Assembly: GCA_002269645.1 (NCBI GenBank)
Contig: NIVC01003152.1
Coordinates: forward strand, 52,354 to 116,353
Direction: 5' to 3'
Source of the DNA: Macrostomum lignano
Taxonomy: Eukaryota
Length of the DNA stretch: 64,000 nt
Shown: positions 1 to 64,000 of the stretch, in pieces
How the letters are laid out: each line of letters begins with the position of its first letter
Numbering within the stretch: position 1 is the first letter of the stretch
Notes under the pieces: model-generated
The model's database searches: none
Told to the model about the DNA's origin: nothing
What the model saw: the letters and a program-made list of their open reading frames with translations, nothing else
Position numbers and translations under genes: made by a program

Positions 1-2130
1 CTCCGACTGAGTGGGCGGCCAACTCGCGAGGCGGAGGAGGCTCTGGCGGCTGTCTACCTGCAGCGGCAGCAGTCCGCTGTCGATGACGCCATCCAAGCCA
101 TCTCTGCCGCAGGGCCCGATGCCAGAGTGCGCGTGGCCTGGTCCGCCATCAACACTCTGACGGGGCAAAAGCGGCGCATCGCGCTCAACCTGGCAGGCGA
201 CACTCCGGATGAGCGCAGGAACGAGCTGCGCGAGTTCTTCGCCACCATTGTCAACGCGCCGCCCCCTCCGCTTCCAGAAAAGCTGAGGCTGCCGCCAGAG
301 ACACCTTTGCCGGCGGAGGAGAGCTTCAATGTTGCCCCAGTCAGCACAGCCAATGTTGTGAAGTTTGCTCGGCAGTCGCCAGGCAGCAAAGCGCTTGGTC
401 CGGACGAGGTGCCCACCGAGGCGCTGCGGATCCACTGCGTGGCCACTGAGGTCGCCAGAGTGATGAACCGCGTGCTTTTCGGTGAGGTGGCGCCAAACGA
501 ATGGACCACGGCGCACATCGTCGCCATTCCAAAGAAGCCGGGCACCACCAAGCTCGAGGAGCATCGAGGCATCTGCCTACAGTCCTGCGCCGCGAAGCTG
601 TTCAACCGCATGCTGCTTTCGCGGTTACAGCCTGTGCTGGACCCGTACCTGCGACCTGAGCAGAACGGATTCCGGCCCCATCGCGGCACAGTGACGCAGA
701 TCCTGGCTCTTCGACAAGTCATCAAGGAGGCGCGCATCCGCCAGTTGACCCTGATCCTGATCTTCGTCGATTTCAGGAAGGCTTTTGACTCGGTCATGAG
801 GGACGCGCTCCCAGAGGTGCTCCGTGCGTACAACGTGCCAGAGCTGCTGATTTCTGCTGTCATGGCGCTGTACCACGGCACGACGGCTGCTGTCTCAACA
901 CCGGACGGCCTATCGGATTTCTTCGAGACATCCTCCGGGGTGCTCCAGGGAGATACGCTAGCGCCGTTCCTATTTATTCTGGTGCTTGACTGGGTGCTAC
1001 GGACTGCTCTGCCTTCCAACGACGATGGCTTCCTGCTGCGGCGACGCGTGGGTTGACGCCAACCGGAGAGACGGCTCAGCATGCTTGGCTACGCCGATGA
1101 CCTCGCCCTGCTGTCCTCGACCGTCGAGGGCGCCCAACGACAGCTGGATAGGCTGGTTGCCGTTGCGGCGAGCGTCGGCCTGGTGGTCAACACGCAGAAG
1201 ACCGTCGTGCTATGCGTGCCGGCATACATGCGCAACAGTCGGCCGAGTCGGCCGATCTGGCCGACCGATTTGGCGGCCAACCAAGGAAGTCGCAAAAATG
1301 CCCACCCGAAAAAACACCCAAGTAGTAGTACTAAGTAGCTGACGAGGCATTTTGACTTAATAAGACAGTCATAGTTACTCCTGCCGTTTACCCAAAGTTG
1401 CGTTAATTTTGCTTTAGGGTTTTTTTACATGTAAGTCGCATTTTTGGCCAAAAACTGCGTCGCATTTTTGTTAAAACTTAGTCGCATGGCCGACCGAATT
1501 TTGGAGGTTGCGCATGTATGCGTGCCGGACGACACCGAGGCTGCAATCTTCTGCCGAGGCGCTGACGGACAGGCGAGTGAGCTTTCAAGATGTCAGCAGT
1601 TCGTCTACCTCGGCGGTCTGGTTCCCGACGTCCGCGAGGATCTGCGGCGTCGCCGAGGACTTGCTTGGGCTGCCTTTCGTTCTATAAGGTCAGTCCTGCA
1701 GTCCGAGGCCCTACCGGACTGCCAGAGGGCGGCGCTGTTCCAGGCGGTGATCGAGACCGTCCTGTTATACAACGCCGAGACCTGGACGCTGACAGACTCG
1801 CTCGAGGCTCAAGTCGACGCGGCGCATGCTGGCCTGCTGCGCGCCGCCTTCAAGATCGGCAACGAGCGAGTCACCAACACGGCGCTCTATCATCGCGCCG
1901 GCCTGGCCTATCCTAGCAATCTGCTGCGCCGTCAGCGACTCCAGCTGGCAGGCCACGTCATCCACGCCGAGGCCTACTGTCCGGAGCCGGTGCAGGAGGT
2001 GCTGCTACTTACATTGCAGGCACCCTAGCGGCAGGGACAGGCGAAGACTCAGCGCTACGTCGACTGTCTGCTGGCTGACGCCGGCGCCCCGGACTCTGCC
2101 GGCGGTGCGGCTTTTGTTCGCGCCCAAGCT
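1..2130 (+). mobile_element. Non-LTR retrotransposon (RTE-like) ORF2, reverse transcriptase plus C-terminal region; inactivated copy
   Basis: Frame open from base 1. RT motifs IVAIPKKPG, EQNGFRPHRGT, FVDFRKAFDSV, GVLQGDTLAPFLF, LGYADDL, FVYLGG, RLQLAGHVI. In-frame TGA at 1054-1056 (CGA>TGA) and TAG at 2026-2028 (TAC in the sister copy at 9.6 kb). The frame is restored when the 1223-1520 insertion and one TSD are removed. Confidence 0.88.
1223..1520. mobile_element. 298-bp non-autonomous DNA transposon (MITE) with 14-bp TIR and 8-bp TSD
   Basis: TIRs CATACATGCGCAAC (1223-1236) and GTTGCGCATGTATG (1507-1520). TSD CGTGCCGG at 1215-1222 and 1521-1528, inside the LINE ORF. Confidence 0.92.
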
Positions 2131-2289
2131 GCTCTATATAGCCTTTTAAGTTAATAAAAGTATAAAGACCAAGGCCTTATAGGATTAGGCCAATCTGCAG
2201 CACCCATTTATCATCTTGCATTAGTAGTAACTTCAATTGGCTTGGCAAGTCATGTGACATAAGTTGAGTTGAGGGTTAGGCCTACTACC

Positions 2290-2482
2290 CTTACCCTAAA
2301 ACAAAATTAACACAACTTTAGGTAAATGGCAGGAGTAACTATGACTGTCTTATTAGGGCAAAATGCATTGTTATCTACTTAGTACTACTAGGGTATTTAT
2401 TTGTTTGAGCATTTTTGCAACGTACCTTGGTTGGTTGGCTGCCAAATCAGTTGGCCAGATCGGCCAACTGTTGCGCATGTAC
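2290..2482 (-). mobile_element. Older decayed inverted copy of the left part of the 1223-1520 MITE
   Basis: Reverse complement aligns by eye with 1223-1420 (e.g. GGCAGGAGTAACTATGACTGTCTTATT, GTTGCGCATGTA). Many differences are CG>TG/CA. Confidence 0.75.
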
Positions 2483-3256
2483 GCTCATTTAGACAAGGTT
2501 AGGCCTAAACCTGTCAATATTTAGACTGCTTCTTATGTGATACCAAGGTGCCTAACAATGCTAATACTATGCCAATAGGGACTAAGGTAGACTTTGTCTA
2601 TTCTTAGGCTCTATAGCATGCTATCTAATGCACCTATTTCTAACTATGACCTTATATGCGTGGTTGCATAATTTGTTATTGTTATTGTTATTTAATTTAT
2701 TAGATGTCATAAAATGAAGCTAAGGCCTAAGTTAAGTTAGCCTAAAATTAAGGAAAGGAATATAAGATAAAAAATGTCATTTTTTATAGGCATGAGAAGG
2801 CACCAAGATGTAGGCCTAGGTAAAATTGCATCTTAATTCTTAGGCCTAAATCAAACTTTAGGATTTGATTTAAAGATTCAAGATATTATTTAACATTTAT
2901 ATTATTTTTAAAAAAACCTAGCCTAGGCTAGGGTTTTCACTAAAGCCTAATGGCTAATGCTAAGATAGGCTTACAAAATTGTATCTAAGACTAGGTCTTA
3001 GACATAGGCCTAAGGTCTAAAATTTGAGGATGCAATTTTGAAAGTCAAGATGCTAAATATCTTTATTGCACAAAAAACTAACATTAGGCCTAGAGTGTAG
3101 ACCTATTATATTGACAATTGACATTGTTAATGTAATGTTATTAATAAAATTATCATTAGCATTACCATTATGGCATTAGTAGGCCTAGGCTTTTAATTTG
3201 ATTAGGCCCCTAATACTAGGCCTAAATTAAATCACAAGAGTAAGACTTGGACATAC

Positions 3257-3470
3257 CTGTATCTAAGATTCTTTCAACATGATGGAAGGCATTTGGAAAG
3301 CTCTGTAGACTTCTTTTATCTTTAAGTAGTTCTTGATAATACTCAGGTGTCACAACTGCAATATTATTGTCTGGTGAAGTAGCCATCCCCATAGATGAAG
3401 ACAAACTATTGACACCTGGTGAAGGCTGTGGGCCTAGCAAATGCGATTGTACATTAGATTCTGAGCTCAT
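3257..3470 (-). CDS. qki: First coding exon of a STAR-family RNA-binding protein (quaking / held out wings / GLD-1-like), QUA1 dimerisation domain
   Basis: ATG at 3470 in GCCATG context. Peptide ends TPEYYQELLKDKRSLQSFPNAFHHVERILDT, like QUA1 (YLxxLLKDKKxLxxFPNxFxHxERLLDE), followed by a phase-1 donor G|GTATGT at the position expected for QKI exon 1. No further exons recognised in the window. Confidence 0.78.
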
Positions 3471-4284
3471 GGCGATTTCAGTGTTAGTAAAACGGTGGCT
3501 TTTTTTCAACAAAATGGCTTTAAGTTTAAAATGGTAACAAGCGTTAGGCAATAGGCGGGCCTAAAAAAATATAAATTAGGCGTTAGAACTTAGGACAGGT
3601 TAGGGCCTACTTCATAAAATAGCAGCCAAAAACTAAAACTTGATCGGCCTTGCCCTTGACGTAAGCCCCAAGTCCTAACAGCGAATACAAAAGATGTGAT
3701 TTCGGAATAAATAAAGTCTACAACTTGTGAAAATGAATAATAATATTTTAGCTGTACCAGTTAGAGCAGTCGGCGACGTTACTATAATTTACCGGAAATT
3801 TACTTGTGTTAAAAAACAATTTAAAAAATATATTTCTTTGTAATATGCTAAACGTTAAGAAGCATAAAAAATTCTGCAAGAAAACACTTTTTTAAAAGTT
3901 TTCGCTAACATTTATTTTAAAAATTGGTCACAATATTTTTAGTAAAGGAATTTTAAAGGTGACATTTCACCGAAACGTGTAGACCGACTAGCTCGTGCCG
4001 TAAGGTGTAACGCGTACAACTACAAGCATGTATATAACTTTGGCCGATCGGTTTTTACCGACGTTAAACCGACGTTAAAATGTACATAGAGGGAGTGGGG
4101 TGGCTGCACACTGATGACAAGTAGAATGGGGTGGCTGACAGGGAAATCCCCAAGGCCACCACAAGGCGCCTACCAATAAAAAGCAAAGCAAACTTAAGCA
4201 AATGGCGTGATTCTGAATTGATGACTCACTCGACACTCCTTACCGATCTGTCTCTGCAGTGCGCAACTACATGCATATACTGTT

Positions 4285-4935
4285 TGCATTTAAATACACT
4301 GCCGACGTAAACTTTTGCCGACGCTAACTTTTCCCATTCAAAATACATTGCCGACGTAAACTTTTGCCGACGCTAACTTTTCACATTGAAAATACATTGC
4401 CGACGTAAACTTTTGCCGACGCTAACTTTTCCCGTTCAAAATACATTGCCGACGTAAACTGTTGCCGACGCTAACTTTTCCCATTCAAAATACATTGCCG
4501 ACGTAAACTTTTGCCGACGCTAACTTTTTCTATAAATTATATATTCTAATACATTGCCGACGTAAACTTTTGCCGATGCTAACTTTTCCCATTCGAAATA
4601 CATTGCCGACGTAAACTTTTGCCGACGCTAACTTTTCACATTCAAAATACATTGCCGACGTAAACTTTTGCCGACGCTAACTTTTCCCGTTCAAAATACA
4701 TTGCCGACGTAAACTGTTGCCGACGCTAACTTTTCCCGTTCAAAATACATTGCCGACGTAAACTTTTGCCGACGCTAACTTTTTCTATAAATTATATATT
4801 CTAATACATTGCCGACGTAAACTTTTGCCGACGCTAACTTTTTCTATAAATTATATATTCTAATACATTGCCGACGTAAACTTTTGCCGACGCTAACTTT
4901 TCCCATTCAAAATACATTGCCGACGCTAACTTTTT
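4285..4935 (+). repeat. Left-arm tandem array (~49-56-bp units)
   Basis: Unit ATACATTGCCGACGTAAACTTTTGCCGACGCTAACTTTTCCCATTCAAA with a TTTCTATAAATTATATATTCTA variant. Confidence 0.9.
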
Positions 4936-5590
4936 CTTTTTAAATACATTTCCGATGGAAGAAATAGCGACGTTCGCCAGCCGAATTTTGCGAGCCGACG
5001 TTCGCCATCCGACGTTTGCCAGCCAACGTTTGCCAGCCGACGTTTGCCAGCCGGACATTTGCATGCGGCAATGGGTTAAAAGAATTATGCCCTCTCTAGG
5101 CTTACATGTACTTGCATTTGAAAACTGCGGACATAGCACCAATCTAATGCCACATCGCTCCCTTCTACTGCTACTAAATACAGGTCACTAACAAACTACT
5201 GCACACTAAAACCCTCTTCGTCTTCTTTTAGTAGCTAACATGTACCAAAAGAAACTGATGTAACCAAGACTGTCTAAACTACATCAGCAGCACCAAAGCG
5301 TGGCATAGCAACGTTTTTCAGCAGCCGACGTTTGTTAGCAAACATAAAGTCAGTCAGTGAAAAATTTGGTACTGAAATATTCGCAGTTTATAGCGGTTTG
5401 ACAAAAACCATTTTTAGTCCAACTTTTTGACGATTATTCGCCTGCATAAATAAATTTCTAAAACAGAATTTTTATAAAATAATGTCTTTCCTCCTAGACT
5501 GATTCGAAGCGGCATGGGGATGGGGAAGTGAAGGTCCGATTAGAGCTCTCCCGTGGTGTACATGTACATCTTAGAGGGAATTTTTTACTT

Positions 5591-6770
5591 AGAATTAGCT
5601 GCAGGGGGCTCCGTGCATCTGGGGGAGGGGGCCACGGGCAAGGGGACCAGTAAAAGAACCGGTCGAGCCAGCCTTGGTCAGGCGATCGGCCAGCTCGTTG
5701 CCAGGGTGGCCCGAGTGCCCGGGGATCCACCTTATAGGGACACCTTGTTAGATGCGACTAAGCGGTTGAGCTGCCTGATGCAGTCGAGGACTGTACGATA
5801 GCAGGTGATGGTGTGCGCTCAAGGGCGTGGATCGCCGCTTGACCGAGTGGAGGATCATCTCCTTCCCCCAGATGCGCTGATGGCGCAGGAGCTGATGGCA
5901 AGAACTTCGGTCTGGAAATCGGTGGAGCAGGTGCCGGTGTTTCGGGAGAAGGCCACCACAGTTCTCCCTCCAGACACGATGCAAGCCGTAGCCAGAGGCG
6001 GAGTTGATTTGGGACCCGTCAGTGAAGCAGTGGATTTCACGGGGTTTCCGGTTGTCCCTAGCCTCAGCATGGCGTGGTGGAATGCTGGTTTTGAATTTGA
6101 GCGGAGGGCAGAGCGGGGACGGAATTCCGTCCGAGAGGGTCAGCATGCTTCCTACTGCTTCCAGGTCTCGCAGGCTGTCACCGTGCGGCGGGAGGTTCCG
6201 CTTTTTGAAGGCGAACTGCTTCTGGATGGGGACACCCGCGTCAAGCAGACGGCGGGTCGGGTTGGTCTTCTTTGCCTGCCCTCTAACAAAGAGGTCGAGG
6301 GGGGATGTCCAAGAAGGAGTTCATGCCGGCGAAGGGTGTAGAGGGAGCCGTGCTCATGATAGCTCGACAAGCGCGGTCTTGCACCCTGTTAAGAGCATCG
6401 AGAACCCCTTTCACATCTAGGGAACTGTTCCAAATGAAGCCGGCGAAGGAGATGGCCGGTATTCACGATGGCAGAGTAAATCCACCAGAGGCGACGGGGT
6501 GTGAGGCCCCAGGTAGCGCCAAAGGCTTTGCAGATCTGTGCGAGAATCGAGAGAGCTTTGCGGGCTTTGGTTTGGACGTGTGGAGTCCAGTTCAACCTGT
6601 GGTAGAGAGGGTGATGCCCAGACATCTGGTTTGTTTCTCCATGGCAACGGGTTTGCCATAGAGGAAGAGCGGTTCGATCCTCCAGTTTCGGCGGCTGGTG
6701 AACATAATAGCCACAGTTTTAGACTCAGAGAACCTGAGACCGCAGCTCCAGGTCCAGCCACAGCGGCTAT
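5591..6770 (-). mobile_element. Decayed non-LTR retrotransposon fragment A (RT thumb, connection, RNase H start, 3' end)
   Basis: Across frameshifts: FSESKTVAIMFT, LGITL, RLNWTPHV, TWGLTPRRLWWIYSAIV, PSTPFAGMNSFLDIPPLD, IHCFTDGS, FQTEVLAI. This matches RT-RNase H LINEs of the R1/LOA/I group. Confidence 0.8.
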
Positions 6771-6989
6771 GCCACGCTTTGATGTTGATAGATGTATATG
6801 TAGTTCGGACACTTTTGGTTACACCGGTTGCTTTGATACCTTTTACTGTTGCTAAATGCCTGCGGAGCCAAAAATGAGCGATGAGAACACCGATTCTGAA
6901 AAAATGTACATGTACGACTTCAGTCATGTACATGTACATGTAGAATTCCCGGCTTTGTCCCCCCACCATAAAATCCATGGCGACGCGGC

Positions 6990-7130
6990 ACTGGCCAATT
7001 CACCAGACCTGGCACCCTCCAACTTTATAATTACATGTAAGCTGCTCTGTCGACTTTTGCATGTAAATAAGCGGCCGCTCCGTGGGCCCCATTTCGAGTG
7101 TAACGAAGAGCTATAAGTCTCTAGGAACCT
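6990..7130 (+). mobile_element. Short degraded mariner transposase C-terminal fragment
   Basis: SPDLAPSNF (7000-7026) and LRGPHFECNEEL resemble mariner YSPDLAPSDF...LRGxxFxxxEE. Confidence 0.55.
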
Positions 7131-7264
7131 AACCCCTTGCCAACCAGTGGCTAGAGAATCAATCGGCAGAGTTCTACACGTACATATGTACATTAGCGAC
7201 ATCCGGGCGCTGCGCGACCGATTTCAAGAAGTGAATTGATCGCCAGGGAGGTTGACTTAACTTG

Positions 7265-8544
7265 ATTTAGCTGCAGGGGGCGTCCGGCAGATGCAGCGAG
7301 GAGGCGGAGGAGACCGCCCATTCCGCTAGGCCCTGGCAACCAATGACTTCCATCGAAGTAATGTCTCTCAGGGGGACCCGTCGGTCTCGCCTGCAGCGCG
7401 GTCCTTCTCACCGGCGGTGGGGAAGAAATCAGCTCGTCCCGTGTCCCTGAGGTACCGGGCGAGCAGCGGGATGCTCTCGGGCCTGCAAACGTCGGAGGGA
7501 ACCGGGTTTGGCCCGAGGTGAGTGAGCCTGGCCCTGGTGGAAACCGGACAGTGGCAGATAAAGTGCTCGGTGTTTTCACTGCCTGAGCGGCAGAAGGGGC
7601 ACCGCTCCTCGGGTACTTGGCCCTGAAGGAAGTGGTGGCGAGAGAAGCAGCCATGCCCGGAGAGGGCCATGCTGACTGCTCTTAGGTCTCTGCGGTTAAG
7701 GGCTCTACGCAGGAGAGGAGACGGGGAGGGGACGGCAGCACGGTCTTGCCACCTGCGGAGATGCTCGGAATCAGTCCAGCGCTTAACGCGGGAGTTGCTC
7801 ACCGAGGCGGGGATGGGGCCCCCCGGCCCAGCCCCAGCAGCGCGCCGGCGGAGCCAGCCTTAGCCAGCAGGTCAGGGCACTCGTTGCCGAGGAAACCAAC
7901 ATGGCCCTTGATCCATCTGAGCTCCACTTGGTTGCCTAGCGCAAGCCCGTTGAGCTGGGTGTTGCAGTCCAGGACAGATTTGGAGCTGGTGGTGCTGCGG
8001 CCCGATGGGCTGCTTGGCTGTCAGAGTGAAAAATAGATTCCGACAGTGCTGCCTTTGGCGCAGCTCTGCCGCGCAGCAGCTGATGGCAAGCACCTCGCTC
8101 TGAAAAACACTGGAGTTGAGCCCAGTGTGCTGGGAGTAGCTCCCCACCACTTCACCCTTGAAGAAGACCCAAGCTCCGAAGCCTGAAAGACCATGCCTCA
8201 TTGAGCCGTCAGTGTAACAGTGGACTTCAGAATCGCTCCAGCTGTCACTCGCCTCGTGTCGAGGCTGAATAGTGCAGTGACCTTATACCTTTGGCTCAGG
8301 ATAAGGGTGGCTGGGATCGAGTCCGTGAGGATGTTGAGCCCGCCACACTCCTCGAGAGTCTTGAGGCAGAGGTCAGAGTGCGGTATAAGCGACCGCTTCT
8401 TAAAGGCCCGCACTTTTTTGAAGGCCACCCCAGCATCCAGAAGACGCCAAGTGCTCTTTGCCGCCTCTCCTTTGATATAAATATCCAGAGGAGGGGCACT
8501 GAGGAAGGCATTCATGCCTTCAAAAGGAGTAGAGGGTGGAGGGT
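7265..8544 (-). mobile_element. Decayed non-LTR retrotransposon fragment B (connection, RNase H, C-terminal CCHC-like domain, 3' end); paralog of fragment A
   Basis: PSTPFEGMNAFLSAPPLDIYIKG, YTDGS, SVFQSEVLAI, WIKGH, LSGHGCF, CPFC...ENTEHFICHCP. Same terminal motif as fragment A. Confidence 0.82.
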
Positions 8545-8862
8545 GGTCGCGTACAGTCTGGCCGCCACACAGCTCCCCCCAGCAAAGAGCTAGGCCCCGA
8601 ACGTCGGGCGGTAGCCGAAGCAGCGAGATTGCCGAGGAGCAGAGTTGAAGAGGAGCGGGCGCCGAAATCAGCCGGGCGCCGAAGGCAGCAGGGGCGCGAG
8701 GCGGGCGCCGAAGGCAGCAGGGCGCCGGGCGGGCGCCGATTGCAGCAGGGGCGCGAGGCGAATTACACCCGAGGCAATCGACAGTCAGTTGCCGCCGTGA
8801 GCCGGGTCGATGCTCCTGCACAGAGGCTGGGGACGTTAGGCTAGCAGCAGCAGTGCTAACCT

Positions 8863-9115
8863 AGAATTAGCTGCAGCGTGTGGCGCTGGTTGGTCCAACG
8901 CGGGGGCCGAAAGGCGAGACCCCAGGAGCTACCGGGGGGGGGGGGGGCGGGCTGACTGGGCCGATTCGTGCTGCGGGGTACTGCCGTGGTTGCTGTGCTG
9001 CGGTGCTGCTGTGCTGCCGTTGCAGTCGGCCAAGGCGGTTGGCTGCCAGGACCGCACAGGGCTGTCCAGGTAGGCCCAGCGTTCCGCGCTGGGAGTCGGG
9101 CTCACCAATGAGGCG
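8863..9115 (-). mobile_element. Third 3'-terminal fragment of the RNase H LINE family
   Basis: Ends in the same AGAATTAGCTGCAG motif (plus-strand reading) as at 5591 and 7265; GC-rich, no recognisable domain. Confidence 0.45.
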
Positions 9116-9196
9116 GAAGGCCTTTTCATTTCAATAGATGGAATGGCAGCGAAAAGTTTTGTGCTGCTTTGCGCATATATTCATATTTACGCATTA

Positions 9197-9749
9197 CGTC
9201 TACCTCGGCGGTCTGTTTCCAGACGCTCGCGAGGACCTGCGACGCCGCCGCGGGCTTGCCTGGGCTGCCTTTCGTTCTGTGAGGGCAGTCCTAGCCTGCA
9301 GTCCGAGGCCCTACCGGACCGCCAGAGGGCGGCGCTGTTCCAGGCGGTAATCGAGACCGTCCTGCTCTACAACGCCGAGACCTGGACGCTGACGGACTCA
9401 CTCGAACAGCAAGTCGATGCGGCGCAGGCTGGCCTGCTGCGCGCCGCCTTCAACATCGACGTCGAGCGAGTCAACAACGCGGCACTCTATCGCCGCGCTG
9501 GCCTGCCACGTCCAAGCGATCTACTGCGCCGTCGGCGACTCCAGCTCGCAGGCCATCTCATCCGCGCCGAGTCGTACTGCCCACAGCCGGTGCAGGAGGT
9601 GCTGCTGCTCACGCTGCAGGCACCCTACCGGCGATGTCAAGCGCGAACTCGGCGTTACGTCGACTGTCTGCTGGCTGACGCCGACGCCCCGGACACTGCC
9701 GGTGGCGCGGCCTTTGTTCGCGCCCAAAGCCATGAAGCGCGCCCTGTGA
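9197..9749 (+). mobile_element. 3' fragment of the same RTE-like LINE family as 1-2130
   Basis: VYLGGLFPDAREDLRRRRGLAWAAF...LLYNAETWTLT...RLQLAGHLIRAE aligns with 1602-2130; small insertion near 9295. Confidence 0.88.
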
Positions 9750-9999
9750 CGCTAACTTTTGCCATCCTGACAACGTATTTTTAGTTATGTTGTTATATTT
9801 ACACAAACTGCGCGAGATTCATGAGGGGCCTATGGAGGTGCGAACAGGTGGCGTGGCATGATAGGCTACGCCAACCCCCCTGGCTTAGCGAGCCGGCTAG
9901 CCTGATGCGCAACAACCCCACCTCAGCTAGACAGAGGTTGGGGGGGTTTCCAGGGCGGCTGCACTGGTGCTGCCGGTCGCGTACAGTCTGGCCGCCACA

Positions 10000-10885
10000 G
10001 CAATGTATTTTGAACGGGAAAAGTTAGCGTCGGCAAGTTTACGTCGGCAATGTATTAGAATATATAATTTATAGAAAAAGTTAGCGTCGGCAAAATTTTA
10101 CGTCGGCAATGTATTTTGAACTGGAAAAAATAGCGTCGGCAAAAGTTTACGTCGGCAATGTATTAGAATATATAATTTATAGAAAAAGTTAGCGTCGGCA
10201 ACAGTTTACGTCGGCAATGTATTTTGAATGGGAAAAGTTAGCGTCGGAAAAAGTTTACGTCGGCAATGTATTTTGAACGGGAAAAGTTAGCGTCGGCAAA
10301 AGTTTACGTCGGCAATGTATTTTTAATGGGAAAAGTTAGCATCGGCAAAAGTTTACGTCGGCAATGTATTAGAATATATAATTTATAGAAAAAGTTAGCG
10401 TCGGCAAAAGTTTACGTCGGCAATGTATTAGAATATATAATTTATAGAAAAAGTTAGCGTCGGCAACAGTTTACGTCGGCAATGTATTTTGAACGGGAAA
10501 AGTTAGCGTCGGCAACAGTTTACGTCGGCAATGTATTTTGAACGGGAAAAGTTAGCGTCGGCAAAAGTTTACGTCGGCAATGTATTTTGAATGGGAAAAG
10601 TTAGCATCGGCAAAAGTTTACGTCGGCAATGTATTAGAATATATAATTTATAGAAAAAGTTAGCGTCGGCAAAAGTTTACGTCGGCAATGTATTTTGAAT
10701 GGGAAAAGTTAGCGTCGGCAACAGTTTACGTCGGCAATGTATTTTGAACGGGAAAAGTTAGCGTCGGCAAAAGTTTACGTCGGCAATGTATTTTGAATGG
10801 GAAAAGTTAGCGTCGGCAAAAGTTTACGTCGGCAATGTATTTTGAATGGGAAAAGTTAGCGTCGGCAAAAGTTTACGTCGGCAGT
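10000..10885 (-). repeat. Right-arm tandem array (inverse of 4285-4935)
   Basis: Unit GGCAATGTATTTTGAACGGGAAAAGTTAGCGTCGGCAAAAGTTTACGTC; more copies than the left arm. Confidence 0.9.
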
Positions 10886-12299
10886 GTATTTAAATGCAAA
10901 CAGTATATGCATGTAGTTGCGCACTGCAGAGACAGACCGGTAAGGAGTGTCGAGTGAGTCATCAATTCAGAATCACGCCATTTGCTTAAGTTTGCTTTGC
11001 TTTTTATTGGTAGGCGCCTTGTGGTGGCCTTGGGGATTTCCCTGTCAGCCACCCCATTCTACTTGTCATCAGTGTGCAGCCACCCCACTCCCTCTATGTA
11101 CATTTTAACGTCGGTTTAACGTCGGTAAAAACCGATCGGCCAAAGTTATATACATCTACAAGCCCTTTCAAAGAATTAGAATTAGACCTAAAACACACTT
11201 ACGTAATGAAAATAAAAGTGGGCCATTTTTTTCTGAAAACTACGATACCTTTTATCCCTACGCTCCAAATACGATCCCTCCAATACAATTTTATTAATAG
11301 TGTTATCGTAATTCGAAATAAACAAGCTCTTTTGGTTTTGTCTTACGATCACCTACATATAATTTCATCATTTGAAAGCTGATGATCGTGTGACAAAAGT
11401 AAATATAAGCTGGTGAATCTTTATCATTCCTTACCTTTTGTTCAGCTATCTAATTAATCCAACTCCAATTCTTCTAGAAATATATAATTCCACCCAAGCG
11501 GCCAAGCAGAAAAACTACGTATCCAATAGGTTAGACGTCTCTGATATGTAACTTTGGCATTCTTTCGTTTTACGATCCCCTTACATTTTTCCTATAGAAC
11601 ATGGCACTTTTGTTATACGATCCCCTATGTAAAAGATAGGAGTCTTGTTTGCATATCAGTGGAATATATTTGAAGCAAGATTAGGCCTACCCTAATTAAT
11701 TGTAAGCCACGATTCTTGGCAAGAGTAGGGACATCTCTATATTCACTTCCGTTATACAATCATTCAAATAGAGGAAATGTATGGAGAGGGGTTGGATAAC
11801 AAAACTTGGGCTTTTCATCAATTTTGTAATATGATCCCCCAAGTTGAAAATTTGTTTGCAGGGGATCATGTACATTGTCTAACCCATTGTCTAGGCTACC
11901 TGATTGTTTGGTAATTTTTGGTAATTGTTTTTTTACCAAACAATTTTATTAGTCATTGATTAAAGACAGAAAAAGTGATGGGTTTTAAATTTCTACTTTA
12001 AGTAGGTCCTAAGCATTTTAAATATGAAAATAAACATGAATAATTGTAAAACTAGCCCCAATGTTAATTTATACTATGAAAATTATGTCATAGGGTTTAT
12101 AAAATGCACAAGTCTTTTAAGGCCAAGTTTTAGAAATCTATATATATTATAATTGTCATAGGGATTTTGCTTTTATCGTTGCAAATGTCCTTAAATGCTG
12201 TTACCAAGTTATAACAAGGCTAAATCTATACTTTTTTAGAATTAGCCTTAGTATTGGTCTAAGTATATGTCTGAGTATTAGTCTAAGAATTATTCTTAG

Positions 12300-13153
12300 T
12301 GAGGCAGGCCCGATGTGTTTAATATTCACGTAACCATGATTTTAAATTTCCGCCAAACTACGCTTAACAACGCATTTTTGTTAGAACGAAATCTTTGTTT
12401 TAATGGGTTTGTTTTATTCGGGAAAATTATTTTGTTAAACCGCTATAAAGAAATTTGTTTATTCACGACCCGCGCACCCCACCTCCCCCTTTTTGAGACT
12501 ATAAATACAAGCGATTGCGGGCAATTTCCCCTTTGCCCGCCGTTTCCTCGATTCGGTCAAGAAAAGCAAAACGTGTTGTCTTAGTCACTGGAAAGCAAGA
12601 CAGGAGAAAAAGCTGTAAGAGGCCAGAAAAGCCGTAAGAGGCCAAGAAAGCTGTGAGAAGCCAGAAAAGCCGTAAGAGGCCAAGAAAAACTGTAAGAAGC
12701 CAGAAAAAGCCGTAAGAGGCCAGGAAAGCTGTGAGAAGCCAGAAATAGACGGTTGACGAGTCGGGCAACTCCTTCCCAGGGAGCCCGCAACTAAATATAG
12801 GGAATTAATAGTAGTAATAATAATAGTAGTGAGATTCATAATTACATGTAGACCAGTGTTTGCCGCTCGACACTGCTACCAGGGCGCCTTGCATAGATTC
12901 AAGGAGTCCTTAGATTAGAATTCTAGACTTGATATTTTCGAAGAAGCAGCAATTGACTAAGCAATTTTATGGAGTAATAACTATCTTAATTTACAACAAC
13001 TTGGTAACAGCAGTGGGATTTTAGCAGACAGAAATATCCCCTGCGACAACTTGGTGACATCGGTAGGATAGTCTACAATTTAGTTAAACACCCCCTGGTA
13101 CAACTTGGTGCCTGCGGTAGGATAATTTCTAGAGAGAGTTTAAGCCTGCAACA
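12300..13153 (+). repeat. 5' LTR (854 bp)
   Basis: TGAGGCAGG...CCTGCAACA. Identical by eye to the 3' LTR except one extra A (GAAATATCCC vs GAAATAATCCC). Contains ~19-20-bp AAAGCYGTRAGARGCC repeats (12608-12745). Confidence 0.95.
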
Positions 13154-13156
13154 ACT

Positions 13157-13175
13157 TGGTGGCAGCGGTGGGATT
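13157..13175 (+). promoter_or_regulatory. Primer-binding site complementary to the tRNA-Leu 3' end
   Basis: TGGTGGCAGCGGTGGGATT, 3 nt after the LTR, is the reverse complement of AATCCCACCGCTGCCA-CCA, the 3' end of metazoan tRNA-Leu(AAG/UAG). Confidence 0.85.
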
Positions 13176-13202
13176 GGAATCCGACTAAGTCGACCGCTAA
13201 AG

Positions 13203-13301
13203 CGAATAACGTGAGAGTACAGCAAATAACGTGAGAGTACAGCAAATAACGTGAGAGTACAGCAAATAACGTGAGAGTACAGCAAATAACGTGAGAGTAC
13301 A
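13203..13301 (+). repeat. 20-bp tandem repeat (about 5 copies) in the retrotransposon leader, abutting the gag ATG
   Basis: AATAACGTGAGAGTACAGCA repeated. Confidence 0.9.
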
Positions 13302-14201
13302 ATGGCAGCACTTAATGACGCTATAGGTTTATTAGCAGAGGAGCTTAGGAACAGGCTAGAACTAGGGCCTATGAGGCATGTAAAGATCCAAAAGTACACT
13401 CCCAGCCAGGATGTACGAATTTGGTTGACTGCATTCGATCAAAGGTGTGATCAGGAAGGAATAGATCAGGAGCACAGGAAAACTGAACTTCTAGCTAACC
13501 TAGATCTATCGACTGCGTTTGCAGCAGTGCAGCGATTAAATTTACCCGAGGATTTGACGTATGAGGAATTTAAGGAGAGATTGGTGGAAAGATTTGGCCG
13601 GATTGGTAGCTCATCTGAGTGCAGAGAAGAGTTTAGAGGTAGGATGCAGGGTAGAAACGAGGCAACCGACGTGTTCGCCGATGCTTTGATCGAACTAGCA
13701 GCTAGGGCGTTCCCAAATATGAACGCAGAACAGCGTGAAGAGGAAGTAATCGAGCAATTTATCAAGGGAGTAAGAATTTCCTCCGATACCCGGGAGAAAC
13801 TCATTTTTGCTCAGCCCACTAGCCTGCAGGAGGCCAGACGCATGCTTAGGAGAATAGAAGCAGCCTGGCATATGTCGCATAAGAACGGTGTCAGAGTCGT
13901 GAGAGACGAAGATGATGAGAAGAGCAAGTTAGAAAAGCTAATTAAGCAGCAGAAATCTGAGCTCGAAGAGCAGAAGAAGCTAATTCAGGAACTGCAAGCT
14001 GAAAAGCAGCAGCCGCCAGTTACTCAGACTAGGCCGCAATACTATCAGCCAAGAGTTCAGGCGTTCCAGCCACAGCTTCGCCCGCTGATGCAGCAGCAGA
14101 TAAGGAGGCAGATCCCGTGGAAGCCAACACAGAATGTAGTGCGACCTGGCTTTAACAACCAGAGTCGATTCCCTGCCCGCAACCCCAATCAGGGAAACTA
14201 G
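13302..14201 (+). CDS. gag: Retrotransposon Gag (capsid-like, Q/P/R-rich tail, no CCHC knuckle), 299 aa
   Basis: Intact ORF after the PBS with retrotransposon-capsid-like segments (IWLTAF, YEEFKERLVERFG, FRGRMQ, EQFIKGV). Confidence 0.85.
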   Translation: MAALNDAIGLLAEELRNRLELGPMRHVKIQKYTPSQDVRIWLTAFDQRCDQEGIDQEHRKTELLANLDLSTAFAAVQRLNLPEDLTYEEFKERLVERFGRIGSSSECREEFRGRMQGRNEATDVFADALIELAARAFPNMNAEQREEEVIEQFIKGVRISSDTREKLIFAQPTSLQEARRMLRRIEAAWHMSHKNGVRVVRDEDDEKSKLEKLIKQQKSELEEQKKLIQELQAEKQQPPVTQTRPQYYQPRVQAFQPQLRPLMQQQIRRQIPWKPTQNVVRPGFNNQSRFPARNPNQGN

Positions 14202-17200
14202 GATTCGAGGGTCGATATTCGAGGCCACGTCCCTCTAGGAAACCCCAAAGCGAAGCTCAGGCCTCTCATTTCTCCCGCAAACCCGTTTTCAACCCACTCC
14301 CTGGAGGATGGCGACAAGTCCCATTTTCCAGGAATTCAATGCGTAATGCACCAATGCGTAATGCACCAACGCGTAATGCACCCATGTATAGAGCACCAAT
14401 GCGTAATGCACCTGTAAACAGCGCGTCTCCCATCGCGCTATCTCCTAATATGTTTGAGTTATTGGCGTCAGAGCCCAGTGAGTCAGATGCAAAAGCATCA
14501 GCATCCGAGTTGACAAAGTCCCCAGTGACTAAGCCAGCAAATGCAAAGCAGAAGGCGAGAAAATCTCGCAAAGCGAAATATCGAGAAGCTAAGAAAGCAG
14601 CTGAGAAAGCAAAAGTTGAATTGATAAGCGAGAAAAGTAGCGAAGCAATTGTCTTTGGAGACGTTGAAGGTCAAGAAATTGACTTCTTGCTTGACACCGG
14701 AGCCGGAAACTGCTTCCTGAGCAAGTCAGTATGGTCCAAGGTGATCAAGACAGAGCAAATCAGAGAAACCAATAAGAGAGTTACCACATTTGATGGTTCC
14801 TCAGTGCAGCTAGAAGGAGAAGCTAGTGTGTCTGTAACCTTTGGAGATATTCAAATTAATATTAGCTTTTTGCTGTGCAGCTATGAATGTGATAACATTC
14901 TTGGCATGGACTTCTTCCTTTCTCACTGCAAAAGCATTGATTTAGATAATGGCATGCTTGTTCTAAAGAGAGGCCTCTGTGTGCCTATGCAGTACACCCG
15001 CCAAGCAGTTAGAATTTGCCGAGTTTATACTCGAGAAAAGGCAGTAGTACCTGCTAATAGTGCATTGAGAGTTCCCATTAGGCTAGCGAAAGACCATGAG
15101 CTCAATCATGGCACTCCTATGACAGTAGAAGTGATCGGAGAAGGCGTGAGAGCCAAGGAATTGACAGTAGAGATGGTTCCGACATTGGTCACCATGAGAG
15201 ACGGCAGTGCCATCGTGGAGATCGTGAATCGACACTCTGTCGACGTGAGACTGCCGAAGTCGACATTGATTGGTCTGGCCAAGCCCATGAGAGCCAAGGA
15301 CCTCGTCTACTGGTCAGCATCGCCTTCCGCCGCCGAATCAGCTTCGCCGACAATTGCCGAAGATGCCGCACAACCCGCCGGACGTGTCTATCAAGCTCAG
15401 GCAACTGAAGATGCTTGGGTGAGCGAAATTAGTATTGGTGCCAATTTATCTGAAAGTCAGCGAAAAGCAGTAATTGATCTCGTGAGAGAGAATAGAGAAG
15501 CATTTTCCCAGCATGATTTAGACATGGGATTGACTCATCTAGTCACTCATGAAATTTCCCTGAAGGACGAGACCCCTGTTAGAATCCCTACCCGCCGCAT
15601 CCCCCCTCATCTCCAAAAGCAAGTCGACGCCCAGCTAGACGACATGCTAGCCAAGAATCTCATTCGCCCCTGCTATTCTACCTATTCTACCCCATTAGTC
15701 ATTGTGCCAAAGAAGGATGGCACCATCCGAATAGTGAGTGATTTCCGAGTGCTCAACTCTAGAGTTAACTATTTTCCCTATCCCCTCCCCAATATTCAAG
15801 AAACTTTTTCTAATCTTACTGGCAGTAGGTACTTTAGTAGTTTAGATCTTAACTCAGGTTATTGGCAAGTGCCTATAAAGGAAGAGCATAAGTTCATGAC
15901 CGCGTTCTCTACTCTGACGCGAGGACAGTTTGAGTACCAGGTTATGGCGCAAGGGTTATCCAACGCGCCCGGTACATTTCAAAGACTGATGAACTTAGTG
16001 CTAGCCGGAATCCAGCATAAGTTTGCAATGTCGTATATTGACGATATAGTTACTTACTCGAAGCAATTTGAGGAGCATTTATCCCATCTAAGAGAGGTGT
16101 TTCAGAGATTGATCACCGCAGGTTTAAAGTTGAGAGCGAAAAAGTGCAACTTATTTCACTCTGAACTCAAGTATCTAGGCCATGTGATAGGCAGAGATGG
16201 CATTCGCACAGACGAAGCCAAGATTGAAGCCATTAGGACCTGGCCAAAGCCAAAGGAAGTAAAGGAATTAAGAAGCTTTTTAGGATTGTGCAACTACTAC
16301 AGCAGATTTGTCAAAAATTATGCTGAAGTAGCGCATCCTCTTTTCCAGTTGACTCGTAAGGGAGTTCAAAACTTCCAAGCAAAATGGACAGCAAAGCATG
16401 ATGAAGCGTTTGAGCTATTGAAAACCCGTATGATGAGTACTGACGTGTTAGCATACCCTGAGTTCATAGATGATGAGAAGGTGAAGATGGTTCTCGATGT
16501 AGACGCCAGTGATGGACGCATAGGTGCCTGTTTGGGACAAATCCAATCAGACGGTGTCGAGAGACCAATCGCCTACTTTAGTCGCGCTATGAAGGAGTCA
16601 GAAAAACGCTATCCCATAACTCGCAAGGAGTTGCTAGCTCTAGTAGATGCCATGAGGCATTTCCGCTTCTATCTAATAGGAAAGAAATTTCTAGCTAGGA
16701 CCGACCATAAGGCTATACTTTGGTTATTAAGGCAGACAGAAGCCCAGGGCATTTTAGGCAGATGGATTGAGCGCCTCAACGAGTTTCAATTTGAAATCGA
16801 GCATAGGAGTGGCGCGAAACATTCAAATGCCGATAGCTTGTCCCGAAGGCCAGCCGAGGCTGCCCAGCCAGATTGTAAAGCCAATGAGAAGGCGGAAGCC
16901 GAGAAGAAGAGTCGAGAGATAAGCAAAATCACCAGCAAAGGCGTAAGAGCCGAAGTGAACCAAGAGATAAGAACTGATAAAGAGGAGTTTATCCCCAGCG
17001 AACGCGTGTGTGCAAAGCAGAACCAGAATGGGAAGGCTAAGGACAGCATGAGCGATCTGACCCAGCCCCCCACTGAGCTGAGAGAAGGAGAGACCAACCC
17101 CCCTGAGCCACAGAGGAATAAAATAGTCTCTGGTGAGAAGAGTGTAAGGATTGACAGTGTGAAAACACAGAGCTCCTGCATTATGCAATCGAGCAGAGTC

Positions 17201-18946
17201 ACCCCACAATCTGAGCACAGTGAGGAGTATGGCACGCTGAAGGTTGGAGCATTATTAGTTGACTTCCTACCCAACCCCCTGCGGAGAGAGCAGATCGTTA
17301 ATGCCCAGCGAGAAGACCCCAATATTCGCACTTTGCTAAATTGCAAACTCGAAGAAAAGGAACCCCCCGCCGAGCAAAAGAGCATTAGCTCAGAATTAAG
17401 GCAGTTGAGCAAATTTTACGAGTTAATGAAAATCGAAAGCGATATGCTTGTTATTGAAGAAGAAGGAGTAAGCAAAATTGTGTTGCCAGTGTCGCTGGAC
17501 AAATTAGTGCTGGCTGATCTACACGATAGCCCACTAGCAGGACACTTGGGTCGTGACAAGACAGTGCAAAGAGTTAGGGAGAGATTTTGGAGACCTGGCT
17601 TAGTGACAGCCATTGAGAAGTACATATCTGAGTGTATTCCGTGTTTGGAAAGCAAAAGAGGATGCCCTGTTCAGGCTCCAGTGCAGTCATTCCCAGTCAA
17701 CGAGGCATTCCACCGCCTGCATATTGATATCATAGGCCCCATTTCGAAAGAAAGCAAGAGAGGCCATAGATATGTGCTGACTGTAGTTGATAGCACTACC
17801 CGCTACCCATTCGCGTTCCCGATCCGTAATCAGAAGTCTGATACCGTGATCAAGATCTTACAGGAGCGAATTTTCAGCGAATATGGTCAATGCCATTGGA
17901 TACATACTGACAATGGGAAAACCTTCACAAGCAGACAGTTTAAAGCGTTTTGCGATTTGTACAATGTTAAACACACTTGTACCACCCCGTACCATGCCCA
18001 AAGTAATGGCTTGGTAGAGAGGTTTAACAAGCAAGTGAAATCCATCATTACCTGTTTAATTAAGAAGGACCATAGCAATTGGGATTTAATGATCCCAGCA
18101 GCGCTTGTTGCAGTGCGCACTAGTGTGAATCAAACCACAGGCTATTCACCCCATTTCCTGTTATTCGGAAGGGAGCCAGTTTTGCCACTAGACAGTCAAA
18201 TTCGCCAGCCAAATCAGTACTCAGACTATCCAGCCTATGTCGCAGATCATGCCGAAAGGCTAGAAATTGCCAGAAAAATCGTGAGAGATAAGCTCGAGAA
18301 AGTTGCTGATAATAGAAAGAATATTGCTGAAACAGCCAAGCAGCCTAAGGAAGTATCAGTAGGGAGTTTAGCGCTAATAAATAACCCGCAGTTAGACAAT
18401 GAGGAGTCTAACAAATTTCACAGAAAGAAGAGAGCCGCCTATAGAGTGATCGAACAGATCTCAGATGTAGTATTTAGAGTGCAGAGAGAGGAAGATGGTG
18501 AGCTTGTAGGGAATAAATTATTAGTGCATAGGGACAATTTAACACTAGTTCCTAATTCGACCGCAGAATTGCCAATTAAGGGAAGCCAGCAGGAGAAGCA
18601 CCGGAAGAAAAATCAGTCGAGGAGGGAACCTAAAGCTAAGGGAAGCCACCCGCCGAGGAAGCATAAGGAGGTAGTGATTAGTGAAGAGTCTGAGTCTGAC
18701 ACTGAATCTGAAGATGAACGAGTGCAATGGCAATGCCAACTGAGAGAATCCGAAACGGAACCAGCAACTGAGAGCGAAGATGAGAGCCAAGAGTCAGAGA
18801 GTGCAGTAGAAGAAGAAGGAATAATGAGCAATGCAGAAGACGCCAGAGAGAACAATGAGATTGAGCATGAGCACGAGGAAGCTAATTCAGAGAGGAGATA
18901 CAATACACGCAGGCAGGTCAGGCCCCCAAGTGCTATTGTTGCTTGA
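14198..18946 (+). CDS. pol: Pol polyprotein (protease, RT, RNase H, integrase), reached by -1 frameshift
   Basis: FLLDTGA; SYIDDIV; LDVDASD and ARTDHKA; H-x-GHLG...CIPC, HIDIIGP, TDNG, NGLVERFN. The frame is open from 14198, 47 codons before the ATG at 14339. Confidence 0.95.
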   Translation, partial: LGFEGRYSRPRPSRKPQSEAQASHFSRKPVFNPLPGGWRQVPFSRNSMRNAPMRNAPTRNAPMYRAPMRNAPVNSASPIALSPNMFELLASEPSESDAKASASELTKSPVTKPANAKQKARKSRKAKYREAKKAAEKAKVELISEKSSEAIVFGDVEGQEIDFLLDTGAGNCFLSKSVWSKVIKTEQIRETNKRVTTFDGSSVQLEGEASVSVTFGDIQINISFLLCSYECDNILGMDFFLSHCKSIDLDNGMLVLKRGLCVPMQYTRQAVRICRVYTREKAVVPANSALRVPIRLAKDHELNHGTPMTVEVIGEGVRAKELTVEMVPTLVTMRDGSAIVEIVNRHSVDVRLPKSTLIGLAKPMRAKDLVYWSASPSAAESASPTIAEDAAQPAGRVYQAQATEDAWVSEISIGANLSESQRKAVIDLVRENREAFSQHDLDMGLTHLVTHEISLKDETPVRIPTRRIPPHLQKQVDAQLDDMLAKNLIRPCYSTYSTPLVIVPKKDGTIRIVSDFRVLNSRVNYFPYPLPNIQETFSNLTGSRYFSSLDLNSGYWQVPIKEEHKFMTAFSTLTRGQFEYQVMAQGLSNAPGTFQRLMNLVLAGIQHKFAMSYIDDIVTYSKQFEEHLSHLREVFQRLITAGLKLRAKKCNLFHSELKYLGHVIGRDGIRTDEAKIEAIRTWPKPKEVKELRSFLGLCNYYSRFVKNYAEVAHPLFQLTRKGVQNFQAKWTAKHDEAFELLKTRMMSTDVLAYPEFIDDEKVKMVLDVDASDGRIGACLGQIQSDGVERPIAYFSRAMKESEKRYPITRKELLALVDAMRHFRFYLIGKKFLARTDHKAILWLLRQTEAQGILGRWIERLNEFQFEIEHRSGAKHSNADSLSRRPAEAAQPDCKANEKAEAEKKSREISKITSKGVRAEVNQEIRTDKEEFIPSERVCAKQNQNGKAKDSMSDLTQPPTELREGETNPPEPQRNKIVSGEKSVRIDSVKTQSSCIMQSSRVTPQSEHSEEYGTLKVGALLVDFLPNPLRREQIVNAQREDPNIRTLLNCKLEEKEPPAEQKSISSELRQLSKFYELMKIESDMLVIEEEGVSKIVLPVSLDKLVLADLHDSPLAGHLGRDKTVQRVRERFWRPGLVTAIEKYISECIPCLESKRGCPVQAPVQSFPVNEAFHRLHIDIIGPISKESKRGHRYVLTVVDSTTRYPFAFPIRNQKSDTVIKILQERIFSEYGQCHWIHTDNGKTFTSRQFKAFCDLYNVKHTCTTPYHAQSNGLVERFNKQVKSIITCLIKKDHSNWDLMIPAALVAVRTSVNQTTGYSPHFLLFGREPVLPLDSQIRQPNQYSDYPAYVADHAERLEIARKIVRDKLEKVADNRKNIAETAKQPKEVSVGSLALINNPQLDNEESNKFHRKKRAAYRVIEQISDVVFRVQREEDGELVGNKLLVHRDNLTLVPNSTAELPIKGSQQEKHRKKNQSRREPKAKGSHPPRKHKEVVISEESESDTESEDERVQWQCQLRESETEPATESEDESQESESAVEEEGIMSNAEDARENNEIEHEHEEANSERRYNTRRQVRPPSAIVA

Positions 18947-19029
18947 AGCGGCTGGCCACTGTGCTGTCTTTGTTGAACAATCTCAGTTTCTGAGTGGAGG
19001 AGAAGGAAGGAAGGAGAAGGAGGAGTGAG

Positions 19030-19250
19030 AGCCAATGAGAGGAGGCGTAGAAGTGAAGGGATTTCGAGGCCGTGGATAGGGGGAGAGAGGCGAAGAGACC
19101 GACAGCCAATAAGGAAGAATCATCAGCCAATGAGAGAAGACCTGCCATTTAAACAAATAATTGTTTGTTTGAATAAGCTTGAAACATGATACCCCCCAAA
19201 GTGGAATGTTTGTAAACCTATATAAGCGAGATCCCTGACGCAATCAGTTC
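19030..19250 (+). promoter_or_regulatory. Putative internal Pol II promoter upstream of ORF3
   Basis: AGCCAAT at 19030, 19104 and 19125; TATATAA at 19219-19225; TCAGTT (Inr-like) at 19244-19249; ATG at 19320. Confidence 0.6.
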
Positions 19251-19319
19251 CTCATCCTCAACAGAGCAATAAGGCAGCAATTAAGTAGCAATAAAGAAGC
19301 AGTCAAGAGCAAATCCGTT

Positions 19320-20791
19320 ATGGATAAAGAAAACGAAGAGTTAAATATTTTAGCAGACGGTAGTGAATTTGACGATCTATTAAAAGAGCTTGAAGGGCCT
19401 TGGCCCATGCAGCAAGATGAGCAAACTGAGCAACCACAGCCAGAGCGTTCAGCGCAGCAAAACGAGCAAGAACAGCTAGCTGAGGCCCCGTCGCAGCCGC
19501 CTGCTACGCAGCAGCCTGCCCGACGCTGGCACCGCCGTCAGAGCCATTACGGGAGCGTCAGCCAGCTGACCTGCCCGGGCCCTCGCAGCCACCGGAGCCC
19601 TCCACCAAGCCAAAGCGACCTGCTGCGGAAACGGATCAGGGTACACAAGCAAAGAGGCCGGCCCCGTCAGGGCTGCCAGTGTCCCAGGATCCGGCAGCAC
19701 GACAGGAGCTCGTTAGAGTAAAGTCGGTGCAGTCCGTGGTGGTAAAACCGACGGTGATGCAGAGGCACCCGGCTGGCGCGCGGCCCACACTGATGTTAGC
19801 TGCCCCGCCTCAGCAGCAGCGGCCGGCTCAGCGGTCGCAGCCTCGGCGTGTGGCGTCGCGAGCAGAAGTCCGACAGCAGCTGCCAGTGCACCGCAGGCTG
19901 GCTCCGCGGCCGCCGCCGCAGCAGCGCCAGCAGTCGCCGCCGCAGCGCCGCCACCAGTCTCCGCCGCGGCACCGTCAGCAGCCACCGCCGTCTCAGCACC
20001 GTCAGCAGCCACCGCCGTCTCAGCATCATCAGCAGCCACCGCCGTCTCAGCATCATCAGCAGCCACCGCCGTCTCAGCATCATCAGCAGCCACCGCCGCC
20101 TCAGCATCATCAGCAGCCACCGCCGTCTCAGCATCATCAGCAGCCACCGCCGTCTCAGCATCATCAGCAGCCACCGCCGTCTCAGCATCATCAGCAGCCA
20201 CCGCCGTCTCAGCATCATCAGCAGCCACCGCCGTCTCAGCATCATCAGCAGCCACCGCCGTCTCAGCATCATCAGCAGCCACCGCCGTCTCAGCATCATC
20301 AGCAGCCACCGCCGTCGCATCAGCAGCCGCCACCGCAGACTGCAGTGCCACCACAGGCGTCAACCTGCCGTGCAGCTGCAAGTTATTTGTTTGCCCCCGG
20401 CAACCAAGACATCCAAAGGCTTGCTGCGATGGGCGCCGACTTCAGCGCCATCATGGACGGTTTGTCGCCAGAACAGCAGGCAAGAATGAAGCGACTGATT
20501 GCTGCCCTGAAGGAATATCTAATGCGAATCGGCCACTTGCGGTTGGACCGGCCGCTGCCACAGCGGGCCCAGGTCCGGCCAGCCTGCATTGTGCTTCGCC
20601 AAGAATTCACGCCTGAGCAAGCTGTCGCGGCTTGGCGCCGCGCCGTGAATTACGTACTTCATGACCTGAATGCGGCTGGCCAGCCGTACTTTCGCACGCT
20701 GCTTATCATCGAGATTAAGTGGCTCGCCGAGCAAGTCGGATGGCCTCTACGCGACCTTTTGCCGGACGAATTTAATCTGAATGATAATTAG
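19320..20791 (+). CDS. Accessory ORF3 of the Gypsy element (~490 aa if one base lost near 19520 is restored): acidic N-terminus, P/Q-rich linker, QQPPPSQHH repeats, ~140-aa helical C-terminal domain
   Basis: The two ORF-track ORFs overlap in adjacent frames; the second frame is open 19484-20791, and joining at ~19520 gives a compositionally continuous protein. No signal peptide or TM segment, so not env-like. Confidence 0.7.
19976..20338 (+). repeat. 27-bp coding tandem repeat (QQPPPSQHH, about 13 copies)
   Basis: CAGCAGCCACCGCCGTCTCAGCATCAT units, nearly invariant. Confidence 0.92.
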
Positions 20792-21159
20792 GTGACTATA
20801 ATTGAACTGTCATGTACTGTTATTTTTTCGCATTGCATGCATACCTATTTAGCCTTCACTAATTTGCATGGATACTTATTTGGCCAAAATTCTTGTGTGC
20901 TCAACTTTGTGCAACTTTATATTTAGCCAAACATCTTTTTGTACGCTCAACTTCGTGCCATTTTAATAATAGCCAACCTTGCTCAATTCTTCCACTAACT
21001 ATATTACTGATATTACCATGTTGTGTGCTGTTTTAATGTTTTAGTGTCAGCCAATTTTATCTAGTGCCTACGTTTTGTGATTAAAAGCCCCTTTTGCACT
21101 TTAACTACACATTTATTCACTCACTAGTTTATTCATAAATATGTAGAAGGGAAGCCAGT

Positions 21160-22014
21160 TGAGGCAGGCCCGATGTGTTTAATATTCACGTAACCATGAT
21201 TTTAAATTTCCGCCAAACTACGCTTAACAACGCATTTTTGTTAGAACGAAATCTTTGTTTTAATGGGTTTGTTTTATTCGGGAAAATTATTTTGTTAAAC
21301 CGCTATAAAGAAATTTGTTTATTCACGACCCGCGCACCCCACCTCCCCCTTTTTGAGACTATAAATACAAGCGATTGCGGGCAATTTCCCCTTTGCCCGC
21401 CGTTTCCTCGATTCGGTCAAGAAAAGCAAAACGTGTTGTCTTAGTCACTGGAAAGCAAGACAGGAGAAAAAGCTGTAAGAGGCCAGAAAAGCCGTAAGAG
21501 GCCAAGAAAGCTGTGAGAAGCCAGAAAAGCCGTAAGAGGCCAAGAAAAACTGTAAGAAGCCAGAAAAAGCCGTAAGAGGCCAGGAAAGCTGTGAGAAGCC
21601 AGAAATAGACGGTTGACGAGTCGGGCAACTCCTTCCCAGGGAGCCCGCAACTAAATATAGGGAATTAATAGTAGTAATAATAATAGTAGTGAGATTCATA
21701 ATTACATGTAGACCAGTGTTTGCCGCTCGACACTGCTACCAGGGCGCCTTGCATAGATTCAAGGAGTCCTTAGATTAGAATTCTAGACTTGATATTTTCG
21801 AAGAAGCAGCAATTGACTAAGCAATTTTATGGAGTAATAACTATCTTAATTTACAACAACTTGGTAACAGCAGTGGGATTTTAGCAGACAGAAATAATCC
21901 CCTGCGACAACTTGGTGACATCGGTAGGATAGTCTACAATTTAGTTAAACACCCCCTGGTACAACTTGGTGCCTGCGGTAGGATAATTTCTAGAGAGAGT
22001 TTAAGCCTGCAACA
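21160..22014 (+). repeat. 3' LTR (855 bp)
   Basis: Near-identical to 12300-13153; ends CCTGCAACA followed by TSD TTAG. Confidence 0.95.
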
Positions 22015-22132
22015 TTAGTATTTATCTCAGTATTATTCTAAGTATTAGTTATCCCTTATATTGGTAGCATTTCTAGCATTCTCACTGTTATTCTAGTAGC
22101 ATTGTATGCAAATTTGACCTGAGCAGTATATA

Positions 22133-23580
22133 CCTGATTGTTGGGACATTTTTTTACATTTGTTACAAGTTTATTCAATATAACACTTTTCTGTACAACA
22201 AGGTTATCAATCTTAAATGTAGTCACCATCATGGTCAATAACTATCTGCCAGCATGTATGTAGGGAGCGGATGCCCTGGCTATAGAACCCCGGGCACTGG
22301 CCCTCAAACAAGTTTGTCAGGTTGTCCTCGTCATTGAATTGCTGGCCGGCCAAAGAATGGTCAAGGGCAGCAAACATGTGATAACTGGTAGGTGCAAGAT
22401 CTGGGCTGTATGGTGGGTGGGGAAGAATCTCCCAGCCTACTCATAGCTTGAGGAGCAGCTTCTGATGGGTCAACTGTGCCTTGTGCGCAGGTGCATTGTC
22501 ATGCAGCAAGATGACCTGGCAATATTCAAGGTGCACCTCAGCCAGCTTCTGCTGCAGGCGCTCAAGCTGCTCCTGGTAGAAGGAGCATTGATACTATTGT
22601 TCATGCTTGGGCGCAACCTTGGGATTCACTCGGCCGTTTCTATTGGCAACACACACATGTAAGTCGCTATTGGACGGAATAGTAGTCACGTGACTGCTCT
22701 CAGCCAATAGCGACTTACATGTGTGTGTTGCCAATAGAAACGGCCAGGTGATTCCCAAAGTTGCGCATGTATGCTATTGTTCTTTGGCAGCAGCTCCCAC
22801 ATTATGATTCCTTTCGTGTCCTAGAAGACTGAAAGCATGACCTTTTTGGGGTATAGTTCAGCCTTGGCCTCTCGCTCTGGCTTTGCATCCAAATCAACCC
22901 ACTGTTGCTCGCATTGGATGTTGATGTAGAGGCACTATTTTTTGTCACCTGTCACCACATCATCCAGCCAATCCAGATGGCAGGATCAGGAGAGCATGGT
23001 GAGGGCAGCCTCAATATGCCGGTCCTTGTCAGTGGCAGTCAGCTGGTAGGGCACCCAACATCCCAGCTTTGGTTTCTTGTTCAGACAGTGAAGGTGGTCA
23101 GCAACAGTGGAATGATGCACACCTAGCTGCGTGGCCAGCTTATGCGTAGTCTGCTGGGTGTCCCACTCAAGCAGTTGCTCAAGTGCACTGTCGTCAAGCT
23201 CTGCCAGCTGGCCATTGTGGGGCTTGTCTTTAAGGCCCTCATCTCCATCTTTGAATTGCCTGAACCAATTGTTGGTAGTCTGATGGGTGAGGGTTCCTGC
23301 ACCAAAAGTAGCATTGATGTCAGTGGCCAATTGTCTTGCATTCTTGCCAGAGCAATAGTCATAGAGAAGCAGAATTTGCTGCAGGTCTTTTGAGTACAGA
23401 GTATCTTTCGCCGTTTCAGCATTTCAGACAGTTGAGCAAAGAATTTTTTATCTATTGTAGTTTTTTATGCACATTACACTACTATTTATATGTACATTAC
23501 ATTAAGAATGTCCCAGAATGTTCCAAAACAGGCAAAAATAGAATATTATGGAATTTAAAAGTACTTTATTGACAATCAGA
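22133..23580 (-). mobile_element. Decayed mariner (DD34D) DNA transposon, interrupted by a MITE
   Basis: Minus strand gives QILLLYDY..GKNA, WFRQFKDGD, LGCWVPYQLT, VTGD-like, LLHDNAPAH, HPPYSPDLAPTSYHMF, WQIVIDHDGDYI*. Degenerate TIRs (CCTGATTGT / ACAATCAGA) flanked by TA. Confidence 0.88.
22602..22773. mobile_element. 172-bp palindromic MITE, 8-bp TSD, same terminal family as 1223-1520
   Basis: TSD CTATTGTT (22594-22601 and 22774-22781). Right end GTTGCGCATGTATG. About 65-bp inverted arms. CpGs retained, unlike the host mariner. Confidence 0.88.
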
Positions 23581-23583
23581 TAT

Positions 23584-26125
23584 CCCTAGATGAAGTTCTG
23601 TTTACTCATTCTTGGCAGATCTGTTCTTACTTAAATTTCTTAGCAGATCTGTGAATTTTGGTTAACACATTCTTAACAGATCTTTTCTTACTTAAATCTC
23701 TTAGCAGATCTGTATCTGCTTTTGTCTTACAAGACCTTACAAATCTTTGCAAGCCATTTTTTATTGTTTGGTACGTAGAAAACATTCGTGATTTTTAGAA
23801 AATACTTATTAGGTAAAGAGAAAACAAAATTTCCAACTGTATATCAGAAAAAAGACTTTCGTATATTTTCACATTTCTCTGCTGGATCTTGTCAGATCAG
23901 TTCTTGCAGATCTGTACAGACCAGTTTTGAAAAGTGTCTGAATTGTTTTTTTCCACAAAATATTTAACATAATAGTAATTACGTTTTTTTAATGATTTGT
24001 ATTTATTTTAGTTGTTCTTCTGGCAGCCAACAGTAAATGAATTTGTTTAAATATTCTTTCCGCAGTTCTGAACATAGTGGACCCTTATAGTTTGAATTCT
24101 CGCTCTTGCTATTTATCCATCCATCTCAGTTCTTTCTTTTGACTTAGCCGAATACGTAATTTTTAATTCCTTAAATTGTTTCATAGTGTAGTATCACTAT
24201 TTTTTACTTTTTTAGCCATAATAACTTTTTTGATTGAGTATAGCATGGCTTTAAATAAAGAGCAGATTGCGTCATCAATTAAAAAAATTTGACATAATTG
24301 ACAGACTGACTATAAAATGTATGCTATATATATATCTATATAATATATATATCTAGGCTTGTCTCCTACTCCCAGGCCTATAAGTATGAGTAGGCCTAGG
24401 CCTATGACTTTGTTCTATGCTTTAATAGAAACAGAATGCATGTCTAGACCTAGTGATGTTGTCCATTAATAATTCAGAAATTCAGTTCTGTTACATACAT
24501 AGATCAGTATTTTTTGTAGTCTTTTGCATTTCATTATATTATATTTATATATACATACCTAGTTCTAGCCCCTAGGCTAGGGCTAGGCTAGTTCTAGTGA
24601 CCTAGCTAGTAAGTAAATCTTAATTAAATAGGTCTATTCTGTTTTTGTTTGTTTTATTTGCTTTTATTTGCTTATCTAGATTTATAAATAGGTAGACTGA
24701 CATATCTGTAAAACTTGGTTTTAATCCCTCCTTGATTTTAAACACTTAGGTTAAGAGTATAATGTCTATTTTTAATAAATAGTGTTATAACTAACTAGGC
24801 TTATCATTTTAATTTTAAAATAAAATAGGCCCTACTCTACTAAAAATTGTAATTGCTATATAGGGTATAGTTTTTATGAATAAAAATTAAACCTGGATGC
24901 TTAAATATAGGCTTATGGTTGTTAGAAAGTTATCTTAAGCCTTGATCTACTATTTGAAGAATATAGATAGGCATAGCAAAATCTAAAAGTATTTATACTA
25001 GATAGGCCTAGATGAATAATATGAAAAATATAGAATAGAAGAAAACAGGTCTAAATTTAATTAGACCAAAGAAATTTTACAAAAGTTATTACTCTGACTA
25101 TATAAAAACATAACAACAATATTTGTTTTATATTTTAGTTATTTTGAATTGAATATTAATGTTTAAAATCCTAGAACTTTATTACAATTTTCCCTTTCAT
25201 TGATGCTACTTTACATGGTCAATATGGCATCGCTACTTATGGGTTCCAAGCTTGTCTTTATACCAAGTGGCAAAGTGGCAAGCATCCTATGATTGCTAAA
25301 AGAAAAATGAAGCCAGCCTAAAGTAAAAATGCAACATGATAAAGAGCCCTAAAGTATTACTAAGAGCTCTTATAGACCTACTTTTATTGATAACAAAGTA
25401 AGCTTTCTAGCAATATTGACTTTAAAATCTTTCAGTACTGGACTCTTTCAGTTTCAATTATTTGCAAACCAATTTAATTGTAACATTGTAGTAAAAGATG
25501 CACCTGGTTTTTTTAAATGTTTCTGCTTCTATTTTTTAGTTTCTAAAAGTATTGCTCACCCTAATTTCATTAGTCCATTGTACCATTAGTATTTTTTCTA
25601 TTGAGTGTGTGCTTAACTTTTGTTTTGAAGTTGACTTATTTTTTGCTTGTGCTATTTCCCTTGTGCATACAAGTTTTATTTCATGAGCATATATGTGTAT
25701 TTGTTTACATTTTCACAAATAAATATGTCTACTTTATTTTGATTGTTCAATGACATTTGCTTTTGTTCTGGCAGCTTACTAGCACAATACTAAAAGTGCA
25801 GAATCAAATAAGAAAGTCCTGTCATAACTCGTGTTCTTTATTGGAATTAAATTAGTGCATTGGGTTTTATAAATGGATTACTAAACAGTTCTGGGAAGAT
25901 TTGATAAGACGGACAATGCATTCAATTGGTAAAGCTTAATACATCTTACAAGATCTGCCCAGATCTCCTAAGATCTGCTCGTGCAGACCGTGCAAGATCT
26001 TCCTGCAGATCTTGTAAGTTCTGCCTATATATTTTAATAGTGCAGATCTGTTACGTTCTTGCAAGAACGTAGCGAGAAGCTCCAGACAGATCTGCTAAGA
26101 AATGGCATGACGATTTCATCTAGGG
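23584..26125. mobile_element. 2.5-kb old DNA transposon with CCCTAGATGAA TIRs, ATAT flanks and CAGATCT subterminal repeats
   Basis: CCCTAGATGAA at 23584 and TTCATCTAGGG ending 26125, ATAT on both sides. CAGATCT motifs cluster at 23615-23920 and 25950-26100. A possible coding remnant lies on the minus strand near 24000-24200. Confidence 0.65.
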
Positions 26126-27181
26126 ATATTACTATTACTTGAAGATTTAGTATATTTAAATTACTATTGTTATATTACATAATACATTGCATATATTTCT
26201 AGTCCTAGGCATTACCAAGATCAAAAGGTCATGGCCCTTGGCCCTTATCTGTTTCAAGATCTACTCTGTATATTTCTTCTCCTTCCAACATTCTACTTCT
26301 CAGTAGTATATACTGTATGCACTTCCCCTCATAGTCTGGATCATGCTGGGTGCATGCTTAAACAAAAATCAATAGTTAGGCCTACAAATGCACGCCAAAA
26401 AATTGAGTGCATGGCCATTCTTAAAACTCTGCTGGTGTTGCAACAATAAATGACCTTTTTTACATTGTGACAATAAATGACCCTTTTCATTGCATAATAG
26501 ACCCTTTTGACAGATGATTTGGTTAATTTTTTCTGCTTTTTTAGTGACACTATTCACAGTGGAAAATTGATACATGCAAAGAATTGTCTAAATGCCTTTA
26601 CGAGCTTAAAAACCTGGAAAGCAGGAAATTTATGCTTAAAAAAGAACTTTTTCCACCTTTTCTTCTACTTTACAATAACTCTGCATGATTCTATGTACAT
26701 GCCAGGTGTATTTTCTTAGGAATGATGCACACCAACTCTGCATGTCTACTTTTGGCATGCAAGGCCAATGCATGCCCAAAGTTTTGGGTGTATACTACAT
26801 GATTCAGAGTGTGGACTTCCCCCTACTTCACTTCTTTATAATCTTATATAGCCGCAATACTATGTAGGATTATATATATACTAGGCCTATGCTACTAACA
26901 CTATAAAAGCATAATAATCATAACATATTATATTTTTGTCAATTTGTTTATATAGACATTTATTAAGTTACTTTTGTATAAATAGGTAATATAAGCAAGA
27001 TTTTCATTTTAGTATATAGGATATTAGATATATAAAATATATATATCACTTGAAATATTATTTGCAATTTTAACCTAACAACCAACAAATGGTTGTTGCT
27101 TACTATTTTTATATTCAATTGCATAAAATTTTATTCTTAAAATTATATTCAATTGCATAAAATTTTATTCTTAAAACTAAA

Positions 27182-27726
27182 AGAAAGCTGAAAATCAACA
27201 TGTAGGTTGTTATGATGCATTTTGTATACCAAGGTGTATTGTCAAGTATATTGTTTGAAATGAAGGTGTGAGTAAAGCAAATTTATAAATTTTTGTCAAT
27301 GAAACAAATGTAGCTAGTGAGTATTTTGTATGTACAAAGTAGTTCAAGATTGATAGTATATAGGGTGGGGCAAAGACCAATGGGCAGAAAACAAAGGTTC
27401 AAAACCTCTGGCTGGAGAAGCAACAGCATAGAAGCATCCCACAGGCTATCACCAACATCTTGAGCCACAAGCTCAGCCTATCTGAACAGCATGCCCTTCA
27501 GCCCATTATTTTTTTCTGCCCATTGGTCTTTGCCCCACTTTATGGACTATTAACCTACAACTACTTTGTATATACAAAATATATACTTACTAGCTACATT
27601 TGTTTCATTGACAAAAAATTATAAATTCACTTTACCCACACCTTTCGTTTTAAACAATATACTTGTTGATGCACCTTGGTGTCCAAAATGCATCATAACA
27701 ACCTACATGTTGATTTTTGGCTTTCT
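27182..27726. mobile_element. ~545-bp hairpin (MITE-like) element with ~210-bp imperfect inverted arms
   Basis: 27182-27390 is the approximate reverse complement of 27511-27726 (e.g. AATCAACATGTAGGTTGTTATGATGCATTTTG / CAAAATGCATCATAACAACCTACATGTTGATT). Confidence 0.75.
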
Positions 27727-27999
27727 CTTTTTTACTTGCCAAGCAAGCGCAAGCCACTTTACCTGATTTCTTAAAATTAAATCCTATCAAAATGGGATAT
27801 GCAGACAAAACCATCAAAAATTTTTATTTATTTTATTTTAAAAAATTTTAATCAAGCAAGGGAAATTATTTGGAAAATAGTAACAATATAATAACTTAAA
27901 TTAATCAGATTTCAAAACTTCATTTAAATTTGATGCATGCTTAAATAAATTAACTATACTGACTGGCAAAGCACATCACTGCATCCTTGGCTGGCAATT

Positions 28000-30900
28000 A
28001 TGATTTTCTTTTGTTGCAGCAAAGGTGCCAACAATTTGTGCAATTTCTTTCACTCTCGACCGCCACTTGTCATTTTTTTATTTAACTTAATAATATTTGC
28101 TGCTGCACTTTTGTTTCTGTCCTACTGGATTCAGTATAATGATATGCAGAACCCTGATGCCACTAAGGTTGGTTATATTCTTAATTATTTCATAATTCAT
28201 TATCTTTGAGGTGCTACTGACAGTAGGCATTGAGACTTAGTATTGCAATTTGAAATCTGAGAATTTTTCGTAATAAAAAAACACTAGTACTAGAAATCCC
28301 AAATCTTACTATGCTTATCTTTGATCAAAATAGAATCTATTATTTATCACAAAACTCAATCAAATTGAAGTTATCTAGAAGCCAAGAATATTCCAAATAT
28401 AATAATTCCAAACTATCAGATATATTGATCCTAAATTCCAAATCCCACGATCCCACATCTCATGATCACAAATTTCATGATCCCAAATCTCTTGATCCCA
28501 AATCCCATGATCCCAATCCCATGATCCCAAATCCAATGATCCCAAATCCGATGATCCCAAATCCCATAATTCCGAATTCCATGATCCTAAATCCCATGAT
28601 CCCAAATCCCATGATCCCAATCCCATGATCCCAACCCAAATCCAATGATCCCAAATCCCACGATCCCAAACCCATGATCCCAAATCCAATGATCCCAAAT
28701 TCCAAGATCCCAAATCCCATGATCTCAAATCCTCATTATCCTAACTCTCATGCTCTTAAATCCTAATGACTCCACCCCAAGAATCCAAAAACTTAAGATT
28801 CCCCAAAATTGTAGAAATTCCAAATTCCAACAATGTCACAAATCTCAGAGCGCTCTCTCCCTCTGCTCCACCCTTCACACGCAGGACTGGAACAGATTTC
28901 TGGAACGATTCGCCTCAATGGAGATCTGCCTGACGGGCAACAAGTCTTATCCATTCATTCGTCGTCTGTCGGCTTTCACCATAGACGGCGACAGCGCCAT
29001 CGACTTGCCGCAGCCGGTGGCTCACGCGCAGCCGCGGCTGAAACTGCACCGCATGCTGCTTGGGGTGGAGCTGGACGATAAGCAGAGACACGCGCTGTCG
29101 AACTATTCAATACTGATTGGAGCTATCAGTGGCAGACTGTTGGGGCTTAGAGATCGAAGTACAGCTTATCAGGTGTGCGGATCCAAATTGTAATTATTAA
29201 AAAGGTTACCGTGACCAGAATCGTTCTTTTTAACAACTCAAGTCGCGAAAAAAGTCTTGCAAATAGTCGTTTGTGTTAGCGCTTAACTTTCTACTAATTC
29301 AAGTAGACTAAATGGAGTGAAATGCGATTTTAATTCATAAAGTGACGCAACTCAGTGATTCTATACAGCGACTTGACCTCTCTTGTACCGTGACATCTCG
29401 TTGCTTAAGAGTCAAATAGAGTCGATTCTTTCTTATTTTACCTGTGTTACCTGAAATTACTGGTTTAAAGTATTATTAACATAAACTCTCTCCCCAGGTG
29501 ATCAACATCACGGCTGTGATACCCCAGTTGCCAAAGAAGCGTGACAAAATCTGCGTCGAAATGGTCGGTCCCGAGTCGATCTTCCCTCGAACGAAGCCGC
29601 CCCGCCAGTGCGGCAGCCCGAGCTTTGATCTCTCCAGACGTCTGCTGTCTAGCGGAGATCCAACGCCCAGCCTGAGGATGTCCTACATGTACATATTCAA
29701 GACTGTGTACTGGTCCAGTTTGTTCTTTTGTAGTTCTGGGCAGCCCAGACTGAAGCTGAAGTACTCGCATAATCCTCGGCTTACTGAGATGCTATCGACT
29801 GTGAGTGATTTTAATTTTACTTAATTATTGTCCTCTGCTATCCGTAGGGGTCTGAGCGTGAGCTGAAAACCCTAAGCTTGTAGGTTTAGCTTTCACAGAT
29901 CCCTAAGCTTGTAGGTTTGGCATTCACAGATCCCTGTAATTGTAGGTTTAGCATTCACAGATCCCTGTAATTGTAGGTTTAGCATTCACAGATCCCTGTA
30001 ATTGTAGGTTTCGCATTCACAGATCCCTGTAATTGTAGGTTTAGCATTCACAGCTCCCTGTAATTGTAGGTTTCGCATTCACAGATCCCTGTAATTGTAG
30101 GTTTAGCATTCACAGATCCCTGTAATTGTAGGTTTCGCATTCACAGCTCCCTGTAATTGTAGGTTTCGCATTCACAGCTCCCTGTAATTGTAGGTTTCGC
30201 ATTCACAGATCCCTGTAATTGTAGGTTTAGCATTCACAGATCCCTGTAATTGTAGGTTTCGCATTCACAGATCCCTGTAATTGTAGGTTTAGCATTCACA
30301 GATCCCTGTAATTGTAGGTTTCGCATTCACAGCTCCCTGTAATTGTAGGTTTCGCATTCACAGATCCCTGTAATTGTAGGTTTAGCATTCACAGATCCCT
30401 GTAATTGTAGGTTTCGCATTCACAGCTCCCTGTAATTGTAGGTTTCGCATTCACAGATCCCTGTAATTGTAGGTTTAGCATTCACAGCTCCCTGTAATTG
30501 TAGGTTTCGCATTCGCAGATCCCTGTAATTGTAGGTTTAGCATTCACAGATCCCTGTAATTGTAGGTTTCGCATTCACAGCTCCCTGTAATTGTAGGTTT
30601 AGCATTCACAGCTCCCTGTAATTGTAGGTTTCGCATTCACAGATCCCTGTAATTGTAGGTTTAGCATTCACAGATCCCTGTAATTGTAGGTTTCGCATTC
30701 ACAGCTCCCTGTAATTGTAGGTTTCGCATTCACAGCTCCCTGTAATTGTAGGTTTCGCATTCACAGATCCCTGTAATTGTAGGTTTAGCATTCACAGATC
30801 CCTGTAATTGTAGGTTTAGCATTCACAGATCCCTGTAATTGTAGGTTTAGCATTCACAGCTCACTAAAAAGCATCAGTAATCATTCACAGATCACTAATA

Positions 30901-31237
30901 CCCTCCTCAACATGCCATTGTCACACAGGAGGAGAAATATGTAGCAGAGGAGAACCTGTCTCACACGGCTTACGTAATCAGCGTACTAATCGCTTGCTTC
31001 TTGATCTATGCCGCCACATTCGGGTCACACAGTAGAAACTCGGGCCTGTCGTCGGCAGCTACTGGTGGTACTGGCGACAGCCCCATGTACCGCAGTCTGA
31101 GCCTATCAACTGACCCGGATAGCGAGTCTGCTAGCTTGAGAGTGCGAAACAGCCTGTCACTGTCGGCCGAGACTAGCGATGTATTTCTTACACAGCAGCA
31201 GCAGCAGCAACAGCACCATCAAGAGCAGAAGGAGTAG
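28000..31237 (+). CDS. TMEM248: TMEM248-like two-TM protein; exons 28000(or 28020)-28167, 28885-29172, 29498-29800, 30929-31237
   Basis: Spliced peptide ..NLCNFFHSRPPLVIFLF..YW..NPDATK|DWNRFLERFASMEIC..|VINIT..C..FPRTKPPRQC..NPRLTEMLST|EEKYVAEENLSHTAYVI.. matches recalled TMEM248 motifs (SRPPLVVF, DWNTFLLRF, EEINIT, NPKLT, HTSYFL). All GT-AG and phase-compatible. Confidence 0.85.
28440..28730 (+). repeat. ~15-bp degenerate tandem repeat in intron
   Basis: ATCCCATGATCCCAA units. Confidence 0.9.
29875..30865 (+). repeat. 31-bp minisatellite (about 32 copies) in intron
   Basis: TGTAGGTTT(A/C)GCATTCACAG(A/C)TCCCTGTAAT. Confidence 0.93.
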
Positions 31238-31419
31238 CATGATCTGCTACTAATGGAGTCCATGGATGCTAGAAAGATTAACTCTGCTTAATTAATTTTT
31301 ATTGGATTATAATATTCGATACTGGAAACTGAAAATTTCCAACTGTAATTCCAAAATTACAGTTGGAATTCCGGCGTGTAAAATTTCATGATTTCTATGG
31401 AATCAAGTGAAGATCTAGT

Positions 31420-31900
31420 GTCGCTATCTATGAAATAGGTCACGTGATAATCAAGTATCGCTATCTATGAAATAGGTCACGTGATAATCAAGTATCGCTA
31501 TCTATGAAATAGGTCACGTGATAATCAAGTATCGCTATCTATGAAATAGGTCACGTGATAATCAAGTATCGCTATCTATGAAATAGGTCACGTGATAATC
31601 AAGTATCGCTATCTATGAAATAGGTCACGTGATAATCAAGTATCGCTATCTATGAAATAGGTCACGTGATAATCAAGTATCGCTATCTATGAAATAGGTC
31701 ACGTGATAATCAAGTGTCGCTATCTATAAAGTAGGTCACGTAATAATCAAGTATCGCTATATATATATAAAGTAGGTCACGTGATAATCAAGTATCCTAT
31801 GTATGAAGTAGGTCACGTGATAATCATTGATCACGTGCTGCTATCTATAAAGTATGTCATATGATGATCAAGTATCGCTATCTATGATCGTAGGTCACGT
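31420..31900 (+). repeat. 37-bp minisatellite carrying GGTCACGTGA
   Basis: TCGCTATCTATGAAATAGGTCACGTGATAATCAAGTA, about 12 copies, decaying rightwards. Confidence 0.9.
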
Positions 31901-32879
31901 GAGCGTCGGTTTTATTAAAAAATGTATTCTGCGGAAGATTATCGCTGCAAAGCATTAGTAGTATATTTCATTATTTGTCTTTTCGATGTATTGGTAAACG
32001 GGTCATTGGTTTTAAAGATGGATCGAAATATATATTCAATAACATTAGCGTCATCTTTTCCAACTTTTCAACATTTCGGATGCGGTCGTATCTTAGTTTG
32101 AAGATTTCTTATCAAGAATTTTTATCAAATTCACATTTTTTAATATTGGCTTATGTCTTTTATCTAGCTAGCCTAGAGGGATTGTATGGGGGGCATTGGG
32201 AGGCTGGCCCAGTGTGCCATTCATTGGCTGACTTGTTTCAGCTGCATCAGCATCATATACTTGAGCAGTCGTGCTTGTAGAAAGTCCCCAGAGAAGCATA
32301 GAAGTGGATTATTATAACGCGATAGACAGCTAGATTAAGTTCCTCAAGCGTGTCAGCATTTCGATTTTTCCTGCAACTCTTGCATCGGATTAGATACTTC
32401 TAGTCAGATATTTATCCTAGGACTTCTCAGCGGAGTGGAGCAGCGAGTACGTGTGTTGTTTGCAAGCTTGTCTAACTAATTAAGCTCAAGTGAGTTACAT
32501 ATGCATTTTGGGTTACATGTGGTGTTCTCTATTTTCAATTAGTGCCCGTGTGCATGTGCACCCTGGCGCACTTTACATGTAAGCGACATTGTCACACAAC
32601 CGGCGGGAGGCATTAATTACTGCCCATAATTATACGAACAGGCACACACACACAGGAGTGCACAGCGGCCCTAACTTTATTTATCGTTAGGCATGTACAC
32701 TTCACTGTGCCTTTGTGGTTGTGCCTCGGGGGGCGTTAGTTGCCATGTCTATATTATCCAATGCACTTAGACACACGAAATGCCTCGAAAGTTGTCTGAA
32801 AATACGAGTTGATATAAGTAAACAAGCTTTTAATTCTATACCTAGCTGTAAATTTCACGTTTACATTTTATGAGTGCGG

Positions 32880-34030
32880 TGAGAAATACCCCTCGCTTTC
32901 TAGACTAAGGCTAGTTGAGAAATACTCCTCGCTTTCTAGACTAAGGCTAGTTGAGAAATACCCCTCGATTTCTTGATTAGGCTACTAGTTGAGAAATACC
33001 CCTCGCTTTCTAGACTGAAGCTAGTTGAGAAATAGAAATACCCCTCGATTATAGACTAGACTAGTTGAGAAATACCCCTCGCTTTCTAAACTAGGCTCGT
33101 TCAGAAATACTCCTCGCTTTCTTGACTAAGACTAGTTGAGAAATACCCCTCGATTTCTTGATTAGGCTACTAGTTGAGAAATACCCTCGCTTTCTAGACT
33201 GAAGCTAGTTGAGAAATAGAAATACCCCTCGATTACCAGACTAGACTAGTTGAGAAATACCCCTCGCTTTCTAAACTAGGCTCGTTGAGAAATACTCCTC
33301 GCTTTCTTGACTAAGACTAGTTGAGAAATACCCCTCCCTCTCTAGACTAAGGCTAGTTGAGAAATACCCCTCCCTCTCTAGACTAAGGCTAGTTGAGAAA
33401 TACCCCTCCCTCTCTAGACTAAGGCTAGTTGAGAAATACCCCTCCCTCTCTAGACTAAGGCTAGTTGAGAAATACCCCTCCCTCTCTAGAATAAGGCTAG
33501 TTGAGAAATACCCATCGCTTTCTACACAAAGGCTAGTTGAGAAATACCCCCTCGCTTTCTTGACTAAGACTAGTTGAGAAATACCCCTCCCTCTCTAGAC
33601 TAAGGCTAGTTGAGAAATACCCCTCCCTCTCTAGACTAAGGCTAGTTGAGAAATACCCCTCCCTCTCTAGACTAAGGCTAGTTGAGAAATACCCCTCCCT
33701 CTCTAGACTAAGGCTAGTTGAGAAATACCCCTCCCTCTCTAGAATAAGGCTAGTTGAGAAATACCCATCGCTTTCTACACAAAGGCTAGTTGAGAAATAC
33801 CCCCTCGCTTTCTTGACTAAGGCTAGTTGAGAAATACCCCTCGCTTTCTAGACTAATTGGCTAGTTGAGAAATACCCCTTGCTTCCTAGACTAAGACTAG
33901 TTGAGAAATACTCCTCGATTTCTTGATTAGGCTACTAGTTGAGAAATAACCCTCGCTTTCTAGACTGAAGCTAGTTGAGAAATAGAAATACCCCTCGATT
34001 TCCTGATTAGGCTAGTTGAGAAATCCCCCT
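32880..34030 (+). repeat. ~36-bp minisatellite with higher-order duplications
   Basis: GAGAAATACCCCTCGCTTTCTAGACTAAGGCTAGTT and variants. Confidence 0.9.
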
Positions 34031-34734
34031 TGTGTGCTAGATAATCTCAGAAATATCCCTTGACTGCTAGTCTACACTACAATAGTTGATCAATACCCAC
34101 TATGAAGCCACTATGTTTAAATGAGAAGTATTTTCAGAATCCTATATACCCTCCAAAGAGCGTATACTATACTAGCTATACAATGTCTGCAGATTCTCTC
34201 GTCCCCTGCAGCTATACTTTCATGAATTACTATCATGAAGGAGAAACAATACATATCTATACTCCATAAATCATAAAACCATGGGAATTACATGTACCGT
34301 ATGTATTACTAAGATAAGAGCTAATTCAATCATTCCTATTTGCAGATAGTATGGCAGATCAAATAGCTACATTTGCAATCAATTTGTGTCCTGTTCATGA
34401 CGTCCTCCATCATTTAGAATTGGCTCAATTATTTGTAACTGCAAGTTTTACGGGAAATTATAGGCCTGCGATAGGAGTGCATGTTATAATTCTCTTTGTT
34501 CTGCGATCATATTACTTTTGTAATAAGCATTGGTCATGCTTTATTTGTTACTGCTGCTACACTTAACTAATGCTACCCCTAGCTAATTGTACTTTATGCT
34601 GTCCTAATCGACTCATACTATTTCTCTATAATAGCTTTTTCATTGCTGTGCATGCGTGCATGTACTTTTGGCGATTTGCGCAAACTCTGGTGGTTTCTCA
34701 ACTATTGAGATATTCTTGCTAAGTAATCAGACAA

Positions 34735-35005
34735 TCAGAAAGACAGACAGACAGACACAGACAGACACACAGACACTAAGACAGACAGACCGACACTAAG
34801 ACAGACACACAGACAGACACACAGACAGACAGACAGACACACAAAGAGACACACAGACACTAAGACAGACAGACAGACAGACAGACACACAGACAGATAG
34901 ACACTAAGGCAGACAGAGAGACAGACAGACACACAGAGAGACACACAGACACTAAGACAGACAGACAGAGAGACACACAGACACTTGCAGGCAGGCAGGC
35001 AGGCA
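34735..35005 (+). repeat. Compound (GACA)n/(CA)n microsatellite
   Basis: Direct reading. Confidence 0.9.
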
Positions 35006-37005
35006 AACACACAGAAGCAATAGGATGTCCTGCATAATTTGCGCAGCTCCACGAATGCTTCATCAAACTCTTCTCAAATCAGTCCTCAAAGCCATGTCCG
35101 CGCGCCTCTCAGCTTCTCAAGTTGCTTTTACGGAGGAATTCTTAAACATTCTCTCTCCCTTCCATGCCGCCGCCCTCAAATCACTTGAATTCGTCCGGCT
35201 TGAGAGTGTCCGACTTGATTGACCTCCACTGCAATGCAACAGGCCGCGCTTGGCCCTCGGCAGAAATCAATTTTAATAGCCAATGTATAGCTGCAGTATA
35301 TAATGCAGACCAGCTGAAGTCTTGACTAGATTTCGCCTGCTAGCTATAATGTGATTACTGCCTGTGGTCGGTCGGTCGGCCGGTCAGTTAGTTAGTTAGT
35401 TGGCTCCAAGCTCGGCTCCTTGGATTAGTACGAAATCGAATGCTTGAGAACGTTTCAAAGGCACCTAACTGTTGTTGTTGTTAAACGAAAGGGTCCTAGG
35501 GGACCCGCGGATCAGCCCTGGGGTGGGCTCTGCCGCGAGGGGCACTTCCAGGGGCCAAGGCAGTATCTGTCCAGGGCCCGAGATACCCCATGGATTGGAT
35601 TGGACCCGGCTCAAAGCGCGGGGGGGGGGGCGGGTTAGACCCAAGCCTACGGTACAAGACACCGCCAAACCAACAGTGGAATCAGGGACGGTGCTAGGAC
35701 CGAGTCCACCCAGGCCACCCCCCAGCAGACAAGTCCTTGGGAGTGCGCGAAAAAACATAATTGGAATTACTGAAAAAGCCGTCCAAGAGCGGGGAAACCC
35801 AGAAGTCTTGGAAAAGGGCTAACTATTGGAGAGAGTCTGGGCAGCTATTTACCAAGAGCGATCCTATACAGCAACCGCATAAACTGTAGGTCTCGAGCCT
35901 CAAGGCTTTTCACTACCCAGCTCTATATTGGAGTGAGTCTGGAAGGCTTGTATCCGAGGGGGAGACTCTAGGCGGACATGGCAATACCTCTATTGCTACC
36001 AACCCAAGGGCATCGCCTATCCAGCTCAATATTGGAGGCCAGGCCAAGGGGTCGGGAGAGAGGCACCCAGGGCAAGAGGACTCCGGACTCAGTCGGTTGT
36101 CCCCGGTTCGGGACGAACATCCTTCCCAGGACACCAATCCACTGTCAGGATGAGAGCCAGAGACACGCAAGCAGGGACCTTCAGCAGGAGCCAGGAGATG
36201 GACCCGAGGACAGGGCAAGATGGACCGGGCAAGGGCAGAGCTCATAACTCCGAAGAATTGGAAGGCTTCTAGTGGCCAGATAAAAGAATAAAAAGATAAA
36301 AGCCACAAAGGCACAAAGCTAAGGGATAAAACAGCGCTGGGATGCCAGCCCAGAAAAAAAGAATGGCAGAAGGAGGAGCACCATAGCCCTAGAGCAGGCA
36401 GCTTGCCGACCTGCAGCCCGGGTGCTCAGCCTCAGGGCTGGCAGTCTACTGGGTCTACCGTACACCTTTGTGAATTGGTCATGCTTTCCTGCAGGGCGGG
36501 TACGACCGGGGGGCTCAAGTCCCGACCTAGCCACACTGCAGTCCAGAGAGACAACTCACTCCGGGCACCACCCCCCCCCCCCTAAACCAGGGCCGAGGGC
36601 CGAAATTGGATATAGAAAAAATAGGGTTTATTTTTAGAACGGGCACAGCCCCTCCGGGGCGGACCCTTAGAAATTGGCATAGCCAATCGGATTGCGTACA
36701 ACCCTTAGACAAGCTACCAGAGAGGCAACCAGGGTAAAAACAGTCAGAGAAAGTAGTTGAGATAAGAGCTGGACGAGAAACTCTCTTGTTAAAGTCCCCC
36801 AACAGAATCCTTCATTTTCGTTTGAGAATTAATTAATTAATATCGTTAAGTAATTATTTGGCAAATAATCTGCATTAGTCTTTAAAGACAGTTTCTAGAA
36901 TGAGTAGAAAACTGGAACACTAAATAATTATTCGTAACTTAGGCGCACGTACGCGCTAATTATAATAACAAATATTTTAAGTGTCCTATTATAACTACTT
37001 AGAGC

Positions 37006-37354
<349 letters not shown>

Positions 37355-37922
37355 AAACCGTTTCTCTTGACATTCAGATTGAGATCCTTTCCATTTGATT
37401 CGCATTTTAATTAATTAAAACTGCTTCTCATCAGCAGCAGTACTACTGCCAGTTTGTTTTAAACTGTCAGTAGTATAGTTGAACATTAAATCTGACTTTT
37501 ATAGGCACTCCTATGCATCGTAAAAATATAGTAGGGATCTAGGGAGATTCCGATGTAGATTTCTCTCTTTATGATGATGATATTGCTGATTATTTTAAGG
37601 ATTAAACAGCTATAGCTTTCTCTTTGCAGGCCTGTTTCCCAACTCTGTTCTCAAATATTTGCTCAGCAGCTTAAGGCTAGCTGCGATCCCTGCTCTCGAC
37701 ATTTCTGTTGCTCTCAAATGCTCGCAGATTTTGCCATTGCTCTGGGAAATTCCTGAGCTCCGTGTGCGAAGGAAGGGAAACAAGTAGAAGGTTTGAAATA
37801 TTTTCATTTAGCTGTGCTTGCGGAGCAATGAGATATTGGGATGATGCTTAGGGCTTTGTATAGCTCAATATATGCAGAATAAACAGCTTTTTAATCTCGT
37901 CCTTGATTGTAAGGACACAGTG

Positions 37923-38668
37923 TATTGCTAATCTAGCTGACATGATGAAGGCATTGAATGGATTGCTAATCTAGCCAACATCATGGATGAAGGAATAGAA
38001 TGGATTGCTAATCTAGCCAACATCATGAATGAAGGAATAGAATGGATTGCTAATCTAGCCAACATCATGAATGAAAGAATACAAGCTAGAATGGATTGCT
38101 AACCTAGCAAACATCATGAATGAAGGAATAGAATGGATTGCTAATCTAGCCATCAATATCATGGATGAAGGAATATAATGGATTGCTAATCTAGCCAAAC
38201 ATCATGAATGAAGGAATAGAATAGATTACTAATCTAGCCAACATCATGGATGAAGGAATAGAATGGATTGCTAATCTAGCCAACATCATGAATGAAGGAA
38301 TAAAATGGATTGCTAATCTAGCCAACATCATGAATGAAAGAATACAAGCTAGAATGGATTGCTAATCTAGCCAACATCATGAATGAAGGAATAGAATGGA
38401 TTGCTAATCTAGCCATCAACATCAGGGATGAAGAAATAGAATGGATTGCTAATCTAGCCATCAACATCATGGATGAAGAAATAGAATGGATTGCTAATCC
38501 AGCCAACATCATGGATGAAGGAATAGAATGGAGTGCTAATCTAGCCAACATCATTGATGAAGAAATAGAATGGATTGCTAATCTAGCCAACATCATGGAT
38601 GAAGAAATAGAATGGATTGCTAATCTAGCCATCAACATCAGGGATGAAGAAATAGAATGGATTGCTAA
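37923..38668 (+). repeat. 42-bp dispersed minisatellite, array 1
   Basis: GAATGGATTGCTAATCTAGCCAACATCATGGATGAAGGAATA units. Confidence 0.92.
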
Positions 38669-40654
38669 TGATGAGGACGCACTTTTTCCCAAATCCCGCG
38701 CTAGCGCATGGGCTCGAAACTTACTAGCCTACTAACAGTGGGCGATGGGCATTTTTATCCTTTTTCTGCGAATAGTCATAGAATCTATACTAGATATAAT
38801 GTCTGGCCATACTAGTAGTCATAATAACATAGGCATTGCTTTTTGGGTCATAAATCATCGCTTTCGAAGCTGGTCTGACAGCCACCTGCGCCTCACTCAG
38901 TGTTGAGACGGGCGCCAGATGGTCTGAGAGGATGCGGGCGGTAGCTTTTTTCTCATCATTTTGACAGGCCATCAAGATTTATGAGGTCAGAGCCTATTGT
39001 TCGGATTCACTCAAGCGTGTGACAGCTTTGACAGCTATGCGTTTTACCCCTAAAAGTACTTTGGGATTAGCAATTAGCGATTTCTCTTCATTATCTTCAC
39101 TTTCTATTTAATAAGAGCTTTCTAATGTATATTTTTTCATTAATTTCTGTCAATCCTACGCGAAAAGTCATAAATCATTTTGTTGCGATTTTGAGTGATT
39201 TATGGCCGCACCTGTCATCTTTTTACGACCCTGTGGGAACTGATAGGATCTCTCGGTCACGTGATTCTGGGTGGCAACAAGCTTAGCCAATCAGAAAATT
39301 CGGCGCTCATTTTAACAAAACGGCTCAGCCAATCAGAATCGACGTGTTCCATTATAACAAAATGCGGTCCAGTTGGCGGCTATTTAAACCGGAGTTTTTG
39401 GCCCGCTCGGACACACCTCTTGCTCGGGTCCAGCACGCAACTTCTGGTTCCCGGAGCGCGACCGTCGTTTCTTGATCCCCGGATTGCGACTTCCCCCCAT
39501 CATCATCAAGGACGAATCCCCCGGTCGTCAGCAGCGAACATCAAGCGAAGATCATCACCTGCTAGCTATCAGCGAAGATTGTGTCAGCATCATCCCGAGT
39601 CTACAGCTACAGAGCATCAAGCCGATTCGGTCACTGTGGATTACCTGGTCTCCGGCTGTTGAGTTTCTGATTGGTTGGGTGAGAGGCTACCTAGACTTGC
39701 TTGATTGGGTGATCCCCTATCTGTCCCCTGTTTCAGTAGCTGAGTTAGGCGCACACTTTTGCTCATTTTGTTCAGCAGTGCTGTTACCGAGGCAGAAATC
39801 ATTCAATAATACTGCTAGTAGTCTGAAACTCCAATTTGATCCGAAGTGTGAAGTGATCTAAGGAGAAGGTTAAATCTGACAGTTATTTTTATCGGTTTTA
39901 GTTCTTTGTTCGCCGATGGCTCAGATGAGTAGCTAAGCTAGTAGGCGCCGGTCACAGTGGACCAATGGCAAGGCGGTTCTCAGTCGATCAATCAATCAAA
40001 TCAGTGAGCAAAACTGCCAGAAGTGCAGAATCGGCGCCAGAGATGTACTTTGTGCACTCTGGGTTAGCCAAGCGGCTCGGGTAATGAATCATGCGGTCTC
40101 TGAAGTTCGAGTTAGTCTATCATCAGCGCTATGAGAGGCTAGTTGGCGCGTTGAAGGCCAAAAGTACCTATCTTCGTATTTAGCAATCTAATAGTACATG
40201 TAGCTACCCCATAGACTCGCCACTGCAAGAATTCCCTGCACAAGTCCCCTCTGTACCTGCATGGCCAATGCGATCTAGTCCCAGCAGTGTTCCTTATCAT
40301 CGGCTATGACTTCGAGATTGACAGCAAAAAGACACTAGTTGGCAGGTAAGTGCAAAGCCCCTTCTAGTCGGAAGCCCGATTTCGAGAGTCCCGGTGTGGT
40401 GAGCCAGGACGCACGGGCTGGTGGCAGCGAGTTAGCTTAACTGCGGATTAGCTAATTTCTACCTTCAAAATTCTCCCTGCTTGTCTCTCGCTGTCCCTCT
40501 CTTAGCTATAGGACCTAGACTGCTCGCCACACGATCAAGCTACCATGGGGCTGACCATCTGACAGGAGTGGGGGGCCAGGACTCTAATTGATTTATTTCT
40601 GAGGCCTGAGGCCCGAAGGCTTCCTAACAAGGGGCCCGAAGGTCGAAACCCATC

Positions 40655-40745
40655 ACTAATCTAGCCATCAACATCATGGATGAAGAAATAGAATGGATTG
40701 CTAATCCAGCCAACATCATGGATGAAGGAATAGAATGGATTGATA
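40655..40745 (+). repeat. 42-bp dispersed minisatellite, array 2 (about 2 units)
   Basis: Same unit as 37923-38668. Confidence 0.85.
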
Positions 40746-41454
40746 ATAAAAAGCTTCTGGTAAAAGTCTGTTTGGCGACTAGCTAACGGCTTTTGATTTC
40801 CCGGAAAAATGGGGAAAATGGATCTTTTTCCTATGCAATGTCAATACTCCTCAATATCTTGATTTCAATTCTGCCTCATCAAGCAATCCTATTTGGTCAC
40901 TGCTCGCCCCTCTGCCCTCTCCCATAAGCTGCTTATCTCTCTCCAACAGTTATATATGTCTTGAGAGAAAATTAATTCCGCATGAAAAATCAATTTTGAC
41001 TGAGGTCTCATCAGCCTTATTCGAAATATTGATCAGTTTGCCGGAGAAGTGAGAGAGAACAGATCTTACTTCGGGCAGTTGCAGGAATTTGATTTGCCAG
41101 CAGCAGCTCATCAATGAGGATTGGACAAATTGAAAAGTACAATATTTCAACTGTCTTGCTGTTGAAACTTCAGTCGGTTGCTGCTTGCAGTTTAAGTATG
41201 ACCTGTCATTGGCTGAAGCATAAGCTTTGAATCTGTATATACTGCAGTTTTTCATATTAATATCTAGTTATCATATTGCACTTGTTTCTCATTGCAAGTT
41301 TTTCGCTCTCTTTTCAATCATGGTAAGTCATGTTCTAAGTGCATGTTGAATTTAAACATTCACAAGTATTTGTGTCCTTGAGAAAAACGCTTAACTCTGC
41401 ATTGCTTCAGTTCACCCAGCTGTAAATGGGTGCCAGCATTAGCTGGGGTAATTG

Positions 41455-41458
<4 letters not shown>

Positions 41459-41524
<66 letters not shown>
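41459..41524 (+). repeat. (GT)n microsatellite
   Basis: Direct reading. Confidence 0.95.
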
Positions 41525-41525
<1 letters not shown>

Positions 41526-41651
41526 CGATCCCCCCACCTAGTCCTTGGACTGATCAGCGCTTGAGCTAACTATCACCTGTCAATCACTAAAATGTTGCGT
41601 CATCCGATTGCCCCCTCTTCCGAGTAAGCAGCCTCGCAATCGAGCTCGCAG

Positions 41652-44600
41652 TGCCCGCCCCACAATGAGCGGCAGTCATTCGGCTCTCCGACACAGCCTG
41701 AGCGAGGGCGCCAGCATGCAGCTGTGCTACCGAAACGACGCAGCTTCCGATATTGATGAAGATGGCGATGAGGATTTAAGCGGCCCAGATGGCGGCCGCC
41801 AAAGCGAATGGCAGAAATTTCGTAGACCGCCAAAATCTCTGCAGGTGTGAATTATTGGTTCACGAAGTTAGAAATAACTTTTAGTTGATAAATTTTAGTG
41901 AGTTATTTTACTTCCGCCCAACACAAGGCCTAACTCTCTCACCTGAACTGGCTACCGCTCAACACTAGCCCTAATTATCTCACCTGAACTTGCCCCTGTC
42001 CAACACTAGCGCCCTAATTATCTCACCTGAACTCGCTCCGCCCAAGCCCAACACTATCCCTAATTATCTCACCTTATCTCACCTTACCCCCCCCCCCCTA
42101 CATTTTTCAGATCTGTCCGCTCGGCAGTTTATCAATGAAACAAATAAAAACGGAGAAAGAGGTAAGTCCGATCTTTAATGCTAAGGGTTGCGTTTACTTT
42201 AAGTCAATTTTCGTTACTCTAAGAAAACAAAAGATCGTCCTTGTGAAGTACTTCAAGAGAGTGCAAAACACTTGTTGATTTAAACAAAAACACAACAAGA
42301 CAATTACCTCCCATCAACTCGCCAATGCAATATTAAAACTATAGTTTTGTTTTAAGCTATTTAAACTGTCCATTAATATTTCTCTAATAAAATCTATAAT
42401 TTTAGCGAGCCTGAGGTTTTTGCCAATGCGTTAATAGAGAAAGAAAGTTCTTTTGGTATTTTCGAACTTGAAAAAAAACATTGACAACTAAAGTAAGAAC
42501 GCTACACTCCGGCAATTGGTGCGAGGCCATGGAGGCTCGCTGAAGGCCAGTGTTCGCTGCAAAATGCATTAGCGAGATTGGATGCTTTTTTAGCACTGGT
42601 TTAATAATTTATTTTCACATGCTCAACTTCCGAATCGCAATCAGGCGAATGGAGCAAGTGTGCGTTTTGTCCCAAGGTTGGTGCACTTATGTCTAGCTTG
42701 ATTATAATCAGAGAAATGAGACCGTCATGCAAAAATGCGAATCCGTTAAGACAACAATCAAAGGAGCATTTTTGTACAGTTTCCTGTCTTAATTTAAGTT
42801 GATTATCGATTGGTCAACATTAGTTTTAATCAAGCTTTGAAAAAGCGATTCGAATGTTCACCTCATGCTACTGTTGCGCTAGTCTAGATAGGCAGTTGTG
42901 TCTTACTACTCTCTCTCCCTCCGCGCGCTCTGGTTGGGCCAGTGGGTCAGGCCGGGTTTGGAGGCTCACCCTGGCCTGACCTACGAGTACTTGTCTTTTC
43001 TGCCCTCTCTCAGACGCCGCGGCTCGTGATTGGCTGGCCGGCGGGATGGGGTGTCGTGGCTGCCCGCTGACTGCCCCGCCCCCCCCATCTCTCTCCCACC
43101 CCTCTGCTCTGCTATTTAAAGCGCGCCTCCACTAACTTCAAGTATTTGTCGTTTCGTCTTTTCTCCCCTCTCTTGCTTTGGGACTACCGCGCAAAACTCA
43201 GTTAAATGTATGGATGGACATCGTGACCATGGCCAGTAAACCACAAAAGCCAGCGGAAGCGAGCTGTGAACTCTCTCGCAGTTGGAGGGACCCAGTTGCC
43301 GGTAAACGTCCCTGGGCCGTCTCGAGCAAAGCAAACACTATAAAAAAAATAATTATAAATCATATTTCTCTAAAACAACCGTTTCAAGCCCCAATCAAAG
43401 CTGCGCACCCGCCGACCACTTGAGCCGGAGCTGCTAGCCGCCTGCTCAGCTTTGAACGACTTGCTCATAAGCAGCGGCGAAACAGTTGGACATGACACGT
43501 GTGGTGGCAGCGGTGATATCGATTGGTCAACGTTATGCGGCAGCTCCGACGGAATTAGCGCTCAACAGGCCAGGTTGAAGGCGGAAGCTGAGCTGGCCAT
43601 GGCTCAGGTGCGCGTTCTTTGACTAAATCTCAGAAGTTCCCGTTCCCTACATCATATATTCTTAACATTTACGTGTCCTCTTGCGTCTACATCCCCTAGA
43701 TACTCGTTCCTAACATCTGCTTCCTGAATACGTTCCCTACATCTACCGTTCCCTACATCTCTACTGTTCCCTACATCTACTGTTCCCTACATCTCTACTG
43801 TTCCCTACATCTACCGTTCCCTACATCTTTACTGTTCCCTACATCTACCGTTCCCTACATCTCTACTGTTCCCTACATCTACCGTTCCCTACATCTTTAC
43901 TGTTCCCTACATCTACCGTTCCCTACATCTCTACTGTTCCCTACATCTACCGTTCCCTACATCTCTACCGTTCCCTACATCTACCGTTCCCTACATCTCT
44001 ACTGTTCCCTACATCTACCGTTCCCTACATCTCTACTGTTCCCTACATCTCTACTGTTCCCTACATCTACCGTTCCCTACATCTCTACTGTTCCCTACAT
44101 CTACCGTTCCCTACATCTCTACTGTTCCCTACATCTACCGTTCCCTACATCTTTACTGTTCCCTACATCTACCGTTCCCTACATCTCTACTGTTCCCTAC
44201 ATCTACCGTTCCCTACATCTCTACTGTTCCCTACATCTCTACTGTTCCCTACATCTCTACTGTTCCCTACATCTACCGTTCCCTACATCTCTACTGTTCC
44301 CTACATCTACCGTTCCCTACATCTTTACTGTTCCCTACATCTACCGTTCCCTACATCTACCGTTCCCTACATCTCTACTGTTCCCTACATCTACCGTTCC
44401 CTACATCTCTACTGTTCCCTACATCTACCGTTCTCTACAAACCGTTTCCTACACATCTACCGTTCCCTACATCTACCGTTCCCTACATCTACCATTCTCT
44501 AAAATTTATTGTTAACTACATCTCTCTCTCATTCTGCATTCTGCAACTCTTGAATTTTTTAAGTTAGAGACCCACAGACCAGACATATTACTTTTTCAGT

Positions 44601-45465
44601 AGTAAATACAGTTTCTGCAGTAAAAACGTCAAACACTCTCTCGAACCCGCAGGCCGAGCCAATGGCCCGAATGCAGCTGCAGATTGAGCGCTCAATTTTG
44701 CCAAAAAGCTTGCCAAATGTTTTTCAAGATTTGAGCTGCGTCTCATTGATTGAACTGCAAAAAGTACAGCAAGATCTGCTAGATAGAGTCAAGGGTAAGA
44801 AGCTGGGACTAATTATAAAGGGAGGGGTGATACTACAATGAAAGCTTCTGCATAAATTAAAGTTCAAATTGCATCCACTAATAGGCTTCAACGAACAGCT
44901 TGTGGGCTGTCTTATCGAACGAGATTCACTACAAATGGAACAGGACTCGATGCTGGTTGAGGTTGAAGATCTGACTCGGTACGATTGTACGATTTTTGAT
45001 AATTTTAACAAATATCATTTTTTATGCGAAGAAAGTTTACAATGTGTAAAAACAGTGAAGAAAACGTGAATCTACATAAAATTAAATGCAACTTTTTTCT
45101 GCCTCGTTAAAGGTATTTTTAAACTGGAAAAATATACTCGCATTTCCAATACAAAATATATAGAAGTGACACTTTTCCAACTAAAGAAGTCGCCAAATAG
45201 ATCATATAGTATTCCAACTCCTAAAATTTCGTTTGTTTCACTCAATTTTTAATATTTTTTCTTTTATAGATATTATCTACCATTTACAACATTTATTATT
45301 AAAGTAGCGACTGAATTTAAATTTGTTAATATGCATCCTAAAGTTGAAGTTTTTAAAAAAAGTTTTTAAATACTTTAACTAATAACCGCGATCCATCGCA
45401 TCACGCCCAACCGTTTCAGGCGGTCTCGAGAACTCATTCAACGACTTGGCGCCAGGAAAGACTAA
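41652..45465 (+). CDS. SCHIP1: Schwannomin-interacting protein 1 (SCHIP1)-like; exons ~41652-41844, 42111-42161, 43389-43607, 44653-44794, 44885-44978, 45420-45465; 5' end uncertain (candidate upstream exon 40215-40345)
   Basis: SLSEGASMQLCYRND (cf. LQSGMNLQICFVND), QARLKAEAELAMAQ|AEPMARMQLQIE (cf. [23 protein letters not shown]), FNEQLVGCLIERDSLQMEQDSMLVEVEDLTR (cf. [31 protein letters not shown]). Phases match at all junctions. Confidence 0.86.
43730..44495 (+). repeat. 16/18-bp two-unit minisatellite in SCHIP1 intron
   Basis: GTTCCCTACATCTACC and GTTCCCTACATCTCTACT interspersed. Confidence 0.92.
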
Positions 45466-45984
45466 AAATCAAAGTAAAATTTTCCAGCCAACTGATTGTA
45501 TTATTATTATTGAAACGCGCAGAATTTGTTATAAATGTATGTCAATATGTAATATTCAAATGAAGTACTCACAACATACGAGGTATATTGCTATTTAGGT
45601 ATAAAAGCATTTTCATTGTTGTCAAACAAATGATTAATACAACCAATCTACTTTACGCTACTTTGGTTAAAAAATAAGACATTTTATTTATTGGATATTT
45701 TATCATTTATTTAATTAGCTAGATCTAATAAATTAAATGATATTATTAATAGCGTTTGAACGTCTAGTTTAGAGTTATATAAGACGACGACTGCATAAAA
45801 TTTAACTACTATACAGCTATACGCAACCCTTCGAAATGAGAGTATAAGCCTATGTAATTGACGCTTAAGAAACTTTGTCAATCAACCTCTCAGAACTGTC
45901 ATCAATTATAACAAACCTGAATTTACATTATAATTACACGCCCACAAGTGTCACACTGAAGATGTTTCTTGAACTTGCACGGCT

Positions 45985-47660
45985 TTACTCTTCCGCCGGA
46001 AAATCTGAATCCATCGAAGCCGATCTCAGCGGATTGTACGAACCGGGAGGTTGCGAACGGCTCATATTGATAATAGTCCGACTGAACGTCTTGCGAGCCT
46101 GTCGATACTTAAAGTACATGTGGTGCAGCACGAACAGCAGGCAGGCCAGGAGGCACAGCAGGCCAGGTATGGCCAAACTGAACAGAGTGGCCTGTGTGGC
46201 CAGGCTTGGCATAATGCCAGGCGGGATAAACAATGTCACAATGTTGACGAGAATTGCCAGAGTCAGAACCCAGGAGAAAATTGCGATTGTTGCTTTGCTC
46301 ACGTGACCGACGACCTTGGAATGGTGCAGGAATTGAGGGTGATTCGTTCCAGGGTTTTTTGTAACAATCCAGCTATACTTATATCTAACACTACATCTGA
46401 ATTAAGACGGGGTCAATTGACCTTCGAGACTTGAAGTAAAGATCATGTACTCACATTCATAACCGGCTCCCATTCCTTCCTGGAGAACTTCGAGATCAAC
46501 CTAAGTTCACCTTCGGCTTCGCTTTTAGTCATTGGCAGATCCGAATCCTCTTCAACAATGTTGAGCGGCGAGTTGGCTCGCTGCCAACGGATGCTCAGGT
46601 GCGAATCAAGCAGCACCATCAGAGCCATCGCTATGACGTTAACGTACATCAATAGGGCCGCTATCCTCTGCAAGGTCAGCTGGTAGCCTTGCGGTGGCGT
46701 CTGCAATTTATTAGCGTAACTTGCTTGATTTCACTTGCCTCACAAAAAGGCTTGACGTGAAAATAAGTATGAGCAAATAAAATGAATTGCTAATCTAGCC
46801 AAACATCATGGATGAAGGAATAGAATGAATTGCTAATCTAACCAACATCATGAATGAAGGAACAGAATGGATTGCTAATCTAGCCAAACATCATGAATGA
46901 AGGAACAGAATGGATTGCTAATCTAGCCAACATCATGAATGAAGGAACAGAATGGATTGCTAATCTAGCCAAACATCATGGATGAAGGAATAGAATGGAT
47001 TGCTAGTCTAGCCATCAACATCATCATGGATGAAGGAATAGAATGGATTGCTAATCTAGCCAAACATCATGGATGAAGGAATAGAATGGATTGCTAGTCT
47101 AGCCATCAACATCATCATAGATGAAGGAATAGAATGGATTGCTAATCTAGCCAAACATCATGAATGAAGGAACAGAATGGATTGCTAATCTAGCCAACAT
47201 CATGAATGAAGGAACAGAATGGATTGCTAATCTAGCCATCAACACCATGAATGAAGGAACAGAATGGATTGCTAATCTAGCCATCAACATCATGAATGAA
47301 GGAACAGAATGGATTGCTAATCTAGCCAAACAGGCTCAAACACAAAGCAACACAGCCATACCTCAGAATTAGTCTCAGTCCTATGCAGTACAACCAGGCA
47401 TCCAATGTGCACCAGCAGACCAATGCAAAAGTACACTGTAGTCCAGTGCCGTCTCACAAAACTTCTCATAGTCTCCTCTGCAAGGGAGTTATCGATTGTG
47501 AAAACTGGCTGATCATCCGGCATTTTTCGGTAGCTTGAAAGGTTCCGTAGTACTTTTATAATATGTTGGCTACGAGCTAATAAATCTTTGAGTCGTCCAG
47601 CTCCGATGACGAGTTGACAAGCAAATTTTAACGATACAAAATTCTTTTTAATCAAACAGT
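45985..47660 (-). CDS. Uncharacterised multi-pass membrane protein, last three exons 47660-47362, 46700-46455, 46314-45985; N-terminus not resolved
   Basis: Canonical AG/GT sites with phase-0 junctions (GAG|GTATGG, AAT|GTGAGT) join three ORFs carrying about four hydrophobic segments and a polar C-tail. Confidence 0.65.
46783..47330 (+). repeat. 42-bp dispersed minisatellite, array 3 (intronic)
   Basis: Same unit; starts ATGAATTGCTAATCTAGCC. Confidence 0.92.
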
Positions 47661-47736
47661 CTATGGCTAACTTTGAAGTGTCGATCCTGCATGTGTTTAG
47701 TCAGACTTTAGACTTCAGCGAGTCAGAACCACAGAA

Positions 47737-47788
<52 letters not shown>

Positions 47789-48356
47789 CACACACACGGG
47801 AATTATCCACTTTAACCTTTCTTTGCATCGAAATTTTTATCAGTTAAAAATTGCACCTATAACGACGTTGTATAGTAACGTTGCTTAGAATTTCCAAGTT
47901 AAAATAGCGGGGCAAGGAGAGAGAGAAAGTGCCCATAGTGTGCTATTTTTAGGATGTCATCATGTGCAATAATCGTATGTAATTTTAGCCACATTAAATA
48001 TAGTTTCAACCGACCCAGAAAATATCTAGAGGACATCCGCTGAAGTTAATCTTGTGAGGATAAAAAACGATAACGATTCTGTATAATCATGTCATCATAA
48101 TTTTTTTAAATAATAAAAATTGAGACATCCTCTGCTACCCTCTCTCTACCTGTCTATTAAAGATATTATTATTAAGCTGAAACGTAATTGGCTGTTCCAA
48201 AAATAGCATCGCTGTATTTTTGTTGCAATTCGTTCTGTTCCTGGAAAATTCGTCGGCTTATAGTTATGGCTATAATAAAGGTGAAACGATGCAACGATTT
48301 AGAAGCAAAGTAACTTTCCAGCTCTGGTAGTTTCAGTTTACTAAAGAAGCCCCAAA

Positions 48357-48764
48357 ATGTTCTTCAATCACTTGACGTTGCCTCGCATCAGTTTGCTGCT
48401 GCCGCTTCTGCTTCTAGTAGCAAAGGAATCTGGAGCCGACAGCGATCTCAGATCTGAACTGCTGCGCCTGGTCACGCAGTCCTGTCCGCACCTGTCAGCG
48501 GCCGAGCCTCAGCAACTGATCTACCGATTCTCTGGACCGAAATCCAGTTTGAGCAGGTTTGACTGCGGCTCCAAGGACTCGGCGGGTCCGCCTCGCTGCA
48601 TGTCAACACCGGACGCGGCCAGGTGCCAAATCCAGACTGACTCAGCCGGCGTCGCGTGGGCTTTTCAACACCTGGGCGACTGCGCCGGACTGCAGGTGTT
48701 TCAACGGGTTGTCATGGTTACCACCTCGGACGGTGCGACCTGCCCAAAAACTGTCGGATTTTAA
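48357..48764 (+). CDS. Single-exon small secreted protein, 135 aa, 6 Cys
   Basis: ATG in AAAATG context, signal-peptide-like LPRISLLLPLLLLVAKESGA|DS, GC-rich coding-like composition against AT-rich flanks, TATAATAAA about 85 nt upstream. Confidence 0.62.
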   Translation: MFFNHLTLPRISLLLPLLLLVAKESGADSDLRSELLRLVTQSCPHLSAAEPQQLIYRFSGPKSSLSRFDCGSKDSAGPPRCMSTPDAARCQIQTDSAGVAWAFQHLGDCAGLQVFQRVVMVTTSDGATCPKTVGF

Positions 48765-49269
48765 AAAAAGTTTTAACTTGAAATAAAAAACTAACTAACT
48801 CGTACAAATAACTTTTGCTTGTGTGCACCTGTTATCTGAGTTCTGCCTGCCCCTCTCTCCACATGGCAACTGATTAAAAAAGCCAAAACTATAAGAGCTT
48901 TTCTCTTCACTAGCTTAAAAACTTCACTTTCTTGTCCACTGCTACAGTTTCTTTCTGTTTAGCATGTCTGAAAGTCAGGGTAAGTTCGTCGCTTTGTTTA
49001 ATTTCTCTAATCTAAAATTATACAGCATTCTTCAGATTTAATATTATAATATTGTAAAAAAAATTAATACGTAAATTTTTTGCTGCATTACAATTTATTG
49101 TTCAACTGATTATTAATACTAACTGTTGAGTTTTATATTTGTAAATGAAAAGGAATGGAGTCGGTAGAAAATATGTAAAGTGTCGCTAGAAGTGTCTGTC
49201 GAGGTGTCTCTGAAAGGTTTTCAAGGCTTTGAAAAGCTTTCATTGTCAATGAAAGGGTTAATAGATGCA

Positions 49270-50636
49270 TCGGTCGATGTGTCGCTAGATGTGTCGTTAG
49301 ATGTGTCGGTAGATGTGTTGGTAGATGTGTCGCTAGATGTGTCGTTAGATGTGTCGGTAGATGTGTCGGTAGATGTGTCGGTTGATGTGTCGGTAGATGT
49401 GTCGGTACATGTGTCGGTTGATGTGTCGGTAGATGTGCCCGTAGATGTGTCGGTAGATGTGTCGGTAGATGTGCCCGTAGATGTGTCGGTTGATGTGTCG
49501 GTAGATGTGTCGGTTGATGTGTCGGTAGATGTGTCGGTAGATGTGTCGTTAGATGTGTCGGTAGATGTGTCGGTAGATGTGTCGTTAGATGTGTTGGTAG
49601 ATGTGTCGGTAGATGTGTTGGTAGATGTGTCGTTAGATGTGTCGGTAGATGTGTCGCTAGATGTGTCGGTAGATGTGTCGGTAGATGTGTCGCTAGATGT
49701 GTCGTTAGATGTGTCGGTAGACGTGTCGGTAGATGTGTCGCTAGATGTGTCGTTAGATGTGTCGGTAGATGTGTCGGTAGATGTGTCGCTAGATGTGTCG
49801 TTAGATGTGTCGGTAGATGTGTCGGTAGATGTGTCGGTAGATGTGTCGTTAGATGTGTTGGTAGATGTGTCGGTAGATGTGTTGGTAGATGTGTCGTTAG
49901 ATGTGTCGGTAGATGTGTCGCTAGATGTGTCGGTAGATGTGTCGGTAGATGTGTCGCTAGATGTGTCGTTAGATGTGTCGGTAGACGTGTCGGTAGATGT
50001 GTCGCTAGATGTGTCGTTAGATGTGTCGGTAGATGTGTCGGTAGATGTGTCGGTAGATGTGTCGTTAGATGTGTTGGTAGATGTGTCGGTAGATGTGTCG
50101 GTTGATGTGTCGGTAGATGTGTCGGTAGATGTGCCCGTAGATGTGTCGGTAGATGTGTCGGTAGATGTGCCCGTAGATGTGTCGGTTGATGTGTCGGTAG
50201 ATGTGTCGGTTGATGTGTCGGTAGATGTGTCGGTAGATGTGTCGTTAGATGTGTCGGTAGATGTGTCGGTAGATGTGTCGTTAGATGTGTTGGTAGATGT
50301 GTCGGTAGATGTGTTGGTAGATGTGTCGTTAGATGTGTCGGTAGATGTGTCGCTAGATGTGTCGGTAGATGTGTCGGTAGATGTGTCGCTAGATGTGTCG
50401 TTAGATGTGTCGGTAGATGTGTCGGTAGATGTGTCGGTAGATGTGTCGTTAGATGTGTCGGTAGATGTGTCGGTAGATGTGTCGGTAGATGTGTCGTTAG
50501 ATGTGTTGGTAGATGTGTCGGTAGATGTGTCGTTAGATGTGTCGGTAGATGTGTCGGTAGATGTGTCGGTAGATGTGTCGTTAGATGTGTCGGTAGATGT
50601 GTCGGTAGATGTGTCGGTAGATGTGTCGGTAGATGT
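49270..50636 (+). repeat. 12-bp minisatellite (over 100 copies) in intron 1 of the SDR gene
   Basis: GTAGATGTGTCG units; explains the 495/502-aa low-complexity ORFs. Confidence 0.96.
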
Positions 50637-51684
50637 ACCATGGTACCGGCATAAGTGTCGGTGGTAGCATCAGCAAAACTGGACGCATAAATTTGTTACA
50701 AGCTCAGCATCGCAATAATTTAGTCAGCTGACTGCATCCTCCCAGGCTTAGTTTTACTGACTGGAGCAACCGGCTTTATTGGCAGCCACGTTGCCAAGCT
50801 GTTGCTGGGCGATGGATACAGCTTGCGAGTGACCGCGCGAAATTTGACTTCCAATCAAAACGTCAAGGTAATTTTTCTTGTGAAATATAGATCAGAGTAT
50901 TGGATTATGGAAATTTCGCTCAGCGACGTTCGCGCATAAGTTTATATAGCTATTTATAGATTAATCTGGAAATGAAATTAGAGCCTAAACCCCTTTAATG
51001 TTTAGAAATAGCATTTGAGGTAAGAAAAGAAATGTTTATTTTGGATGGTGTAGCTCGTAAGATACTCAGAGCCTTTCTGAAAATATGTTTCGGAAAAAAC
51101 ACAGAAGGACCACCGTACATTGTCGCTAGAGACCCGTTCTATAAGACACACTATAGCGAGAATGTACAGTGTTGCAGTTGTACATTGTCCCTACACTTTG
51201 GTTATCCATGGCCATTAAGTTGGGAATGATCTGGGAAAGAAGAATCTACCAGCCAGCATCGATGTGACACTTAAGGTCAAATATCGTAGACGCTTATCAT
51301 CTACTATTTTGACTGTAATCAATACTAGGTGAGCCAGCTCAAAGCTGCTTTGTCCGAGTATCCGAGCGATAGAATCGAGTTTGTCGAAGCCGACCTGCTA
51401 GACCAGACCGTCAGCTGGACGCAGTTAGTCAGCGGCTGTCAGTACGTTGTCCACGTGGCCAGCAGTTTGCCAGAGAGGGTGCCGAAAACTCAAGCCGAGG
51501 CCGATGTCACCCTGCGGACAGCCATCGGCGGCACCAGAGCCATCATTGAAGCCGTGGCCGCTACAAAATCTGTCAAAAAGCTGGTTGTAACATCCTCGGT
51601 AGCCAGCATTGCAGGTTTGTTTTTTGACCTCTAACTTTTTACGAGAAGGTATTAACTACGAGCGTAGATAAGAAGTAGAGTAGG

Positions 51685-52008
51685 GACGTTAGAGTCGGCA
51701 ACAGGGACCTTAGACTCTGTTGCAGTGACGTTAGAGTCGGCAACAGGGACCTTAGACTCTGTTGCAGTTACGTTAGAGTCGGCAACAGGGACCTTAGACT
51801 CTGTTGCAGTGACGTTAGACTCGGCAACAGGGACCTTAGACTCAGTGACGTTAGACTCGGAAACAGGGACCTTAGACTCAGTGATGTTAGACTCGGCAAC
51901 AGGGACCTTAGACTCTGTTGCAGTGACGTTAGACTCTGTTGCAGTGACGTTAGACTCGGCAACAGGGACGTTACACTCTGTTGCAGTGACGTTAGACTCG
52001 GCAACAGT
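51685..52008 (+). repeat. ~42-bp intronic tandem repeat with internal inverted repeat
   Basis: GTGACGTTAGACTCGGCAACAGGGACCTTAGACTCTGTTGCA (GCAACAG / CTGTTGC). Confidence 0.88.
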
Positions 52009-53841
52009 GGAACCATAGCATAATTCTATCGAACAAGTATCTATATGCTGTTGGAATTCATTAAAGCATTTGTCCGAACTACATATAACGCCCCACCGCA
52101 GGCATCATGGGTACCAGAGGCCGGATCTATGACGAGACGGTCTGGTTCGACACCAACAACAGGCCGCTCGGACTGACTTACGAAACCAGCAAAACCCTGG
52201 CCGAGAAAGAGGCCTGGCGATTGTTCAAGGATATTAAGAGTAAAAGCTGCGATAACTTCTAATGTTCTCTGTATGACTGCCTGTGCATGTATGATAGCAC
52301 ATGCTGCCTGAACACTTGGCCCGCGTTGTTTATATTATAACATCCTGTTCCCCTGCGCAAGTATGCCTCACTTGCATTATTTTCGCAAACTTGTTAAAAC
52401 AAAATTGCATTAGTCATTGTGTCCTGCCCGCATATCTCTGCCACTAGAACGCCACGCCCGTAATTTGTTTATATGATTTTGAATTCTAAACTAGCTACAA
52501 TAACTATCAGCATATACGTGACTTTAAAACGTTGGGAAATTATAATTTCAGAAAGAAATCATTTGTTCACAAAAATGATGCGATATACGAGCTAGAATTT
52601 AAAATTTATAAGTTCTATCGACTGAACAGACATTGATTGACCCCTAATCAAACACTTTCGCTAGAAGTACGGTTAGGCTGTTAGACTAAAAGGTTTTTTG
52701 TATTGGTAGGTTGCTAAGAACGCTATAAAGAGACGCCGTCAATTTAAGCTTATAAAGGTGAATTTCCGACGTCTACGACTGTACATGACGATGATGATAT
52801 CTAATGCGATATTCAAGGAAAAACACGCATCTTCGATAGTGAGGCTCTGTAATATGTGTATGCTGTGCTCAAACTACTTTAAGCCTAATTTTTAACTCCT
52901 CGATTCCTCGTTGAAAATCAACAGCGTTGAGCAAGCACCCAGAAAGTGAATAGGCAACTCAGAGTGCAGTTTTCTATTTCTATTCAGAGATTAATGGATT
53001 AAGTATTTATCAAGAGAATCGCCCCGCAGACCCGCACTTCAGTTTGGTGTGCATCAACCCAGGCGTGGTCATTGGGCCGCTGCTCGCCCAGAGCACCTAC
53101 AGCACTCAGATCGGCGCCGGATATGCTTTTCCGGCTGATTGGCTACTTCCGGTCGGACGTCACCCAACTACTGTTCGGTCTGGGCTGCGAGACTGTCTAC
53201 GACAATTCTAAGGTACAAGTTAAGACAATATTAAATGGCCAATTCAATTTGTTCAAGTGGTTGCCTGTTAAGTCTGTTTTTGAGCAAGAGACACCTCAGA
53301 TATGAAAACGGAAAGCGGCACTGAAAGATAGATAAATAGATACATAGATAAACAAATAAATAAATAAATAAATAAATAAATACATACATACATACATAAA
53401 TAGATAGATAGATAGATAGATAGATAGGTAGATAGTAGATAGCGAGAAAGAGCGAGCGAAGCGAGCTCTTTCGAGCTTGCTTGCCGCAGCCAATCAAGCT
53501 GAAAGCACGCACAAAAGATCACCGGAAACGATTAAGGCAGCTGGAAAGCCAATGGGCGCGGTAAGCGCTTTTATCCAGAGGAACTACCTGCTGGAACCAG
53601 CCATGCCGAACAAAAATCAGACTACTCAAGTAGTGCAAAAGAGTGCGAGCAACTACCGAGAAATCTAATTTTCGTAACCGCAAGTGGTTGCAAGTGGTTC
53701 AAGTGGTTGCCTGTTAAGTCTGTTTTTGAGCAAGGGACACCTCAGATATGAAAGCGGAAAGCGGCACTGAAAGATAGATAAATAGATACATAGATAAACA
53801 AATAAATAAATAAATAAATAAATACATACATACATACATAA

Positions 53842-54113
<272 letters not shown>

Positions 54114-54660
54114 ATGTAGATGTAGATGTTGGATTTTTTAGTGTTTATAAAGGCCAGTTTGTCTCAAAAAGTAGTTATCTATAAACTTAGGCCTTCATGC
54201 TTGTATACATGTAGCTACTCTGACTTTTTTTGCTTCAGATGCGCGAGCTGCTCCGAGTGCAGCCGATGGACCTGACCCAGAGCGTCCTGGACACCGCTCA
54301 CAGTTTAATCCGACACGGTCACGCTGCCTTGACGCCGCAGTACGCTGCCAAATATCCCGAAGCGGAGGGTCTTTCAGCGAATCGTTATTGACTTTTATTG
54401 CTTCAATACGACTAAGAAGATTATACTCAAAGATTGCCACTATTGATTTTGAATTTTAGCGTACCAACCAACGCAGACGGTCGATTCAAAAAGCACAATA
54501 TATGCGACAAGTTAGTCAGCATAAAGCTTCTATGCCTGAGTGGTCGTAACGCCCACACAATAAGTTTATTTAGTTTTCAGTCAGTGCTTTTATGCTTGAA
54601 AATCATTCAAGTCTATGTGATGCGAGGCCAACACGGAGCGATGCGTCAAACTAGTCGGAA

Positions 54661-55493
54661 TCAGTCGCGCGGCCTGCGACCGTGAGGCCTAAACAGCGGC
54701 CCAAACGGACGCTTCTTGCGATCCGAATCCGGGTGAGGCGGGTGCCTGGGCCGGAACAGGGCGCCGAAAGGGCGCTTGCTCAGGTGGCGCGGCCGGCACA
54801 CCCAGCGACAGCCGGCATCGTCTGGCTCGTCTTCCGGGCTGGAACGTTTTTTTTCGGAGGAAATTGTGCCAATTATGGCTGTGAGGCGTGGACATTTCGT
54901 AGGTACAATGGCACGAATTTGAGCCACGAGGGCCAACTCCCAAGGCACAGAGAGTGTACATGCTGTGTATGAGTGCGTGCCTGTGTACAGTGTGTGCTCA
55001 GGAGTCAGCGGAATAGGTAGAATTGCTTCAGAACTGGATGTGAGACCATGTGCTCCGGAATGAGCACAATCCTACTGCGAGCATTATTATTGTACGCATT
55101 ATTATTAGGGCTGACACAACGATGCATCGAGAAAGAAAGAATCTATGTAAACTAGCACAACGGATGTTATCTACAGATTGCATGTGCACACAAAGACACC
55201 TCAGAATAGAATACATTAACCTTTAATTTCAAAGGTTCCATTGGTCGAGTACGCCTATTTAGTAGCAAATCCATTCTAAAAAAAGCTTTTACCCTTCAGC
55301 CATTTCGTCCCAATCAGGATCTGAAATTGCAGGAAAATTATGCATTCAATGATTGGAGTCTTTAAAAATTAACTAAAAAACGTGACTGCAATGCGACTGT
55401 ACGGAGGCACTCACGAGAGCCAGCTTCAACAGACCCGCAGTTAGCCCAGCACGCCAGCAGGCCAAGCAGAAGCAGGGTCCAAGCGAAACGCAT
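54661..55493 (-). CDS. Two-exon neuropeptide/secreted-peptide prohormone-like gene, 98 aa; exons 55493-55415 and 54878-54661
   Basis: Exon 1 MRFAWTLLLLGLLACWANCGSVEAGS with C|GTGAGT (phase 1); acceptor CACAG|CC is phase-matched. Exon 2 has KKR, KR, RKKR and GRR sites flanking two PFG(A/P)LFRP paracopies. TATAAAA at 55611-55605 and AATAAA at 54570-54565. Confidence 0.78.
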
Positions 55494-57244
55494 TCTCAGT
55501 GTCGCTGAAAAATTCTTCTATTTTCTCTTCCTGGTTCTCGACTCCTTCCGTTGCGAGTTTGAGTTATCCTACCGGATCGACTCAGACTGCAGGAGCTGCC
55601 TCCATTTTATAGTTGAGCTCAAGTTCCGGAATTGGACGCCAACAAGCCTTCCAGTTTCCAATCGGGTGTTTACAGCTTGAAGATTAGCCCATGCCATGGT
55701 CCTTGGTGGCTGGGAAAGAAAGAAATCGGCAAGTTAACACACAGAAAGCCAAGGCTTAGTAGACTCAAGCGGAGGTCGGAAGCGGGATTCCGGTCGTCTA
55801 TTTTGGAGCCGCAAATTAACAAGGAATTAGGGAGCTTAGGCCATTGCTGATCAGCCAAAGCAAGCCCTGGCACTGTCAGGATACAGTCAGCCAGTATATC
55901 CCCACTCTGGGAAGCAATTTTCTTTTGTGTCTCACCCCTCATCCGTCAATTTCTTGTCAGGAATTATTCTGCGCCTTGCCTGGTCCAAGTTGGGGAGCGG
56001 CTACATGCATTTTATCGCGCCCTCTGGGCTGCATCACGCAAAATCCAGTTAGATTGGAAAAAAAACTTGAGAGAAAATGGGCTGCTTACCACAAATGTCT
56101 TTAAAAATAACTTCAATTCGATCGTTACGAAAGTAATGAAATGCATTCTAAATTACAGCTGCATCGTATGTCGTTATACATATATACGTTATTTATATTG
56201 ATTCGTATATAAAAATGTTTTAGCTCCGAGTTATATAGTTACTTATGTCCCACCATGGAGGCATATATACAGATAGTGATGAAGCAATAGAGTGCCAGAC
56301 CACAATTTATACAGAAACTGCAGTAAGTCATATTACGGCCAAAACGTTCTCTGCAGGAAATCTGCGGCCCAAGTTTGCCTATATTTGCCTAATTCGCCTC
56401 GTAGTAGCCTTGAGTAATGATGTCGAAGCGTTGAATAAGTGAGCGTACAGCATGGACAGTCTCAAAACATAGCGCGCACTGTACACAGCTAGGCATTGTA
56501 CTAGGAATTTTGCAAGCCTCCTATGCTTCTAAAAGAAAGAGATAAATGCGCTGTACACCTAGCAAAAAGTGGAACTTTGCTTCTTTTAATGTCACAATAT
56601 ATTTGAGAGGACCGTATTTTAATTCGACAGACCTTGCTACTTCAAGTAGGGCTAATAGAATGTTAACTGCCGAAGTATTTTTAGTTCAATAGCATACATT
56701 CGTTAATTTGCTCCAAAATTTTAATTACTCCACATTAAAAGCATGTGGCAAAAAAGCGTTTGTGTTATCTATTTTTAAAGTTCACTCGGTTTTTTGATTC
56801 AAGATTCAGAGCTGGAGACACGGAATTGCGCAGAAGACAAAAAGATCATTTCGTTGTCAAGGAGATCCAAACAGCGAATAAACAAAATAATTTTGCATAG
56901 CAAGTTAAGCAAAAATTCAAGGCAACATGCTTTCTCGAGCTTATCTGGTCCACAGCCACCGACAGAAGCATTTTCGCATTTTAGAGCGGAGTGCGAAATT
57001 ATCCGTACGAAGTAAAATATTCAGTACGAGCTAATGGCTACGCTCAAAAAAGAAAGAGATTTGACTGTTCGATCTTATCGTTGGATCGGGTCAGCAAGAT
57101 ATTTACATATAAAGGGACAGTGAAGAGCTGAGCGCAGCTTGACCGAGACACTCTTCTGACACACCAGCTATATTTGAACTGCTGCCAGGTAAGTTAATAG
57201 GCCTTTTTACTGGACATCTAAGATCATGGAACACTATCTGTGAT

Positions 57245-57600
57245 CATAGAATTTTATCTATGACCATAGAACACTATCACTTAATTATAGAACATTGTCA
57301 CTGACCGTAGAACACTATCACTGACCATAGAACACCATTAGTAACCATAGAACACTATAACTGACCATAGAACACCATTAGTGACCATAGAACACCATTA
57401 GTGACCATAGAATACCATTAGTAACCATAGAACACCATTAGTGACCATAGAACACCATTAGTGACCATAGAACACCATTAGTGACCATAGAACACCATTA
57501 GTGGCCATAGAACACCATTAGTGACCATAGAACACCATTAGTGGCCATAGAACACCATTAGTGACCATAGAACACCATTAGTGACCATAGAACACTATCT
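57245..57600 (+). repeat. 20-bp minisatellite in the 5'-UTR intron of the SLC6 gene
   Basis: GACCATAGAACACCATTAGT units. Confidence 0.92.
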
Positions 57601-57652
57601 ATGACTATACAGCACCATAAGATGCCGCCTGTAACCGCAGGACGCCTTCAAA

Positions 57653-60600
57653 ATGTCCGAAGAGAAGAAGGAATTCAGCTCCACTCTTGGTATCGTGTTC
57701 TCGTGCATGGGCACGGTGGTTGGCACAGGCAATGTGTGGCGATTTCCGAGAATAGCAGCCCAGAACAGCGCTAGCCAAGGGACGCTGATCTTCTTGATTA
57801 CCTGGATGCTGTTTCTCTTCATCTGGTCCAGTCCAATGCTGCTCATTGAGTACGTCATCGGTCGGTATTATAAAAAAACTCCAATTCAAAGTTTTCAACG
57901 GGCCATGGGCGACAAATTCATTTGGTGCGGAGGCTGGGTGTCGTCAGTTACCTTCTTCATCAGGCAAGTTTATATGGGCATGATTTCATTTGAAAATCTG
58001 GCAACCTATTGCATTACCAGTAATTTATTAGCTTACTAAGTTAATAATTACTTCCATAGGCCTACAACAACAATAAGAATCGATTTTAAATCCACGATGT
58101 CGATGGCTAGATTAGCAATCCATTCTATTCTTTTATCCATGATTTTGGCTAGATTAGCAATCCACTTTATTTCCTCATCCATGATTTTGGCTAGATTAGC
58201 AATCCATTCTATTCTTTCATCCATGATTTTGGCTAGATTAGCAATCCATTTTATTTCCTCATCCATGATTTTGGCTAGATTAGCAATCCATTCTATTCCT
58301 TCATCGATGATCTTTGGCTAGATTAGCAATCCATTCTATTCCTTCATCCATTGACGTTTTTAGCTAGATTAGCAATCCATTCTATTCCTTCATCCATTGA
58401 CGTTTTTAGCTAGATTAGCAATCCATTCTGTTCCTTCATCCATTGACGTTTTTAGCTAGATTAGCAATCCATTCTATTCCTTCATCCATTGACGTTTTTA
58501 GCTAGATTAGCAATCCATTCTATTCCTTCATCCATTGACGTTTTTAGCTAGATTAGCAATCCATTTTATTTCCTCATCCATGATTTTGGCTAGATTAGCA
58601 ATCCATTCTATTCTTTCATCCATGATTTTGGCTAGATTAGCAATCCATTTTATTTCCTCATCCATGATTTTGGCTAGATTAGCAATCCATTCTATTCCTT
58701 TATCGATGATCGATGATCCATTCTATTCCTTCATCCATTGACGTTTTTAGCTAGATTAGCAATCCATTCTATTCCTTCATCGATGATCTTTGGCTAGATT
58801 AGCAATCCATTCTATTCCTTCATCCATGAAGCTGGCTAGATTAGCAATCCATTCTATTCCTTCATTCATGATGTTGGCTAGATTAGCAATCCATTCTGTT
58901 CCTTCATCCATTGATGTAGGCTAGATTAGCAATCCATTCTATTCCTTCATCCATTGACGTTTTTAGCTAGATTAGCAATCCATTCTATTCCTTCATCCAT
59001 GAAGCTGGCTAGATTAGCAATCCATTCTATTCCTTCATTCATGATGTTGGCTAGATTAGCAATCCATTCTATTCCTTCATTCATGATGTTGGCTAGATTA
59101 GCAATCCATTCTATTCCTTCATCCATTGACGTTTTTAGCTAGATTAGCAATCCATTCTATTCCTTCATCCATGAAGCTGGCTAGATTAGCAATCCATTCT
59201 ATTCCTTCATTCATGATGTTGGCTAGATTAGCAATCCATTGTGTTCCTTCATCCATTGATGTAGGCTAGATTGGCAATTCATTCATATTCATTTACCTGT
59301 AGCAATATGTAACGTAGCAATATGTAACAAAACGTAACTAACGATCGATAGCCCCAACTCTTCAACACTGCAGCTGCTATTACGCGGTCATCCTAGGTTG
59401 GTGCTTGTACTACCTGTACGAGATGATCCGCCTCTGCATTGTAAGCGAACTACCGCAGACTGAAGAGGAGAGCGCATTGATTTTCGATAATCTCACGGTG
59501 AGGCAGATAGGCGTGTGGACACATAGTTCAGACAGTTCTTAATACGACTTATGCTACTCGTACTCAAAATCAATATCGATTTCGTTGCCTACCAGAACTC
59601 AGCCTGGCCAGCGCTGTTCCATGGCTTAGCAATCTTTTTGGCTGGGGCCTGCGTCATTGGCGGCATCACGTGGATCGAGAAGGTGAACTTGGTGCTGGTG
59701 CCCACCCTGCTAGTGATCATTGTGGTGACGTACACCTGGTCGGTGCTGCAGCCGTTTGGCGACTACGGCATCCGGTTTCTGTTCACCCCGGATGTAGGTA
59801 AGTTCATAATACTGGAATGCAAATGATAACATTGACTCAGAATTCAGAAACGTACATGTAATTGCAGAGACAGTTTTTTATCTGTTGTGTTTTGCACCAA
59901 GGGGTTTTAGCACCAAAGCACCAAGGGGCTTTAGCACCAAGGGGCTTTAGCATTAGCACCAAGGGGCTTTAGCACCAAAGGGCTTTAGCACCATGGGGCT
60001 TTAGCACCAAAGCACCAAGGGGCTTTAGCACCAAGGGGCTTTAGCACCAAGGGGCTTTAGCACCAAGGGGCTTTAGCACCAAGGGGCTTTAGCACCAAGG
60101 GGCTTTAGCACCAAGGGGCTTTAGCACCAAGGGGCTTTAGCACCAAGGGGCTTTAGCACCAAGGGGCTTTAGCACCAAGGGGCTTTAGCACCAAGGGGCT
60201 TTAGCACCAAGGGGCTTTAGCACCAAGGGGCTTTAGCACCAAGGGGCTTTAGCACCAAGGGGCTTTAGCACCAAGGGGCTTTAGCACCAAGGGGCTTTAG
60301 CACCAAGGGGCTTTAGCACCAAGGGGCTTTAGCACCAAGGGGCTTTAGCACCAAGGGGCTTTAGCACCAAGGGGCTTTAGCACCAAGGGGCTTTAGCACC
60401 AAGGGGCTTTAGCACCAAGGGGCTTTAGCACCAAGGGGCTTTAGCACCAAGGGGCTTTAGCACCAAGGGGCTTTAGCACCAAGGGGCTTTAGCACCAAGG
60501 GGCTTTAGCACCAAGGGGCTTTAGCACCAAGGGGCTTTAGCACCAAGGGGCTTTAGCACCAAGGGGCTTTAGCACCAAGGGGCTTTAGCACCAAGGGGCT

Positions 60601-63501
60601 TTAGCACCAAGGGGCTTTAGCACCAAGGGGCTTTAGCACCAAGGGGCTTTAGCACCAAGGGGCTTTAGCACCAAGGGGCTTTAGCACCAAGGGGCTTTAG
60701 CACCAAGGGGCTTTAGCACCAAGGGGCTTTAGCACCAAGGGGCTTTAGCACCAAGGGGCTTTAGCACCAAGGGGCTTTAGCACCAAGGGGCTTTAGCACC
60801 AAGGGGCTTTAGCACCAAGGGGCTTTAGCACCAAGGGGCTTTAGCACCAAGGGGCTTTAGCACCAAGGGGCTTTAGCACCAAGGGGCTTTAGCACCAAGG
60901 GGCTTTAGCACCAAGGGGCGCTAGCACCAAGATGTGCCAGCACCAAGGGGCGCCAGCACCAAGGGGCTTTAGCACCAAGGGGCTTTAGCACCAAGGGGCT
61001 TTAGCACCAAGGGGCTTTAGCACCAAGGGGCGCTAGCACCAAGATGTGCCAGCACCAAGGGGCGCCAGCACCAAGGGGCACTAAAGTAGTTGCTGGGGAT
61101 CTGCTTAAATTGATAGCAGTGTGGCCAAACGTGCCCCTGCCATAATATATGCCAGCCTATTCGCGTGGGAGGGCGGCCCCCATGATCCCCTGGGGTACGC
61201 GTTTTCGCTGATTAAATTTCAAGCGGGTGTCCCGTGAGAAGACAGCAGAGAAGTTTATGTTGGAAAGATTTCACTCGCGTCACTCGCTGCATTCTGCAAA
61301 CCTTGCTGGCCTCTATGTATGCAATTTTAAAAGTACCAGAGATTTCTTCCAACACCACTACAGAATCGTTGTCAAACGCAAAACTGTGGGTGGACGCGCT
61401 AACGCAGAATGCTTTCGACACGGGCGCTGCCATGGGTCTGATTGTCCCGTACGCCACGTACATGAGCGCCAAAAATGGCGTTGTGAAATTTGCCACAATG
61501 ATTCCTCTTATGAACAATCTTGTCAGGTAAGCCGACAAGATATCACATGGAGAATTAAAGTAATATTGCTAAAACACTGACCAAATTTTATCCAGAAGCA
61601 AGCATTTACTAATATTAAAATCCCCAACAACTCATAATGCAGCCTCATCTGCGCCATCACAATATTCGGCACAGTGTTCTCCACCCTGGTTAACAGCAAC
61701 CCGAGCTTGTCCCGCACCGGTATCGTTGAGATCATTAAAACCACTGGGCCAGCATCCACCGGACTCACCTTCGTGTGGATTCCCATCCTGTTCGGCAGCC
61801 TGGGGGTCGTTGGCAAATTATTGTGCATCATGTTCTTTCTGTGCCTGTGCTTTGCCGGACTCAGCACAGTCATTGCGGATGTTGAGCACACATCGCAGAC
61901 GCTGTGCAACTTTGGGCGTAAGTGAAAACCAACTGCTGTTAAATGTTACAGAGATGGTTGAGAAGACATGCTGATCTAAATATAAAAGAAAAATGATGGT
62001 GATAATGATGATAATTGCACTGTCAACCGTTGTCGCAGTTTCCAGACGCCTGGCGACCCCGGTGTGCGGACTGCTCATGTTCTCTATTGGGCTGCCCTCC
62101 GCACTCAGCATTCAAGTGTTGGACAATCAGGTTAAAATTTATATAATATAAGCATTTCTCGAATTGGTTACTTCATATTCGTAGACCCCCCCCCACTAGG
62201 CTTGATTCTCCCAGTAAGAATTACAAGTAAAGTGCTTGCTCCCAGGCTCAATTGGCCTGGAAAGTATGCATTTTATCATACTTATTTAAACATCTCCAAA
62301 AACCGTACAGGATTTCATCTGGGGCTTCGCTCTGCTTCCGTCCGGCCTGATGTTTCAAGCGCTGGTCTTCAAAGTAGGCTGGAATACGTTCAAAGAGGAC
62401 ATGGTTAACAAGTACGGAATCGGTGACTGGCCGCTGACGAACGTCACCATGGTGATTATTCTGTGAGTTTATGAATGAGAGTCTTGGCCTATACTGCATA
62501 GGAAGCCTCTTAACGGTTACCAGAATTACCTGAATCGATTTTTTGAATGTCGACCAAGACAAGTTGAGTTTCTATTCTTTGATCAACTTTAACAGCTCTG
62601 AAAATCTGGTTAACGTAGCAAACACAAATCATCTTCAATAGAAATCTGGGATGCTGAAAAATCGATTTAAAAATTTTTCAGCATCGTTGCTCCAATCGAA
62701 GCGATCGCCCTGCTAATCTGGTGGATTTATGACGAGATATCCGCCACAGCGGACAATGACCCGGGATCGCGCTGGTACGACTTCGGACTGGAAACGCTGA
62801 TGACCTGCTTTGTTACGGTAAGTTTCAAAGCGCATGTCATTTTTTCCGACAAATTGGATTATTTTGTTTTACTGTCAATAATAATGCTATTGCTTGCTTG
62901 TGTGTTTCTGTTGTTTTTGCTGTTGTTTTTATGTTTTTGCGACCCTAGATAGGGACCCAGAGAAGGACCTCCATGGGTCGCTCTATGGGGTCACCATCAC
63001 AAACTCGAAAAATCACATCGTCGAAAAGTTTAGCAACCACCATCGCAAGCTCGAAAAGGCACAAGCTCCAACCCTAACCCTAACCCTTTTCGAGCTTGTG
63101 ATGGTTGTTGCTAAACTTTTCGACGATGTGATTTTTCGAGTTTGTGATGTGACTCCGCTCTATAGACTTGGTCAGGATCCATCGGAATTATGAAGCACCA
63201 TCATATTCTCTGTTCCTGTTGTTGTCGCGCTTTTGTTATTTTCAGTGATGCTGATGATGCTGTTATTGTTACCGTATGTATAATAGCCAAACTCCTACAT
63301 CCTGTCTCGCAGTGGATCGCACTGATAATTCTGCTGGTGATCTGCAACGTAATCGCGTACCACATCCGACCCAGCTGGATGCGCCAATCCAACCGCGTCG
63401 GTGACGTCAGCAGCACTGTCGACGCCGAAGCCGGCGACATCGGGATGAAGTCAATGTCGCTGGATGAGAAGCGAACGCCAGGGACGAAGCCAGTCCCATA
63501 G
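57653..63501 (+). CDS. SLC6/NSS sodium-dependent transporter (prokaryote-like subfamily); exons 57653-57963, 59374-59497, 59596-59797, 61364-61526, 61643-61917, 62039-62130, 62311-62462, 62682-62817, 63313-63501
   Basis: GTGNVWRFP, E..IGR, YYAVILGW, IEKVNLVLVP, WVDALTQNAFDTG, TGLTFVWIP, FFLCLCFAGLST. All eight junction phases are consistent. TATA-like CATATAAAG near 57107 and a non-coding exon ending CAG|GTAAGT at 57188. Confidence 0.92.
58097..59281 (-). repeat. 42-bp dispersed minisatellite, array 4 (inverted, intronic)
   Basis: GGCTAGATTAGCAATCCATTCTATTCCTTCATCCATGATGTT units, the reverse complement of arrays 1-3. Confidence 0.92.
59895..61078 (+). repeat. 16-bp homogeneous minisatellite (about 70 copies) in SLC6 intron
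   Basis: CACCAAGGGGCTTTAG units, variants only at the edges. Confidence 0.96.
62990..63152. repeat. Intronic palindrome (~65-bp arms) with a telomere-like loop
   Basis: 62996-63059 pairs with 63085-63148 (2 mismatches); loop contains AACCCTAACCCTAACCC. Confidence 0.85.
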
Positions 63502-64000
63502 AGGCGACTGAGGAAGGGTCGAATGTCGATAATTCCGGAAGCGACCCGGAAACGCGGGACCAAGAGGACAACGGAAGCGTCACAAAGCGCAGCGATGGAC
63601 AAAACTTCGTCATCGGCGGCGGCCAGAGCAACTCGGGCTTCATCGGTGAAGAGTCCGTGGCTCAAAGCTGATTTTAAGCTCAACTGTTGATTTATCAATA
63701 TTAACTTGTATTGTGACTTGTTTAACTGATCTATTCTGATAAAAGTTCTGATCAAATGCCTGATCAAAAAAATCATTGCACCTGCTGGAAATTGGAACGA
63801 TTCTAATTTTTATAAATGATTCAGAGAGTTTTGTTAATTTGTTTTTTTTTCGGGGACGCGTACCTGTTTGCCTAAAAGTTTTGCGTCCACCTAGTTTTTA
63901 ACCCACTTTAGCATGCGCATAGCTGTAAGAATCATTGACCCTCAACCCCCCCCCAGTGTGTGTTATACCGTTATTTAAATATTATCTTTTGAGAGAAATT

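What the first reader, a model, noticed from the sequence alone, without database searches (positions are those of the whole stretch)
12994..13175. LTR ends in a repeat-spacer array of extra primer-binding-site copies
Inside both LTRs three units precede the true PBS at 50-55-nt spacing: CAACTTGGTAACAGCAGTGGGAT, CAACTTGGTGACATCGGTAGGAT and CAACTTGGTGCCTGCGGTAGGAT, versus the real CAACTTGGTGGCAGCGGTGGGAT. Each reproduces the LTR-end/ACT/PBS junction, while the intervening ~25-30-nt spacers are much more diverged. PBSs normally lie outside the LTR. The copies keep TGGT (anti-CCA) and G-GAT, so they could be alternative priming sites for other tRNAs, decoys for 3'-tRNA fragments (which are known to repress LTR elements through the PBS), or relics of stepwise LTR extension. 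They would also appear at the 3' end of transcripts or solo LTRs.
Basis: partly seen in the sequence, partly recalled or inferred. Interest (0 to 1): 0.7.

Follow-up and report, generated by a model that had tools for sequence, protein, structure and literature searches.

The report
Retrotransposon LTR with repeated primer sites
A flatworm retrotransposon carries three imperfect extra copies of its primer-binding site and adjoining LTR end inside its terminal repeats; they look conserved and may be back-up start points for copying the element, but that is untested.

Summary
The array is real. It fills the last 164 nt of both LTRs of an intact, recently inserted Ty3/gypsy retrotransposon (12300-22014), almost certainly of the flatworm Macrostomum. 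The repeated block is 30 nt: 9-nt LTR end, ACT, 18-nt primer-binding site (PBS). The copies match the active junction at 75 of 90 positions, against 19 of 72 in the flanks. The spacers are no more alike than shuffles, so even neutral decay of a tandem duplication fits poorly. The active PBS is the exact complement of a flatworm tRNA-Leu(AAG/TAG) 3' end. Each copy is 15/18 to that tRNA and matches no other tRNA in a planarian proxy set, so 'sites for other tRNAs' is unsupported; the tRF-decoy reading is weak. Best reading (0.4): duplicated LTR-end/PBS junctions kept as secondary start sites for the same tRNA, each able to give an integration-ready shorter LTR (699, 749 or 803 nt instead of 854). 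Against it: this copy started at the last site, copy pairing is about half as strong, and no family members or host tRNAs were reachable. My literature searches found no description of such an array; Sirevirus multiple PPTs are the closest analogue.

The parts
12296..12299 (+). left copy of 4-bp target-site duplication
   Evidence: same 4 nt at 22015-22018
12300..13153 (+). 5' LTR, 854 nt, TG...CA, ends match as inverted repeat at 7 of 9 nt
12500..12507 (+). TATA-like box (candidate promoter; start site inferred near 12530)
   Evidence: inference
12976..12981 (+). last AATAAA-like hexamer (one mismatch) of the LTR, just upstream of the array; no exact AATAAA in the LTR
12990..13019 (+). copy 1: LTR-end-like 9 nt (12990-12998), ACT, PBS-like 18-mer (13002-13019); 6 of 30 differ from the active junction
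13020..13039 (+). spacer 1 (20 nt; holds the only difference between the LTRs)
13040..13069 (+). copy 2: LTR-end-like 9 nt, ACT, PBS-like 18-mer (13052-13069); 4 of 30 differ
13070..13093 (+). spacer 2 (24 nt)
13094..13123 (+). copy 3: LTR-end-like 9 nt, ACT, PBS-like 18-mer (13106-13123); 5 of 30 differ
13124..13144 (+). spacer 3 (21 nt)
13145..13174 (+). active junction: LTR terminus (13145-13153), ACT, PBS 13157-13174, 18/18 complement of a flatworm tRNA-Leu(AAG/TAG)-type 3' end plus CCA
13175..13301 (+). leader: predicted stem partner of the PBS at 13188-13203, then five 20-nt tandem repeats up to the gag ATG
13302..14201 (+). gag, 299 aa, no CCHC knuckle; 73% to an M. lignano protein
14156..18946 (+). 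pol, open over 1596 codons in the -1 frame; protease, RT, RNase H, integrase in that order
19239..20791 (+). extra coding region after pol (two overlapping frames, Q/P-rich, C-terminal domain of no Pfam family)
21145..21154 (+). polypurine tract ending 5 nt before the 3' LTR
21160..22014 (+). 3' LTR, 855 nt
21850..21984 (+). the three junction copies in the 3' LTR (PBS-like 18-mers at 21862, 21913, 21967); no fourth PBS follows the LTR end
22015..22018 (+). right copy of the target-site duplication

Best explanation
The array is a series of duplicated LTR-end/PBS junctions that selection has kept usable as secondary start sites for the same tRNA-Leu. Step 1 (inferred, about 0.8): a ~52-nt unit holding the LTR end and the PBS was duplicated in tandem during reverse transcription; when minus-strand synthesis starts at the most 3' copy, the upstream copies are copied into U5 and so appear in both LTRs. 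Step 2 (shown statistically): only the 30-nt junction stayed alike; the spacers drifted beyond recognition. Step 3 (inferred): the junctions are kept because tRNA-Leu sometimes primes at an upstream copy when the main PBS is blocked or folded away. The product is a provirus with shorter LTRs (699, 749 or 803 nt) that still ends in CA with the 3-nt spacer integrase needs, and that gives the same transcript, so the array is passed on whichever site is used. In Ty3-type reverse transcription the PBS is inherited from the element and not rewritten from the tRNA, so mismatched copies can persist while in use.
For: The conserved block runs from offset -12 to +17 around each TGG, i.e. LTR terminus + 3 nt + 18-nt PBS, and stops there: 75 of 90 positions match the active junction against 19 of 72 in 12-nt flanks, Fisher p 1e-13. 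No spacer pair of 10 beats its shuffles (best p 0.14). Simulated even decay of a duplicated unit gave spacers this unalike in 0 of 3000 runs at 12.5% change per copy and 2.5% of runs at 20%; the cores differ by 13-20% with no indel. The terminal ACA-ACT is intact in 3 of 3 copies and the 5-nt inverted-repeat part is 5/5 in copy 2 and 4/5 in copy 3: integrase would need this, a decoy would not. All 9 PBS changes fall in 6 columns and spare those facing CCA, base 73, 61 and 62 (p 0.05; 0.007 with ACA-ACT; 0.024 for G columns only). The copies are the best sites for the primer end in the element after the PBS. Active mouse ERVs tolerate 0, 2 or 3 PBS changes, and Ty1/Ty3 inherit their PBS (PMC7472051; PMC5371799).
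Against: This insertion was primed at the last site: both LTRs hold all three copies. No shorter-LTR copy or solo LTR is in the window. Primer pairing at the copies is -22.4, -19.4 and -21.5 kcal/mol against -39.3 at the PBS, and the best unrelated site scores -19.3. All three differ at PBS position 6 and copy 1 also at 5, inside the first 6 nt that suffice for HIV-1 priming (PMC7472051). Copy 1 keeps only 2 of 5 inverted-repeat bases. The same 5-nt motif is predicted to pair with the preceding PBS copy in 2 of 3 cases, so RNA folding could explain its retention. 8 of 9 changes hit G and ACA-ACT holds no G, so mutation bias could spare it. Neutral decay is not rejected if spacers changed by 30% per copy (26% of runs). 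One element, three copies, no family alignment.
Confidence: 0.4

Rival explanations
1. Relics with no present function: retired junctions left by stepwise LTR extension, in which spacers were never homologous or turned over unusually fast and the cores are simply decaying with a G-to-A bias.
For: 6 of 9 PBS changes are G to A and 8 of 9 hit G. Copy 1, the most upstream, is the most changed (6 of 30 against 4 and 5). No copy matches a second tRNA in the proxy set. The element's non-coding DNA is prone to slippage (19- and 20-nt tandem repeats).
Against: Near-constant period (50-54 nt) points to homologous spacers, and even decay of homologous units is rejected at core-level divergence. All three copies stop at exactly 3 PBS changes with no indel. 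I know no mechanism that inserts a bare 30-nt junction three times at equal steps (own knowledge).
Confidence: 0.22
2. Binding-only sites: the copies hold tRNA-Leu (or its 3' fragments) without priming, either loading extra primer into the particle next to the PBS or soaking up 3'-tRFs; mismatches near the primer's 3' end stop extension.
For: Sharp 18-nt boundary fits an 18-nt tRF3a or the annealed tRNA end. Position 6 is changed in 3 of 3 copies while both ends of the site are intact. 3'-tRF repression through 5' UTR sites can be seed-independent (PMC12853362). gag lacks the CCHC knuckle that its relative has, so primer capture might need help (speculation).
Against: No need for the LTR terminus, which is kept. 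tRF3a is highly mismatch-sensitive (PMC7472051), so a perfect PBS would out-compete the copies, and extra Argonaute sites in cis would add silencing rather than relieve it (inference). Planarian small-RNA data show 5' halves, tRF-5 and internal fragments, no tRF-3 class (PMC7962491; standard libraries under-count 3'-tRFs, own knowledge).
Confidence: 0.17
3. The cores are kept for RNA structure or protein binding (a row of U5 hairpins for packaging, dimerisation or initiation, or DNA sites phased about five helical turns apart), not for tRNA pairing.
For: Each PBS-like 18-mer is partly paired in the local fold with probability 0.8-1.0 for three of four; copy 1 folds with its own spacer better than 96% of spacer shuffles; one double change keeps an LTR-end/PBS pair in copy 3.
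Against: Region z-score -0.48; units 2, 3 and the active unit do not beat spacer shuffles (0.90, 0.40, 0.25); whole array beats only 93% of 300 shuffles; covariation reached by 127 of 500 shuffles; shuffling the copies shifts the cost of opening the PBS by 0.6 kcal/mol or less (40 shuffles each). The predicted helices differ in register between units.
Confidence: 0.13
4. Each copy is the exact PBS of a different host tRNA, giving the element a panel of primers.
For: Changes fall where tRNA isoacceptors vary (acceptor stem, position 63). Copy 1 faces an A1-U72 type end, as in mammalian Leu-UAA, and copies 2 and 3 carry a T-stem motif allowed in Ser tRNAs (PMC9023262 Table 1).
Against: 0 hits for motifs complementary to any copy in the planarian tRNA tables. 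By eye, copies 2 and 3 are 13/18 or worse to the Leu-CAG and Leu-TAA types and copy 1 only ties at 15/18 with Leu-CAG. Leu tRNAs keep the GUGGG T-stem in insects and mammals and in the planarian rows read; the Ser-type rows end in G73, which would need TGGC.
Confidence: 0.08

Closest known systems
Sirevirus multiple polypurine tracts (Bousios et al. 2010, PMC2829016; abstract and passages read)
   Same: Several conserved copies of a reverse-transcription primer site cluster beside an LTR junction; only the terminal one is the normal site; role unclear.
   Different: There the plus-strand primer (8-nt PPT) is repeated, outside the LTR, copies are identical and lack the attachment site, in plant Ty1/copia. 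Here the tRNA site is repeated, inside the LTR, each copy is mismatched and keeps the LTR terminus, in an animal Ty3/gypsy.
Ty3 and Ty1 bipartite primer-binding sites (PMC5371799, passages)
   Same: More than one element segment pairs with the primer tRNA; in Ty3 one segment lies in the LTR.
   Different: The segments pair with different parts of one tRNA. Here all four sites resemble the complement of the same 3' 18 nt, so one tRNA cannot use two.
Mismatched PBS variants of mouse ERVs under 3'-tRF pressure (PMC7472051, passages and part 4 of 8)
   Same: PBSs with 2-3 changes can still prime and may escape tRF block.
   Different: Variants occur one per element across a family, not as an array in one element beside a perfect PBS.
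Helenus, Ajax and Cassandra TRIMs (PMC10886601, abstract only)
   Same: tRNA-related or other small-RNA-related sequence inside an LTR.
   Different: Those are non-autonomous and carry a Pol III promoter derived from a whole small-RNA gene; here the element is autonomous and only the 18-nt complement of the tRNA end is repeated (no tRNA-like hit).
Engineered retroviral vectors with two PBSs (recalled; no paper seen)
   Same: Starting at the downstream PBS moves the upstream PBS into the LTR; both sites can be used.
   Different: Artificial, two perfect sites, retroviral tRNA-copying mechanism.
M. lignano Ty3/Mdg4 families (PMC12801592; part 1 of 6, passages, supplement 1, motif searches)
   Same: Same host genus and superfamily; one CsRN1 family also ends its LTR in ACA followed by ACT.
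   Different: The paper does not mention PBSs (0 occurrences); in the six heat-shock families supplied, motifs of this array gave no hit (long lines are cut at about 400 characters). This element's clade was not determined.

Membership tests
Ty3/gypsy LTR retrotransposon | two direct LTRs with TG...CA ends and a short target-site duplication | tested here: met
   854/855 nt, one indel apart, 4-bp duplication
Ty3/gypsy LTR retrotransposon | pol order protease, RT, RNase H, integrase | tested here: met
   Pfam positions 168-253, 517-678, 744-877, 1111-1280; best solved match includes Ty3 Gag-Pol, E 2e-80
Ty3/gypsy LTR retrotransposon | PBS complementary to a tRNA 3' end just after the 5' LTR, and PPT before the 3' LTR | tested here: met
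   18/18 to planarian Leu-AAG-type end; purine tract 21145-21154
Ty3/gypsy clade (Gmr1/Osvaldo, CsRN1, Mag or Mdg3/Micropia) | placement on an RT tree with reference elements | not testable with these tools
   no clade-labelled reference RTs came from any call
Sirevirus-type multiple primer sites | several copies of a primer site clustered at an LTR junction | tested here: met
   three extra PBS-like copies at 50-54 nt steps; PBS rather than PPT
Sirevirus-type multiple primer sites | copies identical, outside the LTR, without attachment site; Ty1/copia | tested here: not met
   copies mismatched, inside the LTR, with LTR terminus; gypsy order
Ty3-type bipartite PBS | segments complementary to different arms of one tRNA | tested here: not met
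   all four sites align to the same 18 nt
TRIMs with small-RNA-derived LTRs (Helenus, Ajax, Cassandra) | non-autonomous; tRNA- or 5S-like gene in the LTR | tested here: not met
   open gag and pol; no ARAGORN or Rfam hit
secondary priming sites | insertions or cDNAs that end at an upstream copy | not testable with these tools
   no Macrostomum DNA beyond the window; none in the window
priming sites for other tRNAs | exact or near-exact match to a second host tRNA | tested here: inconclusive
   not met in a planarian proxy; host tRNAs unavailable, none in the window
3'-tRF decoy | host makes Leu 3'-tRFs that bind the copies | not testable with these tools
   proxy species shows no tRF-3 class

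The most novel reading that the evidence does not exclude
A natural multi-start retroelement: one perfect PBS plus three deliberately detuned, integration-ready back-up junctions, so that the element can still start and integrate when host 3'-tRNA fragments block the perfect site. The family would then exist in four LTR length classes that all give the same transcript, and the LTR end would be chosen anew at each cycle.
Probability: 0.25. Interest if true: 0.75.

Novelty: new variant of a known kind. Interest (0 to 1): 0.52.

Why it matters
The PBS is the one site every tRNA-primed LTR element must keep and the site that host 3'-tRFs attack. A natural element with a row of complete spare junctions would show a way round that trade-off not found in my searches, and would show how LTRs grow at the U5 end. 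It is cheap to test: the model predicts LTRs of 699, 749, 803 and 854 nt in an already sequenced laboratory model with transgenesis. If the copies are relics, it remains a clean record of stepwise LTR extension and a caution for annotation tools that set LTR ends by the first PBS match.

Tried and rejected
Related DNA: one scan of bacterial and archaeal genomes for a two-unit PBS-like pattern returned 88 loci; 0 of 88 had a tblastn hit to pol or gag, 0 had a short blastn hit to the array, and 132 of 157 matches had a period divisible by 3, i.e. mostly coding repeats. Uninformative. Viral and metagenome contigs stayed unchecked, and no eukaryotic genome collection is on hand, so no family alignment was possible. 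Cluster look-up for two M. lignano relatives could not be made. tRNA or ncRNA in the window: none. Repeated-hairpin and PBS-accessibility ideas: tested, not supported. tRNA-templated resetting of the copies: considered and dropped, because Ty1 and Ty3 do not inherit the tRNA copy and no copy is perfect. CRISPR-like spacer capture: spacers have no match elsewhere in the window at word size 9, E 1e-3; no mechanism; dropped. Literature searches for a prior description: searches gave 0 papers; one search gave 3 and one search gave 10 (9 listed), none describing an array by listing, passages of two read; one search was swamped by other meanings of PBS (3772 papers, 40 listed, none relevant). The library lacks most subscription journals, and the earlier M. 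lignano LTR classification cited in PMC12801592 was not seen. Supplements of PMC12801592 hold sequences for six families only and long lines are cut, so absence there is weak. No fold or complex prediction was run; none bears on the question.

Full report
Context. The finding lies at the end of the 5' LTR of an intact LTR retrotransposon at 12300-22014 (+). The LTRs (12300-13153, 21160-22014) differ by one 1-nt indel and are flanked by a 4-bp target-site duplication, so the insertion is recent. gag (13302-14201) is followed by pol in the -1 frame, open over 1596 codons, with protease, RT, RNase H and integrase in Ty3/gypsy order; the best solved relatives of the RT region include Ty3 Gag-Pol. 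The RT-RNase H region is 88% identical to a Macrostomum lignano protein, the next M. lignano hit 66%, and all other listed hits 50% or less. gag has 2 hits, one a named M. lignano protein at 73%. A host transporter exon at 57635-58036 is 97% identical to M. lignano. The host is therefore M. lignano or a close relative (inference).

Observation. The four strings are present as stated, with three more in the 3' LTR; 7 matches against 0.00 expected. For the 24-nt junction the window holds 1 exact site, 6 at three mismatches and nothing else below eight. The LTR ends at 13153; ACT and the 18-nt PBS (13157-13174) follow. Three PBS-like 18-mers (13002, 13052, 13106) lie inside the LTR at steps of 50, 54 and 51 nt, each preceded by ACA-ACT. 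That both LTRs carry them adds no independent evidence. No exact AATAAA is in the LTR, and all 14 one-mismatch variants lie upstream of the array, the last at 12976, so the array is most likely U5 (inference; transcript ends unmapped).

What is repeated. Column by column, similarity to the active junction starts 12 nt before TGG and ends at the last PBS base. That block is the 9-nt LTR terminus, the 3-nt spacer and the 18-nt PBS. It matches at 75 of 90 positions, against 12 of 36 upstream and 7 of 36 downstream. Copies differ from the active junction at 6, 4 and 5 of 30 positions, three of them in the PBS each time, with no indel. The spacers (20, 24, 21 nt), the leader and the sequence upstream of copy 1 gave no pair above shuffle in 10 comparisons (best p 0.14). 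Simulated even decay of a duplicated unit produced spacers this unalike in 0 of 3000 runs at 12.5% substitution per copy, 2.5% at 20%, and 26% at 30%. So at the divergence the cores show, neutral decay of a whole unit is unlikely, unless the spacers were never homologous or changed much faster. The even period argues that they were homologous (inference).

Which tRNA. In the planarian tRNA table (PMC7962491, supplement 2; parts 1, 22 and 23 of 105 read, whole file searched by motif) Leu-AAG-type genes end in the exact complement of the active PBS once CCA is added. Motifs complementary to copies 1, 2 and 3 gave 0 hits. By eye, each copy is 15/18 to the Leu-AAG/TAG type; copy 1 ties at 15/18 with the Leu-CAG type; copies 2 and 3 are 13/18 or worse to CAG and TAA types. 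That table is noisy and the species is distant, but Leu motifs are conserved from insects to mammals (PMC9023262, Table 1 passage). The window holds no tRNA gene, so host tRNAs stayed unchecked. The nine PBS changes fall at positions 5, 6, 8, 9, 11 and 14 and spare those facing CCA, base 73, 62 and 61 (p 0.05, or 0.024 for G columns only); 8 of 9 hit G and 6 are G to A, which also fits mutation bias. The primer end pairs at -39.3 kcal/mol with the PBS and -22.4, -19.4, -21.5 with the copies; the best unrelated site in the element gives -19.3.

Structure. Local folding pairs part of each site with a neighbour, but the region is not more stable than shuffles (z -0.48), only unit 1 of 4 beats spacer shuffles (0.037), covariation of an LTR-end/PBS hairpin was reached by 127 of 500 shuffles, and shuffling the copies hardly changes the cost of opening the PBS. 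I do not claim a structural role, though pairing confounds the retention of the 5-nt inverted-repeat motif.

Mechanism. Starting minus-strand synthesis at the most 3' of tandem junctions places the upstream ones in U5; this follows from the standard LTR cycle and explains the position. What needs explaining is why exactly the junction is kept. A site that is sometimes primed must keep tRNA pairing and must leave CA plus the 3-nt spacer for integrase; a decoy needs only the first. The product of upstream priming has shorter LTRs (699, 749, 803 nt) but the same transcript, so the array survives either way. Active mouse ERVs tolerate up to three PBS changes, tRF3a block is mismatch-sensitive, and Ty1/Ty3 inherit their own PBS rather than the tRNA copy (PMC7472051; PMC5371799), so mismatched sites could stay in use without being corrected. 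I give this 0.4. Against it: this copy used the last site; pairing is weak; position 6 differs in all copies; copy 1 has lost most of the inverted repeat (2 of 5). Rivals: functionless relics 0.22, binding-only sites 0.17 (the planarian survey shows no tRF-3 class), structure or protein sites 0.13, other tRNAs 0.08.

Comparison and novelty. The element is an ordinary Ty3/gypsy by every feature tested; its clade was not determined. The closest natural analogue is the Sirevirus cluster of multiple PPTs, whose upstream copies lack the attachment site (PMC2829016). Ty3's bipartite PBS pairs with different tRNA arms, and Helenus/Ajax LTRs hold small-RNA-derived promoters (abstract). Searches found no description of PBS arrays in an LTR, and the M. 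lignano LTR paper does not mention PBSs, but the library is partial and bioRxiv supplements were closed. A scan of prokaryote genomes for relatives was uninformative.

Verdict. Real, statistically clear, apparently undescribed architecture in a known kind of element; function inferred from one copy. Interest 0.52; new variant of a known kind. A length survey of the family's LTRs in the host genome would settle most of it.

Noticed in passing
window 13302-14201: gag lacks the CCHC zinc knuckle that its named M. lignano relative has at the aligned place; no CCHC knuckle in any of six frames of the element. The start of the pol frame holds basic 15-nt repeats (14337-14412) that might stand in.
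   Followed up: partly
window 19239-20791: Extra coding region after pol, in two overlapping frames, with a TATA-like site at 19219 and Q/P-rich 27-nt repeats. No Pfam family, Atlas hits all under 0.9. Its last 140 aa have 6 hits at E up to 0.001; four match most of the domain at 33-40%, two of them at the C-terminus of longer proteins: a small unnamed accessory domain.
   Followed up: partly
window 14192-14201: A heptamer of the X-XXY-YYZ slippery type sits right before the gag stop, fitting -1 frameshifting into pol (sequence shown).
   Followed up: no
window 13192-13198: A 7-nt leader motif, unique in the element, is complementary to the PBS and, by eye, to the D-loop of the planarian Leu tRNA: a possible extended primer contact; too short to be significant. 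The copies lack it.
   Followed up: partly
window 13201-13301 and 12608-12745: Five 20-nt tandem repeats end at the gag ATG; a 19/38-nt repeat lies in the LTR.
   Followed up: no
window 4028-4936 and 10000-11155: Long inverted arms built of 49-nt repeats, about 5 kb apart, enclosing GC-rich DNA; foldback- or DNA-transposon-like.
   Followed up: no
window 22986-23423 (-): Fragment of a mariner/Mos1-type transposase (helix-turn-helix domain).
   Followed up: no
window 28723-29190 and 57635-58036: Host exons: a TMEM219-family match and a sodium:neurotransmitter symporter; the latter 97% to M. lignano.
   Followed up: partly
window 37904-38669, 46760-47332, 58090-59293: Three arrays of the same 42/43-nt minisatellite, the third inverted.
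   Followed up: no

What the first reader, a model, noticed from the sequence alone, without database searches (positions are those of the whole stretch)
19030..20791. Gypsy element carries a non-env third gene with its own promoter and a prion-like Q/P/H repeat
Between the pol stop and the 3' LTR lies a sense-strand gene preceded by three NF-Y-type AGCCAAT boxes, TATATAA and an Inr-like TCAGTT at appropriate spacing, so it is probably expressed independently of the LTR. The predicted protein has an acidic N-terminus, a long disordered P/Q region with about 13 QQPPPSQHH repeats and a ~140-aa helical C-terminal domain that I do not recognise. It lacks the signal peptide and TM anchor of Env. 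Since LTRs, gag and pol are essentially pristine, this looks like a functional accessory gene (candidate anti-silencing, transactivator or condensate-forming factor). One apparent 1-nt deletion near 19520 (GCCCG) may be copy-specific or a sequencing error.
Basis: partly seen in the sequence, partly recalled or inferred. Interest (0 to 1): 0.76.

Follow-up and report, generated by a model that had tools for sequence, protein, structure and literature searches.

The report
Flatworm retrotransposon's unknown third gene
A young Gypsy retrotransposon, likely from the flatworm Macrostomum, carries a third, non-envelope gene of an undescribed protein family that is likely read from its own internal promoter and is predicted to be a nuclear activator of the element, a kind of helper seldom reported for animal retrotransposons.

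Summary
A young Ty3/Gypsy element (12300-22014; LTRs with 0 substitutions) carries a third gene of about 490 codons between pol and the 3' LTR. The host is likely Macrostomum lignano (pol 88% identical). The frame break near 19520 is absent from bridging contigs in 4 of 4 runs. Of 8 listed variants in the gene, 7 are synonymous, switching frame at the break (P about 0.002). The C-terminal ~105 residues form a confidently predicted helical bundle (pLDDT 86) with no Pfam, PDB or viral fold match. Four homologue clusters at 29-39% identity were found, three named M. lignano. The full-length homologues share an acidic N-terminal motif and short linker motifs but lack the Q/P/H repeat, so the 'prion-like' reading is not supported. 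It is not Env. The CCAAT-TATA-Inr cluster exceeds chance, and a sister family aligns across it, but no start site was shown; trans-splicing is a live rival. Best guess for function: a Tas-like nuclear transactivator (about 0.4), with anti-silencing next. Whether the homologues lie in LTR elements was not testable. New variant of a known kind.

The parts
12300..13153 (+). 5' LTR, 854 nt, TG...CA; TATA-like TATAAA at 12500; 19/38-nt array at 12608-12745; three PBS-like units near its 3' end
13157..13174 (+). Primer binding site, 3 nt after the LTR (tRNA-Leu type; identity recalled, not tested)
13302..14201 (+). gag, 299 aa, no zinc knuckle; GGGAAAC slippery-type heptamer at 14192-14198 just before the stop
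   Evidence: (Retrotrans_gag E 0.014, weak)
14156..18946 (+). pol in the -1 frame: protease, RT, RNase H, integrase, acidic tail; the last codons are uncertain because a length difference near the end is not shared by other runs
19030..19249 (+). Candidate internal Pol II promoter: three AGCCAAT, TATATAA (19219), Inr-like TCAGTT (19244)
   Evidence: motifs, shuffles; sister family aligns over 18883-19247
19248..19319 (+). Short 5' leader with no upstream ATG; pyrimidine-rich stretch ending in CAG at 19262-19264, a possible splice acceptor
19320..19517 (+). Third gene, N-terminal part (first frame): acidic segment (17 D/E, 3 K/R in 66 aa) with SEFDDLLKE motif
19520..19974 (+). Third gene, basic P/Q/R linker (second frame) with motifs PLR, KRP, SVVVKP, RPTLM, echoed in homologues
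19975..20336 (+). In-frame 27-nt minisatellite, 13.5 copies, encoding QQPPPSQHH; absent from homologues
20435..20791 (+). Conserved C-terminal helical-bundle domain and stop codon
20792..21159 (+). AT-rich 3' region (34% GC), ATTAAA at 21080, polypurine tract at 21145-21154
21160..22014 (+). 3' LTR, 855 nt; TTAG on both flanks of the element is the likely 4-bp target duplication

Best explanation
This is a third, non-envelope gene carried by a young Gypsy retrotransposon family, likely transcribed from its own internal promoter, whose product is predicted to be a nuclear activator of the element's own transcription. Steps: (1) shown: the gene lies between pol and the 3' LTR and other samples carry it there unbroken; (2) shown on few sites: it is under purifying selection and has old relatives; (3) inferred: CCAAT boxes, TATA and Inr drive a separate mRNA from about 19246; (4) inferred: the basic helical domain binds DNA or a chromatin factor on the element, and the acidic N-terminal helix recruits co-activators, as foamy-virus Tas does. 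The repeat is a recently expanded flexible spacer. My odds: real gene 0.93; internal promoter 0.7; activator role 0.4.
For: Contigs of 4 of 4 runs from 4 studies bridge the frame break and do not share it; in 3 of the 4 a single listed contig runs from the pol end across both promoter and break. Of 8 listed variants in the gene, 7 are synonymous, read in the first frame before the break and the second after it; 2.7 expected, P about 0.002; pol control 22 of 31. Four homologue clusters at 29-39% identity with 14 invariant columns. Three are named M. lignano gene models, which were built from RNA-seq (PMC5730564, passages). The model has pLDDT 85.9. Eleven conserved basic columns against two acidic ones. 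An acidic hydrophobic-helix motif sits at the N-terminus of all 3 full-length proteins. Promoter motifs exceed shuffles. A sister family about 90% alike aligns over 18883-19247 and falls below 85% right after the Inr. Precedent for a promoter in the spacer after pol: Tor4b (PMC4402516, passages).
Against: No start site, localisation, DNA binding or activation was shown. The acidic tips do not align better than shuffles (466 and 470 of 2,000), nor does the linker against P0003 (1,115 of 2,000); only the linker against P0008 does (4 of 2,000). The activation-domain pattern is recalled and loose: 2 acidic matches occur in pol. Net charge of the domain is only mildly positive (15 K/R, 11 D/E). P0005/P0009 lack the acidic tip and most of the linker. 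The variant test rests on 40 of 107 rows, pooled over runs. CCAAT spacing is atypical. The genomic context of the homologues is unseen.
Confidence: 0.4

Rival explanations
1. The gene is real, but its product is an anti-silencing factor: it binds the element's chromatin or a host small-RNA or silencing protein and relieves repression, as VANC does for VANDAL transposons.
For: The 5' coding part diverges faster than the promoter in the sister family. A GWP motif ends the domain in 4 of 5 clusters; GW motifs can bind Argonautes (recalled). The element has short internal arrays (19/38 nt in the LTR, 20 nt before gag), and VANC acts through a short tandem motif (PMC6719617, passages).
Against: A single GW next to a folded domain is not a typical Argonaute hook (recalled) and P0005/P0009 lack it. 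Fast divergence is expected of a disordered linker anyway. The acidic tip is not needed for this role.
Confidence: 0.25
2. The protein works after transcription, as a cofactor of particle assembly, RNA handling or integration-site tethering.
For: Gag has no zinc knuckle. The domain has conserved arginines. The weak fold neighbours include helical-repeat RNA and translation factors such as MIF4G, MA3 and W2 domains.
Against: All fold matches are at background level (best Z 7.7, rmsd 3.5, 114 aligned). A separate strong promoter is less needed for a stoichiometric particle component.
Confidence: 0.15
3. The gene is expressed by spliced-leader trans-splicing or cis-splicing of the LTR-driven RNA, and the promoter-like motifs are an enhancer or chance. 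This concerns expression and can combine with any function.
For: 38.8% of M. lignano transcripts have a trans-splicing site (PMC5730564, table passage). A pyrimidine-rich stretch ending in CAG lies at 19248-19264, and the sister's loose letters are also pyrimidine-rich and end in the same 8 letters as 19260-19267. Bdelloid ORF3s are said to come from spliced messages (PMC5408684, passage).
Against: A strict acceptor pattern found no site. CCAAT, TATA and Inr occur in the right order, with 27 nt from TATA to the Inr A.
Confidence: 0.25
4. The gene is a captured host gene or a passenger with no role for the element.
For: The named homologues are filed as ordinary M. lignano gene models, and their surroundings could not be read.
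Against: No relative was named from any other organism in a search of 1.84 billion representatives. The gene has no intron. One homologue has an identical protein under two different gene-cluster names, which fits mobile copies. Variants are mostly synonymous.
Confidence: 0.1
5. The Q/P/H repeat is the functional core and makes a prion-like or condensate-forming protein.
For: The repeat is long, in frame and 97% homogeneous; His- and Gln-rich tracts occur in nuclear-body proteins (recalled).
Against: It is absent from P0003 and P0004/P0008. It is 35% P, 34% Q, 20% H and 10% S with no N, Y or G, unlike prion-like domains (recalled). Its homogeneity marks a recent minisatellite expansion.
Confidence: 0.05
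6. It is a diverged Env or small fusogen.
For: Only its position after pol.
Against: No hydrophobic segment (maximum 0.68), an acidic N-terminus, 2 cysteines in the C-terminal part, and an all-helical soluble model.
Confidence: 0.02

Closest known systems
Tor3b/Tor4b Ty3/Gypsy elements of Oikopleura (PMC4402516; passages read)
   Same: Third gene after pol; in Tor4b the mRNA starts at an internal promoter in the spacer after pol, as proposed here.
   Different: The Tor third gene is a membrane Env glycoprotein and its start was mapped by RACE; here the protein is soluble, of no known family, and the start is unmapped.
Foamy-virus Tas (PMC7828637, passages for the internal promoter and Tas; domain layout recalled)
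   Same: Accessory gene next to the 3' LTR, internal promoter, proposed role as transcriptional activator with an acidic activation segment.
   Different: Tas belongs to env-bearing spumaretroviruses; no sequence or fold likeness was found; the acidic segment here is N-terminal; function is untested.
Non-env ORF3s of bdelloid rotifer LTR retrotransposons (PMC5408684; abstract and passages)
   Same: Animal Gypsy-type elements with a family-specific, non-env third gene.
   Different: Those are GDSL esterases, DEDDy exonucleases, TM or coiled-coil proteins, said to be expressed by splicing; this one has none of those domains.
VANC anti-silencing proteins of Arabidopsis VANDAL transposons (PMC6719617; passages)
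   Same: Element-encoded accessory protein proposed to act on its own family; short tandem motifs inside the element.
   Different: VANDAL are plant DNA transposons countering DNA methylation; no homology was seen.
Burro elements of planarians (PMC6431247; passages)
   Same: Flatworm Gypsy elements with extra coding capacity.
   Different: Burro are over 30 kb, with recognisable host-like domains (BIR, MATH, ankyrin) mostly inside a polyprotein; this is a 9.7-kb element with one separate unknown gene.
M. lignano hypothetical proteins PAA77797/PAA83213, PAA76031/PAA60020, PAA73844
   Same: Same C-terminal domain, 32-39% identical; PAA77797 has the same acidic-tip, linker, domain layout.
   Different: No Q/P/H repeat; unannotated; genomic context unseen.

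Membership tests
Ty3/Gypsy LTR retrotransposon | Two direct LTRs with TG...CA ends | tested here: met
   854 and 855 nt, 0 mismatches, 1 gap
Ty3/Gypsy LTR retrotransposon | pol order protease, RT, RNase H, integrase | tested here: met
   Pfam hits at pol residues 168-254, 517-678, 744-877, 1111-1280; best solved relative Ty3 RT, E 3.5e-74
Ty3/Gypsy LTR retrotransposon | PBS, PPT and target-site duplication | tested here: met
   PBS 13157-13174, purine tract 21145-21154, TTAG on both flanks; the target is itself a degenerate 12-nt repeat, which weakens the TSD call
Gmr1/Osvaldo clade (one of four Gypsy clades in M. lignano, PMC12801592) | RT groups with Gmr1/Osvaldo references | not tested
   No labelled reference sequences were at hand; the -1 frameshift, 4-bp TSD and knuckle-less Gag fit the clade from recall only
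Env-bearing Gypsy elements (errantiviruses, Tor) | Third ORF with signal peptide and transmembrane anchor | tested here: not met
   Maximum 19-residue hydropathy 0.68; acidic N-terminus
Env-bearing Gypsy elements (errantiviruses, Tor) | Fold of a viral fusion glycoprotein | tested here: inconclusive
   No significant match of any kind in PDB or BFVD; the model is a small helical bundle
Tor4b-type internal promoter | Capped mRNA starting in the spacer after pol, without LTR sequence | not testable with these tools
   Only assembled contigs were available; motifs are present
Foamy-virus Tas | Encoded by an env-bearing spumaretrovirus | tested here: not met
   Element is a Gypsy retrotransposon without env
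Foamy-virus Tas | Sequence or fold homology to Tas | tested here: inconclusive
   No Pfam hit above cut-off; no fold match
Foamy-virus Tas | Binds and activates LTR and internal promoter | not testable with these tools
   Needs reporter and binding assays
Bdelloid enzymatic ORF3s (GDSL, DEDDy) | GDSL or DEDDy catalytic domain | tested here: not met
   No such Pfam hit in any of 7 family members; all-helical model with no strands
VANC anti-silencing proteins | Homology to VANC and family-specific relief of silencing | tested here: inconclusive
   No homologue outside the four clusters; activity not testable
Prion-like domain proteins | Low-complexity region rich in N/Q/G/S/Y and poor in proline (recalled), kept across homologues | tested here: not met
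   35% P, no N, Y or G; absent from homologues
BEN domain | BEN fold | tested here: inconclusive
   Considered from a by-eye likeness; no BEN entry among the listed rows

The most novel reading that the evidence does not exclude
A clade of Macrostomum Gypsy elements has long carried its own regulator: a Tas-like or VANC-like protein with a new helical fold, made from an NF-Y/TATA internal promoter, that switches on or de-silences its own family. It would be a complex-retrovirus-style regulatory circuit in an envelope-less animal retrotransposon, in a species with RNAi and transgenesis.
Probability: 0.35. Interest if true: 0.85.

Novelty: new variant of a known kind. Interest (0 to 1): 0.58.

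Why it matters
Extra genes are known in animal LTR retrotransposons, but the described ones are mostly Env, small membrane proteins or captured enzymes. A 2019 review (PMC6719617, passages) knew transposon-encoded anti-silencing mechanisms only from plants. Here is a selected, soluble, folded protein of no known family in a young element, with diverged relatives in a tractable stem-cell model. If it regulates its own family, it makes the question of whether animal retrotransposons actively counter host control directly testable. If not, it is still an undescribed domain family.

Tried and rejected
No whole genome is held for this window, so copy-level dN/dS and the context of homologues could not be done. 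Expression: no RNA holder listed; three runs guessed to be RNA hold contigs that run through the predicted start site at flat depth, which says nothing on start or level. The contig start at 19256 in one run lies at the branch with the sister family and is not a start site. Searches that found nothing: longer homologues of the domain, 0 of 1,566 candidates; profile search, only P0003 and P0004 among 8,000 candidates; metagenome and viral contigs, 0 of 322 and 0 of 73 pattern matches; ESM Atlas, hits under 0.9 or none; Pfam and PHROGs, nothing above cut-off or below E 0.004; PDB sequences, best E 0.74; folds, 0 of 48,161 chains at Z 8 or more and 0 at E 0.001 in PDB and BFVD. The first, single-sequence model (pLDDT 58) was set aside. 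P0002 and P0007 (2 of 6 hits) were dropped as repeat-driven bacterial or metagenome matches. BEN and LEDGF-IBD likenesses got no support. The third + frame (19717-20616) has no Met and its variants are non-synonymous. The internal promoter is not an LTR copy. Rfam 0, tRNA 0. Accession order did not link any homologue to a pol gene. Literature: no held paper names the five Mlig gene ids; no listed paper (15 of 53 shown) mentions M. lignano; PMC12801592 has no whole-word ORF, env or internal promoter in its main text, and the five motifs searched were not found in its supplement 5, whose long runs are cut. The 2020 classification paper that it cites was not seen.

Full report
The element. The finding lies inside a complete Ty3/Gypsy retrotransposon at 12300-22014. 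Its LTRs (854 and 855 nt) share 854 identical positions with no mismatch and one gap. A primer site follows the 5' LTR, a purine tract precedes the 3' LTR, and TTAG flanks both ends. The target is itself a degenerate 12-nt repeat, so the duplication call is weaker than usual. gag (299 aa) overlaps pol in the -1 frame at a GGGAAAC heptamer. pol has protease, RT, RNase H and integrase in Gypsy order.

The host. The RT/RNase H part is 88% identical to a Macrostomum lignano protein, and 9 of the 10 members of that cluster carry this name; a second M. lignano protein is 66% identical; the other 118 listed hits are at most 50%. All 24 listed runs carry one species label. The host is therefore likely M. 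lignano or a close relative. The clade was not tested; Gmr1/Osvaldo is my guess from recalled features.

The observation. In 20,000 shuffles of the spacer, 2 had three AGCCAAT and 64 had three CCAAT (either strand) plus a TATA box. The test is post hoc. The TATA-to-Inr distance is 27 nt. The CCAAT cores lie 119-214 nt upstream, further than usual (recalled).

The frame break. I laid 4 of the 24 listed runs, from 4 studies, on 17500-19900. In all 4 the contig that bridges the break near 19520 does not share it. A second length difference near the pol end is likewise absent from all 4, and the LTR pair differs by one gap only. This pattern points to errors in this assembly, though a copy-specific change is not excluded. 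In 3 of the 4 runs one listed contig runs from the pol end through the promoter and past the break, so the cassette is part of the family and not a one-off insertion.

Selection. The tool listed 40 of 107 substitution rows. Eight fall in the third gene. Three of the four before the break are synonymous in the first frame, and all four after it are synonymous in the second frame: 7 of 8, against 2.7 expected for changes of the same types (P about 0.002). In pol, 22 of 31 are synonymous. The numbers are small and pooled over runs, but the switch of frame at the break is what one continuous gene predicts.

A sister family. One contig in each of two runs aligns over 18883-19247 with 32 other letters and 6 gaps in 361, then continues below the 85% threshold. 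The non-coding promoter region is thus better kept than the 5' part of the gene. The sister's substitutions were mostly among the rows not shown, so I cannot say that its boxes are intact.

The protein family. A search of 1.84 billion representatives gave 6 hits. Two are repeat-driven and were dropped. Four share the C-terminal ~105 residues at 29-39% identity, with 14 invariant columns over 7 sequences. Three clusters are M. lignano hypothetical proteins and one is unnamed. GenBank's M. lignano models derive from RNA-seq (PMC5730564, passages), so relatives are likely transcribed. The full-length relatives P0003 and P0008 have the same layout: acidic tip, P-rich linker with PLR, KRP and further short motifs, then the domain. 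The linker aligns with P0008 better than shuffles (4 of 2,000) but not with P0003 (1,115 of 2,000), and the acidic tips alone are not significant (466 and 470 of 2,000). Neither relative has the Q/P/H repeat.

The fold. With the 5-sequence alignment the domain folds at pLDDT 85.9, pTM 0.79, as five helices. No match stands out: best Z 7.7 (rmsd 3.5, 114 aligned), none of 48,161 chains at Z 8, none at E 0.001 in PDB or BFVD. Pfam has nothing above cut-off for any of 7 members. A blank does not prove a new fold. There is no membrane segment, so it is not Env.

How it most likely works. The layout is that of a transcription regulator: an acidic segment with a hydrophobic helix motif at the same place in all 3 full-length proteins, basic KRP patches, a long disordered linker, and a compact domain with 11 conserved basic columns against 2 acidic. 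I commit to a nuclear activator that is made from the internal promoter and acts on the element's LTR, as Tas does in foamy viruses (0.4). Every functional step is inference. The pattern used is recalled and loose, the domain is only mildly basic overall, and two short relatives lack the acidic tip. Anti-silencing (0.25) and a particle or integration cofactor (0.15) are the main rivals. On expression, trans-splicing is a real alternative, since 38.8% of M. lignano transcripts carry such a site and a pyrimidine-rich CAG lies at 19248-19264. The prion-like reading is unlikely: the repeat is a 97% homogeneous minisatellite, 35% proline, with no N, Y or G.

Comparison with what is known. Tor4b elements express a third gene from a promoter in the spacer after pol, but it is Env (PMC4402516, passages). 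Bdelloid elements carry non-env ORF3s, but these are enzymes, TM or coiled-coil proteins (PMC5408684, abstract and passages). Foamy viruses have an internal promoter and Tas (PMC7828637, passages). VANC is the model anti-silencing protein (PMC6719617, passages). Burro elements carry host-like domains (PMC6431247, passages). The recent M. lignano survey (PMC12801592; parts 1-2 of 6, word searches, supplement 1, and searches in the supplements) does not discuss extra genes in what I saw. PMC13524379 has no mention of Macrostomum. My searches found no description of this gene. Repbase reports and the 2020 classification paper were not visible, and consensus sequences for most families were not among the supplements that I could read.

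Verdict. It is a member of the Ty3/Gypsy group with a real accessory gene of an undescribed protein family. It may work like Tas or VANC but is a member of neither. New variant of a known kind; interest 0.58. A separate oddity, three extra primer-site-like units inside each LTR, is listed under things noticed in passing.

Noticed in passing
window 12999-13123 and 21859-21984: Each LTR holds three PBS-like 21-mers, each 3 mismatches from the true one at 13154-13174, each preceded by an LTR-end-like ACA and separated by unrelated 29-33-nt spacers. All fit a tRNA 3'-end template (recalled), so they may be former primer sites or sites for other tRNAs. The first folds back on its spacer. One paper search found no description.
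   Followed up: partly
window 18900-18946: A length difference near the pol 3' end is not shared by contigs of 4 of 4 runs, so the pol stop at 18946 may not be the family's true end.
   Followed up: partly
window 18650-18900: Integrase ends in a long acidic tail; the 88% relative P0010 has one too.
   Followed up: no
window 12608-12745, 13201-13301, 14337-14412: Short internal arrays: 19/38 nt in the LTR, 20 nt x 5 ending at the gag ATG, 15 nt x 5 in early pol. Candidate binding sites if the third protein is sequence-specific.
   Followed up: no
window 21080-21085: ATTAAA upstream of the purine tract may give the third gene its own poly(A) site; the LTR has no AATAAA.
   Followed up: no
window 4028-4751 and 10432-11155: 724-nt inverted repeats, 98% complementary, with internal tandem units, enclosing 5.7 kb that includes non-LTR retrotransposon remnants.
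   Followed up: no
window 54-2028, 5748-8860, 9074-9784: Broken non-LTR retrotransposon pieces (RT C-terminal and RNase H-like text; labels recalled).
   Followed up: no
window 22611-22766 and 22986-23423: A 156-nt self-complementary stretch and, on the minus strand, a mariner-like transposase fragment (label recalled) just downstream of the element.
   Followed up: no
window 12241-12300 and 22015-22050: The element sits in a degenerate 12-nt TTAG-containing tandem repeat.
   Followed up: no
window 29723-31000, 43640-44570, 49110-50700, 59870-61200: Long minisatellite arrays of 31, 34, 12 and 16 nt that create spurious long ORFs.
   Followed up: no

What the first reader, a model, noticed from the sequence alone, without database searches (positions are those of the whole stretch)
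54565..55611. Hidden neuropeptide prohormone gene encoding PFGxLFRP peptides
Splicing a signal-peptide exon not present in the ORF track to a phase-matched second exon gives MRFAWTLLLLGLLACWANCGSVEAGSPIIGTISSE-KKR-SSPEDEPDDAGCRWVCRPRHLS-KR-PFGALFRPRHPPHPDSD-RKKR-PFGPLFRPH-GRR-PRD. Basic convertase sites, a Gly amidation donor (PFGPLFRPH-amide), two paracopies and a CxxxC peptide are prohormone hallmarks. TATA and poly(A) signals are correctly placed. I cannot assign the PFGxLFRP motif to a known peptide family.
Basis: partly seen in the sequence, partly recalled or inferred. Interest (0 to 1): 0.7.

Follow-up and report, generated by a model that had tools for sequence, protein, structure and literature searches.

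The report
Annotated flatworm gene, candidate peptide precursor

Summary
The window is Macrostomum lignano contig NIVC01003152.1:52354-116353. The region holds a minus-strand gene already annotated as hypothetical protein BOX15_Mlig024080g2 (PAA53004.1, 94 aa).

**Exon structure.** The junction 55415/54878 is not the annotated one. The RNA-seq-derived model has three exons:
- 55493-55415
- a 28-nt micro-exon, 55320-55293
- 54838-54661

So "PIIGTISSE-KKR-SS" is intronic and the first KKR site does not exist.

**Prohormone architecture.** It survives:
- a leader peptide
- an acidic spacer (net charge -9)
- CRWVC
- KR-PFGALFRPRHPPHPDSD-RKKR-PFGPLFRPH-G-RR-PRD

The two KRPFGxLFRP units differ at 9 of 30 nucleotides but in only 1 amino acid (P about 2e-5), which indicates selection on the peptide.

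**Family.** No homologue or family was found. A validated planarian precursor used as a control is equally an orphan by the same search. The core resembles F-x-P-R-x of PRXamide/neuromedin U and sea-anemone LFRPamide, but neither copy meets those families' defining C-terminus.

**Open points.** Expression site, processing and receptor are untested.

**Verdict.** An ordinary, already annotated gene and a plausible lineage-restricted peptide precursor, of modest interest.

The parts
55605..55611 (-). TATAAAA box, 118 nt upstream of the ATG
   Evidence: Read directly. Distance computed. The 5' flank and UTR are 97.5% conserved in paralogue g3. Its function as a promoter is inferred.
55415..55493 (-). 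Exon 1 coding part. It encodes MRFAWTLLLLGLLACWANCGSVEAGS plus the first base of the next codon (phase 1). It is the signal peptide, with predicted cleavage VEA|GS (residues 1-24 = 55493-55422).
   Evidence: Identical to the N-terminus of PAA53004.1. The hydrophobic core has Kyte-Doolittle about 2.3. Only leader peptides match it in the PDB.
55321..55414 (-). Intron 1 (94 nt, GTGAGT...TTTCAG)
   Evidence: 8/93 mismatches to paralogue g3, against 2.1% in the CDS.
55293..55320 (-). It shifts the phase from 1 to 2.
   Evidence: needed to reproduce the GenBank protein. 0/28 mismatches among the three gene copies. Good acceptor (TTTTCCTGCAATTTCAG|) and donor (AAGG|GTAAAA).
54839..55292 (-). Intron 2 (454 nt).
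Evidence: 35/361 mismatches plus 93 gap columns against g3.
54661..54838 (-). Exon 3 coding part. It encodes PEDEPDDAG-CRWVC-RPRHLS-KR-PFGALFRPRHPPHPDSD-RKKR-PFGPLFRPH-G-RR-PRD-stop (TGA at 54663-54661).
54796..54810 (-). CRWVC (Cys46-x3-Cys50), a possible small disulfide loop at the end of the N-terminal propeptide. It reads CHWVC in copy g1.
   Evidence: The disulfide is inferred.
54721..54777 (-). KR (54777-54772) plus paracopy 1, PFGALFRPRHPPHPDSD (54771-54721). It has no Gly amidation donor and contains an F-R-P-R-H core.
54709..54720 (-). RKKR, a furin/PC-type cleavage site between the paracopies
   Evidence: Cleavage is inferred from the established R-X-K/R-R convertase consensus.
54673..54708 (-). 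Paracopy 2, PFGPLFRPH (54708-54682), then Gly (54681-54679) and RR (54678-54673). The predicted product is PFGPLFRPH-NH2 (monoisotopic mass 1065.587).
   Evidence: Amidation is inferred.
54565..54570 (-). AATAAA poly(A) signal, 91 nt after the stop codon

Best explanation
The locus is the M. lignano gene Mlig024080.g2. It is a TATA-driven, three-exon gene (79 + 28 + 178 coding nt) on the minus strand, and it makes a 94-aa secretory preproprotein.

**Most likely mechanism**
1. The leader is removed in the ER, around VEA|GS.
2. Subtilisin-like proprotein convertases cut after K57-R58, R76-K-K-R79 and R90-R91.
3. A carboxypeptidase trims the basic residues.
4. Peptidylglycine amidating monooxygenase converts PFGPLFRPH-Gly into PFGPLFRPH-NH2.

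**Expected products**
- An acidic N-terminal propeptide ending in a CRWVC loop.
- PFGALFRPRHPPHPDSD.
- PFGPLFRPH-amide.
- The tripeptide PRD.

The two PFGxLFRP peptides are the selected, presumably bioactive, parts. They most likely act as secreted signalling peptides (neuropeptide or peptide hormone) on a GPCR.

**Shown:** the gene, its transcript-derived exon structure, the reading frame, the leader-like N-terminus, the sites and repeats, and amino-acid-level selection on KRPFGxLFRP.

**Inferred:** cleavage, amidation, neuronal or secretory-cell expression, and a receptor.
For: - The window is identical to NIVC01003152.1 (0 mismatches over 19,340 nt). The three-exon translation equals PAA53004.1.
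- GenBank models of this assembly come from RNA-seq (StringTie/TACO plus de novo transcripts plus TransDecoder; PMC5730564).
- Three gene copies in conserved synteny all encode the micro-exon form.
- Copy g2 against g3: CDS 6/285 mismatches against introns 43/454, Fisher p = 5e-5.
- The paracopies differ at 9/30 nt (7 at third codon positions) but at 1/10 residues, P = 2e-5. 6 of the 7 identical residues use different codons.
- All 3 non-synonymous differences among the copies lie outside the cores, the basic sites and the leader.
- Anatomy: hydrophobic leader, spacer of net charge -9, dibasic sites directly before both copies, and G-RR after copy 2.
- A PC2 homologue is expressed in the M. 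lignano nervous system and is essential (PMC4490696).
- The control Smed-ppl-1 shows that a bona fide flatworm prohormone is just as much an orphan in the same search.
Against: - No expression, peptidomic or receptor data could be found for this gene.
- No homologue exists outside the three near-identical intragenomic copies.
- Only one of the two copies has an amidation donor. A C-terminal His-amide is unusual (own knowledge).
- RKKR is a furin-type site that is also cut in the constitutive pathway, so processing does not imply a neuron.
- The C-terminal half (net charge +12, 10 Pro and 12 Arg in 49 aa) equally fits a cationic host-defence peptide preceded by an anionic propiece.
- No signal-peptide predictor was available. 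The leader call rests on hydropathy and the -3/-1 rule.
Confidence: 0.55

Rival explanations
1. The reader's two-exon isoform (55415 joined to 54878, 98 aa, with an extra PIIGTISSE peptide and a KKR site) is the main, or a significant alternative, product.
For: The join is in frame, with a GT...AG intron. The 40 nt it would add are 39/40 conserved in g3.
Against: All three GenBank models, which derive from RNA-seq, carry the micro-exon form. A search with the 98-aa sequence found no 98-aa protein in 5.8 billion sequences. In g3 the KKR becomes KNR. The conservation of the 40 nt is equally expected for the branch-point and acceptor region of an intron.
Confidence: 0.05
2. It is the precursor of a cationic, proline/arginine-rich host-defence (antimicrobial) peptide. 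An anionic propiece neutralises a +12 C-terminal region, which furin-type cleavage releases in epithelial or gland cells.
For: The spacer has net charge -9. The C-terminal 49 aa have net charge +12, with 10 Pro, 12 Arg and 4 His. RPRHPPHP recalls the PRPPHPR-type motifs of insect proline-rich antimicrobial peptides (own knowledge, not tested). The gene is lineage-restricted, as immune effectors often are.
Against: Selection is focused on a short, repeated motif with a hydrophobic core that is directly flanked by cleavage sites, and there is a Gly-RR amidation signal. Those features are more typical of signalling peptides. The released fragments would be short (9 and 17 aa), and one carries an acidic tail (DSD). 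No proline-rich antimicrobial peptides are known from flatworms (own knowledge).
Confidence: 0.12
3. It is a non-neuronal exocrine product, for example of prostate, seminal-fluid, adhesive or pharyngeal gland cells. It is a fast-evolving Macrostomum-specific secreted protein, processed by furin or not at all.
For: It is orphan, small and secreted. Macrostomum has many rapidly evolving reproduction-related secreted genes that escape homology detection (PMC10468722). RKKR is a furin site.
Against: The gene identifier does not appear in the supplementary tables held as text for two Macrostomum positional RNA-seq papers. That is weak evidence, because the tables may be truncated or use other identifiers. 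The amidation signal and the paracopy organisation point to a processed peptide.
Confidence: 0.15
4. It is a divergent member of the bilaterian PRXamide family (pyrokinin/CAPA/hugin/neuromedin U). The F-R-P-R-H core of copy 1 and the F-R-P-H-amide of copy 2 descend from F-x-P-R-x-amide and act on an NMU/pyrokinin-type GPCR. This is a special case of the best explanation.
For: LFRPR is identical to the NMU core FLFRPRN-NH2. F-R-P-R-H fits F-x-P-R-x. Flatworms do have PRXamide peptides: Smed-ppl-1 gives YFSPRM/L-amide. No canonical ppl-1-type protein of M. lignano was detected, though that search is insensitive.
Against: The defining C-terminal P-R-X-Gly-basic is absent from both copies. Copy 1 continues with PPHPDSD, and copy 2 lacks the Arg. 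The PRXamide pharmacophore is the amidated C-terminus. The match was found post hoc and is five residues long, in an Arg/Pro/Leu/Phe-rich context. There is no precursor-level similarity.
Confidence: 0.12
5. The ORF is not functional: a chance ORF in a non-coding transcript.
For: It is very short, has no homologues and has no Pfam domain.
Against: The paracopies show amino-acid-level conservation despite 30% nucleotide divergence (P = 2e-5). There are 4 synonymous against 2 non-synonymous differences to g3, and exon divergence is 4-5 times lower than intron divergence. The leader, cleavage sites and amidation site form a coherent whole.
Confidence: 0.03

Closest known systems
GenBank PAA53004.1 / PAA61818.1 / PAA92260.1, hypothetical proteins BOX15_Mlig024080g2/g1/g3 of Macrostomum lignano (assembly GCA_002269645.1)
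   Same: g2 is this very gene, with identical DNA and protein. g1 differs by R47H. g3 differs by A44D and H71R plus 4 synonymous changes. The synteny is the same: SNF transporter, then this gene, then NAD-epimerase/3beta-HSD.
   Different: The records carry no functional annotation. No paper in the searched library mentions the identifier or the peptide sequences.
PRXamide family: vertebrate neuromedin U/S (…FLFRPRN-NH2), insect pyrokinin/CAPA/hugin (FxPRL/V-NH2), Aplysia PRXamides (pQPPLPRY-NH2), planarian Smed-ppl-1 (YFSPRM/L-NH2)
   Same: Copy 1 contains L-F-R-P-R, identical to the NMU core, and F-R-P-R-H fits F-x-P-R-x. It is a small multi-copy precursor with dibasic sites, like Smed-ppl-1.
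   Different: The family is defined by a C-terminal P-R-X-amide. Here PRH is followed by PPHPDSD with no Gly. The amidated copy ends in ...F-R-P-H-NH2 and lacks the Arg. There is no precursor similarity.
Antho-RPamides of sea anemones (Antho-RPamide-4 GP-Hyp-SLFRP-NH2; Antho-RPamide-1 LPPGPLPRP-NH2)
   Same: They are Pro-rich short peptides with a G-P-x-L-F-R-P or G-P-L-P-R-P core, proven to be neuronal in cnidarians (PMC7523074). Compare GPLFRP and GALFRP here.
   Different: Those peptides end in RP-amide. Here RP is followed by His-Gly or Arg-His, so no RP-amide can form. That study found the family in Hexacorallia, and its authors report being unable to find RPamides in other classes. The animals are also very distant.
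Planarian prohormone set (51 genes; npp, spp, mpl, ppl, ppp, npy and others; Collins et al. 2010, PMC2953531)
   Same: The general design is the same: leader, acidic spacers, short paracopies between dibasic sites, and Gly amidation donors. Many of those genes are also lineage-restricted.
   Different: None of those prohormones or their peptides contains LFRP, PFGP, PFGA, FGPLF or FGALF.
Proline/arginine-rich antimicrobial peptide precursors (e.g. apidaecin-type; recalled from own knowledge, not fetched)
   Same: An anionic propiece followed by a strongly cationic Pro/Arg/His-rich region, with repeated units separated by basic processing sites (composition).
   Different: The conserved unit here has a hydrophobic F-G-x-L-F core and an amidation signal. 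No sequence comparison was run and no activity data exist.

Membership tests
Neuropeptide / peptide-hormone precursor (generic class) | N-terminal cleavable signal peptide | tested here: met
   M-R-F, then a 12-residue hydrophobic core (Kyte-Doolittle about 2.3), then V-E-A|G, which fits the -3/-1 rule. The only PDB similarities are to secretory leaders. No dedicated predictor was available.
Neuropeptide / peptide-hormone precursor (generic class) | Repeated short peptides delimited by di- or multibasic convertase sites | tested here: met
   KR|PFGALFRP...RKKR|PFGPLFRPH-G-RR. A comparable pattern arose in 1 of 100,000 shuffles.
Neuropeptide / peptide-hormone precursor (generic class) | C-terminal Gly amidation donor followed by basic residues | tested here: met
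   Present for copy 2 only (H-G-R-R, 54681-54673). Copy 1 has none.
Neuropeptide / peptide-hormone precursor (generic class) | Selective constraint concentrated on the mature peptide and its cleavage sites | tested here: met
   9/30 nucleotide against 1/10 amino-acid differences between paracopies, P = 2e-5. The non-synonymous differences among the gene copies all lie outside the cores and sites. The numbers are small.
Neuropeptide / peptide-hormone precursor (generic class) | Conservation of the peptides in related species | not testable with these tools
   Only the three intragenomic copies were found. The other Macrostomum genomes (GCA_950096795, GCA_950097015) are not in any searchable collection here. 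The control Smed-ppl-1 also finds only itself.
Neuropeptide / peptide-hormone precursor (generic class) | Expression in neurons or endocrine cells, and mature peptides detected | not testable with these tools
   There is no mention of the gene in the main text of any searched paper or in the supplements of five papers checked individually. No M. lignano cell atlas is in the library.
PRXamide (pyrokinin / CAPA / hugin / neuromedin U) | C-terminal P-R-X-NH2, that is P-R-X-Gly followed by a basic site in the precursor | tested here: not met
   Copy 1 reads F-R-P-R-H-P-P-H-P-D-S-D-RKKR, with no Gly. Copy 2 reads F-R-P-H-G-RR, with no Arg before the last residue.
PRXamide (pyrokinin / CAPA / hugin / neuromedin U) | Detectable precursor homology to a family member | tested here: inconclusive
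   No hit to any PRXamide precursor. The planarian member itself has no detectable relatives by the same method, so the test has no power.
PRXamide (pyrokinin / CAPA / hugin / neuromedin U) | Activation of an NMU/pyrokinin-type GPCR | not testable with these tools
   This needs a receptor assay.
Antho-RPamide (cnidarian) | C-terminal Arg-Pro-NH2 (R-P-Gly-basic in the precursor) | tested here: not met
   RP is followed by R-H (copy 1) or H-G (copy 2).
Published planarian prohormone families (Collins et al. 2010) | Shared mature-peptide motif | tested here: not met
   No occurrence of LFRP, FRPH, PFGP, PFGA, FGPLF or FGALF in the text or in 8 supplementary files. The flatworm surveys of McVeigh 2009 and Koziol 2016 could not be read.
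Any Pfam family | Profile match | tested here: not met
   0 families at E <= 10 for either the 94-aa or the 98-aa product.
Proline/arginine-rich antimicrobial peptide precursor | Anionic propiece plus a cationic Pro/Arg-rich mature region | tested here: met
   Net charge -9 for residues 26-45 and +12 for residues 46-94, with 10 Pro and 12 Arg. This is composition only.
Proline/arginine-rich antimicrobial peptide precursor | Antimicrobial activity, and immune or epithelial expression | not testable with these tools
   This needs bench assays.

The most novel reading that the evidence does not exclude
The gene encodes a strongly derived PRXamide/neuromedin-U-type peptide pair in an early-branching flatworm. 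The ancestral F-x-P-R-x-amide has split into a non-amidated F-R-P-R-H...extended form and a shortened F-R-P-H-amide form, and both still signal through an NMU/pyrokinin-type GPCR. This would be a PRXamide system whose pharmacophore no longer has the canonical amidated P-R-X end.
Probability: 0.1. Interest if true: 0.5.

Novelty: new member of a known kind. Interest (0 to 1): 0.3.

Why it matters
If expression and processing are confirmed, PFGxLFRP peptides would add one lineage-restricted signalling peptide to the small neuropeptide catalogue of Macrostomum lignano. M. lignano is a transgenic, regeneration-competent flatworm model in which knockdown of the convertase PC2 is lethal (PMC4490696). 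The peptides would also give a ligand candidate for orphan flatworm GPCRs, a receptor class discussed as anthelmintic drug targets.

For the scan itself there are three practical lessons:
- Reading raw sequence found a true gene and its frame, but missed a 28-nt micro-exon.
- The gene already has a transcript-derived GenBank model.
- Lack of homologues is uninformative for this class of genes.

Tried and rejected
- **Rfam and tRNA scans of the window.** Nothing found.
It gave only the 94-aa M. lignano cluster.
- **Exhaustive phmmer over 1.84 billion representatives.** It returned the gene itself plus P0004, a 615-aa tandem-repeat ORF from an unnamed metagenome contig. P0004 has no PFGxLFRP motif, and its score sums six weak repeats. 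Rejected as spurious.
- **Pfam and PDB sequence searches.** No family; only leader-peptide noise.
- **Literature motif searches.** No paper contains the peptides. Partial motifs led to Antho-RPamide and NMU, and both fail the defining C-terminus.
- **Planarian prohormone tables.** No match.
- **McVeigh 2009 (PMC2749192).** Not held.
- **Expression look-ups for Mlig024080.** None in the supplements of five M. lignano papers or in the full-text search. No M. lignano cell atlas was found.
- **Bacterial promoter/terminator scan.** Irrelevant for this eukaryotic locus.
- **Apelin/ELABELA-like reading of CRWVC-RPRHLSKRPF.** Considered from memory and dropped. It was not tested beyond the PDB search, which gave no such hit.
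Uninformative at 1/40 mismatches.
Full report
**Origin of the window.**
- The window is eukaryotic and repeat-rich. It holds an LTR-retroelement pol ORF, LINE-like reverse-transcriptase fragments, and mini- and microsatellites. It has no tRNA genes and no Rfam hits.
- Fetching their loci showed that the last 19,340 bases of the window are identical, with 0 mismatches, to NIVC01003152.1 of assembly GCA_002269645.1. The window is therefore bases 52354-116353 of that contig and runs to its end.

**Checking the observation.**
- ATG at 55493.
- Exon-1 donor CTC|GTGAGT, with the last exon base at 55415.
- An AG at 54880-54879.
- TATAAAA at 55611-55605, 118 nt upstream of the ATG.
- AATAAA at 54570-54565, 91 nt after the stop at 54663-54661.
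- Both PFGxLFRP copies, the KR, RKKR and G-RR sites, and CRWVC.

**The splice junction is wrong.**
- In the window this corresponds to a 28-nt micro-exon, 55320-55293. Its acceptor is TTTTCCTGCAATTTCAG| and its donor is AAGG|GTAAAA.
- Exon 1 plus micro-exon plus exon 3 gives a 285-nt CDS whose product is identical to PAA53004.1.
- The micro-exon shifts the phase from 1 to 2. Only the combinations "micro-exon + 54838" and "skip + 54878" stay in frame.
- The GenBank annotation of this assembly is not ab initio. It derives from a genome-guided transcriptome built from StringTie and TACO on RNA-seq, mapped de novo transcripts and TransDecoder (PMC5730564).
- No 98-aa isoform exists in the 5.8-billion-protein collection.
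- I therefore take the three-exon model as the real product. A minor two-exon isoform cannot be excluded without junction counts.

**Independent support for the exon structure.**
- The three copies lie in the same synteny: SNF-family transporter, then this gene, then NAD-epimerase/3beta-HSD.
- g1 differs from the window by one base in the aligned 1.2 kb. g3 is more diverged.
- Against g3, the coding exons have 6/285 mismatches and no indels. The two introns have 43/454 mismatches plus 98 gap columns (Fisher p = 5e-5).
- The micro-exon is 28/28 identical.
For a segment next to an acceptor that is uninformative.

**Is the ORF a functional coding sequence?**
- The two units KRPFGALFRP and KRPFGPLFRP differ at 9 of 30 nucleotides: 2, 0 and 7 by codon position.
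- They differ at only one residue, and six of the seven identical core residues use different codons.
- With 9 random substitutions, at most one amino-acid change occurs with P = 2e-5.
- The duplication is therefore old, and the peptide, including its KR site, has been kept by selection in this frame.
- Between g2 and g3 there are 4 synonymous and 2 non-synonymous differences (A44D, H71R). g1 has R47H. All three replacements fall in the spacers or tails. The numbers are small but consistent.

**Anatomy of the product.**

| Residues | Content |
|---|---|
| 1-24/25 | Leader: M-R-F, hydrophobic core, V-E-A\|G-S |
| 26-45 | Acidic spacer, net charge -9 |
| 46-50 | CRWVC |
| 51-56 | RPRHLS |
| 57-58 | KR |
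| 59-75 | PFGALFRPRHPPHPDSD |
| 76-79 | RKKR |
| 80-88 | PFGPLFRPH |
| 89 | G |
| 90-91 | RR |
| 92-94 | PRD |

- Only 1 of 100,000 shuffles of the mature region gives two dibasic-preceded 8-mers that are at least 6/8 identical.
- The only PDB similarities are to secretory leaders of osteocalcin and Ig light chains. That is weak extra support for a leader.
- There is no Pfam family.

**Most likely mechanism.**
1. ER import and leader removal.
2. Cleavage by subtilisin-like convertases after KR58, RKKR79 and RR91.
3. Carboxypeptidase trimming of the basic residues.
4. Amidation of copy 2 to PFGPLFRPH-NH2.

These steps follow from the established rules of prohormone processing. M. lignano has a PC2 homologue expressed in the nervous system whose knockdown is lethal (PMC4490696). 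None of the steps was shown for this protein.

I found no expression, peptidomic or functional data. The identifier and the peptide strings occur in no paper's main text and in none of the supplementary tables of five M. lignano papers.

**Relatives.**
- No homologue was found beyond the three copies, either by the word-indexed search or by exhaustive phmmer over 1.84 billion representatives. The one extra hit, P0004, is a repeat artefact.
- As a control I searched the validated planarian precursor Smed-ppl-1. It also finds only itself.
- Orphan status therefore says nothing for or against a neuropeptide role. The other Macrostomum genomes are not in any collection available here.

**Comparison with known peptides.**
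- No planarian prohormone of Collins et al. 2010 shares the motif.
- Two short-motif resemblances emerged from the literature:
  - Sea-anemone Antho-RPamide-4, GP-Hyp-SLFRP-NH2, and Antho-RPamide-1, LPPGPLPRP-NH2 (PMC7523074).
  - The PRXamide family. Neuromedin U ends in FLFRPRN-NH2, and planarian ppl-1 gives YFSPRM/L-NH2.
- Copy 1 contains L-F-R-P-R-H, which fits F-x-P-R-x and is identical to the NMU core over five residues.
- Both families are defined by their amidated C-terminus (RP-NH2 and P-R-X-NH2 respectively), and neither copy can yield one. Copy 1 continues with PPHPDSD and has no Gly. Copy 2 reads F-R-P-H-G-RR.
- Membership is therefore not supported. A derived PRXamide remains a low-probability lead (about 0.1).

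**Rivals.**
- The C-terminal half is strongly cationic and Pro/Arg/His-rich (net charge +12) behind an anionic propiece. That also fits a host-defence peptide precursor.
- RKKR is a furin site, so a non-neuronal gland product is also possible.
- A non-functional ORF is unlikely given the selection signal.
- The probabilities for each rival are given in the rival explanations.

**Verdict.**
It is a prohormone-like precursor, but with a different exon structure, one cleavage site fewer, no evidence yet for neuronal expression, and it is not hidden.
- It is at most a new, lineage-restricted member of a known kind, of modest interest.

Noticed in passing
window 13302-18946 (+): A Ty3/gypsy-type LTR retroelement with an uninterrupted 1535-aa pol ORF and a 299-aa gag-like ORF upstream. 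The pol ORF has aspartyl protease, RT, RNase H, integrase zinc-binding and integrase core domains, all above the Pfam cut-offs. It is possibly a young, intact element.
   Followed up: partly
window 127-2028 (+) and 9143-9784 (+): A non-LTR reverse-transcriptase fragment (RVT_1) and a downstream ORF. The ORF's C-terminal half (…SEALPDxQRAALFQAVIETVLLYNAETWTLTDSLE…) recurs at 9143-9784. These are two copies of one LINE-like family, sitting in GC-rich islands (0.57-0.62, against about 0.44 elsewhere).
   Followed up: partly
window 19679-20791 (+): A 370-aa ORF just after the retroelement pol, with about 20 tandem QPPPSQHH units. It has no Pfam match. Whether it belongs to the element is unknown.
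   Followed up: no
window 49262-50636: A 12/24-nt minisatellite (57 copies, 92% matches). It lies inside the range of the annotated epimerase/3beta-HSD gene (window about 48964-53211, +). It produces artefactual ORFs of about 500 aa on both strands (THLP and VDVS repeats).
   Followed up: partly
window 46781-47332, 58104-59290, 38334-38735: A 42-43-nt satellite (AATGGATTGCTAATCTAGCC…) occurs on one side of the peptide gene, and its reverse complement occurs on the other side, inside the SNF transporter gene range (57653-63501). The ORF at 38334-38735 (repeats of IEWIANLANIMDEE) appears, from its translation, to be a third copy of the same repeat.
   Followed up: no
window 53326-53442 and 53772-54112: Long (AGAT)n microsatellites about 450 nt downstream of the peptide gene's poly(A) signal. 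They explain the IYLSIYL-type ORFs in the ORF list.
   Followed up: no
window 54838-55415 (-): Two different in-frame splice paths exist through the gene: the 28-nt micro-exon plus the acceptor at 54838, or skipping it and using the acceptor at 54878. They differ by 12 nt. Only the first is annotated. Whether the second is ever used is open.
   Followed up: partly
loci L001, L002, L003 (NIVC01001994.1, NIVC01000059.1, NIVC01003152.1): The whole neighbourhood (adh_short gene, SNF transporter, peptide gene, epimerase) is present three times in the assembly. The copies are 97-100% identical in the 1.2 kb compared. This fits the reported large-scale duplication in the DV1 line (PMC5730564).
   Followed up: partly
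method control (Smed-ppl-1, P0005): The validated planarian pyrokinin-like prohormone finds no relative other than itself among 5.8 billion proteins at E <= 10. Homology searches of this type have essentially no power for flatworm neuropeptide precursors.
   Followed up: yes
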